A DNA stretch of 64,000 nt, from the NCBI GenBank assembly GCA_036676985.1, contig JAKFBU010000039.1:148845-212844 (forward strand), written 5' to 3'. How positions within the stretch are numbered: the first letter of the stretch is position 1; every line of letters begins with the position of its first letter. Position numbers and translations under genes: made by a program. Under the pieces are notes generated by a model. The model worked only from the letters and a program-made list of their open reading frames with translations, did no database searches and had not been told where the DNA came from. This document shows, piece after piece, positions 1-64,000 of the stretch. The stretch comes from Candidatus Sericytochromatia bacterium. Lineage in GTDB: Bacteria > Cyanobacteriota > Sericytochromatia > S15B-MN24 > UBA4093.

Positions 1-238
1 GCGCCACGGCCCCGAGCTGCGCGCCCCTGCGCAAGAGCTGGCGCTGCTGCTGCTGACGGGCTCGCGCGCGCCGCCGGTCCAGGATCTGCTGGGCCTTGTC
101 GGACGGGACGGGCCCGGCGCCGACGGCGTCGAGCGCGCCCAGCCGCGCCTTGACGAGCGAGGCGCCGGACGACGGCAAGAAGTGGAGGACGAGCAGCGCC
201 GAGATCGTCGCTGCCATGAACACCGCCACGTAGACCAT
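1..238 (-). CDS. Partial CDS (runs off window); probable TadB/TadC-like inner-membrane pilus assembly protein
   Basis: Manual translation MVYVAVFMAATISALLVLHFLPSSGASLVKARLGALD...: N-terminal TM then 'RL' motif as in TadB N-termini; starts immediately after the cpaE-like stop. Confidence 0.55.
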   Translation of the reverse strand, partial: MVYVAVFMAATISALLVLHFLPSSGASLVKARLGALDAVGAGPVPSDKAQQILDRRRARARQQQQRQLLRRGAQLGAVA

Positions 239-239
239 A

Positions 240-1418
240 TCAGGCCCCGTAGCCAGCGGCGGGCCCCTTGCGCAGCCAGGAAACGAGCTGGCCGAAGGGA
301 TTGCCGGCCTTCAAGGGCACGATGGCCGTGGTGCTCGCCTCCCCGAAGGTCAGGACCAGGCGCTCGACCTCCCGAGCGAGCGCGCCGCGCGGGTCCGCCT
401 GCAGGATGGGGATCCCCTGGTTGATGGCATGCCTGGCGGCCGAGGGCTCGTGCGGCAGGACCCAGTCGAGCGATCGCTTGAGGATCTTGGCGGCCTCCTG
501 GCGGCTAACGTCACTCTTCTCGCCCCAGGTCACGAGCTCGAAGCCCCGCGTGTCCACGCCCGCCTCCTGGAGGTCGGCGAAGTCCCGCTGCAAGGCCCGG
601 ATCTGCGTGACGTCCAGGCCCATGGGCACGAAGGTCCGGTCGGCATGGGCGAGGATGGTGCGGTTCGTCTCGGGCATGGCGGGGTGCGTGTCCGCCACTA
701 CCCAGCAGTCGCGCTGCTTGAGCCACAAGAGCAGGCTCTTGAGCTTGTCGGTCTTGATGTGGCGATCGCCCCGGGTCCAGCCCAGGAGCTTGATGCCCGT
801 CGGGTGCGAGGCGAGGGCCCCGTCGAGGCGGCTGCCCGAGAGCACCGAGGCGATGCCTTGCTGGGGTTGCACGTTCAGCATGAGGTCCAGATCCCCCAGG
901 TGGAACGCCCCGTCCAGGAGGATGGTCTCGCGCCCGGTGGCGCGGTAGAGGCCGATGGCGAGGTTGGTCGCGAGCGTCGAGCGCCCGATGCCACCCTTGG
1001 GCGAGTAGACGGCGACGAGCCGCCCCAGGCGCTGATCGCCATTGAGCTCGGGGCCGGGCTCCGGCTTCGCGAGGCGCTCGATGGCCGCCTTGAGGGCCTT
1101 GGCGTCCTCGGCGGGCACGCACTCGGACACTCCGGCCTGGATGAAGGAGAGGCGCCGCGGGTCGTCGAGCTCGAGGCCGACCACCATCAGCTTGGCCCAG
1201 GGGACGGTCGCCCCCAGGCGGCGCACGGTGTCGAGCGCGTCGCCCGACAGGCCGAGCACCACGAGATCCGGCTGGCTGAGGCTCGCGAAGTGCAGCCCGT
1301 CCTCGCCGTCGGTGACCTCCCCGATGACCTGGCAGGCGGCGTGCGCGCGCAGGAGCGAGCGGTAGCGATCGCGCGTGGCGTCGTCAGCCAGCAGCAGGGT
1401 ACGCAATGGATGGCTCAT
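240..1418 (-). CDS. cpaE: CpaE/TadZ-like pilus assembly protein (atypical receiver domain + MinD/ParA-type ATPase)
   Basis: Receiver-like N-terminus (QPDLVVLG, phosphoacceptor Asp absent); deviant Walker A SPKGGIGRSTLATNLA; GDLDLMLN; AINQGIP. Confidence 0.85.
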   Translation of the reverse strand: MSHPLRTLLLADDATRDRYRSLLRAHAACQVIGEVTDGEDGLHFASLSQPDLVVLGLSGDALDTVRRLGATVPWAKLMVVGLELDDPRRLSFIQAGVSECVPAEDAKALKAAIERLAKPEPGPELNGDQRLGRLVAVYSPKGGIGRSTLATNLAIGLYRATGRETILLDGAFHLGDLDLMLNVQPQQGIASVLSGSRLDGALASHPTGIKLLGWTRGDRHIKTDKLKSLLLWLKQRDCWVVADTHPAMPETNRTILAHADRTFVPMGLDVTQIRALQRDFADLQEAGVDTRGFELVTWGEKSDVSRQEAAKILKRSLDWVLPHEPSAARHAINQGIPILQADPRGALAREVERLVLTFGEASTTAIVPLKAGNPFGQLVSWLRKGPAAGYGA

Positions 1419-1427
1419 GGGGCCTCC

Positions 1428-1862
1428 TTACGGCGTGGCGACCGGAGTCGTCTTGGCGGGCAGGGCGGAGATCTTGGCCGGCGCCTTGAACGCCGGCTTG
1501 GCAGCCGGAGCCTTGGCGACCGGCGCCTTGGCGGCAGGCTTGGGAGCCGGGACGAACTGGACCTGCAGCTCGTCGCCGTGCACCGTCAACACGACCTCAC
1601 CCGGCTCCTGGTGCTTCAAGACGATCCGCTTGGGTGCCGTCTTCACGGCCACCTCCGCCTGAGGCGCGCTCGCCTGCTTCGGGGCGGGGACCGCGGCGGG
1701 GCGGGACGTCGGCTGGGCCGGGGCGGCGACGGCCGGTAGCGTCCGACCGTTGGCATGCTGCGTGAGGTACATGCCGCCCGTGACCATGCCCCCGAACGCC
1801 AGGGCTGCGGCGAGGCGCAGCGGACTCACTCCCATGGTTCCTCCTCCGGAATCGTCTTGCAT
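1428..1862 (-). CDS. Hypothetical membrane-anchored Pro/Ala/Lys-rich protein
   Basis: N-terminal hydrophobic helix and low-complexity linkers; co-oriented 9 bp upstream of cpaE; start may be 1835 (GGAGG RBS). Confidence 0.6.
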   Translation of the reverse strand: MQDDSGGGTMGVSPLRLAAALAFGGMVTGGMYLTQHANGRTLPAVAAPAQPTSRPAAVPAPKQASAPQAEVAVKTAPKRIVLKHQEPGEVVLTVHGDELQVQFVPAPKPAAKAPVAKAPAAKPAFKAPAKISALPAKTTPVATP

Positions 1863-2050
1863 GGCGGATGCCCGCCTAGTTCATTACCTACCGAGGCCAC
1901 GTTGAGGGACGGCTAACGCTTTGTTGCACGGAAATGAAGCAAGGCCGAATACTGGCTTAATACGTGCTTAATAGCCGCGCGAAGCGGGCGTCACAGCCCC
2001 CGCCTAGGCTGAAGCGTTGGTGACATCGCCACGGTAGGAGGAGACTGTCC

Positions 2051-3172
2051 ATGAACAGCTGGAGGCACGCTGCCCTTGCCGGCCTCTTGGCCGCCACGCT
2101 CACGGCCTGCGGCCCGGCACCCGGTGGGGTGGACGGCTCGCCGGGCGCCGACGGCGTGCCGCACGACGTAACAGCCGAGTACTCGCCCGGCGAGGTCTCC
2201 GTCTCGCCCACCATCGAGCAGGCCCGGCCCAACGTCGTGGCCGAGACGCTCGCAGGCTCCGGCTCGCCCGGCAGCTCGGACGGCACGGGACCAGCAGCGA
2301 GCATGCTCTCGCCCGAGGGCCTCGCGGTCGCAGCCGACGGCACGGTCTACGTGGCCGAGCCCTATTCCTACCGGATCCGGCGCATCGCGCCCGACGGCCA
2401 GGTCACGACGCTTGCGGGCGGCGGCGCCGAGCCCGGGCGTCTGGACGGACAGGGCTCGCAGGCCCGGTTCATGGGGCCCAAGGACGTGGCGATCGCCCCC
2501 CAGGGCGACCTGTACGTCGTGGACTTCGACTCCGTGCGCCGCGTGAGCCCCGCGGGGACGGTGACGACCCTCGCCCTCAAGAACGCCGACGGCAGCGAGT
2601 ACCAGCCCATCGAGCTCTTCGGGATCGCCGCCGACGCCCAGGGCAACCTCTACCTCTCGTCGACCTACTGGATCGACCGCGTGAGTCCGTCCGGCACCGT
2701 CTCGCGGTACGCGGGCAACGACGTCAAGGGCTACGCGGACGGCGCTGTCGGGCGCAGTTACTTCAACCTGCCGCGCAAGCTCGCCTTCGATCGCGCGGGC
2801 AACCTGTTCGTGGCGGACTACGGCAACCTGCGCATCCGGCGCATCGCACCCGATCGCTCGGTGACGACGGTGGCGGGCAACGGCATCCTCGGCTACACGG
2901 ACGGTCCGGCCGCCAACTCGCGGCTCAACTTCCCGAGCGGCCTTGCCGTGGACGCGGCAGGCAACGTGCTGGTGGCCGACACCTTCAACCACTCCATCCG
3001 CCAGATCGGCACGGACGGCGTGGTCCGGACCCTGGCCGGCAACAACGCGGCGGGCTACTCCGACGGCACCGGCACCATCCAGTTCGATCGCCCGATGGAC
3101 GTCGCCGTCCGGCCCGACGGCTCGATCCTGGTGGCGGACAGCGAGAACGACCGCGTCCGCATCCTGAGGTAA
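2051..3172 (+). CDS. NHL-repeat beta-propeller lipoprotein
   Basis: Lipobox LTAC; repeated P.GLAVxxxGxxYVADxxNxRIRRI motifs; GGAGGAG RBS. Confidence 0.88.
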   Translation: MNSWRHAALAGLLAATLTACGPAPGGVDGSPGADGVPHDVTAEYSPGEVSVSPTIEQARPNVVAETLAGSGSPGSSDGTGPAASMLSPEGLAVAADGTVYVAEPYSYRIRRIAPDGQVTTLAGGGAEPGRLDGQGSQARFMGPKDVAIAPQGDLYVVDFDSVRRVSPAGTVTTLALKNADGSEYQPIELFGIAADAQGNLYLSSTYWIDRVSPSGTVSRYAGNDVKGYADGAVGRSYFNLPRKLAFDRAGNLFVADYGNLRIRRIAPDRSVTTVAGNGILGYTDGPAANSRLNFPSGLAVDAAGNVLVADTFNHSIRQIGTDGVVRTLAGNNAAGYSDGTGTIQFDRPMDVAVRPDGSILVADSENDRVRILR

Positions 3173-3174
3173 TC

Positions 3175-4353
3175 ATGCGCCGTCTCTTGCCCCTGGCGCT
3201 CTTCGGTCTCGTCGCCTGCTCCGCCCCACCCCCGTCCGTCCCCTCCACGATCGGCCCCCCGGCTCCGGTCCGGACCGCGACGCCCCGTCCTTTCCCGAGC
3301 TCGACGCCCGACGTCATCGGCGAGCGCGATCTGCTCCTGCAGACGGCCGTCGGCAGCGGCACGGCGGGCTTCGCCGGGGACGGCGGCCCTCCGCAGGAGG
3401 CCCGACTGAACACGCCGACGGGGCTCGCTATCAACCGCGGAGACCTCCTGATCGCCGACCAGGCCAACCACCGCATCCGGCGCCTCACCTACGACGGGGA
3501 GCTCGAGACCTACGTGGGCACCGGCACGCCCGGCTTCAACGGCGACGGCGCCGCGCTCACCCAGCTCCAGCTCAACTCCCCCTACAAGATCCTCTCGGAC
3601 GACGCCACGGGGCTCATCTTTATCGCCGATCGGGGCAACGGGCTCATCCGCTGCATCGACCCGAGCGATCGCCTGATCACCGTCGCCGGCGGCGGGCAAA
3701 CGACCCTCACGAACGGCGGGGCGGCCGTCAGCGGCCTGGATGCCAAGCTCGACGGGGTGGCCGGCATGGCCATCGACTCGTCGGGCCACCTCTACATCAC
3801 CGAGTCCTCGGGCAACCGCATCCTGCGCCTCAACGTCGATCACGAGTGGCAGATCTCGGTCTACGCGGGCACGGGCACGGCGGGCTTCGGCGGCGACGGA
3901 GGAAACGCCCTCCAGGCGCGCTTCAACCAGCCCGTGGATCTGGCCATCGACGCCCAGGACAACCTCTACGTCGCCGACATGGGCAACCACCGGATCCGCA
4001 AGATCTCCCCGGAGGGGGTGGTGTCGACCCTCGCCGGCAACGGCCTGCCCGGGTTCTTCGGCGACGGCCGGCCCGCCGAGGAGGCGAGCCTCAACCTGCC
4101 CTCGGCCGTGGCCTCGGACAACCAGGGCAACATCTTCCTGGCCGACAGCGGCAACCAGCGGATCCGGGGGGTGCGCCCCGACGGGGCCATCGTCACCCTC
4201 GCCGGCACGGGAACTGCGGGCTACTCGGGCGACGGCGGCCTGCCGGGGCTGGGCACGTTCAACGCGCCGTGGGCGATCGCCTACTCTCCCACGGGCGGCC
4301 TCTACGTGGCCGACCGAGACAACCACGCCATCCGGCACTTCAACGTGCCCTAA
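3175..4353 (+). CDS. NHL-repeat beta-propeller lipoprotein
   Basis: Lipobox LVAC; AGTGTAGFxGDGG and FNxPxDLAID...YVADxGNHRIRKI repeats. Confidence 0.88.
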   Translation: MRRLLPLALFGLVACSAPPPSVPSTIGPPAPVRTATPRPFPSSTPDVIGERDLLLQTAVGSGTAGFAGDGGPPQEARLNTPTGLAINRGDLLIADQANHRIRRLTYDGELETYVGTGTPGFNGDGAALTQLQLNSPYKILSDDATGLIFIADRGNGLIRCIDPSDRLITVAGGGQTTLTNGGAAVSGLDAKLDGVAGMAIDSSGHLYITESSGNRILRLNVDHEWQISVYAGTGTAGFGGDGGNALQARFNQPVDLAIDAQDNLYVADMGNHRIRKISPEGVVSTLAGNGLPGFFGDGRPAEEASLNLPSAVASDNQGNIFLADSGNQRIRGVRPDGAIVTLAGTGTAGYSGDGGLPGLGTFNAPWAIAYSPTGGLYVADRDNHAIRHFNVP

Positions 4354-4354
4354 G

Positions 4355-4388
4355 CCGAACGGCCCCCGGTTTCCCGGGGGCCGTTCGC
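4355..4388. terminator. Bidirectional intrinsic terminator
   Basis: Hairpin CGAACGGCCCCCGG-tttc-CCGGGGGCCGTTCG between convergent genes. Confidence 0.75.
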
Positions 4389-4408
4389 TTGGTGGGTCGC
4401 GTTGGACC

Positions 4409-5644
4409 CTATTTGCTCACCTTCACGAAGGTCGCCTTGATCAGGCCCAGCGCGACGTTGAGCTCCGATCCGTCGTCGCTGAACTGCATCGAGACCGTTT
4501 TCCCGCCTTTGCTGGCGCTCAGGTTCTTGGCGAACTGGGACGTGAACGAGTGCGAGAAGTCCGCGCCCTTGATGATCGAGAGGAACACGTCGACCTTGAC
4601 GTTGTCGCTCTTGCCCGCGCGCTCGAAGGTGATGCGGCTCTCGCTGCCGCCCTTGAGCTCCCAGGCGCCCCCGATCTTGTCGATGAGGGCGACCGGAGCC
4701 GCGGTCGGCGCCGGAGTGGGCGTGGTCAGCCGGTTGGCAGCCGCCGCAGCGGCGGCCGGCGGCAGGGCATTCTTGATGGAGCCGCCGGAGGTCTGGGCCT
4801 TCTTCGCCTCGGACGCGACCGCGGAGTTCGCGCCCATGGCCGACCGCAGCTTCGAACCCGACAGCGCCACCTGCGTGTTGCCCGCACCCTTGTTCGACAG
4901 GAAGGTTCCGACCTTGGTCTTGGCCACCTGCGAGCTGAGATCGGACAGTGCCGCCTGGGGCGAGTGAAGTCGGCCCAAGATCACCCGACGGTCGTCGGTC
5001 CCGAGCGAGTCACGCCGGCTGAAGGCGTCCTTGCCCGAGGAGGCGACGTCCTTGTTGTAGGGCGATCCGACCACCCAGTCCGTGTACTCCGGCGTGGGAT
5101 CGAGCTCGCTGAAGGTCTCCTTGGTAAGGGGATCCGTCCACTCGACCAGGTAGTAGTTCACGTCCCGGGTCCGGGTCGCGTAACGGTTGTAGACGGTCCA
5201 CGGCTTGTAGCCCGCCACGTCCTCGAAGAGGGAGTAGCGCGTCAGCTTGTAGGTGACCAGGAAATCGTCCTCGTAGTAGGACTTCTTGGAGTTGGGGACG
5301 TCTCCCTGGAGCACCTCGAACTTCTTGCGGGTCGTGATCTCGTCCCCGCCGTAGACGCGATCGGTCTTGCCCATCGAGATCTCGCCCTTTTCCTCGCGCG
5401 ACGTGGACACCTTGCGGCTCAGATCCCCGTCCTGGAGGAAGTAGGTGCGGTTCTTGACGTCCACCAACTGCCAGGAGCCCGAGCCGGGCTTCTCGGGGTT
5501 GGGAACGAAGGTCCTGACCTTGCGCTCCTTGACCACCAGCCAGTCGGCACCCAGGTTGGGGGCCTGGGCGAGGGCCGGCTGCACGAGGATCGAGAGCGCC
5601 ACCAGCGAGCAGGACGCCGTGCCGACGATCTGACGAATGTTCAT
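4409..5644 (-). CDS. Secreted hypothetical protein, 'family B' paralog 1
   Basis: Sec signal (ALA-Q); shares TFLSxxGxGNxxxALSGS and FVxxPxxPGxGWxLV with 10883 and 14105. Confidence 0.8.
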   Translation of the reverse strand: MNIRQIVGTASCSLVALSILVQPALAQAPNLGADWLVVKERKVRTFVPNPEKPGSGSWQLVDVKNRTYFLQDGDLSRKVSTSREEKGEISMGKTDRVYGGDEITTRKKFEVLQGDVPNSKKSYYEDDFLVTYKLTRYSLFEDVAGYKPWTVYNRYATRTRDVNYYLVEWTDPLTKETFSELDPTPEYTDWVVGSPYNKDVASSGKDAFSRRDSLGTDDRRVILGRLHSPQAALSDLSSQVAKTKVGTFLSNKGAGNTQVALSGSKLRSAMGANSAVASEAKKAQTSGGSIKNALPPAAAAAAANRLTTPTPAPTAAPVALIDKIGGAWELKGGSESRITFERAGKSDNVKVDVFLSIIKGADFSHSFTSQFAKNLSASKGGKTVSMQFSDDGSELNVALGLIKATFVKVSK

Positions 5645-5653
5645 GTTGGCCTC

Positions 5654-7135
5654 CTACTTCTTCTGCCCGGGCGCCTGTGCCGGGTCGAGCGCAAACCACA
5701 CGTCCTCGCTGAGGATGGGCTTGCCGTCGCGGATGGCCTGGCTGCGCATGAGGTACTCGCCGTCGTCGTTGAGGACGTACTTGTGCTTCAAGGAAACCTC
5801 GGTGATGCCGACAGAGGCGAGCGAGAAGATCTCGGGCGCCTGGACGCGGCCGTCGTGGTTGCCGTCCTTCCAGAGCTTCAGGCCCTCGAGCTGTTCGCCC
5901 TTCAGGATCCCGCTGCCCATCTTGGGCATCAGGCCGGAGGTGTCGGCGAGCAACGCCGGCGTGTCCCACTTGGCGGCAAGCTTGGCATAGCCGTTGGCGT
6001 AGCCGCCCGCGTTGCCGAAGAGCAGGCTGCCGTCGATGTAGCCGTTGCCCTTGGCCGCGGCCGAGACCTTGCCCTGCCGGTCGTCGACCAGGAAGGCGTC
6101 GCCGGTGTCGTTGAGCCACTCGGTGCGCAGCTGCTTGCCTTCCGCCATCAGGTCGAACAGGAGCGAGCCGGCGGGCACGTACTTGTTCTTGGGGTTGCGG
6201 AGCATGGCCGTGCTGAGGCCCGTGACGCCGATCTTGCCGTCGCCGTTGAGGTCGAAGGCGATGGGCGACGCCGTCCAGACGGCCTCCCGGTACAGGGCCT
6301 TGGCGAGACCGGTCGCCTCGGCGGTGGTCAGCCCGCCGACCGACAGCTTGAAGAGGTCCGAGTAGCCGCTCCAGACCTGGTAGCCCGTTTTCGAGGAGAA
6401 CTTCTGCATGTACGGGTTGCTGGCGTCGTAGACGTTGTAGGTCTTGGAGCCCGCGTACTGGCTGAAGTTGCCCGTCAGGGGCGACGCCAGGGTGAACGCG
6501 GGCAGGATGCCCGACTCCATCGCCTCGGCGATCTTCAAGAAGCGATAGGCCTGCGAGAGGATCGACTTGGTGTTGTGATAGAAGTTGTTGTTGTTCGGCG
6601 CGGCCTGCTCGGAGATGACCGCGCTGCGGCGACCTTCCCAGTCGCTCGAGTCGTTGAACTGGGCCTTGAGGACCACGCCCCAGCGAGTCTCCATCTCAGG
6701 CAGCTTGAAGGCCCGGGTGTGGTAGTCGTAGGTCGGGGTGTCCGGCGCGTTGTCGGAGGGGAAGATGCCCGTCGTCTGCACGTTGGTCAGGTAGGGCTTG
6801 AGCTCGTTGAGCTTGGTCTTGAGCTGATCCATGGTGAGCTGGCCATCGGCGATCTTCTTGGCGAGGTCATCCAGGCCCGTCTGCGAGGGGACCAGGTTGC
6901 TGCCGAAGACGTCGGAGAAGACGTTGCGGACGGCCGCCGCATCGTAGGCGACCCAGCGGAAGGTCCGCTCCTGGACGTTGATCCAGTAGCCGTTCTTGCC
7001 GTTGCTCTGGCCGCGGGTGACCGATTGCGACTTCTCGACTCGATCGGAAGCCTGGGCGGTGGCAGCGAGGGGAAGTACCAGCGTCGTCACGGCGAGCACC
7101 CCCGCCGCGAGCCGGGTCCATTGTGGCTGTTTCAT
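5654..7135 (-). CDS. Secreted protein with C-terminal FrpC-SPM-like Ca2+-binding domain, 'family A'
   Basis: Signal peptide (AQA); C-terminal SPIAFDLNGDG...WLNDTGDAFLVDD...LFGN...LKLWKDGNHDG...EDVWFA. Confidence 0.8.
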   Translation of the reverse strand: MKQPQWTRLAAGVLAVTTLVLPLAATAQASDRVEKSQSVTRGQSNGKNGYWINVQERTFRWVAYDAAAVRNVFSDVFGSNLVPSQTGLDDLAKKIADGQLTMDQLKTKLNELKPYLTNVQTTGIFPSDNAPDTPTYDYHTRAFKLPEMETRWGVVLKAQFNDSSDWEGRRSAVISEQAAPNNNNFYHNTKSILSQAYRFLKIAEAMESGILPAFTLASPLTGNFSQYAGSKTYNVYDASNPYMQKFSSKTGYQVWSGYSDLFKLSVGGLTTAEATGLAKALYREAVWTASPIAFDLNGDGKIGVTGLSTAMLRNPKNKYVPAGSLLFDLMAEGKQLRTEWLNDTGDAFLVDDRQGKVSAAAKGNGYIDGSLLFGNAGGYANGYAKLAAKWDTPALLADTSGLMPKMGSGILKGEQLEGLKLWKDGNHDGRVQAPEIFSLASVGITEVSLKHKYVLNDDGEYLMRSQAIRDGKPILSEDVWFALDPAQAPGQKK

Positions 7136-7160
7136 GGCTTACTCCTTTGAGGCTCGGCGG

Positions 7161-8417
7161 CTAGCGGCGCGCGGGGGGCTCGGCAGCGAACCAGACGTCT
7201 TCGGACAGCTGACGCTTGCCATGCTGGACGTAGTAGCTCACGATGAGCGTCTCACCGTCCGCGTTCTGCCGGAACTCGGGGCGCAGGCCGATCTCGGTGA
7301 TCCCGAGCGACGGCAGCGACTTGAGCTCGCCCGCCTGGACGACGGCGTCCCGGTTGCCGTCCACCCATACCTTGAGGTCCTTGAGGTCCTTACCGACGAG
7401 CTTTTCACGCTGGGCGATCGCCGGGAGGCCCTTGAGCTTCACGGCCGCGGTCGAGATGCCGCCCGTCAGGAGCGCCAGCTTCTGGAAGCCGTGGTCGTAG
7501 CCCACCACGTTGCCGAAGAGCTTGGTACCGTCGATCCGACCGCCGGCCATGGCCGCCTTGGTGACGGCATTGCCCTTGTCGTAGACGAGGAAGCCGTCGC
7601 CGTCGCCGTTGAGCCATTCGTAGCGTTCGGCCTTGCCGCTCGCGCGCAGGTCGAACAGGACCGACCCCTCGCGGACAAAGGAGTTCTTCGCGTTGCGGAC
7701 CGCCGCCGAGCTCTTGCCCGTCACGCCGATCTTCCCGTCATGGTTGAGATCCAGCACGATGGGCGAGTAGGTGTCGATGCCCAACTCGAAGACTTCCTTC
7801 AGCTTCGCGAGGACGGCCGCCTTGGTGAGCGCGATGTTGTACGGCCGTTCGATGTAGAAGGCCATGAAGTCGCCGCTGAAGGTGCCCTGCGGCGGGATGG
7901 CCCCCGCCTCGAGCAGCTGGTAGATGCGCGCCAGGCGTCCGGCCTCGATGAGCGAGGAAGTCGTGTTGGGCGCACCGCTCTGACCGCTGACGGTGAACAC
8001 CCCTTCGAGCTGCTTGGTCAGGGTGTTGTAGGTCGAGAGCCAGGTCTTCTTGTTGCCGTTGTCGCCGACCCAGCTCGGGTTGTTGAGGACCTGGTCGACC
8101 GCGTCCCGATAAAGGGTCTTGCCGCGGAAGTTGTAGTCCCCCTTGACGACGTTGGTGCCGCTGAGGCTGTTCCAGCTCAGCAGATCGCGCAGCTCGCGAT
8201 CGAGGGCATTCGAGTACCGGTAGGTGTATTCCGTGTACTCGATCCAGGTCCCCTCGCGCCCGTCCTGGGTCCCGGGGGTCTTGGTGACGGGGCCGTTCAT
8301 GACCCGCTCATCACCTGCCTTTTGTGCCAGAGCCGCCGATTGAAGGGTGAAAGTACCAGCAAGAATACCAAGTGTTAGGAATACCAGCCCACGTTTGCTT
8401 CTCATAAGCGTGTGCAT
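7161..8417 (-). CDS. Secreted protein with C-terminal SPM-like domain, 'family A'
   Basis: Signal peptide (ALA-Q); SPIVLDLNHDG...LKVWVDGNRDA...EDVWFA; start may be 8405. Confidence 0.8.
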   Translation of the reverse strand: MHTLMRSKRGLVFLTLGILAGTFTLQSAALAQKAGDERVMNGPVTKTPGTQDGREGTWIEYTEYTYRYSNALDRELRDLLSWNSLSGTNVVKGDYNFRGKTLYRDAVDQVLNNPSWVGDNGNKKTWLSTYNTLTKQLEGVFTVSGQSGAPNTTSSLIEAGRLARIYQLLEAGAIPPQGTFSGDFMAFYIERPYNIALTKAAVLAKLKEVFELGIDTYSPIVLDLNHDGKIGVTGKSSAAVRNAKNSFVREGSVLFDLRASGKAERYEWLNGDGDGFLVYDKGNAVTKAAMAGGRIDGTKLFGNVVGYDHGFQKLALLTGGISTAAVKLKGLPAIAQREKLVGKDLKDLKVWVDGNRDAVVQAGELKSLPSLGITEIGLRPEFRQNADGETLIVSYYVQHGKRQLSEDVWFAAEPPARR

Positions 8418-8539
8418 CCTCCCTCCTGTCAGAAAACTGTTCCTTGGTTGCTAGAAGAGTTATACCCGCGACTCGGCTCCGACTCGGGAAAATGGGCGAA
8501 AATTTTCGGGATTTTCCTCTCCGATCGAGCGATCGGCGA

Positions 8540-10744
8540 TCAGTTGCCGCCCTGGACCGCGGAGGCCGAGACCTTGAGCTTCAGCTCGGCCAGGAGGCGC
8601 AGGCGCAGCTCGTCCGTGCTGCGCAGGCTGACGGCCTGGCCGTTGGTTCCCGGCGACGTGAGGCGGAGGCCCACGTACTTCGCGTCCTTGAAGAAGGCCA
8701 TCTCGGTGGCCGTGAGCTCGATCTGGGACGTCTGGGTCGACGTCCCGTCACCCAGGGCAAGGGACTTGGTCACGGGCGCCGGATCCGAGAAGGGGTCGTC
8801 GGTCTGGGTGAAGAGCAGGTTGAGGACCAACGGCAGGTGCAGGCCGTTGTCGATCAAGGCGGTAATGACGAAGCGGCTCACCAGCCCCTGGGCGAGGCGC
8901 TCCTTGGTGGAGGCGTCCAGGTTGAGGGGCGAGGCCGGCTTGAGGTCGTAGGGCTTGACGGCCTGGTCCAGTCCCATGGCAGGGAAGATGACGCTCAGGG
9001 GGACCGAGACCGCCACCTGGCCCGACAGCTCGTCGTACCGCGTCAACGTCACGAGCGACGTGCCCGAGTTGATGGTCACGTTGCCGCCGAACTGCAGCTC
9101 CTTGGCTCCGGCGTTGAGGATCGAGATCAGGTTGGAGTTCGTCTCGTTGATGTCGATGATCGACGTCCGGACGTCGCCGATCGCCGCGGCGGGCTCCATC
9201 ACGGCGTTGCCCGTGTAGGTCAGCGGCATGGTCGAATCGTCGGCGAGCACGGCGCGGGCATCGAGGGCGAGCACTCCCGGCAGCTGGCTCTTGTTGTTGA
9301 TCTTCAGCTGGATGCTCACCCGCGCGAAGCCGATGCCCAGGTCCTTGAATTCCTTGGGAAGGCTGATGGGGGTCGAAGAGCTGCTGATGGGCACCGTCCG
9401 GTTGAGGGTGGCGGACAGGCTCTCGAAGGCGAGGGCCTGCACCGTCGCGCTGCCGGAGAGGGATTGCCCCGCCTGGTAGACGGCCATGCCGCCCGCCAGG
9501 ACGAGGTTGGCCGGGATCTCGGGGGACACGGCCTCGGTATCGTAGGACTGGCCCGATATGGTGACGCCGACGTGTGTCCCGACGATGGTGGCACCCGCCA
9601 GATCCAGGTCGACCTCCTTGACGGCGGGAGTCAGGCCGCCCGCCGGGATGACGATCGACCGGATGTAGGGATCGCCGTCCGCCTCCTTGATCCCGCTGAG
9701 CGTGACGGTCATGGCGGCGTTGACGCCGAAGCCGTTCTCCAGGTGCAGGCGGATGGACCCGCTCGCGATCTGGATGTTGGAGATCGAGCCGATGCCGAGA
9801 TCGGATGGCATGGGGAGGTCGAGGCCATCGGACACGGTCGGGAAGGCCTTGGCCGGCAGCGAAATGGCCTTGATCTTGATGTCCAGGTCGAGATCGATGG
9901 AGATCTGCTGGGAGCCGTCCAGGGACTTGACGTTGAACCCCACGGGCAGCTGTCCCTTGGTCTTGAACGAGATGGTCAAGGAGCCCGCGATGACGACGTC
10001 CGGATCGAGGTCGATGGCGACGGTGCCCGACGTGAGCGGGATCGCGGGGTGCGCGTCGAGCCACGTCTGGTTGAGGACCGTTCCACCGCTCTTGACGACG
10101 AGGTTCTCGATCTCCATGCCCAGGGAGGCCTGATCGGCCGTACCGGCCCCCGCGACCTGGTTGACGATGTCCAGCGTGATCTGAGAGCCCGCGTCCAACT
10201 TGGCCTTGCGCAGGTCCGAGAGGCTCGTCGTCTTGCTCTGGGTCTGAGAGGGGAAGGGAACGCTCGCCGGCATGAGGATGGGAGTGATGGGGCTGTCGAT
10301 TGCGTCCTGCACCGTCCCGAAGGGAGGGACCGACAGGCTCGTGATCCCCAGGTCGTCTAGCGACAACCTGGGACCCGAGAGCGACTGCGCCAGAGGCGGA
10401 TCCGGCAGCGTCTGGGCCGGAAAGGTGATGGGATCCTGGGCATCGACCTTGAGGTTGTCGCCCACCTTGATGGTCGGGATCTCCTGGGCATCGGGCTCGA
10501 GCGCATAGGTCTGGTCGGCTCCGACGACAATCGGGACCGAGCCGCCCGACTCGAGGAGCTTCGAGACGGGCAGGGAAGCCTCGCCGAGTCCCGCCTTGAG
10601 ATCCACCGGCCACGACGGCAGGGCGTTCACCGGGTTGCCCGAGGCCAGTCGGCTGGCCGTCTGGAACAGCTCGAAGCCGCAGCCCGTCAGGAGGAGGCTC
10701 GCGGCCACCAGCAGGGTGAAGAGTCGGATGAGGGGTCGCCGCAC
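8540..10744 (-). CDS. Large beta-rich hypothetical lipoprotein
   Basis: Lipobox LTGC; 734 aa, alternating beta-strand pattern; no recognised catalytic motif. Confidence 0.75.
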   Translation of the reverse strand: MRRPLIRLFTLLVAASLLLTGCGFELFQTASRLASGNPVNALPSWPVDLKAGLGEASLPVSKLLESGGSVPIVVGADQTYALEPDAQEIPTIKVGDNLKVDAQDPITFPAQTLPDPPLAQSLSGPRLSLDDLGITSLSVPPFGTVQDAIDSPITPILMPASVPFPSQTQSKTTSLSDLRKAKLDAGSQITLDIVNQVAGAGTADQASLGMEIENLVVKSGGTVLNQTWLDAHPAIPLTSGTVAIDLDPDVVIAGSLTISFKTKGQLPVGFNVKSLDGSQQISIDLDLDIKIKAISLPAKAFPTVSDGLDLPMPSDLGIGSISNIQIASGSIRLHLENGFGVNAAMTVTLSGIKEADGDPYIRSIVIPAGGLTPAVKEVDLDLAGATIVGTHVGVTISGQSYDTEAVSPEIPANLVLAGGMAVYQAGQSLSGSATVQALAFESLSATLNRTVPISSSSTPISLPKEFKDLGIGFARVSIQLKINNKSQLPGVLALDARAVLADDSTMPLTYTGNAVMEPAAAIGDVRTSIIDINETNSNLISILNAGAKELQFGGNVTINSGTSLVTLTRYDELSGQVAVSVPLSVIFPAMGLDQAVKPYDLKPASPLNLDASTKERLAQGLVSRFVITALIDNGLHLPLVLNLLFTQTDDPFSDPAPVTKSLALGDGTSTQTSQIELTATEMAFFKDAKYVGLRLTSPGTNGQAVSLRSTDELRLRLLAELKLKVSASAVQGGN

Positions 10745-10834
10745 GATGTCCTCGCTCGGTTTCGAAACGATTGCCAGTTCCTGACATCTCGATTATTCCC
10801 GGCGCCGGGCCGCTTCATCCGTGCCCACGGATAC

Positions 10835-10866
10835 AAAAAGCCCCCCGGGCGCCGGCCCGGGGGGCG
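10835..10866 (-). terminator. Intrinsic terminator of operon 2
   Basis: GCCCCCCGGGC...GCCCGGGGGGC hairpin followed by a T-tract on the minus strand. Confidence 0.75.
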
Positions 10867-10882
10867 ATGGATCGTGTCGTGC

Positions 10883-12280
10883 CTACTGCTTGACGAACGT
10901 GCTGCTGACCGTGCTCCTCAGGAACTTGGTCGTGATCACGATCTTCTTGCGGTCCGCGCTGACCTGACCCGTCGACGTGATGCCGAGCTTGTTGGTCACG
11001 GACCAGCTGGGAGAGTACTTGACGGTCCAGTCGTGGTCGAAGGAGCCGAACTGGGACTTGAGCACCATGTGCACCTTGATGTTGTCCGAGCTTCCGGCCC
11101 GCTGAATGGTGAAGTAGCTCTCGCTCCCGCCCGCCAGACGCCAGGTGCCGACCACGGCGTCGATCGGGTCCGCGGCCGCCGTGTTCGCAGCCGCCGCCGT
11201 GTTCGCAGCCGCCGCCGTGTTCGCAGCCGCCGCCGTGTTCGCAGCCGCCGCCGTGTTCGCAGCCGCCGCCTGAGCGGCCGAGTTGCCTCCGACGCTGTTG
11301 CCTCCGATGGCGGGGGCCGGCGTGGGCTCTTTATCCTTGTCCTTGCCCACATTCGGATCCGTGATGGATCCGCCGGCCTTGTCGTCGGCCTTCTTGGCGG
11401 TCGAAGCGACCGCGTTGTCAGCCTTGAAGGCCACGCGCTTCTGGGAGCCCGACAGGGCGGTCTTGCTGTTGCCCGAGCCGGTATCCGAGAGGAACGTCGA
11501 GTTCTTGGTCCCCTGCGCCTTGTCCGACTCGGCGACCTTGCCCGCGAGCAGGTCGACCACGTACTGCTGGTAGGTGGTCTGAGTCGTGTCGTCGACGCCG
11601 GTCGAGACGAGCTTGTCCAGGGCGGGGACGATGTCGCCCCGCACCCAGGCAGTCGCCTTCTCCTCGCGCTTGGTGTAGGAGTGGGTGTCCACCACCTCCT
11701 GCCCCAAGGCCGTCTTGACGAGCTTGTTGACGCGGTAGGTGTTGTCGTAGGTGTCCACCGTCCGCGTCTCGTAGCCGAAGCGATCGACGATCCGGTACGG
11801 CGTGTGGACGTTTCGGTAGATCGGCACGTCGTAGCGGCGGATGGTCGCGGTCTGCGACGTAAGGCGCCACTTCTTAGTGTCGGTCTCGCGGACCTCGGGG
11901 TCGTAGCTGGGCTCGCCCGAGAGCTTCTGACGGCCGCCCGAGTAGGTCTGCTGCTCGCTGCGGCTGCTCACGAACGTGCTCGAGATCAGCTGGTCGCTGC
12001 TCGACTCGGGACCGTCCGGGATGAAGTCCTTGACGTTGTCCGTGCTGACCAGCAGCCATTCCCCGCTCGCAGGGTTCTGACTGCTGATCGTGGCAGCGGT
12101 GGCGGCATCGGCCGCGTCCGCCCCCGCGGGGGGCGTGCTGCCGGGCAGGAAGTAGCGCACCGTGTCGCTGCCAATCAGCGTCCAACCGGCCGGTGCGTCT
12201 CCTTGCGCCGCATAGGCGTTGGTCCCCATACTGGCGACCAAGGCAGCGACGAGTAGCGCTGCGGTTCTCAACCGTTTCAT
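10883..12280 (-). CDS. Secreted hypothetical protein, 'family B' paralog 2
   Basis: Start MKRLRT after AAGGAGG RBS; signal peptide; core nearly identical to 14105; AAAANT-repeat linker. Confidence 0.8.
   Translation of the reverse strand: MKRLRTAALLVAALVASMGTNAYAAQGDAPAGWTLIGSDTVRYFLPGSTPPAGADAADAATAATISSQNPASGEWLLVSTDNVKDFIPDGPESSSDQLISSTFVSSRSEQQTYSGGRQKLSGEPSYDPEVRETDTKKWRLTSQTATIRRYDVPIYRNVHTPYRIVDRFGYETRTVDTYDNTYRVNKLVKTALGQEVVDTHSYTKREEKATAWVRGDIVPALDKLVSTGVDDTTQTTYQQYVVDLLAGKVAESDKAQGTKNSTFLSDTGSGNSKTALSGSQKRVAFKADNAVASTAKKADDKAGGSITDPNVGKDKDKEPTPAPAIGGNSVGGNSAAQAAAANTAAAANTAAAANTAAAANTAAAANTAAADPIDAVVGTWRLAGGSESYFTIQRAGSSDNIKVHMVLKSQFGSFDHDWTVKYSPSWSVTNKLGITSTGQVSADRKKIVITTKFLRSTVSSTFVKQ
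11172..11270. repeat. 18-bp tandem repeat (~5 copies) encoding AAAANT linker
   Basis: Unit GCCGCCGCCGTGTTCGCA repeated directly. Confidence 0.9.
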
Positions 12281-12303
12281 GGGATCCTCCTTCGTCCGCG
12301 TTG

Positions 12304-13887
12304 CTACTTGGCCTGGGTTTCGGGGTTCTCGGCGAACCACACGTCCTCGGTCATGTGGCGCTTCCCGTTCTGGACGAAGTAGGACTGGATCACGTACTCG
12401 CCATGCTGGTTCTTGAGAATGCTCGGCTTGGATCCGAGCTCGGTGATGCCGAGGGATGCCAGGGTGTAGAGCTCCTTGGGCTGGACCGTCGCGTCACGGT
12501 TGCTGTCGACCCAGACCTTGAGCGAGTCGAGCGTCTTGCCCTTGAGCGCCGCGTTCTTGTTGTAGAGCTTCGACCACGTGACGTTGTCGTTCATCTTCAG
12601 GACCGACGCCAGGTTGATCTGGGTAGCCTTGTAGGCGAGCTTGTGGTAGCCGTTGGCATAGCCGATGGCGTCACCGAAGAGCGCGTGGGCGCTGATCATG
12701 CCGTCGCCAGCCGCGGCCTTGGAGACCCGGCCGTTGGTGTCGTCCACCAGGAAGCCGTCGCCGTCGGCATTGAGCCACTCGATGTTGCGCTTCTTGCCCT
12801 CGGCCGTGATGTCGAACCACACGGCGCCGTTGGCGACGAACTTGTTCTCCTTGAGGCGCTTCTGGGCGGTCGAGGTGCCGGTCACGCCGATCTTGCCGTC
12901 GTGGTTGAGGTCCAGGGCGACGGGCGAGTGGGTGGTCCAGCTCGAGGCGACCATCCAGCGTGAGATCTCACGCAGGCGAGCCGCCGTCGGCTGGGACTCG
13001 ATGACGTGCACCGGACCGTTGACGGTGTCGACCCAGGTGTCGATCTTGAGACCCACCGGGTTGATGCCCTTGTCGACGAGGTCCGCAAGCATGGTGTACC
13101 GGCCGGCCTGAGCCAGCGAGTCCACGATGCCCACGCCCGCCAGCTTCTTGAAGGCCGTTGGGTTGTTCAGCAGGAGGTTCTGGACCGAGCCGTTGGCGTA
13201 CTGGGAATAGGTCGCCGCGTCGTACTCGGCGCTGTTGATGTAGTTGACGCCGTGCGAGTAGGACAGCGAGTGGGCGCCGTCGGACATGGTGTAGATGTAC
13301 TCACCGCCGTTGTAGCTGGTGGCCATGTTGCCGCCGATGTTGTTCTGGAAGGCCTTGACGATGCCGCCGTTGAGCGCGGTGGGACCGATCAGGTCGACCA
13401 GCTGCTGGGTGTTGTCCGCCGCCATGAGCTTGCCGGCGAGTGCGACGTCGGCCGCGGAGGCCTTGGTGGCCGTCAGCGAGCCGGACGTGAGGTCGGCCTT
13501 GATGCGAGCCAGCGTGGTGTTGAAGTTGAAGTCGTGGTAGGCCGCGCCGTCGTAGTTGGCGCTGGTGGCCCGGGGGATGCCGTAGCGGCTGTAGACCGCA
13601 GCCAGCTCCGACTCGTTGAGCGCGCGGTTGAGGCCCAGGATCTGGGCGAAGGCCTCCTGGATGGTGGCATCGTAGCGACCGATCGGGTTGGCGATGAACA
13701 TCTGGTTGCGCACGAAGCGCTTGCGGGCGAACTCCACCCAGTAACCCGGCTTGCCGTTGTTGGTGCCGCGGGTGTAGGTCTTATCCGACTCGATGACCAT
13801 CTCTTCGGCCTGGGCGGGGGTGAGGATACCAGCGGTGGAAGCGATTACCAGCGACAGGGCGAGGAAGGCGATTTTCCTGTTTAGCAT
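12304..13887 (-). CDS. Secreted protein with C-terminal SPM-like domain, 'family A'
   Basis: Start MLNRKIA after GAGGAG; signal AQA-EE; HSPVALDLNHDG...EDVWFA; C-terminal half nearly identical to 17205. Confidence 0.8.
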   Translation of the reverse strand: MLNRKIAFLALSLVIASTAGILTPAQAEEMVIESDKTYTRGTNNGKPGYWVEFARKRFVRNQMFIANPIGRYDATIQEAFAQILGLNRALNESELAAVYSRYGIPRATSANYDGAAYHDFNFNTTLARIKADLTSGSLTATKASAADVALAGKLMAADNTQQLVDLIGPTALNGGIVKAFQNNIGGNMATSYNGGEYIYTMSDGAHSLSYSHGVNYINSAEYDAATYSQYANGSVQNLLLNNPTAFKKLAGVGIVDSLAQAGRYTMLADLVDKGINPVGLKIDTWVDTVNGPVHVIESQPTAARLREISRWMVASSWTTHSPVALDLNHDGKIGVTGTSTAQKRLKENKFVANGAVWFDITAEGKKRNIEWLNADGDGFLVDDTNGRVSKAAAGDGMISAHALFGDAIGYANGYHKLAYKATQINLASVLKMNDNVTWSKLYNKNAALKGKTLDSLKVWVDSNRDATVQPKELYTLASLGITELGSKPSILKNQHGEYVIQSYFVQNGKRHMTEDVWFAENPETQAK

Positions 13888-13934
13888 AGCGACTCCTCTC
13901 AAAGCCATAAGCGTGTTGGCAGTAGTTATTCCTC

Positions 13935-13991
13935 TTATACGCCGCGATCCGGCTCACCTTCGTTAAATCGATGAAAGGCGTGTTATTTTTT
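13935..13991 (-). promoter_or_regulatory. Conserved promoter/operator upstream of operon 2
   Basis: TTATACGCCGCGATCCGGCTCACCTTCGTTAAATCGATGAAAGGCGTGTTATTTTTT, near-identical to 18811-18867; minus-strand TATAA -10-like box. Confidence 0.65.
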
Positions 13992-14050
13992 GATTTGCTC
14001 CCCGCGAATTTCTTGATCCCGGCCCTGCGGCCGCGGAGGCCGAAAACGAT

Positions 14051-14080
14051 CAGCCCCGCGGCCCTGTGGCCGCGGGGCTG
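14051..14080 (-). terminator. Intrinsic terminator of operon 3
   Basis: CAGCCCCGCGGCC-ctgt-GGCCGCGGGGCTG hairpin. Confidence 0.7.
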
Positions 14081-14104
14081 GGGTTGGCGCCGGATCGATC
14101 CCGC

Positions 14105-15634
14105 CTAGCGGGCGATCCAGTTGTTGATCGAGACGGAGGCCTTCCCCTTGGCGATCGAGCCGTTGAGCAGCCACTGGCCGTTGGCATAGGACAGCTTCAG
14201 AGTGCACTCGTTGTCGCCGCTGCTATCCACGTACGACGCCTTGTCCGTCGAGAGCTTACCCTCATACCAACCCGACGACGTGATCTTCTTGGGCACGTTC
14301 ACCGTGATGGTGAGTTTCTTGCCGTTGTTCACCGAGAAGTCCAGGTACTCGGCGGCATTGGCAGGGTTGTAGAACTTGCGGTCCCAATCCGTGGCCTTGA
14401 CGTTGACCTTGGCCGCAGCGAGGGTCGCTGCGACGGCCTTCTTGGATTCCTCGGCAGCCTTCTTGGCAGCCTCCTCGGCAGCCTTGGCAGCTTCCTCGGC
14501 GGCCTTCTTGGCGGCCGCGTCCGCAGCCTTGGCAGCCTCTTCGGCAGCCCTCGCCGCGACCTTGGCGGCCTCGTCAGCAGCCTTCTTGGCGGCGTCCTCG
14601 GCCTTCTTGGCTGCCTCGGCCTTCCGGGTGGCTTCCTCCTTGCCCACGGTCGGATCCTTGATGGAACCCTTGTCCTCGGCCTTCTTGGCGACCGAGGCGA
14701 CCGCCTGGTCGGCCTTGAAGGTCACGCGCTTCTGGGAGCCCGACAGGGCGGTCTTGCTGTTGCCCGAGCCGCTGTCAGACATGAAGGTCGAGGCCTTGGT
14801 GCTCTGGGCCTTGTCCGACTCGGCGACCTTGCCGGCGAGCAGGTCGACCACGTACTGCTGGTAGGTGGTCTGCGTCGTGTCGTCGACGCCGGTCGAGACG
14901 AGCTTGTCCAGAGAGGGGACGATGTCGCCCCGCACCCAGGCCGTCGGCTTGTCCTCGCGCTTGGAGTAGGTGTGGGTGTCCACCACCTCCTGGCCCAGGG
15001 CCGTCTTGACGGTCTTGCTGGCCCGGTAGGTGTTGTCGTAGGTGTCCACCCGGCGCGTCTCGTAGCCGAAGCGATCGACGATCCGGTACGGCGTGTGGAC
15101 GTTCCGGTAGAGGGGCACGTCGTAGCGACGGACGGTCGCGGTCTGCGAGGTCAGGCGCCACTTCTTGGTGTCCGTCTCGCGGACCTCGGGGTCGTAGCTG
15201 GGCTCGCCCGAGAGCTTCTGACGGCCGCCCGAGTAGGTCTGCTGCTCGTTGCGGCTGCTCACGAACGTGCTCGCGACCAGCTGGTCGCTGCCCGACTCGG
15301 GACCGTCCGGGATGAAGTCCTTGACGTTCTCCGTGCCCGCCAGGAGCCATTCGTTGCTCGCCGGGTCCTGGCTCGTGATGCTCGGGGCCCGCGCGGCATC
15401 CGCCAGGTCGGCACCCGCCGGGGGCGTGCTGCCGGGCACGAAGTAGCGAACGGTGTCGCTGCCCACCAGGGTCCACCCGGCCCCCGGGTTGGCGGGATCC
15501 GCGACGAAGTACTTGCGGGGGTTGGTCTCCACCAGCTCCCAGTTGGCGCCGGGGCTCTGGGCCAGGGCCGGCGACACGAGGATCGAGACGCTCAGTAGCG
15601 ATGCGGCGAGGCCGCAAAGAAGCTTGCTTTTCAT
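14105..15634 (-). CDS. Secreted hypothetical protein, 'family B' paralog 3, with AAKKAAEE helical linker
   Basis: Signal ALA-Q; shared core with 10883; TolA-like Ala/Lys/Glu linker; distinct C-terminal domain. Confidence 0.8.
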   Translation of the reverse strand: MKSKLLCGLAASLLSVSILVSPALAQSPGANWELVETNPRKYFVADPANPGAGWTLVGSDTVRYFVPGSTPPAGADLADAARAPSITSQDPASNEWLLAGTENVKDFIPDGPESGSDQLVASTFVSSRNEQQTYSGGRQKLSGEPSYDPEVRETDTKKWRLTSQTATVRRYDVPLYRNVHTPYRIVDRFGYETRRVDTYDNTYRASKTVKTALGQEVVDTHTYSKREDKPTAWVRGDIVPSLDKLVSTGVDDTTQTTYQQYVVDLLAGKVAESDKAQSTKASTFMSDSGSGNSKTALSGSQKRVTFKADQAVASVAKKAEDKGSIKDPTVGKEEATRKAEAAKKAEDAAKKAADEAAKVAARAAEEAAKAADAAAKKAAEEAAKAAEEAAKKAAEESKKAVAATLAAAKVNVKATDWDRKFYNPANAAEYLDFSVNNGKKLTITVNVPKKITSSGWYEGKLSTDKASYVDSSGDNECTLKLSYANGQWLLNGSIAKGKASVSINNWIAR

Positions 15635-15643
15635 GTTGGCCTC

Positions 15644-17119
15644 CTACATCTTCTCTGCCGGGTCGATGGCGAACCACACGTCCTCAGCCAGCTTGCGCTT
15701 GCCGTTCTCGACGTAGGTGGACTGGATGAGCACCTCGCCCACCGCGTTGTTCACCTTCTTCGGGAAGACCTCGACCTCGGTGATGCCGAGGCTCTCGAGC
15801 GTGCGCAGCTCGCCGGGCTGGACCTTGGCATCCCGGTTGCCGTCCACCCAGGCCTTGAGGCCGGTGAGGGCCTGACCCCGGAGGGCCGTCATGTACTTGA
15901 AGTCCTTGCTGTCGGCCGACGCGAGGCGGTTGTACTCCGTCAGGATCAAGGCGAGCTTGATGTAGCCGTTGTCGAAGCCGCCGGCGGTCCCGAACAGCTG
16001 CTTGCCGCTGATGACGCCGTCCGAGTTGGCGGCCTTGGTGACCTCGCCCTTGCGATCGTCCACCAGGAGGGCGTCATTCTCGCCGTTCATCCATTCGACG
16101 CGGATGGGCTTGTCGATGCCCAAGAGGTCGAACTTGACCGAGCCGGCGGTCGTGAAGCCGTGGTCGGCGTGGCGCACTTGGGCCGTGGAGCGGCCGGTGA
16201 CGCCGATGCGGCTGTTGCCCGACAGGTCGAGGGCGATGGGCGAGCCCGTCTCGGCGGCGGACTTGTAGATGAGGCGCGCGGCCTCCTTGAGCTCGGCGGC
16301 AGTGGCCGTCCGGACGTCGATCTCGAGGCCGTAGCCCCAGTACTCGGCGTACCAGCGGTAGACGTCCGCCTCGGTGGTCCCCAGGCTGTAGATGTGGCTC
16401 CAGCTACCGTTGTGGTGGTTCTCGCCGTAGGCGTTGGTGGCGTTGAGCGGGTGGTAGTAAGGCGTCGTGTTGTCGAAGCCGTTGCCCGCGTAGTGGGTGA
16501 AGATGCCCTTGATGTCGAACTTGCCGCTCGGCAGGACGCCGCTCTCGACGAGCTCGGCCAGCCGCAGGAGGCGGGTGCTCTGGCCGATGATGGACATGCC
16601 GTCGCCGCCGCCGAACCAGTAGGAGCTGCCGGCCATGCTGGCCTTGGTCGCGTTGGCCGCCAGGCCGTCGATCCAGCCGCCCGAGTTGCCGAACGCCGCC
16701 CGCAGCTTGGCCAGGTTGAAGTCGCGCGAGTGCCACTCGGCGACCGGGTTGGTGTTGTAGGCGATGAGGCCCTTGGCCTCGGTGAGCTGAGCCTTGAGCT
16801 GAGCGATCGTCAGCGTTCCGTTGTCCAGTTTGGCGCGAATACCAGCGAGATCGTTGGCCGTGAAGTCGACGCCCAGGATTTCCTTGTAGGCGTCGAGGGC
16901 CTTTTGCACCGGCGGTGCGTAGCGATAGACGTACTCCGTGTACTCGACCCAGGTGCCGGGGACGCCGCCGTTGGTGCCGGGGGTCCGCTTCTCCTGACCG
17001 AGCACGCTCTTGCGTTCTCCGAGCTGCTGGGCCATCGAGGCGACGGGCGCCAGGACCACAGCGGCGGTAATGCCCAGCGTCACGGCCCGGGCCAGCCAGT
17101 TCATCTTGTTCATGACCAC
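15644..17119 (-). CDS. Secreted protein with C-terminal SPM-like domain, 'family A'
   Basis: Signal peptide; GSPIALDLSGNS...LKAWVDGNRDA...EDVWFA; start may be 17113. Confidence 0.8.
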   Translation of the reverse strand: MVMNKMNWLARAVTLGITAAVVLAPVASMAQQLGERKSVLGQEKRTPGTNGGVPGTWVEYTEYVYRYAPPVQKALDAYKEILGVDFTANDLAGIRAKLDNGTLTIAQLKAQLTEAKGLIAYNTNPVAEWHSRDFNLAKLRAAFGNSGGWIDGLAANATKASMAGSSYWFGGGDGMSIIGQSTRLLRLAELVESGVLPSGKFDIKGIFTHYAGNGFDNTTPYYHPLNATNAYGENHHNGSWSHIYSLGTTEADVYRWYAEYWGYGLEIDVRTATAAELKEAARLIYKSAAETGSPIALDLSGNSRIGVTGRSTAQVRHADHGFTTAGSVKFDLLGIDKPIRVEWMNGENDALLVDDRKGEVTKAANSDGVISGKQLFGTAGGFDNGYIKLALILTEYNRLASADSKDFKYMTALRGQALTGLKAWVDGNRDAKVQPGELRTLESLGITEVEVFPKKVNNAVGEVLIQSTYVENGKRKLAEDVWFAIDPAEKM

Positions 17120-17204
17120 TCCTTCTTCAAGCAGGTTGGCTGCTGCTCATCCGGGTAGCGGTGCCGGGGCGGCGCGCTCGCCGCCCAGACACCAACCGTT
17201 GCCG

Positions 17205-25700: not shown

Positions 25701-26903
25701 CTACTTTGAGGCAACAAGTCGAGGGGTCACGAGAATCGTCAACTCGGTTTCGTTTCGCTGGAACTTGGTGGACTTGAACAGCTCCCCGAGGATGGGGATC
25801 TGGCCCAGAAGGGGCACGGATTCGACGGACTTGGTCTCGTTGCTCTGGATCAGGCCGCCGATGGCGAGGCCCTGACCCTGGTTGAGCACGAGCTGGGTCT
25901 CGGCGCGCCGGGTGGAGACGGCGGGCACGATGAAGTTGGCGATGCGGACGGCGTTGCTGTAGTCGAGCTGGCTCACCTCGGGGGCGACCTTCATGGAGAT
26001 GCGGCCGTCCTCGAGCACGGTCGGCTCGATGAGGAGCTTGATGCCGTAGGGCTTCCAGTCGAACGTGACCTGGTTCTGCTGCTGGGCGATGGGCAGCGGG
26101 ATCTCGCCGCCCGCGAGGAACTCGGCCTTGCCGCCGCTCACCGCGACCAGGTTCGGCTTGGCGAGCACGCGGGCCTGGCCGTTCTGGACCATCAGGTTGA
26201 GGCGGGCCGCGATGCGCTCGTACATGCCGAAGGCCGTGCCGCCGCCGCTGACCAGGGCCGATCCCGGCTGGTTGTTGCGCGGGTTGCGGGGATCGGACTG
26301 GATGGTCGACAGGTGGTCGGCCTCGAAGAAGTCCTCGCCGTTGGCGGTCCGGAGCATCTGGCCCCACTTGATGCCGAGCTCCGAGGCACCGCCCTTGTTC
26401 ATCTCGATGACCTCGACGTCCACCTGGACCTGCTGCACGGCGTCGGCCGCGAGCAGGTTGATGACGCGGGTCGCAAAGCCGCCCGCGAGCTTCTCGGCCA
26501 TCTGGGACTGGCTCGTGCGGTCGACCTTGCCGTAGAGGAGGACGGAGTCGTTGACGACCTCGACCTGCAGATCCTTGGCGCCGGTGGCACGCTGGATGGT
26601 GGCCTTGAGCAGGCCCGCGTCGACCCGGACGACCACGTCGTAGGTGATGCGCTTCTGCTTGGTCCAGACGATCAGGTTGGTCGTGCCGGGCTTCTTGCCG
26701 TTGATGAGCACGTCCTTCTTCGAGAGGACGGCGACGTCGGCGATGGTGGGGTCCGTGATGGACACCTTGGTCACGTCCGAGCCGACCGTGACGACCTGCG
26801 ACTTGCCGACGGAAACCGGCAGTTGCTCGTCCGATAGGGCCCATGCGGGCAGGCTCGTCGAGAGCAGGACGGTGGCGGCGACCAGGAGGTGAAGGCACTT
26901 CAT
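25701..26903 (-). CDS. cpaC: CpaC/RcpA secretin
   Basis: DPTIADV, GKKPGTTNLIVW, BON-like segment, LAKPNL..SG..AEFLAGGEIP, IPILGELFKS, ETELTILVTP. Confidence 0.92.
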   Translation of the reverse strand: MKCLHLLVAATVLLSTSLPAWALSDEQLPVSVGKSQVVTVGSDVTKVSITDPTIADVAVLSKKDVLINGKKPGTTNLIVWTKQKRITYDVVVRVDAGLLKATIQRATGAKDLQVEVVNDSVLLYGKVDRTSQSQMAEKLAGGFATRVINLLAADAVQQVQVDVEVIEMNKGGASELGIKWGQMLRTANGEDFFEADHLSTIQSDPRNPRNNQPGSALVSGGGTAFGMYERIAARLNLMVQNGQARVLAKPNLVAVSGGKAEFLAGGEIPLPIAQQQNQVTFDWKPYGIKLLIEPTVLEDGRISMKVAPEVSQLDYSNAVRIANFIVPAVSTRRAETQLVLNQGQGLAIGGLIQSNETKSVESVPLLGQIPILGELFKSTKFQRNETELTILVTPRLVASK

Positions 26904-26978
26904 CGCGGGACAACTCACTTCTGTTGATCCGCACCCCTAGAGGGCGCGCGGGGGGACTTAGCGCAAAAGCCGCAGGCG

Positions 26979-27827
26979 CTAGCGGGTGACCATCTCGGTC
27001 GAGGTGCCGCGGATGATCATGATCTCCGGCTTGTTGTCCACCGTGCGGACGGGGACCATCACCTTGACGACACGGGTCTTCTCGACGATGCGGGGCTTGG
27101 CGGCAGCCTTGGGGGCGACCGGGACGGGCTTCTTGATGCCCATGACCGACTGGGGCGTGGCCCCTGCGGTCTTGGCATCGCCCGTCTCGGCCTGGTCCCG
27201 CATGGCGAGGCGGATCTTGCCGCGGTCGGCAGCAAGGATCAGCTTCTCGGCGTCGGCGGGCGAGACGGCGAGGGTGGCCGAGGAGACGACCTTGGCCTCG
27301 GAATCGTCCTTGCGCTGGGCCTCCTGGGCGCAGGCCAGGACCTTGACCTTCTGCAGCAAGAACTTGGTGACGGTCTCGCTGTCGATGTCCATGGTGCTGA
27401 CGACGTCCACCATCATGCCGGGCTGGACGAAGCCGGCCACGCCCACCACCTCGTCGACGGCGACCGTGATGGCGCGCATGCCGGGTGGCACTGGCAGGAC
27501 GGCCTGAGCCTCCTCACCCTGGGCGAAGAGCTGTTTCTCGAGGACGGGCTCGCCGGGGGCGATCTCGATCTTGGTCATGCGACCGACGGCGAGCTCGGGG
27601 TTGGAGAGCGCGCCCTCGGGAGTGTAGCGGGTGGGGCGGTTCTCCACGCTGACTTGCTCGGCGAGGATCTTGGTGTTGAGGGGGATGGCCGCCTTGGCGA
27701 CGAGCACCGGCCCGCGGGGCTCTCCGGCATCCGCGCGCTGGTTGGCGCCGTTGACGTAGGCGAACATGGCCCCGCTGGCGAGCAGGCCGAGGCCGGCCGC
27801 GACGAGGAACCGTTGGACTTTCTTCAT
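26979..27827 (-). CDS. cpaB: Flp pilus assembly protein CpaB/RcpC (SAF domain)
   Basis: VLVAKAAIP, PPGMRAITV, GVAGFVQPGMMVDV, LLQKVKVLA. Confidence 0.92.
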   Translation of the reverse strand: MKKVQRFLVAAGLGLLASGAMFAYVNGANQRADAGEPRGPVLVAKAAIPLNTKILAEQVSVENRPTRYTPEGALSNPELAVGRMTKIEIAPGEPVLEKQLFAQGEEAQAVLPVPPGMRAITVAVDEVVGVAGFVQPGMMVDVVSTMDIDSETVTKFLLQKVKVLACAQEAQRKDDSEAKVVSSATLAVSPADAEKLILAADRGKIRLAMRDQAETGDAKTAGATPQSVMGIKKPVPVAPKAAAKPRIVEKTRVVKVMVPVRTVDNKPEIMIIRGTSTEMVTR

Positions 27828-28210
27828 TACTGCTGCTCCACGCGCATGACCGCGGACGACTTGAGATAGAGGGGGTTGGGGACGCCCGGAAGGGCGAACA
27901 CGGTCTGGAAGGGATACGAGAGGCGTACCGTGACCTCGGCCTCCGTGCCGGTCGTCCGCTCGATGGTGACCTGAGCGGTGGGCTCGGTCAGGGCGGCGCC
28001 CGAGAGGTACTTGGTGACGGCTTCCTTGATCTTGGTGTCGGACCGCCCGAGGGCGCCTAGGCGGGCGCCCTCGCGGCTGGCGTTCGTGATGACGAGCTGG
28101 GCGTTGAAGATGCGGCCGAAACCGAAGATGCCGAGCACCATCGCCAGGATCACGGGCAGGACCAGAGCGGTCTCGACTAGCGCCTGCCCTTTTTGGTTAC
28201 GGCTCCGCAT
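27827..28210 (-). CDS. tadE: TadE-like minor pilin
   Basis: KGQALVETALVLP, NASREGARLG. Confidence 0.88.
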   Translation of the reverse strand: MRSRNQKGQALVETALVLPVILAMVLGIFGFGRIFNAQLVITNASREGARLGALGRSDTKIKEAVTKYLSGAALTEPTAQVTIERTTGTEAEVTVRLSYPFQTVFALPGVPNPLYLKSSAVMRVEQQ

Positions 28211-28220
28211 CGCCCAACTC

Positions 28221-28394
28221 CTACTTGCCGCTGCTGCTCAGGGTGTTGGCGATCGCGGACAGCATCTGGTTGACGTTGGTGCCCATCATGGTGAGGGCGC
28301 CGACGGTCACGACGGCGATCAGGCCGAGGATGAGGCCGTACTCGGTGAGAGCCTGGCCTTCCTCTTCCTTGATAACGCGCATCATAAGGTTCAT
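28221..28394 (-). CDS. flp: Flp type IVb pilin (57 aa), copy 3
   Basis: MNLMMRVIKEEEGQALTEYGLILGLIAVV... (G|xxxxEY Flp motif); not in ORF track. Confidence 0.92.
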   Translation of the reverse strand: MNLMMRVIKEEEGQALTEYGLILGLIAVVTVGALTMMGTNVNQMLSAIANTLSSSGK

Positions 28395-28440
28395 GTGGGT
28401 CTCCTTTTCTAGCTGGGTTAGCGATCGCCGCTCGAGCGGC

Positions 28441-28614
28441 TTACTTGGCGGTGCTGCTCAGGGTGTTGGCGATGGCCGAGAGCATCTTGTTGACGTTGGT
28501 GCCCATCATCGTGAGGGCGCCGACGGTCACGACGGCGATCAGGCCGAGGATGAGACCGTACTCCGTGAGGGCCTGGCCTTCCTCTTCCTTGATAACGCGC
28601 ATCATCAGGTTCAT
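28441..28614 (-). CDS. flp: Flp type IVb pilin (57 aa), copy 2
   Basis: Same GQALTEYGLI motif; AAGGAG RBS; not in ORF track. Confidence 0.92.
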   Translation of the reverse strand: MNLMMRVIKEEEGQALTEYGLILGLIAVVTVGALTMMGTNVNKMLSAIANTLSSTAK

Positions 28615-28658
28615 AGGGAATCTCCTTCTCTCTGAATGGGGGGTCGCTGTTCGGGCGA

Positions 28659-28832
28659 CTACTTGGCGGTGCTGCTCAGGGTGTTGGCGATGGCGGACAG
28701 CATCTTGTTGACGTTGGTGCCCATCATCGTGAGGGCGCCGACGGTCACGACGGCGATCAGGCCGAGGATCAGACCGTACTCGGTGAGGGCCTGACCCTCT
28801 TCTTCCTTAACAAGGCGCATCATCAGGTTCAT
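28659..28832 (-). CDS. flp: Flp type IVb pilin (57 aa), copy 1
   Basis: MNLMMRLVKEEEGQALTEYGLI; AAGGAG RBS. Confidence 0.92.
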   Translation of the reverse strand: MNLMMRLVKEEEGQALTEYGLILGLIAVVTVGALTMMGTNVNKMLSAIANTLSSTAK

Positions 28833-29259
28833 CGGGGTTCTCCTTCCCGCTAACTCAGCGGCGGTGGGCATCGGGGCTCGCTTGACCCCCTTCAACGATG
28901 TGATGATACGATTTCCGCCCTTACGCGCCCTTGAAACGTCGATTAAGTGCGCATTAATTAACCCTCGCCTGACGAAGGCAGCGCCGAAACGCCTGTGACC
29001 CGCATCACAACTTGCTTTTCAGGATCGCCCCCCGGCCGAGCAAAATCGGGACCTTGGCGGGGTCGCGCGAAATGTTATGTTTCCGTGACCGAACGCTCCG
29101 TCGCATGTTTCGTGGAACGTGGGGGCTAGCCTCAGATCAGCGCAACGCCCCCCTAGCAGGGGGGGATGGGGGGCTAGATCCGCCTGCGCTCCGGCCATCA
29201 AAACACCGACGACCGGCTCATCAGAGCCGGTCGTCGAGGGTGGATAAGGGTATCGAAGC

Positions 29260-30195
29260 TTACGCGAGCGCCGAAAGCCGCGCGTACGCGCTCACGAGCT
29301 GGTCATTGAAGCTGCCCACGGGCGTCTCCTTCTCGGCCTTGCCGAGCGTCTTGCGCAGCAGCGAGGACACCTGGCGCGACGAGTAGCCCAGAAGTTGGAA
29401 CTGGGTCGCGACCTTGCCCGCGAGGGCGGGGATGGTGTCGGGGTCGTGGCCCTCGAGGATGCGGATCAGGTCGCCCTGCTGCTCCGTCAGGTCCCGGACG
29501 ATGTGGATGAGCACGTCGCTCGAAGGGGTCCCGGTGGCGCTGGACTGCAGGATCTGGTCGTAGAACTTGATCTTGGGCGCGAGGGTGGCCATCGCCTCTT
29601 CCAGCTTCGGGTAGTGGATGACCTCGCGGGGGGCGCGGATGTCCTTCTTCACGTCGTCGATGTGGAAGCAGCCGATGTCCATGGTCCCGATGAAGTGCCA
29701 CTCGTAGCCGTACAGCTCGTGCTGCTTGAGGAAGGCCTTCACGTCCATGTCGCTCAGCCACAGGAGCCGCTCGATGCGGCCGCGCAGCTGCTTCACGTTG
29801 CTGGTGTAGGCGGCGGGATGGGTGTGGAACGCGCCGATTTCCGGCACCTGGAGCGTGTTGGGCTTGCAGCGGTAGCGGACGCCGACGACCTTGCGGGACT
29901 TGGAGTGGAACACCCCGGTCGTGAGGTTCTGATACTCCTGCATGATGCCGTTGTGGCCGCCGAAGACGCCACCGCGCTCGTCGAACACGAAGATGCGGCG
30001 CTTATGAGCCAAGAGCCGGTTATCCTTCACGGTCAACGTGTTGAGCATGTTGATGCCGAAGTCGTGAACGAATTGTTCATGTACGGCGGGCTCGATCAGC
30101 ACCCTTGCATCCCCCTCTAATCGTGTCAGGACAAGGCTTCTATACCAAATCACGGCCCGTCTAATCGCAACTTTTGTAAAGGTTTGGTCGGCCAT
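29260..30195 (-). CDS. Hypothetical protein with JAB/MPN+ (JAMM)-like metalloprotease motif
   Basis: ERGGVFGG...IGAFHTHP...LSDMD fits E-(x)n-HxH-(x)n-SxxD with an elongated spacer. Confidence 0.55.
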   Translation of the reverse strand: MADQTFTKVAIRRAVIWYRSLVLTRLEGDARVLIEPAVHEQFVHDFGINMLNTLTVKDNRLLAHKRRIFVFDERGGVFGGHNGIMQEYQNLTTGVFHSKSRKVVGVRYRCKPNTLQVPEIGAFHTHPAAYTSNVKQLRGRIERLLWLSDMDVKAFLKQHELYGYEWHFIGTMDIGCFHIDDVKKDIRAPREVIHYPKLEEAMATLAPKIKFYDQILQSSATGTPSSDVLIHIVRDLTEQQGDLIRILEGHDPDTIPALAGKVATQFQLLGYSSRQVSSLLRKTLGKAEKETPVGSFNDQLVSAYARLSALA

Positions 30196-30326
30196 TTTTT
30201 TGTGATCGATACCCTAGCTTGGAGACGGCGTGCTATTGTAAACATGGATCAAAGAAGACATCGATCAGCCAACACCAACTGCATGTTGGCAATATGCCAC
30301 CCTGCCGATCAAGGAGCCCGTGATCA

Positions 30327-31157
30327 ATGGCCAGAATCAGTCGCGTCGCAGCCCCCGCCAAAGCCGCCCCCTTCCTGAAGTGGGCCGGCGGTAAGGGGCG
30401 CCTGCTCGGCCAGTATCAGGCCCTCTTTCCGAAGCGTTTCAACCGCTACTACGAGCCGTTCGTCGGGGCGGGCGCCGTGTTCTTCCACCTGGCTCCGACC
30501 CATGCGGTGCTTTCCGACACGAACCCGGACCTGGTGGCGTGCTACCAGGTCCTCAAGAACGACGTGGACGCCCTGGTCGAGCTCTTGCGGATGTACCGGC
30601 ACGACAAGGACTTCTACTATCACGTGCGCGAGCTGGACGCGGCGACGCTCAGCCCCGTGCAGCGCGCGGCGCGCATGATCTTCCTCAACAAGACGTGCTT
30701 CAACGGGTTGTGGCGGGTGAACCGGCGCGGACAGTTCAACGTGCCGTTCGGCGACTACAAGAACCCGAAGATCCTCGACGAGGAGAACCTGCGGGCGGTG
30801 TCGGCGGCGTTGCGGCACGTGGAGGTGGAGCACAAGACGTTCGAGCACGTGCTCGAGGTGGCTCGCAAGGGGGACTTCATCTACATGGATCCTCCGTACC
30901 ATCCCGTGAGCGCGACCTCGAGCTTCACGAGCTACAGCGCGGACGACTTCAAGCCCGAGGATCAGCGTCGTCTGGCGGACACCTTCCGCGAGCTGTCGAA
31001 CCGGGGCTGCAAGGTCATGCTCTCCAACTCGGACGTGCCCTTCATTCGCGAGTTGTACGCGGACTTCCGGATCGAGCAGGTCTGGGCGGCGCGGGCCATC
31101 AACCGGGACGCGTCGAAGCGCGGGGCCGTCAGCGAGGTCGTGGTCCTCAACTACTAG
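30327..31157 (+). CDS. dam: Dam-family (D12) N6-adenine DNA methyltransferase, orphan
   Basis: FLKWAGGK, YYEPFVGAGAVF, FNGLWRVN..G.FNVPFG, DPPY. Confidence 0.92.
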   Translation: MARISRVAAPAKAAPFLKWAGGKGRLLGQYQALFPKRFNRYYEPFVGAGAVFFHLAPTHAVLSDTNPDLVACYQVLKNDVDALVELLRMYRHDKDFYYHVRELDAATLSPVQRAARMIFLNKTCFNGLWRVNRRGQFNVPFGDYKNPKILDEENLRAVSAALRHVEVEHKTFEHVLEVARKGDFIYMDPPYHPVSATSSFTSYSADDFKPEDQRRLADTFRELSNRGCKVMLSNSDVPFIRELYADFRIEQVWAARAINRDASKRGAVSEVVVLNY

Positions 31158-31221
31158 GCGCGAAAAGGCCTGGTAGGGTTGGGCTTGGGCAGGGTATGAT
31201 GGCCTCCAGGAGGCCGTCGCC

Positions 31222-31317
31222 ATGCGCAAGCTCATCTACTGGACCACGCTCTTGATGTTGACGCTGAGCGCAGCGGGTTGCCGCGGCGACCTCGGCAACC
31301 TCTTCGACATCTACTAG
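31222..31317 (+). CDS. Very small lipoprotein (31 aa)
   Basis: GGAGG RBS; MRKLIYWTTLLMLTLSAAG|CRGDLGNLFDIY; upstream TATGAT; downstream terminator; below ORF-track cutoff. Confidence 0.65.
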   Translation: MRKLIYWTTLLMLTLSAAGCRGDLGNLFDIY

Positions 31318-31332
31318 AGCGCCCCCAGCTCA

Positions 31333-31360
31333 CGCCCCCCACCGGGGGGCGTTTTATTTT
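31333..31360 (+). terminator. Intrinsic terminator
   Basis: ACGCCCCCC-acc-GGGGGGCGT followed by TTTATTTT. Confidence 0.7.
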
Positions 31361-31398
31361 GGCCCCGTTGAACGCCCGCAACCCGCTAGAAGAGCACT

Positions 31399-31480
31399 TC
31401 CCCCCCTCTAGAGGGGGGGCTAGGGGGGGGTCCTCCTTATAAAAGCCCCCCTTGCGAAGCAGGGGGGGATGGGGGGGTGG
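31399..31480. repeat. C-run/G-run palindromic dispersed repeat
   Basis: CCCCCCTCTAGAGGGGGGG and CCCCCCTTGCGAAGCAGGGGGGG; related element at 29147-29175. Confidence 0.5.
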
Positions 31481-31534
31481 TAACTCGGTATCCATCAGTC
31501 ACGGCAGAATCCCCCACCGTGCTAAAATGACCCC

Positions 31535-33445
31535 ATGGACGTATTTTCCCAAGAGCCCATCCTCTCGCTGCGCGGCGTCACCCATCGCCACAGCGGCCGC
31601 GACATCCTCAAGGACGTGAGCCTGACAGTCCACCGGGGCAACCGGATGGGCGTCCTCGGCGTCAACGGCGCCGGCAAATCCACCCTGCTGCGCATCCTCG
31701 CGGGCGTCGAGCCCCCGGACGAGGGCGAGGTCGCCAAGGAGCGCGACCTGCGCATCGGCTATCTGCCGCAAGAGCTGGAGCTCGACCCCGACAAGACGGT
31801 CCGCGAGAGCGTCGAGGACGGCCTCGCCGAGACCCGCGCGCTCCTGAGCCGCTACCAGGAGCTGGCCGATCGCCTCGCCTCCGATCCCGCCGCCATGGCC
31901 GAGCACGAGCGCCTGCAGGCCGAGATCGACCACCGCGACGCCTGGAACCTCGACCAAGAGGTGACCCGGATCATGCAGCACCTGCGCGTGCCCGACGCCG
32001 ACCGCCTGGTCCGTGGCCTGTCCGGCGGCGAACTGCGGCGCGTCACGCTGTGCCGGACGCTCGTGTCCCACCCGGACCTGCTCATCCTGGACGAGCCCAC
32101 CAACCACCTGGACTCCGAGAGCATCGAGTGGCTCGAGAACTACCTCGCCGACTACCACGGATCCGTCGTCTTCATCACGCACGATCGCTACTTCCTCGAC
32201 CGGGTCGCCGACCGCATGATCGAGGTCGAGTTCGGCCGCCTGTCCGAGTACGTCGGCAACTACTCCGACTACCTGCAGCTTAAGGCCGAGCGCATCGCCT
32301 CCGAGGCCCGCTCCGAGGAGATCCGCCAGGCCACGATCCGCCGCGAGCTGGTGTGGGTCCGCAAGCAGCCCAAGGCCCGCTCGACCAAGCAGCAGGCGCG
32401 CGTCGACCGCTACAATGACCTCGTGGACCAGGGTCCCCCGGCCGAGCGCGGCGAGGTCGAGCTCGTCATCCCGCCGGGCCCCCGGCTCGGCACCAAGGTC
32501 CTCAACCTCAAGGGCGTCACCAAGCGCTTCGGCGATCGCACCCTCATCAACGGGCTCGACCTGGAGCTGCAGGCGGGCGATCGCATCGGCGTCATCGGCC
32601 CCAACGGCATGGGCAAGACCACCCTCATGCGCCTCATCCTGGGCCAGGACGCCCCGGACGCGGGCGAGATCGAGGTCGGCCTCAACACCCGCTTCCTCTA
32701 CGCGGACCAGGGCCGCAACCTCTTGGATCCCGAGAAGACGGTGGTCGAGGAGGTCGCGGGCGACTCCCAGTGGGTGCAGATCGGCGACCAGCAGATCACG
32801 GTGCGCGGGTACCTCAAGCGCTTCCTCTTCACCGACGAGCAGGCCAACACGCCCATCAAGCGCCTATCGGGCGGTGAGCAGAATCGCGTCCAGCTCGCCA
32901 AGCTGCTGCGCGCGGGCGGCAACTTCCTCATCTTCGACGAGCCGACCAACGACCTGGACCTGCCCACCCTGCGCGTCCTCGAAGAGGCGCTGGTGGACTT
33001 CCCGGGCTGCGCGCTCATCGTCAGCCACGATCGCTACTTCCTCAACCGGGTGGCGACGGGCATCCTCTCCTTCGAGGGGAACGGCCGCGTCGTCTACCAG
33101 GTGGGTTCCTACGACTACTACATGGAGCGGCGTGCCGTGCCGGTGGTGGCCGAGCGGTCCGCGAAGGCCGACCCCGCCCCCGTCGAGAAGCCCGCGAAGA
33201 GCGGCGTCCGCAAGCTCTCCTACAAGGAGGGCAAGGAGCTCGAGACCATCGAGGAGCGGATCATGGAGGCCGAAGAAGCGGTCGCGCGCCTCGAGGCCGC
33301 CATGCAGGACCCGGCCCTCTACTCGGAGCGCGGCTCCGAGGTCCAGGGGCTGCTCGATCAGCTGGAAGAGGCCAAGCGCCAGGCCGCGACCCTCTACGAG
33401 CGCTGGCAGGAGCTGGAAGCCATCCGGGACGGCGTCCTCGCCTAG
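31535..33445 (+). CDS. ABC-F family ATPase (Uup-like)
   Basis: Two NBDs (GVNGAGKST/LSGGE/DEPTNHLD; GPNGMGKTT/LSGGE/DEPTNDLD), no TM, C-terminal KLSYKE coiled-coil. Confidence 0.92.
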   Translation: MDVFSQEPILSLRGVTHRHSGRDILKDVSLTVHRGNRMGVLGVNGAGKSTLLRILAGVEPPDEGEVAKERDLRIGYLPQELELDPDKTVRESVEDGLAETRALLSRYQELADRLASDPAAMAEHERLQAEIDHRDAWNLDQEVTRIMQHLRVPDADRLVRGLSGGELRRVTLCRTLVSHPDLLILDEPTNHLDSESIEWLENYLADYHGSVVFITHDRYFLDRVADRMIEVEFGRLSEYVGNYSDYLQLKAERIASEARSEEIRQATIRRELVWVRKQPKARSTKQQARVDRYNDLVDQGPPAERGEVELVIPPGPRLGTKVLNLKGVTKRFGDRTLINGLDLELQAGDRIGVIGPNGMGKTTLMRLILGQDAPDAGEIEVGLNTRFLYADQGRNLLDPEKTVVEEVAGDSQWVQIGDQQITVRGYLKRFLFTDEQANTPIKRLSGGEQNRVQLAKLLRAGGNFLIFDEPTNDLDLPTLRVLEEALVDFPGCALIVSHDRYFLNRVATGILSFEGNGRVVYQVGSYDYYMERRAVPVVAERSAKADPAPVEKPAKSGVRKLSYKEGKELETIEERIMEAEEAVARLEAAMQDPALYSERGSEVQGLLDQLEEAKRQAATLYERWQELEAIRDGVLA

Positions 33446-33651
33446 ACGTATCGCTCCACGGCGTACGCCCCGCCCGCACGGAGGGCTCCGCCCTCGCCCA
33501 CGCGGTTTCCGAACTCGTCCAGGATGAAGGCGAGGCCGTTGGCGATCGCCACCTGGTCCTCGGGCCCGAGCCGCCCGATGAGGTCCCGGACGGTCGCCCC
33601 CGGAAAGAACCGGAGCGGCTCCCCGTCCAGCGTGACCTCGAAGGCGTCCAT
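33442..33651 (-). CDS. Small hypothetical protein, ThiS/MoaD-like beta-grasp N-terminus
   Basis: MDAFEVTLDGEPLRFFPGATVRDLI...; start overlaps uppP stop (TGATG). Confidence 0.55.
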   Translation of the reverse strand: MDAFEVTLDGEPLRFFPGATVRDLIGRLGPEDQVAIANGLAFILDEFGNRVGEGGALRAGGAYAVERYV

Positions 33652-34553
33652 CAGCCCAGGTGCGCGTTCGCGGGCAGGCGGCCTGTGGCGAGCAGGAGCA
33701 GGATCAGGACGCCCAGTACCCAACGGTACCAGATGAAGATCCACATGGACCGCTGCTTCAGGAAGGCCATGAGGAAGCGGATCGTGAGGTAGCCGACCAC
33801 CGTCGAGACCACGATGCCCACCAGGAACGGCACCGTGTTGGGGCTGCGGCCCATGTGGTCGAAGAACGCCCCCATCAGGCCCATGTCCTGGACCCGGGCG
33901 GCGTTGTGCAGGGCGAAGTCCTCGAAGTAGTCCTTGCCCTTGAAGAGGCAGCTCGCGAAGATGATGGGCGTGCCCAGGAGGAACGAGAACCGCGCCGCGG
34001 CCTCACGCGAGAAGCCGAGGAGCATGGCCGACGTCATGGTCGCGCCGGAGCGCGAGGTGCCCGGGATGAGGGCGCAGGCCTGACCCACGCCGATCATGAC
34101 GGCATCGAACCAGGTGAGCTGCTTGAGGTCGCGGGTGTGCTTCGCGATCTTCTCGGCCAGCGCGAGCACGAGGCCCACGCCGATGAGCATGGCGGCGATG
34201 ACGTAGGGCGATCGCAGCGTCGTCTCGATCTGCTTCTCGAAGAGGAGGCCCGCGACGCCCGCCGGGACCGAGCCCACGATGACGAGCCACGCTAGGCGCT
34301 GCATGGGATCGCCCTTGAGGTCCGGCTTGCGGAGGCTCTGGAACCACGCCACGATCATCTCGCGGATGTCCTTCCAGAAGTACCAGACCACCGCCAGGAA
34401 CGTCCCGCCCTGCAGCGCCACGTCGTAGGTGAGTCCGGGATCCTTCCAGGTCATGAACCACGGCACGAGGATGAGGTGCGCCGTGCTGCTGATGGGCAGG
34501 AATTCGGTGATCCCTTGAACCACTCCTAAAACGGTGGCTTGAAACAGGTTCAA
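33651..34553 (-). CDS. uppP: Undecaprenyl-diphosphate phosphatase
   Basis: QGITEFLPISSTAH, PGTSRSGAT, AARFSFLL. Confidence 0.95.
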   Translation of the reverse strand: MNLFQATVLGVVQGITEFLPISSTAHLILVPWFMTWKDPGLTYDVALQGGTFLAVVWYFWKDIREMIVAWFQSLRKPDLKGDPMQRLAWLVIVGSVPAGVAGLLFEKQIETTLRSPYVIAAMLIGVGLVLALAEKIAKHTRDLKQLTWFDAVMIGVGQACALIPGTSRSGATMTSAMLLGFSREAAARFSFLLGTPIIFASCLFKGKDYFEDFALHNAARVQDMGLMGAFFDHMGRSPNTVPFLVGIVVSTVVGYLTIRFLMAFLKQRSMWIFIWYRWVLGVLILLLLATGRLPANAHLG

Positions 34554-34683
34554 GTCGAGCGTTCCTTTCTACAGGGCAGACAAACGCTCCGGATCATACC
34601 ACAAAGGCAGGCCTGGAAAGGCCGTATCCACGCGAAAAGGCGCCCGTCCAGAATGCACTGGACGGGCGCCCGGAAGGTGGCGA

Positions 34684-35292
34684 TTACTGCTGGGGAACGG
34701 ACTGGGTCTGAGGCACGCCCAGGTTGATGACGGACCCGAGGCCGGTGCCGGCCTGCGCGAGGGCGCCCAGCTGGTCGAAGGAAGGAACCGAGTAGGTGCG
34801 GCCCTGGTTGGCGGCGATCTCGATGGCCTTGGCGGCGAGGGCGGCGTAGACGATGCCGCGCTGGATCTGGGCTCCGATGTCGCTGCCGGCGTAGCGAGAG
34901 AGCTCACCGGGGCTCTTGACGCCGGACTGGACGATCAGGTGCGCCCAGTCGGGCTGCATGCCGTTGATTCGCATCATATCGGCCATCTGGCCGTACTTGA
35001 CGAGGGATTCCTGCGGGATGCCGGTCAGGAAGGAAGCGATGGCACGGCGGAAGCCGCCGCCCGCGGCGAAGCGCATCATCCCGGGGCTCGCGAGGCCCCA
35101 GCGGTTGAGGCGACCGAGGTCCTGCTCGTTGCCGATGAGCCGGCTCATCAGGTAGAGGTTGGCGTCCGATTGAGCCGCCTGGACGGGCGCCTGCTGGGGC
35201 GCCGCGGTGACGCCGCCGCCCGCTTGAACGGCCTTGGCCGGGGCGGTACTGGCGATGCGCATGGCGTTGGGCGAGAAGCTCTGAATGGACAT
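34684..35292 (-). CDS. DUF4332-like helix-hairpin-helix protein
   Basis: ADMMRINGMQPDWAHLIVQSGVKSPGEL resembles the DUF4332 consensus. Confidence 0.55.
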   Translation of the reverse strand: MSIQSFSPNAMRIASTAPAKAVQAGGGVTAAPQQAPVQAAQSDANLYLMSRLIGNEQDLGRLNRWGLASPGMMRFAAGGGFRRAIASFLTGIPQESLVKYGQMADMMRINGMQPDWAHLIVQSGVKSPGELSRYAGSDIGAQIQRGIVYAALAAKAIEIAANQGRTYSVPSFDQLGALAQAGTGLGSVINLGVPQTQSVPQQ

Positions 35293-35467
35293 GGTCGTCC
35301 CCCCTATTGATGAGTGACTGGTCTTAACACCTCACAGACGTTATCGCGGAGGGGTGGAGGATCTTTCTTAGGGCGCGGTTAAGCTGCGGCTAACAATTGC
35401 CTAATGGGTGACGGATCCGGGTGGGAAGGTGGTAGGAGGGGCGGGAAGGGCGTAGGGACGCCGCGAA

Positions 35468-35497
35468 TTGACAACTGGCAAGGGAAGTTGATATTCT
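35468..35497 (+). promoter_or_regulatory. Sigma70 promoter of tRNA-Pro/tRNA-Gly
   Basis: TTGACA-N18-TATTCT. Confidence 0.7.
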
Positions 35498-35508
35498 GAA
35501 ACTCCTTT

Positions 35509-35585
35509 CGGGGCGTAGCGCAGCTTGGTAGCGCATCTGCTTTGGGAGCAGAGGGTCCTGGGTTCGAATCCCAGCGCTCCGACCA
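35509..35585 (+). tRNA. tRNA-Pro(TGG)
   Basis: Cloverleaf; anticodon loop TTTGGGA; GTTCGAATCC; CCA end. Confidence 0.97.
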
Positions 35586-35599
35586 TTTACCTAACCCGT

Positions 35600-35674
35600 G
35601 CGGGTGTAACTCAGTGGTAGAGTTCCTGCCTTCCAAGCAGGCTGTCGTGGGTTCGAATCCCATCGCCCGCTCCA
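35600..35674 (+). tRNA. tRNA-Gly(TCC), intact
   Basis: GCGGGTG...CCTGC-CTTCCAA-GCAGG...GTTCGAATCC...CGCCCGCTCCA. Confidence 0.97.
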
Positions 35675-35679
35675 AACAA

Positions 35680-35714
35680 GAGGCCCTGGCGTGATGCCAG
35701 GGCCTCCTTCTTTT
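35680..35714 (+). terminator. tRNA operon terminator (also repeated in array units)
   Basis: GAGGCCCTGGC-gtgat-GCCAGGGCCTC + T-rich tail. Confidence 0.75.
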
Positions 35715-35724
35715 CTCCGAGTTG

Positions 35725-35776
35725 GCGGACGGAATGTGAAACGAATGAAACAGATGAAACAAGGCTTGTTTCATGG
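35725..35776 (+). promoter_or_regulatory. Iterated TGAAAC binding-site motif (copy 1; others at 38066-38116 and 38865-38916)
   Basis: TGAAAC x3 at 9-bp period then inverted GTTTCA. Confidence 0.6.
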
Positions 35777-35802
35777 ACAATCAGGCAGGGAATATCCAGA
35801 AT

Positions 35803-36360
35803 ATGAGACCAGGACCCGTACTGCTTTCAGTTCTTGCCGTAGCCATCCTAAGTGGGTGTGGTGTTGTCAGGAATATTGCGGCATCGGCTCCCACGCCTCA
35901 AAGCCTTTCCTTTCGAACAGTAGCCCCAACTCCCGGATCTGGCAGCGATGTGCTCGACGGGATTCGCGCGTCTGGGCTAGTAGCACGTAGTCAGTCTGAA
36001 CTGGTTAGAGAGCTTGTAAATCGTAGATACGAGACAGAGCAAGTATCCGATAATCAAGCCTATGAGGCCTTTCTCAGCAAGTCGATTCCCACGTTAGATT
36101 TCTCAACAGAACAGGGCATTCTCGCTACTTTTGGCGCACAAGGTAACACGTGTTACCGCGGCGAAATTGTTTCTGTTGAAGAGCGTCAAGATCGAATCGT
36201 TGTACACACTGTTCTTTGGGCACCCCGCTACGGGCAAAGCTGCGGAGCGGCGATTGTCTATCCCTACCACTACGTTGCGATCCCGAAGTCGGCAAAACCA
36301 GTCGAATTTCGCGAACCCGTTAGAAAAGAAGTTCCCGGAGCCTGGTGGCAGATCTTCTGA
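35803..36360 (+). CDS. Lipoprotein with PrcB C-terminal-like domain (cassette 1)
   Basis: Lipobox LSGC; PTLDFSTE..ILATFGAQ...IVSVEE..DRIVVH...AIVYPYHYVAIP. Confidence 0.7.
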   Translation: MRPGPVLLSVLAVAILSGCGVVRNIAASAPTPQSLSFRTVAPTPGSGSDVLDGIRASGLVARSQSELVRELVNRRYETEQVSDNQAYEAFLSKSIPTLDFSTEQGILATFGAQGNTCYRGEIVSVEERQDRIVVHTVLWAPRYGQSCGAAIVYPYHYVAIPKSAKPVEFREPVRKEVPGAWWQIF

Positions 36361-36377
36361 TAAAGGTTGATTAAACG

Positions 36378-36785
36378 ATGTTCCGCCTAAAGTTCGCCGG
36401 GGCGATTGCTGCTGGCGTGCTCGTAACAAGTTGCAGCTTCCCTGCCTCTGGAGTGGTTGTTGGCACGATCACGCACCTTTCTGTCAAAGGGTATTTCGGG
36501 ACCAATGTGCCAGTAACCATTCGGGCAAGGGCAACCTTTCCTGGGGCTATCGACCATGCGTCTCTAACGACAGACGTTTCAGCTCGATCAGGTAACACGA
36601 TCCGGGTCATGGCCACAGCCAGTCGAGCCCAACATTTTCTTGGGCTTGGGGTTTTCCCCGTTGATACATCCAGCCCAAACAATACCGAGATAGAGACGAC
36701 AGTTAGCGTAAGTAGCCCTGGCGTATACGTAATTGAGGGATTGCAAGATGGAGCGGTCACGGCTTCCACTTCCTTCAGCATTTGA
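36378..36785 (+). CDS. Hypothetical lipoprotein (cassette 1)
   Basis: Lipobox VTSC; beta-rich; lower GC. Confidence 0.6.
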   Translation: MFRLKFAGAIAAGVLVTSCSFPASGVVVGTITHLSVKGYFGTNVPVTIRARATFPGAIDHASLTTDVSARSGNTIRVMATASRAQHFLGLGVFPVDTSSPNNTEIETTVSVSSPGVYVIEGLQDGAVTASTSFSI

Positions 36786-36829
36786 CTTGCCAGCAGTGCG
36801 GAAATGGCCTCGCTTTGCTGCGACACACA

Positions 36830-36926
36830 GCGGGTGTGCCACCGATGGTGGCAGCAAGCAACTCCGTGGTAGAGTTCCTGCCTTCCAAGCAGGCTGTCGT
36901 GGGTTCGAATCCCATCGCCCGCTCCA
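36830..36926 (+). repeat. tRNA-Gly-derived repeat R1: full tRNA + 22-nt hairpin insertion after nt 8
   Basis: GCGGGTGT[GCCACCGATGGTGGCAGCAAGC]AACTCCGTGG...CGCTCCA; one substitution versus the intact tRNA; terminator copy follows. Confidence 0.92.
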
Positions 36927-37076
36927 AACACGAGGCCCTGGCTTGATGCCAGGGCCTCGAACTATCTCCAGTTCAGTTCTATCGCGCGAAGGCTCCGTAC
37001 TTCGATTAATGAACAGAAAGCCTTATGGCGGGTAAGAAGAAAATAATCCCTATAGTCAACTGGAGTTAGAGCTCGT

Positions 37077-37916
37077 ATGGAAATCCGTGATGTCACCATT
37101 CCTGGCTTGTCAGGCGCTTTGGTAGACATGGACATAAACAGCACCGGCCGGCTCGCATATATATGTAAATCTTTAAACGGCTACTCAGTATTTGTAGATG
37201 GCGAGAAGGTAGATATTGGGCAAGGCGTTCCCTATGATATTCGCCTTCTCTCAAATGATGAATTCGTCTTGTTTTGCCACCACGGCGAATATATCGATAA
37301 ATATTATCGACTTGAAAGGTATCAAAAATCCGCTCATTTAGGCTGGCATAGCAATTGGTCCTGGAGTATTGACCCCCAGTACGAGAATATCACCTGTACG
37401 GATCGATGGATTGCCATCGGCTTTTCCGATATGAATAGAAAAGGCGTCTTGGCAATTCCTGACCATGGGCACTCCCTGGTTTACTATAATGACATATTCT
37501 GGGAAGAAGCAGTCCGCGGCGTCGAGATATACGCAATGTGTAAAGGGCCGCGGAATTCAATCTATTTTCATCCCTACACCGATTTTCAACTTGTGCAATG
37601 GAATCTTGATACGATGACCCAGGTCGTATGGGTAACACCTGAGGCGGTTCACGGATCAAATGCAGTTTCCGTAACGGATGGTACGGCCTACTTTTACTCG
37701 CCCTATGATGAAGAACAGTATGAGGGAGATGAATTCAACTGGAAAAACGTTAGAATAACTGAGATAAGGGAGCATTCGTTCTATTCCTGGGAGATTGGAA
37801 GCTCGGTAGTAAAAAAAGTTGGCGAGTACAAGCTGAACGGGTCCACAATTAGAGGCCTTCCGGGGGGACGATTCCTTGTTATTCATCGAGACTCGTACTC
37901 AATCATCGCGTTTTAA
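37077..37916 (+). CDS. Hypothetical protein, aromatic/beta-rich, low GC (cassette 2)
   Basis: 279-aa ORF filling the space between R1 and R2. Confidence 0.7.
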   Translation: MEIRDVTIPGLSGALVDMDINSTGRLAYICKSLNGYSVFVDGEKVDIGQGVPYDIRLLSNDEFVLFCHHGEYIDKYYRLERYQKSAHLGWHSNWSWSIDPQYENITCTDRWIAIGFSDMNRKGVLAIPDHGHSLVYYNDIFWEEAVRGVEIYAMCKGPRNSIYFHPYTDFQLVQWNLDTMTQVVWVTPEAVHGSNAVSVTDGTAYFYSPYDEEQYEGDEFNWKNVRITEIREHSFYSWEIGSSVVKKVGEYKLNGSTIRGLPGGRFLVIHRDSYSIIAF

Positions 37917-37919
37917 GAA

Positions 37920-38016
37920 TTGGGTATGCCACCTCTGGTGGCAGCTAGCAACTCAGTGGTAGAGTTCCTGCCTTCCAAGCAGGCTGTCGTGGGTTCGAAT
38001 CCCATCGCCCGCTCCA
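37920..38016 (+). repeat. tRNA-Gly-derived repeat R2 with 22-nt insertion
   Basis: TTGGGTAT[GCCACCTCTGGTGGCAGCTAGC] then tRNA nt 9-75 identical. Confidence 0.92.
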
Positions 38017-38225
38017 AATGCAAGCCCCCGAGCCAGTCTCGGGGGCTTCTTCGTTCTCCGGGCCAGTGGACGGAACGCGATACAAATAAAACAAATGAAA
38101 CTACTTTTGCTTCATCTGCTGTCAGGGGTACGGTTGAGGCGCCGAGGACAAGTACGGCCTCGTTTGTGACTTACTCTAGATTGGCCGTATGGCCTTATCC
38201 AAGGTAAACTTTCTTGGTCCCTCCG

Positions 38226-38657
38226 ATGGCCTTTGACGTGACGCCGCGCCTTGATGACAAGGGAATTACTTTGAAAACAGTTCGAGACCCGGCCGACGGG
38301 ATCCACAGCAGAATACAGAACGGCACGATATATTCCTGGAATGTAAAGGACCTCTGGGCGTTGGCGGCAAGGCTCCCCGTCTTTCAAATTGACCCACAAG
38401 CCGTCATAGATCTGGACAAAGATGGATGGTTCGTTGGCAAAGAGCCAGTACTTCGGCTGGTGCTAGAGCACGTTCGGCGAATCCAAGACGCCGATCTCTC
38501 CTATCCGGTTATTTTGGATGCTGATGGGTCGATAATGGATGGAGCCCATCGTGTGGCCAAGGCAATCCTTGAAGGACGTCAGACGATTGACGCCGTTCAG
38601 TTTCGATATCTTCCTCCTCCATCTCGAACTGCGCTGGTAGCTGGCCAGGACAATTGA
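38226..38657 (+). CDS. ParB/Srx-like domain protein (cassette 3)
   Basis: DLSYPVILDADGSIMDGAHRVAKA matches the ParB N-terminal DGxHR motif; start uncertain (38214/38226). Confidence 0.65.
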   Translation: MAFDVTPRLDDKGITLKTVRDPADGIHSRIQNGTIYSWNVKDLWALAARLPVFQIDPQAVIDLDKDGWFVGKEPVLRLVLEHVRRIQDADLSYPVILDADGSIMDGAHRVAKAILEGRQTIDAVQFRYLPPPSRTALVAGQDN

Positions 38658-38720
38658 CTTTAGCTTTCGGCTCATCAGTGGCGGAATTCCTGACATAGTA
38701 GAAGCATGGTCTGGATGTCA

Positions 38721-38816
38721 GCACGTGTGCCGCGACGGTGCCTGCGAGCACCTCAGTAGAGTAATTCCAGCCTTCCAAGCAGGCTGCGGTGGGTTCGAAT
38801 CCCTTCGCCCGTTCCA
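38721..38816 (+). repeat. Degenerate tRNA-Gly-derived repeat R3
   Basis: GCACGTGT[GCCGCGACGGTGCCTGCGAGC]ACCTCAGTAGAG...CCTTCCAAGCAGG...GTTCGAATCCCTTCGCCCGTTCCA; terminator and TGAAAC motif follow. Confidence 0.88.
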
Positions 38817-38997
38817 AACACGAGGCCCTGGCGTTTGCCAGGGCCTCCCTCTATTCGCCAAAATGCGGACGGAAAATGAAACGAATGTAACAGATGATAC
38901 GGGGCATGTTTCATGGCTCATGTGATCTATTCTGTTATCAGGCTGCGCGATATTTACATCAGTCATATCAAACAATCGCTGAGGGCTCATAAACGCT

Positions 38998-39543
38998 ATG
39001 CAAGCAAAACACCTCTTACTCCCGGTGGTCTGCATTTCGCTACTCTCCGGCTGCGGAATGGTTCGTAATATTGCGGGGGCAAGCCCGCTCGCTCCATCTA
39101 TCTCTTTCCGGGTTGTATCACCTGCCAGTAGCCACACAGGCCGTTTCAACATTCGTGCGCAGAACCACGTCTTTAGAACCCAGCAAGAAGTCGATAGCTT
39201 CCTCGCTACTGTGCCTGTAACCGCATTCGACGGCAATGGAAACCAGGTTAGTGAAACTCTCCCCGCTATCGATTTTTCAAAAGAAGTCGGAATTCTTGTG
39301 CTCTTTGGTGCCCAATCCGACGGAGGCTACAGCGGCGATATCTCCGCGATTGAAGAGAAGCAAGACCGATTGATCGTCCATCCGCTCCTCTGGACTCATA
39401 GTAATGAGCCTGGCGTAGGCTACACGATGGCCATCGTTTACCCCTACAAATATGTAGCAATCCCAATTAGTTCCAAGCCCATCGAGTTTGCTTCCACCGT
39501 TGATCGCCCACGCCCCAGTCCCTGGTGGTCGATCTTCTATTAG
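38998..39543 (+). CDS. Lipoprotein with PrcB C-terminal-like domain, paralog of 35803 (cassette 4)
   Basis: LSGCGMVRNIA; PAIDFSKE..LFGAQSDGGY...AIVYPYKYVAIP; WWSIF end. Confidence 0.72.
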   Translation: MQAKHLLLPVVCISLLSGCGMVRNIAGASPLAPSISFRVVSPASSHTGRFNIRAQNHVFRTQQEVDSFLATVPVTAFDGNGNQVSETLPAIDFSKEVGILVLFGAQSDGGYSGDISAIEEKQDRLIVHPLLWTHSNEPGVGYTMAIVYPYKYVAIPISSKPIEFASTVDRPRPSPWWSIFY

Positions 39544-39547
39544 GCTG

Positions 39548-39644
39548 GCGGGTGTGGCACCTATGGTAGCAGTAAGCAACCCAGTGGTAGCGTTCCTGCC
39601 TGCCAAGCAGGCTGTCGTGGGCCGGAATCCCATCGCCCGCTCCA
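39548..39644 (+). repeat. tRNA-Gly-derived repeat R4 (anticodon position reads GCC, T-loop mutated)
   Basis: GCGGGTGT[GGCACCTATGGTAGCAGTAAGC]AACCCAGTGG...CTGCCAA...GGCCGGAATCCCATCGCCCGCTCCA. Confidence 0.9.
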
Positions 39645-39782
39645 TTTCAAAGCCTCAGCTTGATGCCCAGGCCTCGTGTTTGGAGCGAACAACAACCATC
39701 GTATAGACGTGTTGACACGAACATAAAATCATCGTAATGTCTACTGTCTCCCAATCACGACTATGCAGACAGGGACGTAACG

Positions 39783-40151
39783 ATGCATAAGAAAATGACT
39801 GTCCTCGGCCTTTGCTTGACCACCGGCCTCCTGCTGAGCGGTTGCATTTCGACGCAAAAAATGCAGTTCGACCGTGCATTTGACCCTACCGCCGGAGACA
39901 GCCGGAATGTGGAGGTCCTCGACAGTGCCAACGTCAAGCGCTCCTATAAGGTTATCGGCATCGTTGAGGCGGATGCAGTTGCCGACTACGGATTGAACAA
40001 CGTACTGTCGGCCTTGAAACTAGAGGCCAAAAAGATGGGCGGACAGGCCGTCATTGATGTGCAGCGTGTCCCAATGTACTCCAAAACGTTTTGGGATGGC
40101 TTGTTCCCGAGTGGCCAGCGCTGGAGCGGCAAGGTCATTACCTGGGAATAG
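39783..40151 (+). CDS. Small lipoprotein, YbjQ-like fold (cassette 5)
   Basis: Lipobox LSGC; YKVIGIV...LKLEAKKMGGQAVI; own TTGACA at 39712. Confidence 0.65.
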   Translation: MHKKMTVLGLCLTTGLLLSGCISTQKMQFDRAFDPTAGDSRNVEVLDSANVKRSYKVIGIVEADAVADYGLNNVLSALKLEAKKMGGQAVIDVQRVPMYSKTFWDGLFPSGQRWSGKVITWE

Positions 40152-40173
40152 TTCACCGATTCCATCGTCCAAG

Positions 40174-40262
40174 CCTGCCTACATAGCAGGCTGTCGTGCG
40201 ATCTCGCACCAAGCAAGAGGCCCTGGCTTGATGCCGGGGCCTCTTGCTTGGAGCGGGCGATG
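40174..40262 (+). repeat. Highly degenerate tRNA-Gly repeat R5 + terminator + inverted tRNA 3' end
   Basis: CCTGCCTACATAGCAGGCTGTCGTG, GAGGCCCTGGCTTGATGCCGGGGCCTC, then TTGGAGCGGGCGATG (reverse complement of the tRNA 3' end). Confidence 0.8.
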
Positions 40263-40404
40263 AGGGAAACAAACTGAGCAGGCTCCCCCTGCACGCTTGA
40301 GTAAGCTTTCCACGAAATTAGGGTAACCTGTCTAGTACGTGCTCGCAGCGGGTGGGTGGACAGCCAGAGACGCGCCCGAGCTCGAGACGTAGAGGAGGGC
40401 CACG

Positions 40405-40893
40405 ATGACGAAGTCCAGGATCTGCCTGTGGTATGACCGTGACGCGGAGGAAGCTGCACGCTTCTACGCCCAAACCTTTCCCGATAGCACGGTCGGCGCG
40501 GTGCAGCGAGCGCCCTCGGACTTCCCGAGCGGCAAGGCAGGCGACGTGCTGACGGTCGAGTTCACGGTCTGTGGGCTGCCTTGCCTGGGCCTCAATGGCG
40601 GGGACGCGTTCCCGCAAACCGAAGCGTTCTCCTTTCAAATCGAGACGGAGGACCAGGCGGAGACCGACCGCTATTGGAACGCGATCGTCGGAAACGGCGG
40701 TGAGGAGAGCGCGTGTGGCTGGTGCAAGGACAAATGGGGCGTGTCCTGGCAGATCACGCCGCGTATCCTGACGGAGGCGATGGCCCAAGGGGGCGACGTC
40801 GCGAAGCGCGCGTTTGAGGCGATGATGGAGATGCAAAAGATCGACGTCGCCAAAATCGAGGCGGCGGTGCGCGGCGAGACCGAGTCGAAATAA
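40405..40893 (+). CDS. VOC/PhnB-family protein (3-demethylubiquinone-9 methyltransferase-like domain)
   Basis: CLWYD..AEEAARFY, LNGG, CGWCKDKWGVSWQI, MQKID. Confidence 0.9.
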   Translation: MTKSRICLWYDRDAEEAARFYAQTFPDSTVGAVQRAPSDFPSGKAGDVLTVEFTVCGLPCLGLNGGDAFPQTEAFSFQIETEDQAETDRYWNAIVGNGGEESACGWCKDKWGVSWQITPRILTEAMAQGGDVAKRAFEAMMEMQKIDVAKIEAAVRGETESK

Positions 40894-41168
40894 ATCACCC
40901 GACTCCCGTATCGAAGCCTCGGCCTTGCGCCGGGGCTTCGGTGTTTCTCCGACCAAATGTGACCCGTTAAGGCCGTGACTCAAGAAGGCGCGAAGCGATC
41001 GGCTCGCTCAAAGGCAAATCGCTCACCGGAAAGTGCTTGTGGAAAGCATCCCATGACTGTTGGTAGAAGCACCGTTGAACGAAGAACGCTTGCCTGGCAG
41101 CATATCGAAAGGCCTCGTTTGATGTGCCATTTGCTTGGCACGGCGCGATAGCAAGAGGGAGCGAAGCG

Positions 41169-41867
41169 ATGAATCACAACCTCGGCAGCATCCTGATGAT
41201 GGGGCTCATCTTCTGTCCACTGGTGCTCACGGGTTGCTTGACCGCGCCTTCGGCCACGACGCTGTTTCAGCATGACACCTCACGATCGGCCCCGGACGGC
41301 TATCAGGTAGCCGCCATCCGCAGCTTCTCCAAGCACAAGGGCGACTACCTTCCGGCGCATAACTTCAAACTAGAGATGGATGCGGTCGTGGTCGGCTCGT
41401 TCCAGAACGCCCAGGGAGTCCCACGATCGCCTGTCCTTCAAGAGGCTGATTGGCCGGCAATCGACCTGCGAACCGGTGGGTTCAAAGAGGTCAGCGGACT
41501 CGAGGCGGAAGTGGAAGTCATCGAGTACCGGAACGGTGACGATCCCATCACTCACAAACGCGCCGGTAAGGCCAAGTATAAGAACATCACCCTCAAACGG
41601 GGTCAATTCAGCGATCCTTCGGTAGCCGACTGGCTTAAAAAGGTCCTCGCTGGAACAACGGACCGTAAAAGTGGCAGCATTATCTACCTCGACCGCGAGG
41701 GGAGCGAGATATTACGCTATAACTTCTTCGAGGCATGGCCAGTCCGCTGGAAAATCGCCAATCGGGACAGTCAAGCCATCGTTGAGATTGAGTTTGCGGT
41801 GGAACGAATTGAGCCAGCCGGCAAAGCCCTGCCTGGTGATCCGATTCCCGGAATCGATGTTCGTTAG
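41169..41867 (+). CDS. T4-gp19-like / eCIS tail-tube domain fused to a lipoprotein signal
   Basis: Lipobox LTGC; FKEVSGLEAEVEVIEYRNG...KYKNITLKRG...W...RKSGSIIYLD...RYNFFEAWPVRW. Confidence 0.82.
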   Translation: MNHNLGSILMMGLIFCPLVLTGCLTAPSATTLFQHDTSRSAPDGYQVAAIRSFSKHKGDYLPAHNFKLEMDAVVVGSFQNAQGVPRSPVLQEADWPAIDLRTGGFKEVSGLEAEVEVIEYRNGDDPITHKRAGKAKYKNITLKRGQFSDPSVADWLKKVLAGTTDRKSGSIIYLDREGSEILRYNFFEAWPVRWKIANRDSQAIVEIEFAVERIEPAGKALPGDPIPGIDVR

Positions 41868-42009
41868 AGCATAACTTAGCGTTCTCAGACGCTCGACCCG
41901 ATAGAGAAATGGACTTTCCACGGGAATTCCACCCGAAGGCCCGATCGGGCATTTGTGGCAGCCGTCCTCATTTTGAAGTGGTTCGCGATGCGATGAGCGC
42001 TCCACAGAC

Positions 42010-42195
42010 CTACAGCACTGGTCGCCCGAGAACAGTGCCACGGGGCTTGAGCGGATTATCTGGCTTGCCAATCTGAATTCCCTGGGTGTTATCCAAAAAA
42101 GCAAGCAATAATCCCATGGCCAAGATGGCACTCGCAACTATCAGCAAGCTCTTAAGAGGGTTGCGAACAAAGAAGTCTGCAAATCGTTTCATCAC
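42010..42195 (-). CDS. Small single-TM hypothetical protein
   Basis: 61 aa, one hydrophobic helix, AGGA RBS. Confidence 0.45.
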   Translation of the reverse strand: MMKRFADFFVRNPLKSLLIVASAILAMGLLLAFLDNTQGIQIGKPDNPLKPRGTVLGRPVL

Positions 42196-42280
42196 TTTTC
42201 CTATTGCACTTCATACGACTCCTGCTACTTGGAGTATTTGAGGCGGCGCGTGCTACGGAGTTAATTCTATTAATCGGGGT

Positions 42281-42374
42281 CGGGTGTGTACATCCCCAAT
42301 GGTGGCAGCAAGCAGGTCGAATCCCATCGCCCGCTCTCCCCCTCGAGGCCCCGACGTAACGCCGGGGCCTCGAG
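42281..42374 (+). repeat. Internally deleted tRNA-Gly repeat R6 + hairpin
   Basis: CGGGTGTG...ATGGTGGCAGCAAGCA joined to GGTCGAATCCCATCGCCCGCTC; GAGGCCCCG..CGGGGCCTC hairpin. Confidence 0.82.
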
Positions 42375-42534
42375 CCTTTGCCACTCCAACGAAAAACGGG
42401 GGGAAATATTTCTCGCCGATTGACCTAGGACGGTCACGGTCAACCAGCTATCACAAGACCAAAGACCCGCTCCTGTCCCCCGATTGGCCGCCCGGCGCAA
42501 ACTTGGATCCCGGGCGAGAAAGGGGATACTCCCC

Positions 42535-43239
42535 ATGGCGACCGAACCAATCAAATTGACGCCCGGCAGGCTCACCGCCACGATTCTCTACCTCCTGGCC
42601 TACCCCTTCTTGATCTTGGGCCTGGGAGGCGACAGGAAATGGGCCGAGGGCTGGATCTTCAGCACCTGGTTCGTGACGTTCTGCATCGCGACCATCGTCT
42701 ACCTCTACTTCAACGATCCCGCCCTGCTCGCCGAGCGTTACCGCCGGCCGGGAAAAGACAGTGGCGAACAGACGTGGGACCGGTACTTCATCTATGCCAT
42801 CGGCATCTTCTTCATGGCTTGGTTCGTCGTGATGCCGCTGGATGCCCGGAGATTCGACTGGTCCCCGGATTTCCCCCTCTGGCTCGTCTTGACCGGAGCC
42901 CTGTTGCTGGCAGGAGCGACCTACTTCATGTTTCGCGCCTATTCGGACAACACGTATCTGTCCCCTCTGGTCAGGATCCAGGCCGAACGTCAGCAGCGAG
43001 TGGTTTCAACGGGGGTCTACGGCTTCGTGCGGCACCCCATGTACCTGGGAGCCATTTGCCTGATGCTGGGGGCCCCCCTGTTTCTGTCGTCACTCGGCGG
43101 CCTCGCGATCGGCGTGCTCATGGTCGCCCTATTGATCGCTCGTATCGTCGGTGAAGAACAGGTGCTCGTCTCCGGACTGGAAGGCTACCAAGAGTACCGG
43201 AACAAGGTGAAGTACCGACTGATTCCGCACATTTGGTAA
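42535..43239 (+). CDS. Isoprenylcysteine carboxyl methyltransferase (ICMT/Ste14) family membrane protein
   Basis: VVSTGVYGFVRHPMYLG, RIVGEE..L, Y..Y...VKYRLIP. Confidence 0.88.
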   Translation: MATEPIKLTPGRLTATILYLLAYPFLILGLGGDRKWAEGWIFSTWFVTFCIATIVYLYFNDPALLAERYRRPGKDSGEQTWDRYFIYAIGIFFMAWFVVMPLDARRFDWSPDFPLWLVLTGALLLAGATYFMFRAYSDNTYLSPLVRIQAERQQRVVSTGVYGFVRHPMYLGAICLMLGAPLFLSSLGGLAIGVLMVALLIARIVGEEQVLVSGLEGYQEYRNKVKYRLIPHIW

Positions 43240-43325
43240 CCCGCGATGAACGCCACAGCCCCCGAGCCAGATCTCGGGGGCTGCTGCGAGTGATAGCTCG
43301 TGACAGCATCGATCACAAAGGCGTT

Positions 43326-43649
43326 TTACCAGTAACGCCGCTTGGAATAGCCGTAGCCGTAGCCGTAGCCATAATAGGGATAGCCGTAGCGGTTGTACGG
43401 ATTATAGCCGTAGCCGTATCCATAACCGTAATAGGGATAGTACGGAGCGAAACAGTCCCCGCAGAACCCTTGTGTCTCACGGGTTGCTTCGGGCGTTTCG
43501 GCCGTCGTTTGGGTCACGGCTTGAGCCGGATCCTGCGTCTGCGATTGCTCCGGGGTTTGCACGGGGGGTTGGGTGGGTGCTTCAGAGCATCCGGCAGTAG
43601 CCGCAAGGGAAGCCACGAAGAGGGTGACCCACAATTGCTTCAATTGCAT
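43326..43649 (-). CDS. Small lipoprotein with Gln/Thr/Pro linker and Tyr/Gly-rich tail
   Basis: Lipobox TAGC; FCGDCF then YGYGYG repeats. Confidence 0.6.
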   Translation of the reverse strand: MQLKQLWVTLFVASLAATAGCSEAPTQPPVQTPEQSQTQDPAQAVTQTTAETPEATRETQGFCGDCFAPYYPYYGYGYGYGYNPYNRYGYPYYGYGYGYGYSKRRYW

Positions 43650-44086
43650 AAATACTCCCAGATAAAGCATGTGCGAGGGCTACCCCTTGGTAGCCTCATT
43701 CATGGGCCAAACAATAGACGAGGACCTGCGACGGAATAATGTCCATTAGTGGCTGGTTCCTGGTCGCTTTTGATCACCCGCCGACCGATCAGGCAAACAG
43801 AGGTTTTGGCGGACCAGCCCGATTGGTGGGGCTTTCGACGATCTCGCACCCGGCCCTCCCAGGACCCGAGTGTGCCCAAAGACACACGCGATGGACGCTT
43901 ACTCGATTGAAGCGCAACCGGTTGCTATGAGGGCTCGATTGGCGCTCCCTTCCCCGTCGGGGCTCACCGTTGTTTCTTCGCAAGTGGGCGATAGGAGCCA
44001 ATTTGCCTTGCTGACGACATGGCACCGCGTTGTCGGACGGTCGCTGCTCGTGTTACGGTTGGTAGAGCTATTGCGCGACCAAGCGC

Positions 44087-45502
44087 ATGCCTTCCTACTC
44101 CAACCATGAGCCGCAATCGTACGGCTCGCCGCTGTTGACCGTGAACATCTTACAGACCTTGAACCTCTTCAACGCCGCGGGCGTCGGGATCGTGACGGTC
44201 CTGTCGCTCTTCTTCGGCTTTCGCTACCCCACGCCGTTCTTCCGCGCGTGGACCGCGGCCTACACCTCGTTCTTCATGGTCGTCCTGCTCGAGACCGTCG
44301 CGGTCCATACCCACCGGCCGGAAGCCGTGTCCCTGATCCAGGTGGGTCTGTTCCCGATCTGCGCCTGGTACTTCTATCAGACGGCCAACGTTGTGCGAGG
44401 TCGCTTTACTCGGCCTCTGCCCATAGCCGCCCTCTTGATCGCCTGTACCCTGCTGAGCGCCGGCTTGCTGTTCGCCGGTGTATCCTACATCCTGGCCGCC
44501 GAGCCCATTTTCCTGCTCGTGGATGCCGCCATCGTGTTCCTGGGGGTCACCTTCCTGAGACTGCAGGGAGGCAACTCGTCGACGCGCTGGCTGGCCTGGT
44601 CCCTGATTGGCTTCGGGCTCTGGCCGCAGCTCTTTCCCTACGCCCTGTTCGCAGACAAGCCCCTAGGCGCCGTCGGCTACTTCATCTGCGGCACGCTCAA
44701 CATCGCTGTCGGCATCGCCATGGTCGTCTACCTGGTGGACGAGAGCTGGCGACGCTTCAAAGTGGAGCAGGAACGGCAACTGCGCCTCCACAACGACTTC
44801 GTGTCCATGGTCAGCCATGAGCTGCGCACGCCCCTGACCTCCGTGCTCGGCTACGCCGAGTTCCTGGAGGACGGCGTAGCAGGAAAGCTCAACGGCGATC
44901 AGCTGGGGTTCGTCTCCCAGATCCAGCATGCCACCCGGAGCCTGCAACGCCTCGTCGAGGATCTGCTGGATGTCTCGGTGCTCGAGACGGGACGCCTGAA
45001 GCTGGACCGGCAGAGCGTGGACATCAAGCACAACATCACGGCCGTCCTGGATAGCCTGCTCCCGCTCGCCAAGAAGACCGGCCTCGAGCTGACGGCCTCC
45101 ATGCCTCCCGGCCCCATCCACGCTCAAATCGACCCGGTACGCTTCGATCAGGTTCTCAACAACCTGGTCGTCAACGCGATCAAGTTCACGCCGTCAGGGG
45201 GCCGGATCAGCGTCACCCTGAGCTCGCTGCCGCACGAGCTGCGGCTCGAGGTCCAGGACACGGGCACCGGGATACCGGCGGACAAGTTGCCGCACGTGTT
45301 CGAGCGTTTTTACCAGGCCGAGTCGACCATGACCCGCAAGCGTAACGGCGTGGGCCTGGGACTTGCGATCGCAAAAGCCATCGTCGAGGCGCACGGCGGC
45401 CAGATCGACTGCACCAGTCGCCCGGGGAGCGGGAGCACCTTCTGGTTCTCCATCCCAATGCCCTCCATGGTCCGGAAACCGGCGCCGACGGGCAGCGCTT
45501 GA
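44087..45502 (+). CDS. Membrane sensor histidine kinase (orphan)
   Basis: Multiple TM helices; SHELRTPL; NLVVNAIKF; DTGTG; FERFYQ; GLGLAI; start uncertain. Confidence 0.9.
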   Translation: MPSYSNHEPQSYGSPLLTVNILQTLNLFNAAGVGIVTVLSLFFGFRYPTPFFRAWTAAYTSFFMVVLLETVAVHTHRPEAVSLIQVGLFPICAWYFYQTANVVRGRFTRPLPIAALLIACTLLSAGLLFAGVSYILAAEPIFLLVDAAIVFLGVTFLRLQGGNSSTRWLAWSLIGFGLWPQLFPYALFADKPLGAVGYFICGTLNIAVGIAMVVYLVDESWRRFKVEQERQLRLHNDFVSMVSHELRTPLTSVLGYAEFLEDGVAGKLNGDQLGFVSQIQHATRSLQRLVEDLLDVSVLETGRLKLDRQSVDIKHNITAVLDSLLPLAKKTGLELTASMPPGPIHAQIDPVRFDQVLNNLVVNAIKFTPSGGRISVTLSSLPHELRLEVQDTGTGIPADKLPHVFERFYQAESTMTRKRNGVGLGLAIAKAIVEAHGGQIDCTSRPGSGSTFWFSIPMPSMVRKPAPTGSA

Positions 45503-45647
45503 GACACTCCCTGACCGGCAGCCGCGTTTGGGCATGGCAAGCAAGGGTATAGGTTATGACAAGCCTCGCCCAGCACCATTTATTCCAGGCGGCTCGCCGT
45601 GAGCCCTCGGAGGCCCTGGTCCCCATCGCTTCGAGGTCGTCTCATCC

Positions 45648-46628
45648 ATGCCGTTACTACTGGCGCTCATCGTACTCGCGCTCATCCTCTGGATCATCAA
45701 GACGGTCCTGTTCGCGGTCGTCTTCTATGGCAAATTCGCTCTGCTCGTCGCATGCGTCGGCATCTTCGTCGCGGAGGTTCGAAGCCAGCTCAAGGCGCGA
45801 GAGGCCGAAGGCTTGGAGGACGCCGACGATGCCTCCTTCATCCTGCCCTACCGCACGGCGGGATGGATGGCAGCGTGCCTCGTGCTGTTCGGCCTCGGCT
45901 TTCCGGCCCAGGACTGGGCCGCGCGGGTGACCTTCTCTGAAGCCTATGAGCAGGTGGAGCTGGCGAAGAAGGAAGCCGGAGAAGGCCGCTACGACAAAGC
46001 GCTCGAAGCCATGGAGCAGGTGAAGGACAGCGGTCCGGTCGACGAGGTCGCACACGCCCTCCGCGAGGCGTACGTCCCCCCCGTCGTCGACCGTTCCGTC
46101 GAGCTCGCCAAGGAGGGCGACTACCTCCAGGCGATCCGGGTCCTCGAGACGACCCCGGAAGAGGGGGCCCATGCCGGTACCCGCGAGAACCTGCTCGCAG
46201 CATGGCGCGACCCCGCTCGACGGCAGCAGGCGCGCATCGAACGGCAGGCCGAGCAGGAGTTTCGCACGCGGTTCATCCGGGTCTCGGATCGCTTTGCCAA
46301 AAGTCTCAAGGAGATTCAGAGCGCTCCGTTCGATACCCCCTACGCGGCGTACGCCTTTTGTACCGACATGATCGACGAAATGGACGCCGTCCAGGACATG
46401 GCGCGCGAGCTGAAGCCCCAGGGCACGGTTCAGAGCCGCTGCAAGGAGGCGCTGATGAACGCCGCCCTGTCGATGGAGACCGCCCTTTTTGCCGGCAAAA
46501 AGTTCTCGAAGTCCCGCGATCCGGAGGACCTGCTCGTCATTCGCACGGCCATGGCGAACGCCGATGCCAGTCTTCACCAGTGGGCGCTCTGGATGCGCAT
46601 GGAAGTCGACACCATGACGCACGAGTAG
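45648..46628 (+). CDS. Hypothetical membrane protein with helical (TPR-like) C-terminus
   Basis: N-terminal TM helices, helical acidic remainder. Confidence 0.6.
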   Translation: MPLLLALIVLALILWIIKTVLFAVVFYGKFALLVACVGIFVAEVRSQLKAREAEGLEDADDASFILPYRTAGWMAACLVLFGLGFPAQDWAARVTFSEAYEQVELAKKEAGEGRYDKALEAMEQVKDSGPVDEVAHALREAYVPPVVDRSVELAKEGDYLQAIRVLETTPEEGAHAGTRENLLAAWRDPARRQQARIERQAEQEFRTRFIRVSDRFAKSLKEIQSAPFDTPYAAYAFCTDMIDEMDAVQDMARELKPQGTVQSRCKEALMNAALSMETALFAGKKFSKSRDPEDLLVIRTAMANADASLHQWALWMRMEVDTMTHE

Positions 46629-46777
46629 CCGGCGACGCTCACGCCGGATCCGGGTCAGCGACCGTTTTCGATGTGATTGTAAGAGGCCCCGTCCGAGGTC
46701 TGCCCTGGCGGCAGCCTCTCGTTTCGATGGGTCGTCAGGTCTTGTCGAAAGGGCGCCGCTAGGGTACAAGCCTGGTT

Positions 46778-47404
46778 ATGAACACCTTCAAGCTGCTTTT
46801 CGTCACCCTGCTGACCCTGCTCTGGGCATGCCCCGCGTTCGCCAGCCTGCCCGTCGACGAGTCCCTCGGCCTGAATCCCAGCCAGATCAAGGCGATCCAG
46901 CGGGGTGAAATCATCACCCAGCTCAAGAACACCACCGAGTCGACCCTCAAGGACGTCCTCGCCGTGGCCCTGATCGACGGGCATCCCGACGAGGTCTGGA
47001 AGGTCCTGGTCGACTACGACAAGTACGGCAAGATGTTTCCCGGCCTCCTGAAGGGGGAGACCCGGGCCAAGAACGGCGACACCGAGGACCATTACTCGCT
47101 CTTCGACTACCCGTGGCCCTTCGAGGACCGCTGGACCGTCAACCGCCTGGTCCATGCGAGCGACCACCGCTCCATCCGCTGGCGCCGTATCGAGGGCACG
47201 GTCAAGGAGATCGTGGGCTCCTGGAAGCTCATCCCCTACGAAGACAAGACGCTCGCCATCTACTCGGTCCGCCTGGATCCGGGCATCCCCATGATTCCCA
47301 GCTGGGCGATCGACTGGGGCTCGAAACAGGTGGCCCCCAACATCATGAAGGGCGTCCGCCAGCAGGTGAAGGAAAACCAGCGCGCGGGCCGCAAAGCAGA
47401 CTAG
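46778..47404 (+). CDS. SRPBCC/START (polyketide cyclase-like) secreted protein
   Basis: Signal AFA; PDEVWKVLVDYDKY..MFP; GSWKLIP. Confidence 0.75.
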   Translation: MNTFKLLFVTLLTLLWACPAFASLPVDESLGLNPSQIKAIQRGEIITQLKNTTESTLKDVLAVALIDGHPDEVWKVLVDYDKYGKMFPGLLKGETRAKNGDTEDHYSLFDYPWPFEDRWTVNRLVHASDHRSIRWRRIEGTVKEIVGSWKLIPYEDKTLAIYSVRLDPGIPMIPSWAIDWGSKQVAPNIMKGVRQQVKENQRAGRKAD

Positions 47405-47432
47405 TACACGATTCAGGAGACGCCACGACGCC

Positions 47433-48014
47433 ATGAAAGTCATCGATACCGGGATTCCCGGTCTCATCGTGATCGAGCCCAAGGCCTTCGGAGACGCCCG
47501 GGGGTTCTTCCTCGAGACCTACGCCGAGAACCGCTACCACGAAGCCGGCGTGACGGCCCACTTCGTGCAGGCCAACCACTCGCGCTCCCGCCGCGGGGTG
47601 CTGCGTGGCCTGCACTACCAGCTGGTCCAGCCCCAGGGCAAGCTCGTCAGCGTGGCCCGCGGCTCCGTCTACGACGTCGCCGTCGACATCCGCGTCGGCT
47701 CTCCCACCTTCGGCAAGAGCTACGGCGTCGTCCTCGACGACGAGACGCACCGCCAGATGTACGTCCCGCCCGGCTTCGCCCACGGCTTCGTCGTCCTCTC
47801 CGAAGAGTGCGACTTCCTGTACCAGGTGACGAACTACTACCACCCCGCCTCCGAGCAGGGCATCGCGTGGGATGACCCCGCCCTCGGCATCGAGTGGCCC
47901 ATCAGCGACGTGCTGCTCTCCGACAAGGATCGCAAGCACCCGCGCCTTGCCGACCAGGATCCGGACAAGCTCCCCCGCTACGAAGGCAGCCCCACTCTGA
48001 ACGGCGTCGGCTAG
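47433..48014 (+). CDS. rfbC: dTDP-4-dehydrorhamnose 3,5-epimerase
   Basis: FGDARGFFLE, GVLRGLHYQ, DVAVDIRVGSPTFG, PPGFAHGF, LSDKD. Confidence 0.95.
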   Translation: MKVIDTGIPGLIVIEPKAFGDARGFFLETYAENRYHEAGVTAHFVQANHSRSRRGVLRGLHYQLVQPQGKLVSVARGSVYDVAVDIRVGSPTFGKSYGVVLDDETHRQMYVPPGFAHGFVVLSEECDFLYQVTNYYHPASEQGIAWDDPALGIEWPISDVLLSDKDRKHPRLADQDPDKLPRYEGSPTLNGVG

Positions 48015-48229
48015 ACCCGGGACAACTCGAACCTCGAGGCGAAAGCCCCGGCCGAGCGGCCGGGGCTTTCGCGATGAATGATCCCCGGTTCGCAGCTTCC
48101 AGCCGACCTTTCAGCCGCGCCCGCATGCCAAAAGTGTGACGTATCGCCGATCTTAACGCTCGCTTGACATTCAGGCCGATGGGGTGGTTAACTAACAATT
48201 AACCATACGTTAACCTTAGAGGAGCAACC

Positions 48230-49210
48230 ATGCGCATCAACGCTTTCCGTGCCCTGTTCCTGGGCACGCTTGCCATGGCGACCATCGCGGGCTGTGGCCT
48301 GCCGCAACCCTCGCTGCTCGGAACCGAGCAGGCCGGCATGGACGCCACGTCCCGCAAGGCCGGCTGGACCGCCTTCCCGGATGCCGGGGTGGCCCGCCGC
48401 AACGCGGCCGGCATCGCCGTGGGCTACTTCCTGTTCGTCCTGGGCGGGCAGGACGAGAGCGGAGCCACGCTCGGCAAGACCGAGTGCTTCAAGGCCTTCG
48501 ACACGTGGACGGACAAGGCGGCCATGCCGACGCCCCGGTCCAACCTCGCGGCGGCCGTCGTGCCGAGCAACCGGGTCCTGGCGCTCGGAGGGCTCGCGGC
48601 AGGCGGGGTGACCGCCGCGGCCGAGCTGTACGGCATGGACCAGGGCACCTGGGAGCGCCTGCCGAACATGCCGACGGCCCGTGCGGACGCCGGGGCGGCC
48701 TCGCGGGGCGTGTTCGCCTACGTGGCGGGTGGTCAGGGCCAGGCCGGTCTCTCCAAGGCCTTCGAGGTCTTCGACATCCGCGATCGCAGCTGGAAGCAGC
48801 TCGCCGACATGCCGACGGCCCGCGCGGGCTGCGTGGCCGCGACCCTCGGGCAACGGGTGGCCGTCGTCGGCGGCCGCACGGCCAACGGCGCGACCGGCGT
48901 GCTCGAGCTCTACAACCCCGAGACGGGCACCTGGAGCCAGGGGGCTCCCATGCCCACCGCCCGCTCGAACGCCGCGTTCGCCATCTACGGCCATCACCTC
49001 TTCGTCCTGGGCGGCCGCACGAGCAACGGCGTCACGGACGTGGTGGAGTCCTACGACCTGGCCGCGAACCAGTGGACCACCCGGGCGGCCCTTCCCCAGC
49101 CCCTGCAGGGCGCGGTCGCCAGCAAGCTCGGAGAGCGTCTGGTGGTCACGGGCGGCACCAGCAACGGCCGTCCGTCCTCCAAGACCTGGGGCATGCCGTT
49201 CCCCTTCTAG
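48230..49210 (+). CDS. Kelch-repeat lipoprotein
   Basis: Lipobox IAGC; repeated MPTAR...VLGG...E.Y.....W. Confidence 0.88.
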   Translation: MRINAFRALFLGTLAMATIAGCGLPQPSLLGTEQAGMDATSRKAGWTAFPDAGVARRNAAGIAVGYFLFVLGGQDESGATLGKTECFKAFDTWTDKAAMPTPRSNLAAAVVPSNRVLALGGLAAGGVTAAAELYGMDQGTWERLPNMPTARADAGAASRGVFAYVAGGQGQAGLSKAFEVFDIRDRSWKQLADMPTARAGCVAATLGQRVAVVGGRTANGATGVLELYNPETGTWSQGAPMPTARSNAAFAIYGHHLFVLGGRTSNGVTDVVESYDLAANQWTTRAALPQPLQGAVASKLGERLVVTGGTSNGRPSSKTWGMPFPF

Positions 49211-49420
49211 GGTTCATGGAATCACCGCCCGCGAGACGCCTCGCGGGCGGTTTTCTGTTCTAGAGGGGTCAGAAAAGGTCGGAAGAGTTGGCAGGGCTCG
49301 CGCATCAGGGCGCCCTTGCGCATGTTCGGCTGCATGGAAAGCCTCCTCTAGGCACTGTTCCCTGTTCAAGCGGCGATGCTAGAATCCTTTTGCCTGCATG
49401 TTGCACAAGGGGGAACGAAC

Positions 49421-49807
49421 TTGGGTAAAGCCGACGACTTCGATCAGGTCTTCAAGTCTCTGAAGCCACTCCTCGAGGCCCATGCGCCGCGCCTCCTGGT
49501 CAAGGCGGACACCGACGCCGCGTACTACCTGGACACGCACGCCATCATGCAGAACAAGCAACCTCTGTTCTTCGGCTCCGTGCAGATCAAGAAGACCTAC
49601 GTCAGCTACTACCTGATGCCGGTCTACATCTTCCCGGACCTGCTCGAGGGCATGTCCCCCGTTTTGAAGAAGCGCATGCAGGGCAAGTCCTGCTTCAACT
49701 TCACGGCCGTCGACGAGGCCCAGCTCTCGGAGCTCGCCGCCCTGACCGACGCCGGCATGGCGCGCTACGAGCAGCAAGGCATGCTCGAGGGCACGTACAA
49801 GATCTAG
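49421..49807 (+). CDS. Conserved hypothetical protein (DUF1801-like)
   Basis: KKTYVSYYLMPVY, LKKRMQGKSCFNF; TTG start after AGGGGG. Confidence 0.65.
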   Translation: MGKADDFDQVFKSLKPLLEAHAPRLLVKADTDAAYYLDTHAIMQNKQPLFFGSVQIKKTYVSYYLMPVYIFPDLLEGMSPVLKKRMQGKSCFNFTAVDEAQLSELAALTDAGMARYEQQGMLEGTYKI

Positions 49808-49813
49808 GCAGGT

Positions 49814-50380
49814 TCAGGGCGCGGCATGGTAGCCGATGCCCCTGAGCCTTCCGGCGCGGTACACGAGATCCACCCCGAGGTTGGGACCTTCCTCGGGGTG
49901 CCAGTACGTCCGGACCTCGCCATGGGGTTCCCGACGCACCTCGGGCGTCTGACTCCAGTCCACGCCCTGGCCGCTCTCCTTCTCGAGCACCCGTTTGGCT
50001 CGTTCCAGCTCCAGGGGTCGCGCTGCCATCAGGCCGATGATCGTGACCTCGGGCGGCTGGCGCTCGTAGGTCAGGCGGCTGCCGTCCTTGAAGCGGAAGG
50101 CGATCGCCCCGAAATCCGCTCCGTCGAATGAGTTCCATGTGATCCGGCATGCCGTGGGCGTTCCGAGCAGCGACCGCGCGTAAGCGAAGATGGCCGTCGC
50201 CTGGGCTTCCTTGCGAAAGGCCATCGATCGAGCATCCGATCCGCCCAGACAGGGCACGGGTTCTGCCGCCCGTCCCGGCGCGACGGCTCCCACCACGCCG
50301 ATGGCAACCAGCAGACCGACGACCACGGGGCGAATAGCCCGCCTGGTCTCGCCTGGGTTCCGGGAATTTTTCGTGCCCAT
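49814..50380 (-). CDS. Hypothetical secreted protein
   Basis: Signal-like hydrophobic segment; no motif recognised. Confidence 0.55.
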   Translation of the reverse strand: MGTKNSRNPGETRRAIRPVVVGLLVAIGVVGAVAPGRAAEPVPCLGGSDARSMAFRKEAQATAIFAYARSLLGTPTACRITWNSFDGADFGAIAFRFKDGSRLTYERQPPEVTIIGLMAARPLELERAKRVLEKESGQGVDWSQTPEVRREPHGEVRTYWHPEEGPNLGVDLVYRAGRLRGIGYHAAP

Positions 50381-50617
50381 GGATCCCCTCGCTCGACATC
50401 TCGCCTGCTCGGTCGAATTGTAGCAAACTCGGGCCTCGACGGGGATCGTTGCCCGGCCATAGCCAACGCCAGACCTTGGTCAGAGACGAGAAGCGGGTCT
50501 CGATGCTTAGCAATTCTTCATCAAGTTGTGTATAATGCCCTGCGTTCCGCGACCCGCCCACCTTTGGGCCCGTCGCAGCAGGATTTTTACTCACAGCACC
50601 TAAGAAGGAGAGACTTC

Positions 50618-50965
50618 ATGACGCTTCGAGCAAGTTCCCTGGCCCTGTTGACGGTCCTGTTCGCCCTGAGCGGGTGTGCCAGCACGAATCCCGCCGGCCC
50701 CGGCCAGGTCGCGGCGCTCCGGGGTACCCAGGCGATCGCGGGGCCCACCGAGTTGCTCGTCAAGTTCAAGGTTCATTCCTCGCCGCAGGCCGTGGAGAGC
50801 TTCGGAGCCGAGTACGGCCTGCGGCGCAAGGAGACCATCGCCGCCATCGACGTCCACGTCATGACCATCCTGACCGGCGAAGCGGCAGCCGCCCTTGCCG
50901 AGCGGGTCGCGACCTCGACCCTGGTCGCCTACGCCGAGCCCAATCACCGGCTCAGCATCAAGTAG
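50618..50965 (+). CDS. Lipoprotein consisting of a standalone subtilase (S8) propeptide-like domain
   Basis: Lipobox LSGC; ELLVKFK...VAYAEPN; AAGGAG RBS. Confidence 0.65.
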   Translation: MTLRASSLALLTVLFALSGCASTNPAGPGQVAALRGTQAIAGPTELLVKFKVHSSPQAVESFGAEYGLRRKETIAAIDVHVMTILTGEAAAALAERVATSTLVAYAEPNHRLSIK

Positions 50966-51509
50966 TGCACGAACGGACGTCGTCGCTCCGGTCCAGGGCA
51001 TACCAGACGGCCGGCTGGGGCGGGTCGATGCGGGTCTCGACGAACTCCGCGACGAACCGCAGGCCCGCCTTCTGCATCACGCGCTGCGAGGCCTGGTTGG
51101 CCGCGAGCGTCTTGGCGATGACCCGCTCGACGCCGAGCTCGTCGAAGGCCTTGCGAATGATCGCCCGCGAGCCCTCGGTGGCAAGGCCCTGGCCCCAGGC
51201 CGAACGCTTCAGGCGGTAGCCGAGCTCGATGCCGGGCACGGGCTCGTGCGGCGGTCGGAAGTGGAACCAGCCCACGAAGTCGCCCGTCGCCTTCTCGACG
51301 GCCGCCCAGAAGCCGTAGGCGTCTCCCCGCTCGTAGAAGGAGCGGAAGAGGGGGAGGATGCGATCGCGCACCTCCTCCATGGGCGTGGGCCGTCCGCCGT
51401 TGATGTAGCACATGACCTCGGGGTCGCTATCCAGCTCCCAAAGGCGCTCGGCGTCCCGATCGTCCAAGCGGCGCAGGATGAGGCGCTCGCTTTCCGCGTA
51501 GATTTCCAT
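50958..51509 (-). CDS. GNAT acetyltransferase, RimJ/RimL type
   Basis: SERLILR, ELGYRL...WGQGLATE, NQASQRVMQKAG. Confidence 0.9.
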   Translation of the reverse strand: MEIYAESERLILRRLDDRDAERLWELDSDPEVMCYINGGRPTPMEEVRDRILPLFRSFYERGDAYGFWAAVEKATGDFVGWFHFRPPHEPVPGIELGYRLKRSAWGQGLATEGSRAIIRKAFDELGVERVIAKTLAANQASQRVMQKAGLRFVAEFVETRIDPPQPAVWYALDRSDDVRSCTT

Positions 51510-51676
51510 CGGCTCCCCCAGACTCGCGCGCTCCGATGCCCCATGGTATCGGAAGGGTGACGGCTCCGTCCACGCGCGTACCGGGGAGAGATCAAAGATG
51601 CGTCGTCGGGGAATATACTCCAGTATACCCTCGGGTAACGGGGGAAGGAGGCGCCGATCAGGGGGGACACGCGGCC

Positions 51677-52303
51677 ATGGCCTATAAGCTGATCATCTTC
51701 GACTTCGACGGAACGATTGCGGATTCGTTTCCCTGGTTCGTGCGCATGGTCAACCAGGTCGCGGAAAAGTACCGCTTCCGGCGCATCGACGAGGCCGAGG
51801 TCGACACGCTGCGGGGCTACGACGCGCGGAGGCTCGTCCGGCACCTGGGCATTCCGTTCTGGAAGATGCCCTTCATCGCGCGCCACATGAAGCGCATGAT
51901 GGCCCGGGAAATCCACCAGATCGCCCTGTTCGAGGGGATTCCCGACCTGCTGCGGCAGCTCTCCGAGCGCGGGATCCTGCTGGCCATGGTCAGCTCCAAC
52001 TCGGTCGACAACATCCGCCGCGTCCTGGGCCCCGAGGTCGCCGCGCTCTTCCAGTACTACGAGTGCGGCGGCTCGATCTTCGGCAAGACGGCCAAGTTCG
52101 AGAAGGTCCTGCGCCAGAGCGGCGTGCCGGCGAGCGACGCCCTCTGCATCGGCGACGAGATCCGGGACCTCGAGGCCGCCAAGCGCGCGAACATCGCCTT
52201 CGGCGCCGTCTCGTGGGGCTATACCACCGTCGAGGCGCTGAGCGCCCAGTCGCCCACGACCATCTTCAAGAGCCTGGACGGCATCGCGGCCGTCGGGGCA
52301 TGA
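51677..52303 (+). CDS. HAD-family hydrolase (phosphoglycolate phosphatase-like)
   Basis: FDFDGTIADS, VSSN, IGDEIRD, VSWGY. Confidence 0.9.
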   Translation: MAYKLIIFDFDGTIADSFPWFVRMVNQVAEKYRFRRIDEAEVDTLRGYDARRLVRHLGIPFWKMPFIARHMKRMMAREIHQIALFEGIPDLLRQLSERGILLAMVSSNSVDNIRRVLGPEVAALFQYYECGGSIFGKTAKFEKVLRQSGVPASDALCIGDEIRDLEAAKRANIAFGAVSWGYTTVEALSAQSPTTIFKSLDGIAAVGA

Positions 52304-52339
52304 CCCCGTGAAGTCCGGCCCCCTGCCGCCCTGGGCATG

Positions 52340-52472
52340 AAAATGGCCCCCGATCGCGTCGGGGGCCGGAGGGTGGTGTTGACCGCATCGAGTAATCACT
52401 TCGTGGCGGTGTCGCCTTGCGGTGTTTACCGTCCTGTGTCGACTAGCTTTGGGTCTCACCCCTCGCACCATC
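52340..52472 (-). ncRNA. Putative small RNA in intergenic region
   Basis: Minus-strand TTCACC-N16-TACAGT promoter-like pair; ends in GGCCCCCGA..TCGGGGGCC+ATTTT terminator; no ORF. Confidence 0.3.
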
Positions 52473-52597
52473 ACTGTACTGCGGACCCCCGCCCGGTGAA
52501 TCCGTAAGGACTACCGAATCCGCGCCAGCCCATGTCACGAGCGATCGCCGGGCCACTTGCGCTATCCTAGAGTCCGTTCGGCAGAAAGGCGGGAAGG

Positions 52598-53254
52598 GTG
52601 CGCATACTGGTCGTGGGAGCCACCGGAAGGCTCGGGAGCCTGGTGGTCCGAGAGGCGCTGGAGCAAGGTCATGCGGTGACGGCGGCGGCACGCTCGCCGG
52701 AGGCCCTCGACCTCGAGCATCCGGCGCTCGGCAAGGCGCCGCTCGACGTCAGAGATGCCGCAGCCATCAGGGCGCTCGTGCCCGAACACGAGGCGGTCGT
52801 GAGCACGCTCGGCTACCGACGTCACCACGAAGCGCCCGACGTCTTGCTCGTGGGCATCCGCCACCTGGTCACGGCCATGGAGGCGTCGGGCGTCCGGCGC
52901 CTCGTGGCGCTGGCCTCGGCGGGCATCCTGCAACTGGACGACACGCGCCTGCGCTGCGAACGCCCGGGCTATCCCGAGGCCTTTCGAGCCGGTGCCGCCA
53001 TGCATCGCGAGGCCTGGGAAACGCTCGAACGCTCGACCCTCGACTGGACGCTCGTCTGCCCGCCGGAGCTCGTAGCCGGCCGTCCCGACCAGCCGCTGAG
53101 CGCTCGGGCGGACCGGTTGCCGGAGGGTCCCTTGCACGTGAGTATGCCGGCGCTTGCCCGCTGGATGGTCGCGGCCCTGGCGAACCCCGCGTGGCACCGG
53201 CGGAGGGTCGGCGTCCTCGATGCACAAGGGGGAGACCCGCTCGATCGCCTGTGA
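52598..53254 (+). CDS. NAD(P)H-binding flavin reductase-like oxidoreductase
   Basis: GATGRLG Rossmann motif; LDWTLVCP. Confidence 0.85.
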   Translation: MRILVVGATGRLGSLVVREALEQGHAVTAAARSPEALDLEHPALGKAPLDVRDAAAIRALVPEHEAVVSTLGYRRHHEAPDVLLVGIRHLVTAMEASGVRRLVALASAGILQLDDTRLRCERPGYPEAFRAGAAMHREAWETLERSTLDWTLVCPPELVAGRPDQPLSARADRLPEGPLHVSMPALARWMVAALANPAWHRRRVGVLDAQGGDPLDRL

Positions 53255-53348
53255 GTCTTCTCACACCCCCTGCCCCCTGCGGAACCCTCGGTTGCCGGAC
53301 GATGGACTCGGTGTGACGGAGGAGTTACGAACACGAAAGGGGGCCCCC

Positions 53349-53714
53349 ATGATTGGCAAGTTTGGACTCTACCTGCTGTCGACCGGGCGCATCAGCGAGG
53401 CGGACCTGGAACGCGCCGCTGCCTACCGTAGCGAGCACCCGTTCCTGAGGATCGGCGAAGTGCTCGTCAGCCAGCGCGCTCTGAGTCTGAGCACCCTGAT
53501 CGACGGGCTCGAGGAGTATCGCGGCCAGTGCAAGCTCGGCGAGATCCTGCTCATGGATGGCGTCATCACCGGCGCCCAGCTCGAAGAGGCCCTCATGGTC
53601 CAGGCCTCGACCGGCCTTTTGCTCGGCAAGATCCTCGTGGACCTGCGTTGCTGCAGCTTCGATGCGGTGATGAAGGCCCTGGCGACCCAGCGCAGGCTCC
53701 AGACCGCGGCCTGA
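53349..53714 (+). CDS. Standalone MshEN-repeat protein (candidate c-di-GMP receptor)
   Basis: RIGEVLV, KLGEILLMDGVITGAQLEEALMVQ, LLGKILVDL...ALATQ. Confidence 0.7.
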   Translation: MIGKFGLYLLSTGRISEADLERAAAYRSEHPFLRIGEVLVSQRALSLSTLIDGLEEYRGQCKLGEILLMDGVITGAQLEEALMVQASTGLLLGKILVDLRCCSFDAVMKALATQRRLQTAA

Positions 53715-53775
53715 GTCGGCAGGAAACTTTCTCGCTCCAGACAAGGCCGCGCTAAAGATCCCGATAAGACTCGGT

Positions 53776-54633
53776 ATGGGACGAGTTACGACCAACCGAA
53801 AGCTCGCCGGGGCGATCGCCCTGGGCTGCCTCATGGCCGCCCTCTCCACCGCCTGTGCCTTGCCGGGAACGACCGCGGGCCGCGGGCTCGACGAGAAAAG
53901 CCAGTCCTTCCGGGCCCACGACGTGCCTCCGGACGGCTACTACGACCCCGCCAAGGACAAGACCGGCCGTGAGCTGCTCACGACCCTGTCCCAGATCATT
54001 TCCCGCAACCGCGACCTGGGCTATGACGCCGCGCGCGACCTGATGTTCGGCTGGATCGACGATCCCCAGGGCATCGACACCATCGAGTGCGTCTACACCG
54101 GGCGCCGCCTCACGGGCGTGACCGACCGGACCACGGCGTTTCGCAACGGGACGGGCCTCAACACCGAGCACACCTGGCCCCAGAGCATGGGGGCCAAGGG
54201 GGGCAAGCCCAGATCCGACCTGCACCACCTCTTTCCGACCGACACGAAGGCCAACAGCTCCCGGGGCAACGCCCCCTTCGGAGAGGTCATGTCGCCCCTC
54301 ATCATGCTGCCCGATCTGCCGATGATGCAGGACCGTACCCGGTCGGGCCTCGACGAGCACGGATTGGCCGTGTTCGAGCCGCGCGACGTCCACAAGGGCA
54401 ATGCGGCACGCGCCATTCTTTACTTCTACACCCGCTACGCCCTCAAGGGCGGTGGCGGCATCAGCCTCGCGAACTTCCAGAAGGAGAAGGCCGTCCTTCT
54501 CCGGTGGCACGCGGAGGACCCGGTGGACGACGCCGAACGCCTGCGCAACGACAGCATCTACAAGGCCCAGGGCAACCGCAACCCCTTCGTCGACCACCCG
54601 GAATTCGTCAGCCAGATCGGGGCCTTCGACTAA
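53776..54633 (+). CDS. Endonuclease I family extracellular nuclease (lipoprotein)
   Basis: NTEHTWPQS, SDLHHLFPTD..ANSSRGN, KGNAARAILYF, QGNRNPFVDHPE. Confidence 0.92.
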   Translation: MGRVTTNRKLAGAIALGCLMAALSTACALPGTTAGRGLDEKSQSFRAHDVPPDGYYDPAKDKTGRELLTTLSQIISRNRDLGYDAARDLMFGWIDDPQGIDTIECVYTGRRLTGVTDRTTAFRNGTGLNTEHTWPQSMGAKGGKPRSDLHHLFPTDTKANSSRGNAPFGEVMSPLIMLPDLPMMQDRTRSGLDEHGLAVFEPRDVHKGNAARAILYFYTRYALKGGGGISLANFQKEKAVLLRWHAEDPVDDAERLRNDSIYKAQGNRNPFVDHPEFVSQIGAFD

Positions 54634-54690
54634 GCCCCGGATCGAAACAAGCCCGCCGAGCCTTGGCTCGGCGGGCTTTCGTTCGGTCGA

Positions 54691-55017
54691 CTACTCGGTG
54701 ACGACGGCCGTGCCGTTGGCGCTCACCATGATCATGTTGCCGCCGTTTCCGCTGCCGAGGGTCTCGTAGTCGAGATCCACGCCCACGATGGCGTTGGCGC
54801 CGAAGCGCTTGGCCTGCTCCATCATCTCGTTGACGGCGATCTCCTTGGCCTTGCGCAGCTCCGACTCGTAGGAGGCCGAGCGCCCGCCCACGATGTCCCG
54901 GATGCTCGCGAAGAAGTCCTTGAAGATGTTGGCGCCGAGAATGGCCTCACCGCCCACCAAGCCGACGTACTTGGTGATGCGCTTGCCTTCGATGTTGGAA
55001 GTGGTGGTGACGATCAT
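54691..55017 (-). CDS. UPF0145/YbjQ family protein
   Basis: [40 protein letters not shown]. Confidence 0.92.
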
Positions 55018-55139
55018 GGGCTCATCCTTTCAGTGGCGGGATCCGGGCGTCCGGTGACGCGTCCGATCGAGACTGGGACGATTATACGGGACCCTCGCGA
55101 GCAGGCAAGCCCCAATGGTTAAGAGACGATAAAGAACCC

Positions 55140-56552
55140 ATGCCTTTCAAACGCTTGAACATGCTCGCCGCTTGCTTCCTCCTGGCCGCCTGGACGATCG
55201 ACGGCTGCGCCTTGCCCGCCTCGCGCGCGAACGCCGAGAGCCGGGTGACAAGCCAAGGTCTCGGCATGTCGCCCATGCCCGCGTGGGTCGAAGGCGCCGT
55301 CGTCTACGGCGTGGTACCGCCCCTCTTCGGTGAGGATCCCTTGCAGGACGTCATCGGGCGGCTCGATTACCTCAAGGAGCAGGGCGTGGATGCCCTCTGG
55401 CTCTCGCCGCTCAATGCAACCGACGATCCGAGCGCCATCAGCTACGCCGTCACGGACTACCTGGCCATCCGGCCCGACTTCGGGACCCAGGAGGACTTCC
55501 GGCGCCTGGTCAGCGAGGCCCATGCCCGCGGCATGCGGGTGCTCATGGACTTCGTTCCCAACCACACGTCCACCGGGCACCCGCACTACCAGGACACGGT
55601 CGCCAACGGTCGCAACTCCAAGCACTGGAACGACTATGTCCGGGACAAGAGCGGCGTGGCCCAGCACTACTTCGACTGGACCAACCTCAAGAACCTCAAC
55701 TACGACGAGCCGGCCGTCCAGGCCATGATGATCGACGCCTTCTCCTTCTGGGTCCGGGAGATGGGGGTCGACGGCTTCCGGGTCGACGCGGCCTGGGGCG
55801 TCAAGGATCGCACGCCGTCCTTCTGGCCCAGGCTGCGTCAGGCCATCGGGCCGAACGTCTTCCTGCTCGCCGAGGCGAGCGCCCGCGACCCCTATTACGT
55901 CCGCAACGGCTTCGATGCGGCCTACGACTGGACGACCGAGCTCGGCAAGTGGTCCTGGGAGACGGTCTGGGCCAAGCCGGGCCAGGCAGGCGATCGCCTC
56001 AGGACCGCCTTGGGGGGCCGCGAAACCCCTCCCGAGCGGATCGCGCGCTTTCTCAACAACAACGACACGGGGGCCCGCTTCATCACCCGCTTCGGCGTCG
56101 CGCAGCAACGGGTGGCGGCGGTGCTGCTCCACACCCTGCCGGGCATTCCCGTCGTATACTCCGGCGAGGAGGTGGGGGCCGAGTTCGAGCCCTACGAGGA
56201 TCCTCCGCCCCTGTCGTGGCAGGACCCGCACCGCCTGCGTCCTCTGTACCGGAAGCTCGCGGAGCTCAGGGGCTCGCACCCGGCCCTGCGCTCGGGGAGC
56301 TGGGTCGAGGTGCCCGTGCGGCAAAATCCCGGCGCCTATGCCTTCGTACGGGATGCCGGCCGGGGGGCATGGACGCTCGTGATCCTCAATTTCGGCGGGC
56401 CGAGCCGGATCGAGCTGGAGCTGCCCTCCGCTTACCGGTCGGCGAAAGGGAGCTTGACCGACCTGCTGACGGGACGAAGCGTCCCCGTGGTCCCGGGTCC
56501 CACCACGCGCCTCGAGCTGCCAAAGCAGCAGGCGCTCATCCTGGCGCCCTGA
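55140..56552 (+). CDS. GH13 alpha-amylase family glycoside hydrolase
   Basis: DFVPNH, DGFRVDAA, LLAE, FLNNND conserved regions. Confidence 0.9.
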   Translation: MPFKRLNMLAACFLLAAWTIDGCALPASRANAESRVTSQGLGMSPMPAWVEGAVVYGVVPPLFGEDPLQDVIGRLDYLKEQGVDALWLSPLNATDDPSAISYAVTDYLAIRPDFGTQEDFRRLVSEAHARGMRVLMDFVPNHTSTGHPHYQDTVANGRNSKHWNDYVRDKSGVAQHYFDWTNLKNLNYDEPAVQAMMIDAFSFWVREMGVDGFRVDAAWGVKDRTPSFWPRLRQAIGPNVFLLAEASARDPYYVRNGFDAAYDWTTELGKWSWETVWAKPGQAGDRLRTALGGRETPPERIARFLNNNDTGARFITRFGVAQQRVAAVLLHTLPGIPVVYSGEEVGAEFEPYEDPPPLSWQDPHRLRPLYRKLAELRGSHPALRSGSWVEVPVRQNPGAYAFVRDAGRGAWTLVILNFGGPSRIELELPSAYRSAKGSLTDLLTGRSVPVVPGPTTRLELPKQQALILAP

Positions 56553-56565
56553 GTCACGGAAGAGC

Positions 56566-56645
56566 GAAAGCCCGCCGGGTGTGCGACCGGCGGGCTTCAG
56601 TTCAGAGAGGTGAGGTGGTGCGCTCTTGATGCTCTTATCTTGCCA
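56566..56645 (-). ncRNA. Putative sigma54-type small RNA, copy 1
   Basis: 68-nt block 67/68 identical to 57643-57710; TGGCA..GC with GG-N10-GC spacing; C-rich body; terminator hairpin. Confidence 0.5.
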
Positions 56646-56714
56646 TTCGCTCGAGCGATCGGCTGTCGGCGCGATCGCTCCCTCCACGTGATCCTGCTTT
56701 CGCTTGCTTGATCG

Positions 56715-56927
56715 CTACTTCTTCTTCTTCTTGACGATGACCTTCTGCACCTTGTAGTGGCCGCGTGCCTGCCCGGGGTGGGCCTTCACGTAGGTGCCGT
56801 CGGCCAGGTAGTAGCCCTTGACCCGGTAGCCGTGGTGATGGTCGGAGTGATAAGCGTAGCGCGGCGCACAGCCCGCCACCATGACCAGGGCCACGAGGGC
56901 GGCCAGCAGGATGCTCATGCGTTTCAT
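56715..56927 (-). CDS. Small basic His/Tyr-rich lipoprotein
   Basis: Lipobox VAGC; VKGYYLADGTYVKAH; poly-Lys tail. Confidence 0.65.
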   Translation of the reverse strand: MKRMSILLAALVALVMVAGCAPRYAYHSDHHHGYRVKGYYLADGTYVKAHPGQARGHYKVQKVIVKKKKK

Positions 56928-57061
56928 TCTGAATCCTTCCCTTCGTGTGAGCATGACGACGGTGGCATCATAGGGTGCCAAGACCAACTCCTCGTGGCGA
57001 CAGCATTTCAGGAAGATTACCTCGCCACAAGCGGCATAATCAGGCCATCACAGCGATGAGA

Positions 57062-57571
57062 CTAGGGATTGAACGGGACGGCGACGGTCTGCGAGGCGAT
57101 CGCCTGCTCGAAGCGCACGAAGGCCTCGGGCTTCGTTCCGACCACCGTCACCGAGTGCGATGCGTTGTCGATGGACACGGCGAGCGTCACGTAGCCCACG
57201 TCCGTGATGCCGGGATCGATCCGGGCCGGCAGATCCAGGAAGCTCTGGCCGCCGAAGGGACGCTCGAAGGCCTTGGCGAGCAGGCCGCTGAGCGCCTCCT
57301 GGCTGATGGACCCCGAGGCCACCACCACCGACGGGCTGCCGGTGCCCGACCCGAACTCCCGAGTCGCGGTCCAGCTCCCGTTTCCGAAGATCGCGAGGGT
57401 GTCCATCTTGAACTGCTCCACCGGCACGAAACCGTCGACCCACTTTTCGGAGATGACGGGCTGCGTCTGGGCGGGGCTCCAGCGCGGCGCGGCATTCTGT
57501 CCCGTGAAGAAGCCGGGGGTGGAACAGCCCGCGAGGGCGACGACGGTAGCGAGACAGGCAACGAGTTTCAT
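57062..57571 (-). CDS. Hypothetical lipoprotein
   Basis: Lipobox LAGC; GGAGG RBS. Confidence 0.7.
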   Translation of the reverse strand: MKLVACLATVVALAGCSTPGFFTGQNAAPRWSPAQTQPVISEKWVDGFVPVEQFKMDTLAIFGNGSWTATREFGSGTGSPSVVVASGSISQEALSGLLAKAFERPFGGQSFLDLPARIDPGITDVGYVTLAVSIDNASHSVTVVGTKPEAFVRFEQAIASQTVAVPFNP

Positions 57572-57642
57572 GGGGACCTCCTCTCGGGGGATGACGACCC
57601 CAGTGGACCACGAACCGGTAACATGGACGGTAACGCGACGCG

Positions 57643-57722
57643 GAAAGCCCGCCGGGTGTGCGACCGGCGGGCTTCAGGTCAGAGAGGTGAGGTGGTGCGC
57701 TCTTGATGCTGTCAGGATGCCA
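57643..57722 (-). ncRNA. Putative sigma54-type small RNA, copy 2
   Basis: Same block and GG-N10-GC spacing as 56566-56645. Confidence 0.5.
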
Positions 57723-57816
57723 CATGATCTCCCGGCCGGCTGTCGGGGCGATCGCACCCGCCGTGTGAGGCAGCTATCGCTCGCTTACCTGCTCTTGGGT
57801 GTGCGAAGGAGGCAAC

Positions 57817-58194
57817 ATGAAGGGCGTCTTCTGGGCCAAGCTGACCGATCCCCGGCAGCTCCTGGATCGGGTCGATCCGCGCTTCGAGCGGATCTTCGCC
57901 GACCACGTGACGCTTCAACCCAAGGTCGAGCTCACGGCGGCCATGCAGCGTCTGCTCGGCCGCAAGACGCGGGCGCACGTACGCGCCGACGCCTGGAACG
58001 ACCACGTCCAGGCCCTGGAAGTCGTGCTGGAGCCCGAGATCGCCGCGCTGTGCGTGAACGAGCACCCGCACATCACGGTGTCCTCGGACGGCACGCCGCC
58101 GAAGCGCGCCAACGACATGCTCGCAGGGGAGCACGACTCGCGCCCCTGCGACTTCTGGGTCGATCTCGAGCTTCAGTTCAAGGCGTTCCGGTGA
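57817..58194 (+). CDS. 2H phosphoesterase (tRNA-ligase cyclic phosphodiesterase-like)
   Basis: Two HxT motifs (HVTL, HITV) and GTPPKRANDML; AAGGAGG RBS. Confidence 0.7.
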   Translation: MKGVFWAKLTDPRQLLDRVDPRFERIFADHVTLQPKVELTAAMQRLLGRKTRAHVRADAWNDHVQALEVVLEPEIAALCVNEHPHITVSSDGTPPKRANDMLAGEHDSRPCDFWVDLELQFKAFR

Positions 58195-58317
58195 AGCGGC
58201 ACTCGCCAGCCCAGGGCCTGGTGGGTGAGCATGCCCCAGCTGCCGGGGCAGAACGCCGAGCGTCAGCTTGGCAATATTTCAACTTCGACATCTTGTCGAT
58301 TTCGCCACCTGAAAGCG

Positions 58318-58540
58318 TTGACAACAAATCCGCAGTGCGATATCTTGAACCAACGCAGCCGTAACCCACCAGTACATCCGCTCCCCCAGCTGAACAGCTG
58401 GGGATCTGACTTTCAAGACGCCCATCGTGGGCATCCCATGGGGTGAGTTCCCAAGGGTGACGCCGGGTAGATCTCTCTTGCCTCTCACAAGACGGGATTC
58501 CTAGCGACCCTTGGTTGAACTCCCCCTATTCTTTTCTCCT
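58318..58540 (+). ncRNA. Sigma70 promoter followed by putative structured ncRNA (~180 nt)
   Basis: TTGACA-N17-TATCTT; several hairpins; no convincing ORF. Confidence 0.4.
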
Positions 58541-58902
58541 CACCGCTCCCCGATGAGGCGCAGGCGGCGGCAATATTCCTCGTAGCTGATGCGCCCCTCC
58601 GCGTAGGATTGATCGAGCTTCAAGCGAATGGACTTGAGCTTCATGGGCTCGGCCGGCTTCCCTGGCGCCGAACGCGGCGGGGGCACGAGCGGCCGGGTCA
58701 TCATGTCCCGGACCTTGATGTCCCATCCGTCCGGTTGCCGCACCGCCACGAGCTTGACCTCCGTGCCGACGTCCAGCTGGACGTAGCCCACCCAGGTATC
58801 CGAGAACTTGCGGTACAGCACCTCCGTCACGACGCCGCCCGAGGACAGGTAGCGCCGGACGAAGCGTTGCATGAGTCCGGAGATTTCTTGGGAGTTCACC
58901 AC
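58540..58902 (-). CDS. Hypothetical protein with C-terminal SHOCT-like motif
   Basis: AAGGAGG RBS, GTG start; LDQSYAEGRISYEEY. Confidence 0.65.
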   Translation of the reverse strand: MVNSQEISGLMQRFVRRYLSSGGVVTEVLYRKFSDTWVGYVQLDVGTEVKLVAVRQPDGWDIKVRDMMTRPLVPPPRSAPGKPAEPMKLKSIRLKLDQSYAEGRISYEEYCRRLRLIGER

Positions 58903-59111
58903 GGGCACCTCCTTCGTATGCACCGAGAGCCGCCGCATGGGGCCGCCGGCCAAGACCGGCGAGCGCCAGGGGGTCTCTCCTGGAGGTGAGTTTCGGACAC
59001 CCGCAGGACTTCTGAATGGCATGTGAGGACACTCACATGCCGGGGCCCGCCTCGTGAGGAGACGCCGAGCCGTGGGTACGTTGCATGTAACACTTGCTCG
59101 CTGGAGGTCCC

Positions 59112-60722
59112 ATGCTCCGAGGCCCTGATCTGACTGGACTCCCCGTGGTGCCGACCACCCCGGCTCCCACCCGGAGCGTGGCCGACGCCCCCACGGTCGA
59201 GCGCGCCCCGGCCACCGACGACTTCCGGGGGACGCCCGAGGTGATCGTCGTCCGACCAGGCGACACCCTCGGCAGCATCGCCGCCCGCCACCACGTCTCG
59301 CTCGCCGAGCTCAAGGAGCTCAATCCCGCGCTCTTCACCGAGGGCCGTGACGCCCGCAACCGCAAGCGCGCCGCCAACGGCCACTGGATCTATCCGGGCG
59401 ATCAGGTCCGCCTGCGACCCACCACGGGCCAGGCCGGCACGGAGAGCTCGACGGAAACCCTCGCGGCCCAGGTGCGGGCCGCCCGCCTGGCGGCGAGCCA
59501 GCCTGAGGCAACGCCCGAAGCCGCCCCCGCGTCCGAGCCGACGTTTACGGCCACGCCCCAGGCAACGGCTCCGTCTGATCCTCAGGAAGCGTCTCCGGCA
59601 ACGCCCCAGGAAACGACCCAGGAAACGACCCAGGAAACAACCCAGCAACCCACGGCAACGTCGACCGAGGCGGCGACGCCCACGGTAGAGCCGGTCGCCG
59701 AGACCTCCGCCGCGCCCGCGCCGAGTCCGGCACCGGCCGCCGACGCCACCCCGACTCCGCCAGAGCCGGCTGCCGTCACTCCGCCCCCTGCCAAGCCCGT
59801 CGAGGTAGCGGCACCCCAGCCGGCGCCCCCGGAGCCCGTCAAGCAGGAGAAGGCGCCCGAGCCGCCCGCCAAGTCCGCGAACGTGTACGCCATCGAGCGC
59901 TACACCCCGCGCCCCCGGCCCACGTCGCCGCCGCCCATGCCGACGACCATGGCCGCGGGCCAGACGCTGAACAAGAAGGAGCAGCTCATCATCGGGGGCT
60001 TGCTCGCGGGGCTGAGCCTGATCAAGCTGCCCAACTCCATCGAGAACTCGATCGGCAACTCCGCGGTGGACGAGGTCCTGTCCAAGACCCCGCTCTACAC
60101 CCGGAACCCGGAGATCGTTCGCTACGTGGCCTCGGTGGGCGCCAAGCTCGTCAACCAGTCCCAGCGCACGGACCTCGACTGGCGCTTCTACGTGGTCGAC
60201 TCGCCGCAGATGAACGCCTTCGCACTGCCGGGCGGCCACGTGTTCATCACGACGGCGGCCCTGCGCAACCTCAAGAGCGAGACGGAGCTCGCGGGCGTGC
60301 TCGGGCACGAGATCGCGCACGTGGAGCAGCGCCACAGCGTCAAGCAGCTCCAGAAGACGCTCCTGGCCCAGGGAGTCGCGATCGCAGCCCTCGGCCGCGA
60401 ATCGGCGGGCGTCCAGGTTGCAGGTCAGCTCGCCATCGGCATCGCCATGAACGGCTACAGCCGCAGCCAGGAGGACGAGTCCGACGAGCGCGGCTCGGAG
60501 CTCGCCTACAAGGCCGGCTACGACCCCAAGGGCCTATTGGGCTTCTTCGAGACCCTGCAGCACGCCCATCCGGACTCCCCCGAGTGGATGGCCTGGGCCT
60601 CGGATCACCCGCGCACGGGCGATCGCATCAAGAACGTCCAGGAGCACCTCGCCAAGAAGGGCCTCACCGATCCCCGTCCCGCGGGCCCGGATCCCTACCG
60701 CCAGGTCATGAGCCGCATGTAG
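59112..60722 (+). CDS. LysM domain + Pro/Thr-rich linker + M48 metallopeptidase
   Basis: VRPGDTLGSIA..IYPGD; NAFALPGG; HEIAH; YSRSQEDESD; SDHP. Confidence 0.88.
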   Translation: MLRGPDLTGLPVVPTTPAPTRSVADAPTVERAPATDDFRGTPEVIVVRPGDTLGSIAARHHVSLAELKELNPALFTEGRDARNRKRAANGHWIYPGDQVRLRPTTGQAGTESSTETLAAQVRAARLAASQPEATPEAAPASEPTFTATPQATAPSDPQEASPATPQETTQETTQETTQQPTATSTEAATPTVEPVAETSAAPAPSPAPAADATPTPPEPAAVTPPPAKPVEVAAPQPAPPEPVKQEKAPEPPAKSANVYAIERYTPRPRPTSPPPMPTTMAAGQTLNKKEQLIIGGLLAGLSLIKLPNSIENSIGNSAVDEVLSKTPLYTRNPEIVRYVASVGAKLVNQSQRTDLDWRFYVVDSPQMNAFALPGGHVFITTAALRNLKSETELAGVLGHEIAHVEQRHSVKQLQKTLLAQGVAIAALGRESAGVQVAGQLAIGIAMNGYSRSQEDESDERGSELAYKAGYDPKGLLGFFETLQHAHPDSPEWMAWASDHPRTGDRIKNVQEHLAKKGLTDPRPAGPDPYRQVMSRM

Positions 60723-60770
60723 TTGGCGGTTTTGAACCGGAATTGGTATTGCTTCCTCACCACAACAATT

Positions 60771-60827
60771 CCGTTCGTCTTGAGCCAGGTCGAAAGCCTG
60801 TCCTGAGCCTGTCGAAGGGGCGAACGG
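60771..60827. repeat. REP-like palindromic element
   Basis: CCGTTCG...TGAGCCAGGTCGAA / TGAGCCTGTCGAAGG...CGAACGG. Confidence 0.5.
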
Positions 60828-60870
60828 TTCCTTATCGAAAAGGCCGCCGGACTCCCGGCGGCCTTTCAAA

Positions 60871-61584
60871 TTACATCAGCGTCTCGCCCGGCGCGAGGTC
60901 GTACTGCGTGTACCCCGCCGTGTGCGTGAGCATGGCCCGGAGCTCGTCCGGCTTGCCCGGCAGCCCGGGGAAGGTGCCGTGGTGCATGGGCACCACCTGC
61001 TTGACCCCCAGGAACTCGATGGCGAGCGCCGTCTCCTTGGGCGACATGGTATAGAGGCCGCCCACCGGCAATAACGCCAGGTCCGGCTGATAAAGCTGGC
61101 CGATGAGCCGCATGTCCCCGAAGACGTTGGTGTCGCCCGCGTGATAAATCTTGAAGCCGTTCGAGAACTCGATCACCAGGCCGCAGGCTTCGCCGCCGTA
61201 GACGATCTGGTCGCCGTCCAGGATGCCGCACGAGTGGTCCGCATGCACCATGGTCACGCGCACGCCCGCGATCTCCTGGGTGCCGCCCTTGTTCATCGGG
61301 CGCGTGTTCGTCAGACCCTTCTTCTCGAGCCAGTGCGCCGTCTCGAAGATGGCGAGCGTCTCGGGCTGGTGCGCGAGCCCCAACTCCACCGCATCCCCGA
61401 TGTGGTCGAAGTGGCCGTGGGAGATGAGCATGGCATCCAGCCGGTCGACCCGGCGCAGCGGCTCGGGACAGGCCGGGTTGTTCATCACCCAGGGGTCGAT
61501 GACGAGGATCTTGCCTTCGGGAGTCTTGACCTTGAAGGTCGAATGCCCGAGCCATGTGAGCTCGATGCCGTTGTCGAGTGCCAT
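60871..61584 (-). CDS. UPF0173 metallo-beta-lactamase-fold hydrolase
   Basis: WLGHS, SHGHFDH, YHAGDT, PMHHGTF. Confidence 0.9.
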   Translation of the reverse strand: MALDNGIELTWLGHSTFKVKTPEGKILVIDPWVMNNPACPEPLRRVDRLDAMLISHGHFDHIGDAVELGLAHQPETLAIFETAHWLEKKGLTNTRPMNKGGTQEIAGVRVTMVHADHSCGILDGDQIVYGGEACGLVIEFSNGFKIYHAGDTNVFGDMRLIGQLYQPDLALLPVGGLYTMSPKETALAIEFLGVKQVVPMHHGTFPGLPGKPDELRAMLTHTAGYTQYDLAPGETLM

Positions 61585-61670
61585 GCCCCTTCCTTTCTCG
61601 TGGTTGGTCGACGTCTGGAAGCGCCACGTGTCATGATGCGTGTCAACCCGCCGAGAATCAAGGAGCCCCC

Positions 61671-62117
61671 ATGAACGCCATCCTGCACAAGACCATCCAC
61701 CTGGACACCACGCCCCAAGAGGCCTATCTCTGGTTCGCCGACAGCGAGCGAGCTGCGGCCTGGCTGGCGGCCGAGGCGGACATCGAGCCGCGCGTCGGCG
61801 GCAAGTTCGAGGTCTTCTGGGATCCCTCCAACCGCGCGCACAACGGCACCCGGGGCTGCAAGGTCACGGCTGCCGTGCCCGGGCAGTTGCTCGCCTTCGA
61901 ATGGAAAGGGCCCCGGGAGTTCGAGTCGTTCATGAACGCGGCCGATCCGCTCACCCACGTGGTCGTGGCCTTCACGCCGAGCCTCCGGGGCGAGGGCACC
62001 GACGTCCACCTGGTGCACACGGGCTGGCGCAGCGGCGCCGAGTGGGAAGAGGCCCGGCAGTGGTTCGACCGCGCCTGGTCCTTGGCCTTCCAGGAGCTCG
62101 TGAGCCTGAACGCCTAG
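61671..62117 (+). CDS. SRPBCC/AHSA1-like protein
   Basis: EPRVGGKF, LAFEW, TDVHLVHTGW. Confidence 0.82.
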   Translation: MNAILHKTIHLDTTPQEAYLWFADSERAAAWLAAEADIEPRVGGKFEVFWDPSNRAHNGTRGCKVTAAVPGQLLAFEWKGPREFESFMNAADPLTHVVVAFTPSLRGEGTDVHLVHTGWRSGAEWEEARQWFDRAWSLAFQELVSLNA

Positions 62118-62935
62118 GCCCGGAACACCCACCAGCGGACGGTCGACGTCTTGACGAAGGGCGATCGCCATTCCCCCTGATCGATCGCCTCCCATCCGAG
62201 CCGCCGGAAGGTCGGCTCGGCCCACGGCTCCTCGCTGCGAAACGAGCTCACCAGCAGGAGCCCGCCCGGCTTGACCAACTTGCGGGCATGGGCCAGGAGG
62301 CCGTCGATGTCGAAGAACCGCCCGGGCAGCCCCCAGTCCAGCACCTCGCGCTTCCGCCAGAACGGAAAGAGGACGAGTGCCAGGTCGTAGCTTCCCTCGT
62401 GCTCCCGGGCGTCCCCCGTGACGTAGCGGCACTCGGGGCAGTCGCGCATGTAGGCCTGGGCGTAGTCGTAGCGGGTGTGGCCGTCGTCGTAGCGATAGTA
62501 GGGGTCGATCTCGATTCCCGTGAGGGAGAGCGATCGCTCCTCGCTCGTTCCGACCCGCCGCAGAAAGCGGCGCATTCCGGGCAGATAGTGCCAGTCCTTG
62601 GCGCCCACGTCGAGCACCGCGAGATCTGCGGGCCAATCGGCCGCATGGGCGGAGAGAGCTGTCTCGAGCAAGCCCACCACGTGCAAGTTCTCCTGCATGT
62701 TGACGCGCTCGTCCGGCCAGTCGAAGGCATAGGCGTCCATGAGTCGGCGGGCCTGGGCCTCGGCCTCCGTGCCCTCAGGATAGAGGGCCGTGAGGTCCTC
62801 GGCAGGAATCACCAGGCTCGGCTTGGGGGAGAAGCGGTGGCGGCGAAAGCCGAAGGCCCAGCGGTTGGCGAGGTCCCAGGCGCCGAACACCAGTCTCCAG
62901 GCAAGGTCCATGGGGGAAGTGGCCATAGGGGGCAT
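62114..62935 (-). CDS. Class I SAM-dependent methyltransferase-like protein
   Basis: VLDVGA, GIEID, GDA, YDL, VKPGGLLLV. Confidence 0.7.
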   Translation of the reverse strand: MPPMATSPMDLAWRLVFGAWDLANRWAFGFRRHRFSPKPSLVIPAEDLTALYPEGTEAEAQARRLMDAYAFDWPDERVNMQENLHVVGLLETALSAHAADWPADLAVLDVGAKDWHYLPGMRRFLRRVGTSEERSLSLTGIEIDPYYRYDDGHTRYDYAQAYMRDCPECRYVTGDAREHEGSYDLALVLFPFWRKREVLDWGLPGRFFDIDGLLAHARKLVKPGGLLLVSSFRSEEPWAEPTFRRLGWEAIDQGEWRSPFVKTSTVRWWVFRA

Positions 62936-62981
62936 CCAGGAAAAAGCTCCGCGGGCCGGGCCCGCGGAGCTCAGAGGCGTT

Positions 62982-64000: not shown

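What the first reader, a model, noticed from the sequence alone, without database searches (positions are those of the whole stretch)
35600..43283. tRNA-Gly-anchored, integron-like gene cassette array with polarised repeat decay
Seen: downstream of the intact tRNA-Gly(TCC) lie six direct tRNA-derived repeats (36830, 37920, 38721, 39548, 40174, 42281), each followed by an intact or degenerate terminator-type hairpin. They separate 0.5-2 kb cassettes of 1-3 mostly co-oriented, lower-GC genes (lipoproteins, ParB-like, VOC, tail tube). Proximal repeats are nearly perfect; distal ones are mutated or deleted. The R2-type hairpin recurs at 43256. Known: ordinary tRNA islands leave one 3'-fragment duplicate and carry an integrase. 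Here most repeats span the full tRNA, units are gene-sized and no recombinase is in the window. Inference: repeated site-specific capture of mini-cassettes at the tRNA by a trans-acting recombinase, newest first, an apparently undescribed gene-capture array.
Basis: partly seen in the sequence, partly recalled or inferred. Interest (0 to 1): 0.92.

Follow-up and report, generated by a model that had tools for sequence, protein, structure and literature searches.

The report
Stacked mini-islands behind a tRNA-Gly gene
Behind one glycine tRNA gene of an uncultured soil bacterium lie six decaying copies of that tRNA that separate small blocks of foreign genes, most likely the scars of repeated insertions at the same spot, a known process seen here in an unusually compact form that carries no integrase.

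Summary
The intact tRNA-Gly(TCC) at 35600-35674 is followed by six direct tRNA-Gly-derived repeats. Each is followed by a GC-rich hairpin. They divide a 6.7-kb low-GC stretch (45-57% GC against 65% in the flanks) into six compact cargo units.

- Five repeats are full-length pseudo-tRNAs broken by the same 22-23-nt palindromic insertion at tRNA position 8/9. The sixth, R5, is a classical 3' fragment.
- Three units also repeat a 52-nt GAAAC-iteron segment, which I call D7.
- In relatives, D7 forms part of the long direct repeats of small islands at tRNA-Val, tRNA-Thr and tRNA-Gly. These islands carry an HTH_17-type tyrosine integrase or a fragment of one.

Contigs from an independent groundwater metagenome show that the cargo of the tRNA-proximal unit is absent or replaced exactly at the repeat boundaries.

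Best reading (0.6): serial Campbell-type integration ("accretion") of small elements of one attachment-site family at a tRNA hotspot, newest first, with the integrase supplied in trans or lost. This kind of process is known (tandem tDNA islands, CIMEs, tycheposon islands), so it is not an undescribed mechanism and not an integron. Six integrase-less units of 0.6-2 kb and the insertion-disrupted full-length pseudo-tRNA make it a new variant. Whether the units were born small remains open.

The parts
35509..35585 (+). tRNA-Pro(TGG), conserved neighbour of the target tRNA
   Evidence: ARAGORN; Rfam; the Pro-Gly pair is conserved in relatives
35600..35674 (+). Intact tRNA-Gly(TCC): the integration target (attL side)
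   Evidence: ARAGORN; Rfam 69.4 bits; 21/21 cloverleaf pairs
35680..35706 (+). Hairpin h0, terminator-like with a T-run
35725..35776 (+). D7 copy 1: three GAAAC repeats 10 nt apart, plus the palindrome ATGAAAC-N7-GTTTCAT
   Evidence: family D7; palindrome z -3.7
35803..36785 (+). Unit 1 cargo: PrcB_C-like lipoprotein (35803-36360) and a 135-aa lipoprotein (36378-36785)
   Evidence: In run X5 contigs join 35773/35780 to 36829, so this cargo is absent or replaced there
36830..36926 (+). R1: full-length pseudo-tRNA-Gly with a 23-nt insertion at 36838-36860
   Evidence: 74/75 identical to the tRNA without the insertion
36932..36958 (+). Hairpin h1
37077..37916 (+). Unit 2 cargo: 279-aa protein of no known family; unit GC 0.45
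37920..38016 (+). R2: pseudo-tRNA-Gly with a 23-nt insertion at 37928-37950; starts 3 nt after the cargo stop codon
   Evidence: 72/75
38022..38048 (+). Hairpin h2, a different stem sequence, terminator-like
38066..38117 (+). D7 copy 2, 73% identical to copy 1
38214..38657 (+). Unit 3 cargo: 147-aa protein; its only match is phrog_17560, of unknown function
38721..38816 (+). R3: decayed pseudo-tRNA-Gly with a 22-nt insertion
   Evidence: 62/75; 14/21 pairs
38822..38847 (+). Hairpin h3
38865..38916 (+). D7 copy 3, 87% identical to copy 1
38998..39543 (+). Unit 4 cargo: second PrcB_C-like lipoprotein, 43% identical to the first
   Evidence: Homologues follow a D7 in G007 and lie in the L033 array
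39548..39644 (+). R4: pseudo-tRNA-Gly with a 23-nt insertion; starts 4 nt after the cargo stop codon
   Evidence: 69/75
39646..39687 (+). Degenerate hairpin h4. Its right flank is an inverted copy of the tRNA 3' end plus linker
   Evidence: (I3, I4)
39783..40151 (+). Unit 5 cargo: 122-aa lipoprotein
40174..40262 (+). R5: classical displaced 3' fragment that starts at the anticodon stem (40174-40211), inside a long palindrome (h5 at 40217-40243, inverted tRNA 3' end at 40244-40262)
   Evidence: D3, I1, I9; -28.7 kcal/mol, z -8.1
40405..42195 (.). Unit 6 cargo: PF06983 (3-dmu-9_3-mt) protein 40405-40893 (+), hairpin 40912-40940, gp19-type tail-tube domain with a lipoprotein leader 41124-41867 (+), doubtful 61-aa ORF 42010-42195 (-)
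   Evidence: In X5 contigs 41871 is joined directly to an R4-like pseudo-tRNA 5' part
42280..42336 (+). R6: pseudo-tRNA-Gly with the insertion remnant and an internal deletion. Probably the oldest scar
   Evidence: (D6, D8)
42342..42374 (+). Hairpin h6, stem changed in a compensatory way. Probable right end of the island
   Evidence: I20; z -5.6
42484..43239 (+). ICMT/PEMT-type methyltransferase, probably the first core gene (GC 0.60; a 69%-identical copy lies elsewhere in G007)
43256..43283 (+). h2-type hairpin after the methyltransferase gene; no tRNA remnant was recognised in front of it
   Evidence: (I21)

Best explanation
The 6.7 kb from 35675 to 42374 is a composite genomic islet. It was built by at least six successive Campbell-type integrations of small circular cargo elements into the tRNA-Gly(TCC) gene.

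All the elements belong to one attachment-site family. Their attP carries a copy of the tRNA region, namely the tRNA body, a terminator hairpin and, in at least three cases, the GAAAC-iteron segment D7. In five of the six the attP also carries a tRNA 5' part broken by a 22-23-nt palindromic insertion.

A crossover inside the tRNA body, to the right of the insertion, regenerates a working tRNA at the left junction. It leaves the disrupted copy as the right-hand scar. Each new arrival pushes older units away from the tRNA, where they decay.

The recombinase is most likely a tyrosine integrase with an N-terminal HTH_17 domain, of the kind found beside the same architecture in relatives. It is not in this array, so it acted in trans or was lost.

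Shown: the anatomy; the strain-level polymorphism at the repeat boundaries; replacement of the tRNA 3' half in a relative; and the link between D7, tRNA fragments and this integrase family in relatives.

Inferred: the circular intermediates, the position of the crossover, D7 as an integrase arm-type site, and which integrase acted.
For: 1. Every pseudo-copy with a 5' part (R1-R4, R6) has the insertion and the genuine tRNA does not. A Campbell event with an insertion-bearing attP predicts exactly this.
2. Cargo is heterogeneous. Only 1 pair of units shares homologous cargo, at 43% amino-acid identity, and another pair tested gave no alignment. GC ranges from 0.45 to 0.57 against 0.65 in the flanks. 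The ends stay far more alike than the cargo (D7 copies 73-87%).
3. Synteny with 5 of 5 relatives' loci (L001-L005) holds up to the tRNA and stops there. The cargo has no nucleotide match in 5 relatives.
4. G004's tRNA-Gly has a 3' half with the same T arm as G000's. A displaced fragment on another G004 contig keeps the G007-type T arm, followed by a hairpin and D7.
5. Four of the 26 other genomes of the order hold displaced tRNA-Gly 3' fragments. G007's ~17.5-kb islet also ends in one.
6. In G007 a 4.1-kb island at tRNA-Val has direct repeats of about 165 nt (tRNA 3' half + terminator + D7) and an integrase N-terminal fragment.
7. The D7 pattern occurs in 4 of 47 genomes of the class at 8 listed places, with 0 hits for the reversed control. 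It lies next to tRNA-Gly, tRNA-Thr and tRNA-Val.
8. Metagenome contig L033 has an HTH_17 + PF00589 integrase directly beside a full-length pseudo-tRNA-Thr that carries a 30-31-nt insertion, followed by D7 and a cassette array.
9. In run X5, from another study, contigs join 35773/35780 to 36829 and show other recombinant unit combinations. A 1682-nt contig reproduces 38562-40243 with 0 differences.
10. The process itself is documented.
Against: - No integrase or integrase remnant lies in the array.
- No D7 or R-type repeat lies elsewhere in the genome next to an integrase.
- The only homologue of the L033-type integrase in G000 (C62, 32-34% identity) serves a tRNA-Sec island with a different repeat, the 60-nt 5' part of the tRNA, and no D7. 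The cognate enzyme is therefore unidentified.
- Only 3 of the 7 junctions carry a recognisable D7.
- Decay is not strictly monotonic: R3 is worse than R4.
- A tRNA 5' half inside an attP is not explained by ordinary excision.
- The read evidence comes from assembled contigs laid at 90% likeness over a repeated region. 'Between: not known' means that replacement and deletion cannot be told apart.
- No circular junction was observed.
- The long homology (about 100-190 nt) would also allow RecA-dependent recombination.
Confidence: 0.6

Rival explanations
1. The array grew and is reshuffled by RecA-dependent homologous recombination. Incoming DNA or sister chromosomes of related strains carry different cargo between the same tRNA-hairpin-D7 and pseudo-tRNA blocks. 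Unequal crossovers in these 100-190-nt homologies stack or delete units without any site-specific recombinase.
For: - The repeats are long, and the proximal ones are nearly identical to the tRNA (74/75 and 72/75).
- There is no recombinase in the contig.
- X5 contigs show recombinant combinations such as an R2-type 5' part followed by the h0-type 3' part.
- P' and B' flanks in relatives are homologous well beyond the tRNA.
Against: - It does not explain how the first pseudo-tRNA with its insertion arose.
- It does not explain why D7 accompanies three different tRNAs.
- It does not explain why an integrase of one family sits beside the same architecture in L033 and G007.
- The distal repeats are too diverged for efficient homologous exchange. 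By my own reading, D7 copies 1 and 3 share runs of 11 nt at most.
Confidence: 0.2
2. The units are remnants of six ordinary, larger integrase-bearing islands that were trimmed by deletion. This is a sub-case of accretion in which the units were never mobile as small cassettes.
For: - Decay of integrated elements to integrase-less CIMEs is documented (PMC5704250).
- G007 shows an integrase reduced to an N-terminal fragment inside such an island.
- R5 and R6 show that deletions do occur here.
Against: - No truncated gene or integrase fragment is detectable in the array.
- 8 of the 9 ORFs in the island are co-oriented with the tRNA.
- Cargo stop codons lie 3-63 nt before the next repeat in 5 of 6 units.
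- Independent random deletions would not be expected to leave six such tidy units.
Confidence: 0.3
3. Tandem segmental duplication of the tRNA-Gly region, followed by divergence.
For: - The repeats are direct and at gene-sized spacing.
- Two units carry homologous PrcB_C-like genes preceded by D7.
Against: - The other cargo genes have no detectable paralogue in any other unit of the array or elsewhere in the genome (tblastn), and one further pair compared directly gave no alignment.
- The paralogues are only 43% identical, while their flanking repeats are 76-87% identical.
- GC differs between units.
- The genuine tRNA alone lacks the insertion.
- The units are absent from relatives.
Confidence: 0.05
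4. The pseudo-tRNAs are functional tRNA-like RNA elements, for example 3' processing or stabilising signals of the cargo transcripts, kept by selection.
For: Each copy sits immediately after a cargo gene and before a hairpin. R1 keeps 21/21 cloverleaf pairs outside the insertion.
Against: - R3 keeps only 14/21 pairs, and R5 and R6 are deleted.
- ARAGORN calls none of them.
- Rfam matches only the central part of R1 and R2.
- The insertion hairpin is not more stable than shuffled sequence (z -1.2 and -1.95).
- No RNA data could be examined.
Confidence: 0.05
5. Assembly artefact of a repeated tRNA region.
For: The genome is a 79-contig assembly and the repeats are near-identical at the proximal end.
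Against: Contigs of an independent study reproduce 38562-40243 (R3 to R5) with 0 differences and 37221-37965 with 13. Several runs hold 66-100% of the sampled words of the stretch.
Confidence: 0.02

Closest known systems
Tandem arrays of tRNA-gene (tDNA) genomic islands, as mapped by Islander (PMC4383910, passages read)
   Same: An intact tDNA at one end; displaced tDNA fragments in direct orientation that mark successive islands; foreign base composition; an anticodon-centred site (R5 and the relatives' fragments start at the anticodon stem).
   Different: Islander accepts an array only if each island has its own integrase. Its table lists 125 tandems of two or more and only 4 of three or more among 3919 islands. 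Here there are six units and no integrase. Units are 0.6-2 kb. Five of the six fragments are full-length copies with an insertion rather than 3' fragments. The repeat runs about 100 nt past the tRNA.
CIMEs (cis-mobilizable elements) and site-specific accretion in streptococcal ICE/IME systems (PMC5704250, passages read; the primary papers were seen only in its reference list)
   Same: Elements that keep attL and attR but have no integration or transfer genes, stacked by integration of newcomers into an att site.
   Different: CIMEs are defined as decayed ICEs or IMEs and sit beside an ICE or IME that can mobilise them. No conjugative or mobilisable element is present here, and the units look too compact to be remnants. 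The host lineage and the target (a tRNA gene with a terminator and iteron arm) differ.
Tycheposon-shaped genomic islands of Prochlorococcus (10.1101/2020.12.28.424599, passages read)
   Same: tRNA-anchored islands in which new arrivals push older ones inward, with degenerate remnants and extra partial tRNAs; cargo of niche-adaptive genes; populations that are heterogeneous for excision.
   Different: Tycheposons carry their own tyrosine recombinase and replication genes and are much larger. No such genes are present here. The integrase family seen in relatives has an HTH_17 N-terminus. I did not test its relation to tycheposon integrases.
Integrons
   Same: Works alike in outline: a fixed capture site, insertion at the proximal position, small co-oriented gene cassettes each ending in a structured repeat, and (in L033) a tyrosine recombinase gene divergent from the array.
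   Different: There is no IntI-type integrase, no attI and no attC sites. The repeats are tRNA-derived. Each unit begins with a terminator-type hairpin. This is analogy only.
ssrA (tmRNA) tandem islands of Dehalococcoides (PMC3146451; search listing and start of abstract only)
   Same: Repeated site-specific integration at one small-RNA gene.
   Different: I did not read the paper beyond the start of its abstract, so details are not compared.

Membership tests
tDNA genomic island / tandem tDNA island array (Islander criteria) | Intact tRNA gene at one end of the island | tested here: met
   tRNA-Gly(TCC) 35600-35674: ARAGORN, Rfam 69.4 bits
tDNA genomic island / tandem tDNA island array (Islander criteria) | Displaced fragment of the same tDNA in direct orientation at the other end of each island | tested here: met
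   Six direct copies or fragments. R5 is a classical fragment that starts at the anticodon stem. The other five are full-length copies with an insertion.
tDNA genomic island / tandem tDNA island array (Islander criteria) | An integrase gene in each island of the array | tested here: not met
   PF00589 gives 5 hits in the genome, none on contig C39. PF00239 gives 2 hits, none on C39. tblastn with two integrases against 35000-46000 gives nothing below E 0.01.
tDNA genomic island / tandem tDNA island array (Islander criteria) | Foreign composition and absence from relatives | tested here: met
   GC 0.45-0.57 against 0.65. No nucleotide match of the cargo in 5 relatives. Synteny ends at the tRNA.
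CIME (cis-mobilizable element) | Retains attL and attR but lacks integration and transfer genes | tested here: met
   Repeats flank every unit. No recombinase is present. Whether the sites are still functional was not tested.
CIME (cis-mobilizable element) | Derived by decay of an ICE or IME and mobilisable in cis by an accreted ICE or IME | not testable with these tools
   No ICE or IME is present in the window. Origin by decay cannot be shown from sequence: there are no gene remnants.
Integron | IntI-type integrase gene next to the array | tested here: not met
   No PF00589 hit on contig C39.
Integron | attC recombination sites at cassette ends | tested here: not met
   The cassette-end repeats are tRNA-Gly copies plus terminator-type hairpins. 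The attC features are recalled knowledge; I ran no attC model.
Tycheposon | Element-borne tyrosine recombinase plus replication or packaging module | tested here: not met
   Cargo annotation against Pfam, NCBIfam and PHROGs shows lipoproteins, a PF06983 protein, a tail-tube domain protein and unknowns only.
Functional tRNA gene (for R1-R6) | Uninterrupted cloverleaf recognised by tRNA finders | tested here: not met
   ARAGORN finds none. There is a 22-23-nt insertion at position 8/9. Rfam matches only model positions 9-63 in R1 and R2.

The most novel reading that the evidence does not exclude
The units are not remnants but a genuine class of minimal mobile cassettes. Each would be a circle of 0.6-2 kb made of one or two cargo genes plus a self-contained attachment site: an insertion-disrupted full-length pseudo-tRNA, a terminator hairpin and a GAAAC-iteron arm. 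A trans-acting HTH_17-type tyrosine integrase would capture and release these circles at tRNA genes. That would be a tRNA-anchored functional analogue of the integron in Sericytochromatia-like soil bacteria. The insertion would serve to keep the scar copies from being either functional tRNAs or fresh targets, which would enforce insertion at the proximal position.
Probability: 0.25. Interest if true: 0.85.

Novelty: new variant of a known kind. Interest (0 to 1): 0.5.

Why it matters
Gene flow in uncultured soil and groundwater lineages is poorly understood. Two named records of what looks like a same-family relative are titled Candidatus Sericytochromatia.

This locus shows a tRNA hotspot that has taken up at least six small blocks, mostly of lipoprotein genes, and that differs between natural populations. 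It also points to a specific, testable attachment-site architecture (tRNA body + terminator + GAAAC iterons). That architecture is shared by islands at three different tRNAs and is linked to one integrase family.

If the units prove to be mobile as mini-cassettes, this would be a second, tRNA-based route to integron-like gene capture. If they are trimmed remnants, it is an unusually clean record of serial accretion and decay.

Tried and rejected
Searches for the insertion-bearing pseudo-tRNA elsewhere
- A degenerate pattern scan of genome contigs found nothing.
- A second pattern found nothing in metagenome contigs or viral contigs.
- BLAST of the R1 unit in the 27 genomes of the order found no match to the insertion part.
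- The own genome and near relatives may be left out of the collection scans, and the patterns need exact matches. This shows only 'not found', not absence.

Searches for D7
- The D7 pattern in viral contigs gave 0 hits.
- A shorter GAAAC pattern in genome contigs gave 26 stretches. Most came from A+T-rich genomes of unrelated phyla and look like chance. I examined only L016, L017, L010 and L020. L016 has GAAAC repeats with no tRNA. L020 has tRNA-Thr followed by the motif.

Integrase remnants in the array
- tblastn with the L033 and C62 integrases gave only E-values of 0.017 and above. I rejected these.

Other annotation attempts
- A 90-nt 'tRNA-Gly(CCC)' on C76 is a false call inside a coding region.
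- Relaxed ARAGORN settings called 21 mostly spurious 'tRNAs' in the array and were not used.
- PADLOC gave no defence family in 10 proteins.
- A PDB sequence search for the 147-aa protein gave 0 hits.

The H2 repeat
- I considered the ~125-nt H2 repeat as an attC-like site. Its other copies in this genome lie in ordinary high-GC intergenic regions, and no integrase accompanies them consistently. I therefore treat it as a dispersed repeat.

Coverage
- In runs X6, X7 and X8 unit 1 (35769-36702) has almost no depth while other units have some. No contig bridges the gap in those runs and their depth is low, so this is no evidence.
- Depth in all four runs comes from contigs and cannot rank the parts.

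Tools and material that were not available
- The rest of the L033 contig could not be reached.
- I examined no RNA run and no raw reads. Circles, transcript ends and rare variants were therefore not testable.
- Supplementary files of the papers were not opened. The tycheposon supplement may hold closer examples of small integrase-less units.

Full report
WHAT IS THERE

The window is the last 64 kb of contig C39 of a 4.68-Mb, 79-contig assembly. ARAGORN finds tRNA-Pro(TGG) at 35509-35585 and one intact tRNA-Gly(TCC) at 35600-35674.

Six direct copies or fragments of that tRNA follow downstream:
- R1 36830-36926
- R2 37920-38016
- R3 38721-38816
- R4 39548-39644
- R5 40174-40211
- R6 42280-42336

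BLAST of the R1 unit against the whole assembly gives strong matches only at this locus, besides the other tRNA-Gly genes. Rfam recognises R1 and R2 as partial tRNAs, model positions 9-63.

A GC-rich hairpin follows the tRNA and every repeat. Two of them (h0, h2) also have the T-run of an intrinsic terminator. The others lack it, or are extended palindromes.

The six units between the repeats have 0.45-0.57 GC against 0.65-0.66 in the flanks.

1. R1-R4 and R6 are not simple copies. Between tRNA positions 8 and 9 each carries a 22-23-nt insertion that contains a 7-bp palindrome whose loop varies. The genuine tRNA lacks it. With the insertion taken out, identity to the tRNA is 74/75, 72/75, 62/75 and 69/75 for R1-R4. 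Cloverleaf pairs kept are 21, 19, 14 and 20 of 21. The copies are decaying, roughly but not strictly with distance.

2. R5 is of another type. It begins exactly at the anticodon stem, like a classical displaced 3' fragment. It sits in a long palindrome that includes an inverted copy of the tRNA 3' end.

3. After the tRNA, after R2 and after R3 there is a 52-nt segment that I call D7. It has three GAAAC repeats at 10-nt spacing and then the palindrome ATGAAAC-N7-GTTTCAT.

4. The homology among units begins exactly at tRNA position 1. Cargo stop codons lie 3-63 nt before the next repeat in five of six units.

CARGO
- Two PrcB_C-like lipoproteins, 43% identical to each other.
- Two further small lipoproteins.
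- A 279-aa protein and a 147-aa protein of no known family.
- A PF06983 protein.
- A gp19-type tail-tube domain with a lipoprotein leader.

Five of the eight plus-strand cargo proteins have a lipobox. No PADLOC family matches. The 'ParB-like' label is not supported. No tyrosine or serine recombinase domain lies on contig C39, and no integrase remnant is detectable in the array.

RELATIVES

The tRNA-Pro/tRNA-Gly pair and the genes upstream of it are syntenic in 5 of 5 relatives' loci examined. Synteny ends at the tRNA. The cargo has no nucleotide match in five relatives. None of the other 26 genomes of the order has the insertion-bearing copy, but four have displaced tRNA-Gly 3' fragments that start at the anticodon stem.

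In G004 the resident tRNA-Gly has a 3' half with the same T arm as G000's. A fragment on another G004 contig keeps the T arm of its congener G007, followed by a hairpin and D7. That is direct evidence that the tRNA 3' half and its terminator are exchanged by Campbell-type events at this gene.

G007 has a composite islet of about 17.5 kb behind the same tRNA. It holds several D7 copies, a D7-plus-PrcB-like module and a terminal classical fragment.

The D7 pattern occurs in 4 of 47 genomes of the class, all in one family, at 8 listed places. The reversed control gives no hit. D7 lies 70-105 nt behind tRNA-Gly(TCC), tRNA-Thr(CGT) and tRNA-Val(GAC). It therefore belongs to a mobile attachment-site module and is not the native flank of one tRNA.

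The clearest case is in G007. tRNA-Val, a terminator and D7 are repeated 4.1 kb further on as a tRNA-Val 3' fragment that starts at the anticodon loop, plus a terminator and D7. The island between them holds the N-terminal fragment of a tyrosine integrase.

The full-length form of that integrase (HTH_17 + PF00589, 358 aa) lies on metagenome contig L033. There it sits directly beside a full-length pseudo-tRNA-Thr that carries a 30-31-nt insertion, followed by D7 and an array of small cassettes, one of which is PrcB-like. The odd 'disrupted full-length tRNA copy' is therefore not unique to this window and is physically linked to this integrase family.

In the window's own genome the only homologue (C62, 32-34% identity) serves a 6.6-kb island at tRNA-Sec. 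That island has a perfect 60-nt repeat of the tRNA 5' part and no D7. The cognate enzyme for the tRNA-Gly array is therefore not identified.

POPULATIONS

Fourteen public runs from eight studies hold part of the stretch. I laid four of them, from three studies other than the probable source, all held as assembled contigs, at 90% likeness.
- A 1682-nt contig of X5 reproduces 38562-40243 (R3 to R5) without a difference. This excludes an assembly artefact.
- In X5, contigs join 35773 or 35780 (the end of the D7 palindrome) to 36829 (one base before R1). The cargo of the proximal unit is therefore absent or replaced with breakpoints exactly at the conserved ends.
- Other X5 contigs combine an R2-type 5' part with the h0-type 3' side.
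- Others place D7-like segments behind h1 and h2.
- Others join the end of the tail-tube gene directly to a less decayed pseudo-tRNA in front of h6.

The caveats are real. These are contigs, the region is repeated, 'between: not known' leaves deletion and replacement undistinguished, and no circle junction can be seen.

HOW IT MOST LIKELY WORKS

The pattern fits serial Campbell-type integration at the tRNA gene. It combines a genuine tRNA without the insertion, scars with it, ends conserved far better than cargo, heterogeneous low-GC cargo, a proximal unit missing in other populations, and tRNA halves exchanged in relatives.

Each incoming circle would carry an attP that mimics the tRNA region. 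A crossover to the right of the insertion restores the tRNA at the left junction and leaves the disrupted copy at the right. Older units move outward and decay.

D7, with three direct repeats one helical turn apart at a fixed distance from the tRNA, is best read as the arm-type binding region of the integrase. This is inference, by analogy with lambda-type attP arms, which I recall from general knowledge.

I give this 0.6. Within it, the tidy, co-oriented, remnant-free units argue that they were small from the start. Deletion of larger elements (0.3 as a sub-case) is not excluded. RecA-dependent exchange through the long homologies (0.2) could account for stacking and shuffling, but not for the origin of the sites or their link to one integrase family. 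Tandem duplication, functional tRNA-like RNAs and an assembly artefact are each unlikely, for the reasons listed under the rivals.

COMPARISON WITH WHAT IS KNOWN

The process is known.
- The tycheposon preprint describes successive integrations at one tRNA that push older elements into the island, leaving remnants and extra partial tRNAs (passages).
- The IME review defines CIMEs and accretion (passages).
- Islander maps tandem tDNA islands. It counts only 4 arrays of three or more among 3919 islands, and it requires an integrase in each (passages).

The locus fails the integrase criterion of a tDNA island array and all the defining features of an integron. It meets the sequence definition of CIMEs, but without any ICE or IME.

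What is unusual:
- the number of units (six);
- their size (0.6-2 kb);
- the complete lack of recombination genes;
- the full-length pseudo-tRNA with a conserved insertion;
- the long attachment site with an iteron arm shared across three tRNAs.

I did not find the insertion-bearing pseudo-tRNA in three sequence collections. The only search aimed at this lineage was one query on Sericytochromatia with genomic island, integrase and tRNA, of which I saw just the eight top-ranked listed results; none of those eight describes such an array. The other queries were aimed at the known comparators. That is a weak basis for 'not in print'.

VERDICT

This is a real, strain-variable, tRNA-anchored stack of small foreign gene blocks. 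It is a new variant of a known kind (tandem accretion at a tDNA), not a new kind of system and not an integron. Interest 0.5. The bold reading, true tRNA-based mini-cassettes captured in trans, remains possible at about 0.25.

Noticed in passing
window 56563-56688 and 57643-57765; also G000 C4:49541-53770 (4 copies), C59:43817-43947; L002, L033, L042, L044, L053: A second repeat family of about 125 nt, which I call H2. It has a perfect GC hairpin (GCCCGCCGG..CCGGCGGGC) followed by CAGAGAGGTGGTGTGTGG...TTGCCACACC. It bounds small cassettes in the islets of G007, G005 and contig L033. It directly follows the terminal tRNA-Gly fragment in G007. In G000 it lies in ordinary high-GC intergenic regions. 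No Rfam family matches it at gathering score.
   Followed up: partly
G000 contig C62:9407-16171 (outside the window): A 6.6-kb low-GC island on the 5' side of tRNA-Sec. It is flanked by a perfect 60-nt direct repeat of the tRNA 5' part (9445-9504 and 16112-16171). An intact HTH_17-type tyrosine integrase (9598-10746) lies divergent from the tRNA. This is the rarer 5'-fragment class of tDNA islands and looks recently active.
   Followed up: partly
window 41124-41867 (+): An orphan T4 gp19 / contractile-injection-system tube domain (PF06841, 1.5e-29) fused to an N-terminal extension of about 110 aa with a lipobox (LTGC). No other tail or injection-system gene was seen among the ORFs annotated between 33.6 and 46.6 kb.
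   Followed up: no
window 43326-43670 (-): A 114-aa ORF with a signal-peptide-like start. Its C-terminal part is encoded by tandem GCCGTA/GCCATA-type repeats, that is Gly-Tyr repeats. It matches no family.
   Followed up: no
window 40196-40266 and 39628-39692: At R5, and in degenerate form at R4, the hairpin is extended by an inverted copy of the tRNA 3' end and linker. At R5 this gives a palindrome of about 24 bp (-28.7 kcal/mol, z -8.1). It suggests a head-to-head junction or an inversion with breakpoints in the hairpins.
   Followed up: partly
L053 (G007:C22:444000-462000) 3011-7381: A textbook small island at tRNA-Val(GAC). It has direct repeats of about 165 nt (tRNA 3' half, a terminator with compensatory stem changes, D7). 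Inside are an integrase N-terminal fragment, an H2 copy, a small secreted protein and a glyoxalase-like gene.
   Followed up: yes
L016 6390-6450 (record titled uncultured Acidobacteriota bacterium): A cluster of GAAAC/GTTTC repeats resembling D7 lies downstream of a regulator-like gene, with no tRNA nearby. It may be chance or an unrelated regulatory site.
   Followed up: no
window 37006-37027: About 50 nt after hairpin h1 there is a stretch that looks, by eye, like a D7 with internal deletions. nhmmer did not report it.
   Followed up: no
window 63836-63999: tRNA-Arg(TCT) and tRNA-His(GTG) lie at the very end of contig C39. A contig break right after tRNAs may hide another variable region.
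   Followed up: no

Follow-up and report, generated by a model that had tools for sequence, protein, structure and literature searches.

Downstream of the tRNA-Gly(TCC) gene of a Candidatus Sericytochromatia bacterium (assembly GCA_036676985.1; contig JAKFBU010000039.1, labelled C39), six copies or fragments of that gene (R1 to R6) lie behind the intact head tRNA, all oriented alike. Our results suggest that these are non-functional duplicates marking the junctions of an island, and that the 22-nt palindromic block inserted in them is most likely the mark of a recombination scar and not a new kind of RNA. The island is of low GC content and spans ~6.7 kb (35675-42372), with about seven small cassettes stacked directly behind tRNA-Gly(TCC) and host-type genes downstream of R6. 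Coordinates refer to the window, i.e., the whole 64,000-nucleotide stretch of DNA that was analysed, in which the features are as follows.

35509-35585, + strand: tRNA-Pro(TGG), opening the tRNA operon (ARAGORN; Rfam tRNA, 66.2 bits)
35600-35674, + strand: live tRNA-Gly(TCC), which heads the array and has no 22-nt block (ARAGORN; Rfam tRNA, 69.4 bits, positions 1-71)
35680-35706, + strand: terminator hairpin of the tRNA operon
35713-36829, + strand: cassette 0, with a PrcB_C-like lipoprotein (35773-36360) and a 135-aa ORF (36378-36785); GC 0.52
35737-35773, + strand: D7 leader motif, with TGAAAC present as three direct repeats (spacing, 9 bp) and one inverted copy
36830-36926, + strand: R1, block at 36838-36859; acceptor stem intact; 1/67 differences 3' of the block; 122.6 bits
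36963-37919, + strand: cassette 1, with an orphan 279-aa ORF (37077-37916) whose stop is 3 nt from R2; GC 0.45
37920-38016, + strand: R2, block at 37928-37949; 5' acceptor strand TTGGGTAT, 3/8 changed
38049-38720, + strand: cassette 2, with a D7-like leader and a 147-aa ORF (38214-38657) of phrog_17560, a family of unknown function
38721-38816, + strand: R3, 21-nt block at 38729-38749; differences 2/8 and 11/67; D arm destroyed; 81.4 bits
38850-39547, + strand: cassette 3, with a D7 leader and the second PrcB_C-like lipoprotein (38998-39543)
39548-39644, + strand: R4, block at 39556-39577, its stem with two mismatches left uncompensated; anticodon now GCC; T loop altered
39690-40159, + strand: cassette 4, with a 122-aa ORF (39783-40151) that has a lipoprotein-like N terminus
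about 40174-40249, + strand: R5, a fragment of anticodon arm and terminator without the block
40270-42279, + strand: distal cassettes, with a PhnB/VOC-type protein (40405-40893), a tail-tube gp19-like protein (41124-41867) and a reverse ORF (41712-42137)
42280-42372, + strand: R6, the last scar, 5' acceptor-like TCGGGTGT; block remnant at 42300-42313; internal deletion

R1, R2 and R4 are full-length duplicates of the neighbouring tRNA-Gly(TCC), with 22 additional bases following T8. Decay of the R copies increases away from the head tRNA: in the part 3' of the block, differences from the live tRNA number 1 in R1, 0 in R2 (a match at 67/67 positions), 11 in R3 and 6 in R4, each per 67, and R5 and R6 are fragments. 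All helices are intact in R1 only, where acceptor stem, D arm and T loop are retained; R2 has lost acceptor pairs 1-72 and 7-66, in R3 the D arm and pairs of the acceptor stem are damaged, and in R4 a mismatch in the D stem comes with damage to the T loop and the block hairpin. Behind R5 lies a remnant of the 3' tRNA end in inverted orientation (40244-40267), the whole entry running from 40174 to 40267. R6 comprises a tRNA part at about 42280-42340, with the 3' tRNA end at 42317-42336, and a terminator at 42344-42372; it keeps TGGTGGCAGCAAGC at 42300-42313, its 5' arm has been replaced, and tRNA positions ~9-52 are lost.

The status of canonical tRNA genes was rejected for the R copies because ARAGORN calls none of them and the Rfam match is partial. 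The Rfam tRNA model (RF00005) matches only at model positions 9-63, with 38.7 bits for R1 and 45.0 bits for R2 (gathering score, 29), and does not report R3 or R4. The tRNA-Gly(TCC) gene is single in the genome, the remaining Gly tRNAs being CCC and GCC. A promoter-like site (35468-35497) lies upstream of tRNA-Pro(TGG). Each R copy has a terminator on its 3' side, and the hairpins 3' of R1, R3, R4 and R5 are related to the terminator of the tRNA operon. Additional copies of D7 are present at 38078-38114 and 38877-38913; in this genome the motif is confined to the array, and among family relatives it lies 3' of tRNA genes in 5 of 9.

The block reads GCCACC-GAT-GGTGGC-AGCAAGC in R1 and GGCACC-TAT-GGTAGC-AGTAAGC in R4, and R2 has the loop TCT and the linker AGCTAGC. 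The sequences quoted in an earlier note on this DNA are exact, and the block is, as that note stated, absent from the functional tRNA-Gly(TCC) at 35600-35674 and left as remnants in R3, which holds 21 nt, and R6, which holds the 3' half only. In the predicted folds it forms a simple 6- to 7-bp hairpin from the 5' junction, with 7 unpaired nt as the linker at the 3' junction. The palindrome is not due to chance, since a perfect 6-bp arm occurs in only 927 of 200,000 random 22-mers of local composition. All block-bearing copies have one common ancestor. The note had described a conserved stem with a variable loop. This description is correct for R1 versus R2, which differ at 0 of 12 stem and 2 of 3 loop positions, but it does not extend to the other copies: the hairpin is perfect in R1 and R2 only, R4 has 2 of 12 stem positions changed, both breaking a pair (hairpin energy, -3.2 instead of -10.5 kcal/mol), the arms of R3 can pair only if the register is shifted and G-U pairs are included, and R6 has lost the 5' arm. 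For selection on the palindrome, which the note had also put forward, the support is the single pairwise comparison of R1 and R2, in which the probability that 0 of 6 differences fall in the stem is 0.031 (post hoc). Stem identity beside six other differences (p = 0.03) leaves room for a constraint on the hairpin. Covariation was not found in any helix, as a compensatory change on both sides was seen in 0 of 27 pairs of the four-copy alignment.

The identity between copies breaks at the block. On the 5' side of tRNA position 9, R1 and R2 are unlike at 6 of 30 positions, and on the 3' side at 1 of 67 (Fisher p = 0.003). The block is placed exactly where divergent cassette-side sequence joins sequence identical to the live tRNA. 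Because R2 diverges from R1 on the 5' side and matches the live tRNA at 67/67 positions on the 3' side, the block is located at a recombination boundary. Each cassette ends with tRNA positions 1-8 and the 22-nt block, and the next opens with positions 9-76 and a terminator. The cassettes have a GC content of 0.45-0.575, each with its own value, versus 0.656 upstream (host, about 66%). Between the stop codon of an ORF and the repeat that comes next there are 44, 3, 63, 4 and 8 nt. Apart from the two PrcB_C-like lipoproteins of cassettes 0 and 3, which share 43% protein identity, the cassettes are unrelated among themselves. The units of R copy, terminator and D7 that flank both PrcB_C paralogues have a DNA identity of 76-100%; as this compares with 43% for the proteins, the repeat units have been exchanged or homogenised and not merely co-inherited.

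On balance, the R copies are probably junction scars of serially recombined, integrase-less cassettes, with the block as the element-side arm. A circular cassette bearing one interrupted tRNA copy would recombine with the tRNA gene in the chromosome or with one of the other R copies, either by an integrase acting in trans or by homologous recombination. As only 8 nt are shared 5' of the block versus 68 nt or more 3' of it, the exchange would always fall 3' of the block. The head tRNA would thereby be kept intact, while the interrupted, dead copy would land on the far side of the incoming cassette. The block would be a common, inherited label of the cassette-side arm and would at the same time put the tRNA copy out of function, and its palindrome may be a trace of the block's origin or a candidate binding site. 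The suggestion in the earlier note of an att-type element-side half that inactivates the duplicate fits the identity break, the low-GC cassettes and the decay, although no recombinase is found on the contig: PF00589 integrase and PF00239 resolvase have no matches on C39, the five integrase and two resolvase matches of the genome being on other contigs, and no recombinase family was found among the cassette ORFs with Pfam, PHROGs or NCBIfam. No excised cassette circle was observed. Against the reading as junction scars, the repeats take in tRNA positions 1-8, unlike ordinary att duplications. The terminator and D7 leader are also repeated, which would fit better with homologous exchange or duplication than with a short site-specific core.

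The block is restricted to this lineage. Outside the array, it was found neither in the rest of the genome nor in 60 relatives. Exact-pattern scans of genome, metagenome and viral collections gave no block, and neither did a covariance-model search of 47 class genomes, a check proposed in the earlier note, which returned no further examples. Allowing up to 3 mismatches, there are 10 sites in the genome, 4 of them in the array, versus 5 sites for a reversed control. A REP/RAYT or IS200-IS605 hairpin element was rejected on these counts of sites and because there is no Y1 (HUH) transposase (PF01797, 0 matches in the genome). The cassette genes have no DNA-level match in 5 relatives; the gene after R6 does match. 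In 4 relatives, a tRNA-Arg/His pair comes immediately after tRNA-Gly, and the same pair is present here at 63836-63999. The slot behind tRNA-Gly holds unrelated DNA in two relatives (G003 and G004), and partial tRNA-Gly copies in relatives begin near position 28-29.

Could the copies have a role as RNA? R1 folds into a cloverleaf with an extra hairpin (-39.6 kcal/mol; z = -2.0), with a perfect acceptor stem and the T and anticodon arms kept, and every R copy has an ORF stop before it and a terminator after it and would hence be co-transcribed. R1 and R2 might then be expressed tRNA-like RNAs or 3' UTR processing signals cut by RNase P or RNase Z, or removal of the block might give a working tRNA. 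We consider this very unlikely, as none of the 27 pairs has a compensatory change, R2 has lost two acceptor pairs (1-72 and 7-66), the D arm of R3 and the T loop of R4 are damaged, the fold z-scores of R2, R3 and R4 are -0.75, +0.40 and -1.23, and no family member was found outside this genome. The tRNA-splicing endonuclease (PF01974) has 0 matches in the genome; a control matched 4 of 14 reference genomes, all archaea. The novel tRNA-like RNA or spliced intervening sequence envisaged in the earlier note has no support, given that no homologues were found outside this genome, that compensatory change is lacking, that helices are damaged and that the endonuclease is missing. A plain local duplication is also quite unlikely. 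One tRNA-Gly duplicate with a neutral 22-nt indel would have been amplified by unequal crossing-over, and the intervening genes swapped by unrelated processes, with no mobile cassettes and no role for the block. The single ancestry of the block-bearing copies, the duplication of terminator and D7 leader with the tRNA, the mosaic pattern of terminator variants among copies and the inverted tRNA-end remnant at 40244-40267, indicative of messy rearrangement, are consistent with such a history. However, unequal crossing-over copies content, yet the cassettes are unrelated except for the two lipoproteins at 43% identity, each cassette has its own GC content, and the tight ORF-to-repeat spacing recurs five times.

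A further alternative is an integron-like capture platform, in which the live tRNA-Gly is the primary site, the interrupted copies are cassette sites, and a predicted recombinase or accessory protein encoded elsewhere binds the palindrome as two inverted 6- to 7-bp half-sites with a free 3-bp spacer, so that cassettes are captured, excised and reshuffled site-specifically. Consistent with this, the cassettes are compact, with one or two genes and a stop 3-63 nt from the repeat, the head site is unlike every downstream site, the stems of R1 and R2 show 0/12 changes versus 2/3 in the centre, and a perfect palindrome is rare by chance. Contigs from another study join cassettes in different orders (37961>35644, 41871>39558, 39610>42361) and show an intact R copy at the position of R6. 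However, these variant joints either run through exact repeats of 67 nt or stem from a strain that is 93% alike, and may be artefacts of the assembly graph. No integrase adjoins the array or lies on the contig (the five PF00589 matches are on C61, C4, C62, C41 and C76), the Y1 transposase is absent from the genome, the palindrome is disrupted in R4, shifted in register in R3 and reduced to one half in R6, and no second example was found in any searched collection. At 15 bp with a centre of 3 bp, the site would also be on the small side compared with the known cores of tyrosine and serine recombinases. We therefore regard such a platform as unlikely; a tRNA-anchored version, in which a trans recombinase recognises the live tRNA-Gly and the hairpin-tagged copies and ~1-kb cassettes are taken up, released as circles and rearranged among strains, seems rather improbable. 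Misassembly of the array or block in this metagenome-assembled genome is extremely unlikely. The assembly has 79 contigs and 5.09% contamination, and the 67-nt exact repeat common to the tRNA, R1 and R2 means that the order of cassettes 0-2 could be mis-resolved. However, the block-to-tRNA junctions are unique sequence, the R2 block is covered by contigs from 4 runs of 4 studies, and R3-R5 are spanned by one 1682-nt contig from a groundwater run of another study (38562-40243, 0 differences).

It is well established that elements without an integrase accrete in tandem at the 3' ends of tRNA genes (PMC5704250). As in the cis-mobilizable elements (CIMEs) and tandem accretion treated in that paper, the array units are flanked by direct repeats of the target tRNA including its 3' end and lack integrase and transfer genes, and the newest unit adjoins the intact tRNA while older scars are decayed. 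Unlike CIMEs, the units are only ~0.5-2 kb, far below the usual decayed islands, the repeat is the whole tRNA including positions 1-8 with its terminator, and a 22-nt palindromic block is common to all distal array repeats; neither a cognate integrase nor a related autonomous element was found. Fragments of tRNA genes that stem from element integration are common (PMC9897764). The R copies resemble these in being non-canonical tRNA-derived sequence beside a real tRNA that finders may miss or mis-call; however, R1, R2 and R4 are full length and split between positions 8 and 9 and are not 3' fragments. The likeness to integron attI/attC arrays lies in the distinct head site, the compact cassettes each ending in a structured, imperfectly palindromic repeat, and the possible reshuffling of cassettes between strains. 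In contrast to integrons, there is no intI beside the array, the repeat is plainly a tRNA gene copy and not an attC, and the cassettes bring their own terminators and, in some cases, a leader. The features of attC are R'', L'', L' and R', none of which is evident by eye in the array repeat. Archaeal tRNA introns at non-canonical positions are likewise short insertions outside the anticodon loop, but here the genome is of bacterial type without a splicing endonuclease and the copies are decaying. The junction motif of archaeal introns is the bulge-helix-bulge, and none is apparent in the folds of the R copies.

These copies call for caution in annotation, as R1 and R2 are partly above the Rfam tRNA threshold (38.7 and 45.0 versus 29) yet dead. 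An integron-like platform, if true, would be a cassette-capture system unrelated to integrons, although nothing found here demonstrates such a system. If the R copies are scars of serial cassette recombination, this locus would be a clean natural case of a tRNA hot spot that accumulates tiny integrase-less cassettes, in which an insertion close to the 5' end of the tRNA copy carried by the element fixes the site of exchange such that the essential single-copy tRNA is never damaged.

Six repeats derived from tRNA-Gly(TCC), R1 to R6, lie downstream of the tRNA operon of the window and in its orientation. The head copy is the sole TCC gene, because the genome's remaining Gly tRNAs are CCC and GCC. 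The earlier note had quoted sequences and coordinates for a 22-nt block inserted between tRNA positions 8 and 9, with a 6-bp stem, a 3-nt loop and a 7-nt linker; these were exact on re-reading, and the block is real. ARAGORN calls none of the R copies as a tRNA, and the Rfam tRNA model matched R1 and R2 over positions 9-63 only.

Features of the tRNA operon and the repeat array (window coordinates)
35468-35497, sigma-70-like promoter of the tRNA operon
35509-35585, + strand, tRNA-Pro(TGG) (ARAGORN)
35600-35674, + strand, tRNA-Gly(TCC), head copy (ARAGORN)
35680-35706, terminator of the tRNA operon
36830-36926, R1, 97 nt: tRNA positions 1-8, 22 extra bases, positions 9-76
37077-37916, orphan 279-aa protein of cassette 1, GC 0.45
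37920-38016, R2, 97 nt: tRNA positions 1-8, 22 extra bases, positions 9-76
38721-38816, R3, with a block version of 21 nt
39548-39644, R4, 97 nt: tRNA positions 1-8, 22 extra bases, positions 9-76
about 40174-40249, R5, fragment without the block
41124-41867, tail-tube gp19/contractile-injection inner-tube ORF, 247 aa (PF06841, 1.5e-29; TIGR02241)
about 42280-42340, R6: 3' arm of the block and linker kept, 5' arm replaced, positions ~9-52 gone
42484-43239, PEMT-type methyltransferase, the gene after R6

The best-supported reading, and in our view a probable one, is the first of the two alternatives in the earlier note: the block would be the half of an att-type junction contributed by the element. 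R2 differs from R1 at 3 of 8 positions of the acceptor strand and 3 of 22 in the block. On the 3' side of the block the two differ at a single position out of 67 (Fisher p = 0.003), and here R2 is identical to the live tRNA (67/67). The block is therefore the exact point at which old cassette-side sequence meets sequence that was exchanged recently. Farther from the head tRNA the copies are more decayed: the 3' part carries 1, 0, 11 and 6 differences out of 67 in R1, R2, R3 and R4, respectively, and beyond R4 there are only fragments. Two lipoprotein paralogues in the array share 43% protein identity, and the adjoining units of R, terminator and leader share 76-100% DNA identity; the repeat units are being exchanged or homogenised, beyond mere co-inheritance. 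The overall pattern has the topology expected if a circle with one interrupted tRNA copy recombined with the chromosomal tRNA gene at a point 3' to the block: the head tRNA would stay whole, and the interrupted copy would come to lie beyond the new cassette, on the side away from the head. Because the units share a long segment (68 nt and the terminator, with a leader of ~45 nt in three units), homologous exchange would suffice.

The att-type reading has against it that C39, the contig of the window, encodes neither a PF00589 integrase nor a PF00239 resolvase; the five integrase matches of the genome are on C61, C4, C62, C41 and C76, and a search of the whole genome for a Y1 transposase was also negative. 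The C62 integrase (a 441-aa tyrosine integrase match, C62:10180-10713) lies about 0.7 kb from tRNA-SeC (C62:9407-9501), with no tRNA-Gly(TCC) copy beside it, and this region (9407-10713) probably represents an island inserted at tRNA-SeC. PMC5704250 treats the stacking of integrase-less elements (CIMEs) by tandem accretion at tRNA genes as established, and PMC9897764 describes element integration as commonly leaving tRNA gene fragments. Compared with these, the array is unusual in its small units, in a repeat that includes tRNA positions 1-8 and in the shared block. An integron-like platform is an unlikely alternative to the att-type junction, and plain duplication is slightly less likely. Least probable of these readings is that the R copies have an RNA role, for example in processing. 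R1 can be folded as a cloverleaf with an extra hairpin, and transcription of each cassette gene would also cover its R. However, R1 is the only intact copy, the fold z-scores of R2 to R4 are unremarkable, the genome encodes no splicing endonuclease and there is no conservation outside the array.

The earlier note had also held that the stem is kept while the loop varies, implying selection on the palindrome. Of 200000 random 22-mers with the local base composition, 927 had a perfect 6-bp arm around a loop of 3-5 nt, so the palindrome is a real property of the block. Between R1 and R2 the description holds, with differences at 0 of 12 stem positions and 2 of 3 loop positions; the probability of no stem change, given that six of the 30 positions 5' to position 9 differ, is 0.031 in this single post hoc comparison. 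It fails for the other copies. The stem changes of R4, at block positions 2 and 13, fall in separate pairs and break both, weakening the hairpin from -10.5 to -3.2 kcal/mol; the R3 block can pair only if the register is shifted, and then with two G-U pairs; and R6 has lost the 5' arm. None of the 27 pairs of the cloverleaf-plus-hairpin structure is changed on both sides in the alignment of R1 to R4, where this structure shows no excess over shuffles. Selection on the palindrome is thus weakly indicated at best, and the comparison is confined to four local copies with no further homologues, because the block family was not found elsewhere. No source for the block was found in the D loop or at other genome sites by a genome search and by eye. 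The loop of the R4 anticodon arm (39580-39596) reads CTGCCAA, a single substitution having changed the anticodon from TCC to GCC. After R5 (40244-40267) and R4 (39676-39687), the terminator palindromes are lengthened by remnants, in inverted orientation, of the 3' end and trailer of the tRNA; these suggest a hairpin-centred inversion or template-switch event.

Searches outside the array returned no second case. The IUPAC block pattern, with up to two mismatches, was absent from 60 relatives, and the rest of the window's own genome gave no further copy of the block. The exact pattern matched four stretches in a genome contig collection (two of them read in sequence), none with an ARAGORN tRNA, and no viral contig; a looser pattern matched 23 viral stretches, with the tRNA D arm continuing in none, and none of eight metagenome matches had a tRNA continuation. 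A gapped pattern allowing any 12-40-nt insertion was found among 47 class genomes only in G000, the genome of the window, apart from one tRNA-less chance site in G032. The covariance-model search suggested in the earlier note, with a model built from R1 to R4, recovered only those four copies from the same 47 genomes (R1, 122.6; R2, 113.3; R4, 109.7; R3, 81.4 bits), the next score being 78.5 bits for an ordinary 75-nt tRNA-Gly. Some relatives gave longer matches (85-122 nt, 65.6 bits at most), which were considered as block homologues and rejected as flank alignments, a reading applied to the set rather than match by match; they begin upstream of tRNAs that BLAST aligns gap-free. No tRNA-like fragments were found in the variable regions of four relatives (G002, G003, G004 and G007).

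The surroundings of the locus have a GC of about 0.66-0.70, which falls to 0.45-0.575 across 35.7-42.3 kb. Stop codons precede the R copies by 44, 3, 63, 4 and 8 nt, and a terminator-like hairpin follows each R. The ORFs between the repeats include two PrcB_C-like lipoproteins, a 147-aa protein whose PHROG match has no known function, a 122-aa ORF that begins like a lipoprotein at its N-terminus and a PhnB/VOC-type protein. The 279-aa protein had two matches among 5.8 billion proteins, its own fragment and one 25%-identical protein. The tail-tube-like ORF is solitary, with other tail genes absent nearby and a hydrophobic, lipoprotein-like N-terminus. The methyltransferase after R6 has homologues in G001 and G007 (66-69% nucleotide identity) and the cassette genes have no matches in five relatives; the island therefore extends from the tRNA to R6. 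The R2 block is covered by contigs from four runs of four studies (0-13 differences per contig), and a 1682-nt groundwater-run contig equals 38562-40243 without a difference, spanning R3, cassette 3, R4, cassette 4 and R5. The 17 runs listed included no RNA run. Contigs also show joints that rearrange the cassettes and put an intact R in the position of R6 (run X5). As evidence of mobility these joints are a lead only and are given little weight, because several run across the 67-nt exact repeat, extend only 30-53 letters to a side or derive from a diverged-strain contig (36/513 differing).

A leader motif, D7, consists of TGAAAC repeated three times at 9-bp spacing, together with one inverted copy (GTTTCA), and in the window lies about 50 nt past the tRNA terminator. 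All three G000 copies are within the array.

Copies of D7
Window: 35737-35773, 38078-38114, 38877-38913
L053: 14149-14185
L054: ~15262-15298, ~14200-14245, 13187-13223
Further stretches: L080-L089

Beyond G000, D7 is present in 5 of 9 family relatives and in none of 51 genomes outside the family; a reversed-control pattern gave no matches. It lies ~50-110 nt downstream of tRNA-Gly(TCC) or of another tRNA that reads by eye as tRNA-Thr(CGT). Small genes of low GC or a PrcB_C-like lipoprotein often follow it; the G007 case is a PrcB_C lipoprotein homologue preceded by D7 at 15.6 kb from the tRNA. D7 probably represents the leader of a gene that lay downstream ancestrally, and the repeat unit carries it along; it may serve as promoter, operator or recombinase arm sites. 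Internal D7 copies in G007:C22 (L087, L088) and G005:C31 (L081) follow a second repeated element, a terminator plus a ~30-nt conserved GT-rich stretch, of which the two G007 copies align locally with a score of 89. The G007 element, considered as a relative of the R 5' part, was not similar (best shuffle p = 0.065). In G007:C30 (L084), a tRNA 5' half, by eye tRNA-Thr(CGT), lies ~100-135 nt upstream of D7 at 456793-456829; it stops at the anticodon loop, followed by unrelated sequence and then D7, and may be a disrupted tRNA. In G004:C70 (42138-42285; L085), a partial tRNA-Gly copy (positions ~28-76) with terminator and D7 stands right after a gene end. Its allele is of the G007 type and differs from G004's own, and the copy resembles an original tRNA 3' end that has been displaced.

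In the window, 28 kb separate the tRNA-Pro/Gly pair (35509-35674) from a tRNA-Arg/His pair (63836-63999), and low GC within this stretch is confined to 35.7-42.4 kb. In four relatives (G002, G011, G015 and G019) the tRNA-Arg/His pair directly follows the tRNA-Pro/Gly pair, and the distance is ~8.4 kb in G003 and ~13.5 kb in G004, with unrelated intervening content. The 3' side of tRNA-Gly is thus a variable hot spot in the family.

Follow-up and report, generated by a model that had tools for sequence, protein, structure and literature searches.

The locus analysed here is an open reading frame at positions 41169–41867 (+ strand) of the window, the 64,000-nucleotide stretch of DNA under study, which encodes in an intact frame a protein of 232 amino acids, referred to below as the tube protein. 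A Shine-Dalgarno-like motif read from the sequence (GAGGGAG, 41155..41161, +) is located 7 nt upstream of the ATG at 41169, and no comparable motif precedes the other in-frame starts at codons 10, 11, 19, 24, and 70. Residues 1–22 together with the lipobox Cys23 (41169..41237, +) constitute a predicted lipoprotein signal, as judged from the translation and a hydropathy and lipobox rule. The leader reads MNHNLGSILMMGLIFCPLVLTG followed by the Cys, with a 13-residue hydrophobic stretch and then, at residues 20–23, the lipobox L-T-G-C that a first-pass annotation of this DNA had already noted. The lipobox comes after ILMMGLIFCPLVL, the best 12-residue Kyte-Doolittle window scores 2.64, and the tube protein carries the pattern [LVI][ASTVI][GAS]C with its Cys within residues 15–35 after a hydrophobic stretch. 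Lipoprotein signals of the PROSITE PS51257 type combine a lipobox with at least one Lys or Arg among the first seven residues. The first seven residues of this leader (MNHNLGS) contain neither and thus depart from the PS51257-type n-region rule, while the two lipoproteins encoded directly upstream of the gene have Lys in the n-region; this must be counted as a weakness of the lipoprotein-signal reading. An in-frame TTG at codon 24, with no Shine-Dalgarno-like motif before it, lies just past the lipobox, and a start there could yield a cytoplasmic product. Homologues in genomes of the same order bear LTGC and LSGC leaders whose sequences are otherwise different. The host genome encodes Lgt (PF01790, 283.9 bits) and has two genes for signal peptidase II LspA (PF01252, 122 bits each).

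An AlphaFold2 model of the tube protein was built on a 137-sequence alignment and read together with profile searches and alignments of relatives. The leader is followed by an Ala/Pro/Ser/Thr-rich tether (residues 24–57, 41238..41339, +; pLDDT 45–54), delimited with the help of the alignments, whose end is the conserved AIRSFSKHK motif with which signal-less tubes open. Residues 58–74 (GDYLPAHNFKLEMDAVV; 41340..41390, +) align with full-length tube N-termini; the model places strands at 66–70 and 73–76 in this part of the protein, and the VIA alignment to whole tube chains opens at residue 57. An insertion of 27 residues follows (residues 75–101, 41391..41471, +; pLDDT <55), corresponding to gap columns in all compared relatives and present in none of the 75. 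Its end, AIDLRTGGF, is a second copy of the strand-1 motif EIDGxxxGGF (common form xIDxxxGGF), so the insertion is best read as duplicating part of strand 1. The reading of a "partial extra tube N-terminus" in the first-pass annotation is therefore correct in that a partial duplication exists, at residues 75–101, and incorrect for residues 58–74, which form the real first strand of the tube.

The tube core (residues 102–217, 41472..41819, +; pLDDT block means 73–96) matches Pfam Phage_T4_gp19 (PF06841) with an E value of 1.2e-29 and 103.2 bits (cut-off 28.2), residues 102–214 covering profile positions 14–133 of 134, and passes TIGR02241 with 76.3 bits against 62.4. The NCBIfam equivalogs CIS1_fam (45.7 bits, cut-off 220) and CIS5_fam (54.3 bits, cut-off 260) are not reached. 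One loop is four residues shorter than in relatives, the conserved PELN being absent after position 196. The C-terminal tail (GKALPGDPIPGIDVR, residues 218–232; 41820..41867 with the stop codon, +; pLDDT 40–52), delimited from the translation, reads ...PGDPIPGIDVR; in the alignment, the closest signal-less tubes end without it. The gp19/Afp1-type core, the shortened C-terminal loop, and the GDPIPGIDV tail, all read earlier from the letters, were thus confirmed. The 19 closest signal-less tubes share 84 positions with at least 85% conservation, and the tube protein agrees with them at 69; of the 15 differences, the loop deletion accounts for four and conservative replacements for six.

Genomic setting and variation of the tube gene

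The tube gene lies in an islet of deviating composition. The region at 36–44 kb of the window has a G+C content of 49–59% vs 63–71% around it, and the GC3 of the tube gene is 0.67 vs 0.87–0.95 in the flanking core genes. The islet begins at tRNA-Pro and tRNA-Gly(TCC) (35509–35674). Within it, the last ~60 nt of tRNA-Gly recur as an array of degenerate copies, all of which have the same foreign 5' flank and a hairpin. Four copies are near-complete, with starts near 36832, 37922, 38722, and 39550, and partial ones occur near 40174 and 42296. Between successive repeats lie one or two small genes, the tube gene being accompanied in its interval by one that is PhnB-like; the left end of this unit is a degenerate 3' part of tRNA-Gly with the hairpin (40174..40262, +; repeat families D3, D4, and I5), and its right end consists of the repeat 5' flank with the last 20 nt of tRNA-Gly (42296..42336, +; repeat families D5 and D6). 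No integrase was found in the repeat intervals of the islet, and elsewhere in the genome the repeat occurs only at another tRNA-Gly-like site. In three genomes of the same family, the tRNA pair and its neighbouring DUF4332 gene recur side by side, and behind that pair the islet genes of the window are absent except for one small-lipoprotein paralogue. The low GC3, the tRNA-Gly array, and the absence from same-family genomes indicate that the tube gene was acquired horizontally, as a passenger of a variable tRNA-linked hotspot. A defence or phage origin was considered and rejected: PADLOC returned no match for the tube protein, two relatives, and seven islet neighbours, a viral-contig scan gave 17 pattern matches with no relative of the tube protein among them, and PHROGs yielded a tail-tube match at 31 bits only. 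Synteny with a carrier of the same order was uninformative, the histidine kinases being 49% identical over the catalytic part only.

Variation in other populations was assessed by comparing contigs from four sequencing runs over 40300–42400. A groundwater study and a rhizosphere study, neither of them the possible source study, contain identical pieces as well as pieces that differ by ~6–11% (13–23 other letters in 168–212). The diverged pieces are gap-free, two of them, from these two studies, span the insertion, and no indels were found among the sites listed over 40300–42400. Inside the tube gene, at least eight variant sites are listed, a sample beside 117 further variant sites in the 2.1-kb stretch; six of the eight are synonymous, and the two listed replacements, M70I and A72G, both restore the family consensus. 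The eight listed sites thus show signs of purifying selection on the tube gene. No RNA sequencing run containing the stretch was found.

Fold of the tube domain and absence of a contractile machine

The AlphaFold2 model has high confidence in the core (residues 103–217, 10-residue block means mostly 84–96), middling confidence in strand 1 (66–76), and low confidence in the leader and tether (1–60), the insertion (77–102), and the tail (218–232), with the insertion and the tail modelled as disordered. The best solved structures matched by Foldseek are tube or adaptor chains of AlgoCIS, PVC, the Anabaena thylakoid-anchored CIS, and Afp (E 3e-9 to 2e-8; TM 0.66–0.74 normalised to the target; probability 1.00). 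In the VIA alignment, model residues 57–220 match the whole chains of Afp5 and Pvc5 with a Z score of 13.8 and 136–137 residues aligned, followed by Pvc1 (12.9), Hcp (12.6), and T4 gp19 (10.5), the tube proteins scoring 11.9–12.9. A phmmer search against PDB sequences gave 1e-14 to CIS tubes, Anabaena All3324 among them, and the ESM Atlas returned gp19-type clusters only, every score being below 0.9.

The host genome comprises 4.68 Mb in 79 contigs, with a completeness estimate of 100 and a contamination of 5.09. None of the 19 open reading frames scanned at 29–49 kb of the window belongs to a CIS family. In searches of the whole genome, the tube gene is the sole match to PF06841, the best sheath (PF04984) score is 21.4 bits, below the cut-off of 31.4 and on another contig, and neither PF17482 nor the baseplate gp25 family PF04965 has a match. 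The tube gene is therefore an orphan, without CIS partners in its genome. The first-pass annotation had found no other tail genes in the DNA that it read, which proved true of the 19 window reading frames scanned and, for PF06841, sheath, and gp25 matches above cut-off, of the genome; its central claim, that a tube domain of CIS type follows a lipoprotein-type leader and is encoded apart from any sheath or baseplate gene, is supported. The host of the tube gene is a soil bacterium with no injection machinery found in its genome.

Comparison with known systems places the protein closest to the CIS tubes. Afp1, Pvc1, AlgoCIS (7adz), Anabaena All3324 (7b5h), and the Streptomyces CIS tube share with it PF06841, TIGR02241, and the whole-chain fold, with Foldseek TM values of 0.68–0.74 normalised to the target; relative to them, the window protein adds the lipobox leader, a 35-residue tether, the 27-residue insertion, and a 15-residue tail, and loses four loop residues. 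Unlike in the setting of the CIS tubes, no sheath, baseplate, or second tube gene accompanies it in its genome. CIS tubes are assembled in the cytoplasm and have no export signal, whereas the window tube has a hydrophobic lipobox leader by the home-made rule given below. The Afp5 and Pvc5 adaptors (CIS5_fam) are the top structural matches, tied with the tubes within 1 Z unit, and the CIS5_fam score is slightly above that of CIS1_fam and far under its own cut-off. A tube adaptor sits between the baseplate and the tube, but the baseplate and the machine tube that an Afp5/Pvc5-type adaptor would join are absent from the window genome. T6SS Hcp and T4 gp19 have the tube fold in common with the window protein, whereas sequence similarity is marginal. 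Hcp is found outside cells, but it exits by firing and not through Sec, and has no signal peptide.

Signal-bearing relatives of the tube protein

Homologues were classified by a home-made rule in which an N-terminus is signal-like if its best 12-residue Kyte-Doolittle window within the first 45 residues reaches at least 1.9, with a lipobox subclass defined by a PROSITE-like pattern after the hydrophobic window; by eye, the rule misjudged at least two proteins (P0041 and P0081), lipoproteins that it had scored as having no signal. A word-indexed search supplied the best 120 of 387 matches, from which 119 near-length homologues were classified, and an exhaustive search of 1.84 billion cluster representatives supplied the best 150 of 2797 matches at E <= 0.001, from which 149 representatives of 50% clusters were classified; the two sets overlap by 16 proteins. 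Among the matches listed, signal-like N-termini occur in 68 of the 119 near-length homologues (23 with a lipobox) and in 98 of the 149 cluster representatives (14 with a lipobox), and in none of the 43 homologues listed that are shorter than 160 residues. The signal-less forms of 146–148 residues open with M-AIR..KHxGDYLPAHNF, and the mature sequence of the exported forms starts at exactly this point. The closest metagenomic relatives of the tube protein are signal-less tubes of this length, with up to 72% identity over the domain, and its own 90% cluster has one member. The fusion that the earlier annotation proposed to look for in other genomes was thus found in numerous homologues, and the notion of a unique and decaying fusion is contradicted both by these and by the diverged strains, in which the gene is intact and the listed changes are mostly synonymous.

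A scan of one genome per species gave 80 loci, in which the open reading frames were fixed by an HMM from the alignment of relatives. Signal-bearing or multi-domain forms are encoded at 11 loci, and the remaining 69 are signal-less. By record title, the 11 loci belong to Peregrinibacteria/Peribacteria (4), Myxococcota (3), Sericytochromatia/Cyanobacteria (2), Dehalococcoidia (1), and Lloydbacteria (1), so signal-bearing tubes recur across unrelated phyla. The 130 open reading frames neighbouring these loci include no sheath, baseplate, spike, or second tube gene, and the search for a conserved partner gene failed, no neighbour recurring among them. A second tube ORF is found at 38 of the 69 signal-less loci, and at 32 of the 49 where at least 4 kb of downstream sequence is available. 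Two signal-less loci scanned with Pfam proved to be Pvc16-sheath-tube-sheath-tube-CIS_tube clusters, one of which contains the closest genome-borne relative of the tube protein (locus L012). Whole genomes of five signal-bearing carriers were also searched: no sheath match was obtained in three, a fourth has its sheath on a different contig, and in the fifth, which has two true CIS loci, the signal-bearing tube stands by itself away from both. The tube protein (P0001) has no match in nine genomes of its own family and matches in two of eight genomes of one sister family. PF06841 was rejected as a general feature of Patescibacteria, being absent from all 200 other sampled genomes of that phylum, and its distribution there is thus narrow. 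We refer informally to proteins with a signal-like N-terminus and PF06841 but no CIS genes nearby as exported orphan tube proteins; the group takes in the window gene and the 11 loci.

The relationships of these proteins were examined on a quick maximum-likelihood tree (LG+G4, 137 rows, 135 columns, insertion columns excluded). The signal label changes 17 times on this tree, vs shuffled means above 40, and the starred branches force at least 3–5 changes; signals have therefore been gained or lost several times. No single origin of the exported orphan tubes was recovered on the 137 rows, and as far as this alignment resolves them they are polyphyletic, or else have undergone many losses. The tube protein is placed in an unresolved polytomy, its nearest rows by tree path being signal-less ordinary CIS tubes, and has no supported placement within an exported clade. 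One clade of 25 rows consists nearly entirely of lipoproteins; many of its members end in ...HDTAKNSVGNIR, and many carry a strand-1 duplication of 14–15 residues directly beside the insertion site of the tube protein. In a model of one such lipoprotein, the duplicated strand is folded (pLDDT 79–85). Altogether, 22 relatives end in ...HDTAKNSVGNIR. A role of this tail as a shared sorting tag was rejected, since the back-translated pattern had a single match in 27 genomes of the order, the tube gene itself. A full-text literature search on tube proteins with Sec or lipoprotein signals found no description of them, and the exported tube proteins to which the window protein belongs form a large group that seems to be unstudied. 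In the extracellular proteome of Accumulibacter granules, a Phage_T4_gp19 protein is the most abundant member of one cluster, according to passages of a preprint (bioRxiv 10.1101/2024.11.06.622250), and excerpts of a further report describe highly transcribed gp19 genes linked to sheath genes in Myxococcota MAGs (PMC11937823).

Interpretation and rival explanations

We consider the tube protein to be probably exported, orphan, and maintained, and we lean, by a small measure of confidence, toward the fuller reading, in which a tube module without a machine is exported, tethered by lipid, and maintained. The host is presumably a non-photosynthetic relative of cyanobacteria and, judged by its phylum, diderm; the basis is a pair of genomes of the same order whose proteins include some identical to ones labelled Sericytochromatia or Cyanobacteria at source. 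In the mechanism that we propose, translation would start at the ATG at 41169, as the sequence upstream of it supports, and the leader would direct the product to Sec, after which Lgt and LspA would lipidate and cleave it at Cys23, to go by the lipobox. A flexible tether of ~35 residues would hold the 175-residue tube domain close against a membrane, whether in the periplasm or on the cell surface. The domain probably still assembles a six-membered ring, because most residues conserved in the closest cytoplasmic CIS relatives are kept; that the tube protein forms rings is nevertheless a claim for which we see even chances. Since the genome lacks a sheath, a baseplate, and a spike, the tube cannot be fired; its role would have to be static, and might be that of a ring or short-tube scaffold or of a binding platform. 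The gene would have entered the variable islet behind tRNA-Gly horizontally and have been kept by selection in related strains.

The most specific guess, a speculative one, is that the protein caps incoming phage or CIS tubes at their ends or acts there as a decoy; a decoy or defence function is decidedly improbable on present evidence. Ltp (TP-J34), Llp (T5), and Cor are small lipid-anchored envelope proteins of superinfection exclusion, encoded on mobile DNA, that meet incoming phage tails. Their likeness to the window protein is a functional analogy only, and no kinship of sequence or fold is expected. In its widest form, the proposal is that tail-tube proteins have repeatedly left contractile machines and, exported by Sec, self-assemble without sheath, baseplate, or tape measure into periplasmic or surface rings or tubes; in the present bacterium the structure would have a lipid anchor, and attacking phages, tailocins, or injection systems might have the ends of their tubes capped or trapped by it. 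We offer this wide form tentatively, as possible but doubtful.

The strongest rival, in our view rather unlikely, keeps the export and gives up the ring: the cell envelope would have reused the tube fold as a plain beta-sandwich monomer that serves in binding or adhesion, as it may do within large multi-domain proteins outside the cell. Such proteins exist among the longer relatives. Among the 24 that were scanned, six have the architecture DUF5667-gp19-Kazal, eight have two gp19 stretches, and one combines an Ig-like domain, CIS_tube, two gp19 stretches, and DUF4214; one relative of 5355 residues has five matched stretches. These architectures suggest that the tube fold is also usable as a simple module outside the cell. 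The insertion beside strand 1, modelled as disordered, could disturb ring packing and, together with the added tail, could block ring contacts. However, the 69 of 84 conserved CIS-tube positions that are kept are more than would be expected of a protein once free of assembly constraints, and tandem tube domains are what pseudo-hexameric tubes would use, so the tandem architecture is no argument against rings.

A second rival, which we regard as very unlikely, holds that the gene is a functionless chance product, a tube fragment of a CIS cluster that landed behind a hydrophobic leader in a mobile islet and is drifting to loss. The setting would suit such an origin, the islet being low in GC and made of single-gene units with no integrase, and so would the private insertion, the atypical leader, the ordinary CIS tubes that are nearest by tree path, and the lone member of the 90% cluster. 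Drift to loss is hard to reconcile with the variation, however: the frame is intact, no indels are listed in the ~6–11% diverged contigs, which in two other studies cover the insertion, and six of the eight listed changes are synonymous. The relatives also argue against it, since signal-bearing tubes arose or persisted many times (17 changes on 137 rows vs a shuffled mean above 40) and lipobox forms that have a duplication next to the insertion site occur in genomes of the same order. Least probable of all is an ordinary cytoplasmic tube, with a start after the lipobox or an N-terminus that is no signal and the rest of its machine in unassembled DNA, a reading that could draw on the TTG at codon 24, on the n-region without Lys or Arg, and on a 79-contig draft with 5% contamination, but that is opposed by the Shine-Dalgarno-like motif before the ATG and not the TTG, by a completeness of 100% with four CIS marker families searched and no match above cut-off beyond the tube gene, by three other carrier genomes likewise without a sheath, and by homologues that retain hydrophobic lipobox leaders though the leader sequences differ.

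Under the preferred reading of an exported, maintained tube without a machine, the novelty would lie in a tube protein, of unproven function, that was withdrawn from its machine and relocated to the envelope. Such proteins carry bare "phage tail protein" names in their source records and may inflate prophage or CIS calls. If they assemble, they would provide simple, genetically encoded, exportable building blocks for nanotubes or rings, and if they bind incoming tails, they would add an envelope defence of a new type. In phage tails, tailocins, eCIS, and T6SS, tube proteins are regarded as parts of a firing machine, put together in the cytoplasm. The lone, signal-bearing relatives in sheath-less genomes point to a second life of this fold outside the cytoplasm, and Sec-exported self-assembly, if true, would represent an unrecognised class of extracytoplasmic structure.

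tRNA-Gly array around the tube gene

The lipobox-bearing tail-tube gene (window 41169-41867, plus strand) and a PhnB-like gene share one unit (40174-42336) of an array of degenerate tRNA-Gly 3' parts, which lies behind tRNA-Pro and tRNA-Gly(TCC); the tRNA pair and the array together occupy window 35509-42336. The degenerate copies correspond to the 3'-terminal ~60 nt of tRNA-Gly, with partial ones near 40174 and 42296. Four are near-complete and spaced 0.8-1.3 kb apart, and these have in common a non-tRNA, GTGGCAGCAAGCAAC-like 5' flank and a hairpin on the 3' side. One or two small genes of low GC content occupy each interval of the array, and no integrase was found in any interval. The pattern resembles either a pile-up of relics left by small integrating elements or a site of cassette-like accretion.

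Two genes located in separate array units, at 35773-36360 and 38998-39543, are paralogues that encode small secreted or lipoproteins; both match one single gene of a same-family genome with 43-45% identity, and one of the two has a weak PrcB_C match. Another gene, at 43326-43670 on the minus strand, encodes a small, 114-aa secreted protein with no match in Pfam. The C-terminal half of this product consists of Tyr-Gly repeats (YGYGYGY...), which correspond to the DNA repeat family D7.

Alignment of contigs from the four sequencing runs revealed a local peak inside the PhnB-like gene (40405-40893): across ~140 nt (40655-40796), all four runs show a 20- to 100-fold increase in contig depth, with many loose ends and variants among the contigs. 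This peak appears to reflect a conserved core common to the PhnB-like family genes of many other organisms, rather than a feature of this genome.

Domain architectures of tube relatives

Comparison of the tube homologues revealed that 22 relatives end in a conserved tail, ...K(T/A)(K/R)HDTAKNS(V/I)GNIR, as in the homologues P0036 and P0072 and the locus L017 gene (4942-5577); 20 of them are lipoproteins according to our home-made hydropathy and lipobox rule. A predicted structure of one of these relatives models the tail as a low-confidence helix. A search of 27 genomes of the order did not find the tail on any other protein.

In candidate-phyla bacteria, a recurrent domain order consists of a signal peptide, DUF5667, the tail-tube domain, and at least one Kazal protease-inhibitor domain (homologues P0127, P0134, P0149, P0151, P0173, and P0237, and locus L019, 806-2683). 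A full-text literature search found no publication pairing any two of DUF5667, the tail tube, and Kazal. Two giant homologues are also signal-bearing: P0141 (5355 aa) contains five matched tube-domain stretches, and P0210 (1943 aa) combines an Ig-like domain, CIS_tube, two gp19 stretches, and DUF4214.

Machine-bound and signal-bearing tubes in one genome

In the Dehalococcoidia genome G065 (locus L044), three tube genes, spread over two contigs, adjoin sheath genes, and a fourth, signal-bearing tube gene stands alone on a third contig. Since this genome has both, the machine-bound and exported tube forms can coexist.
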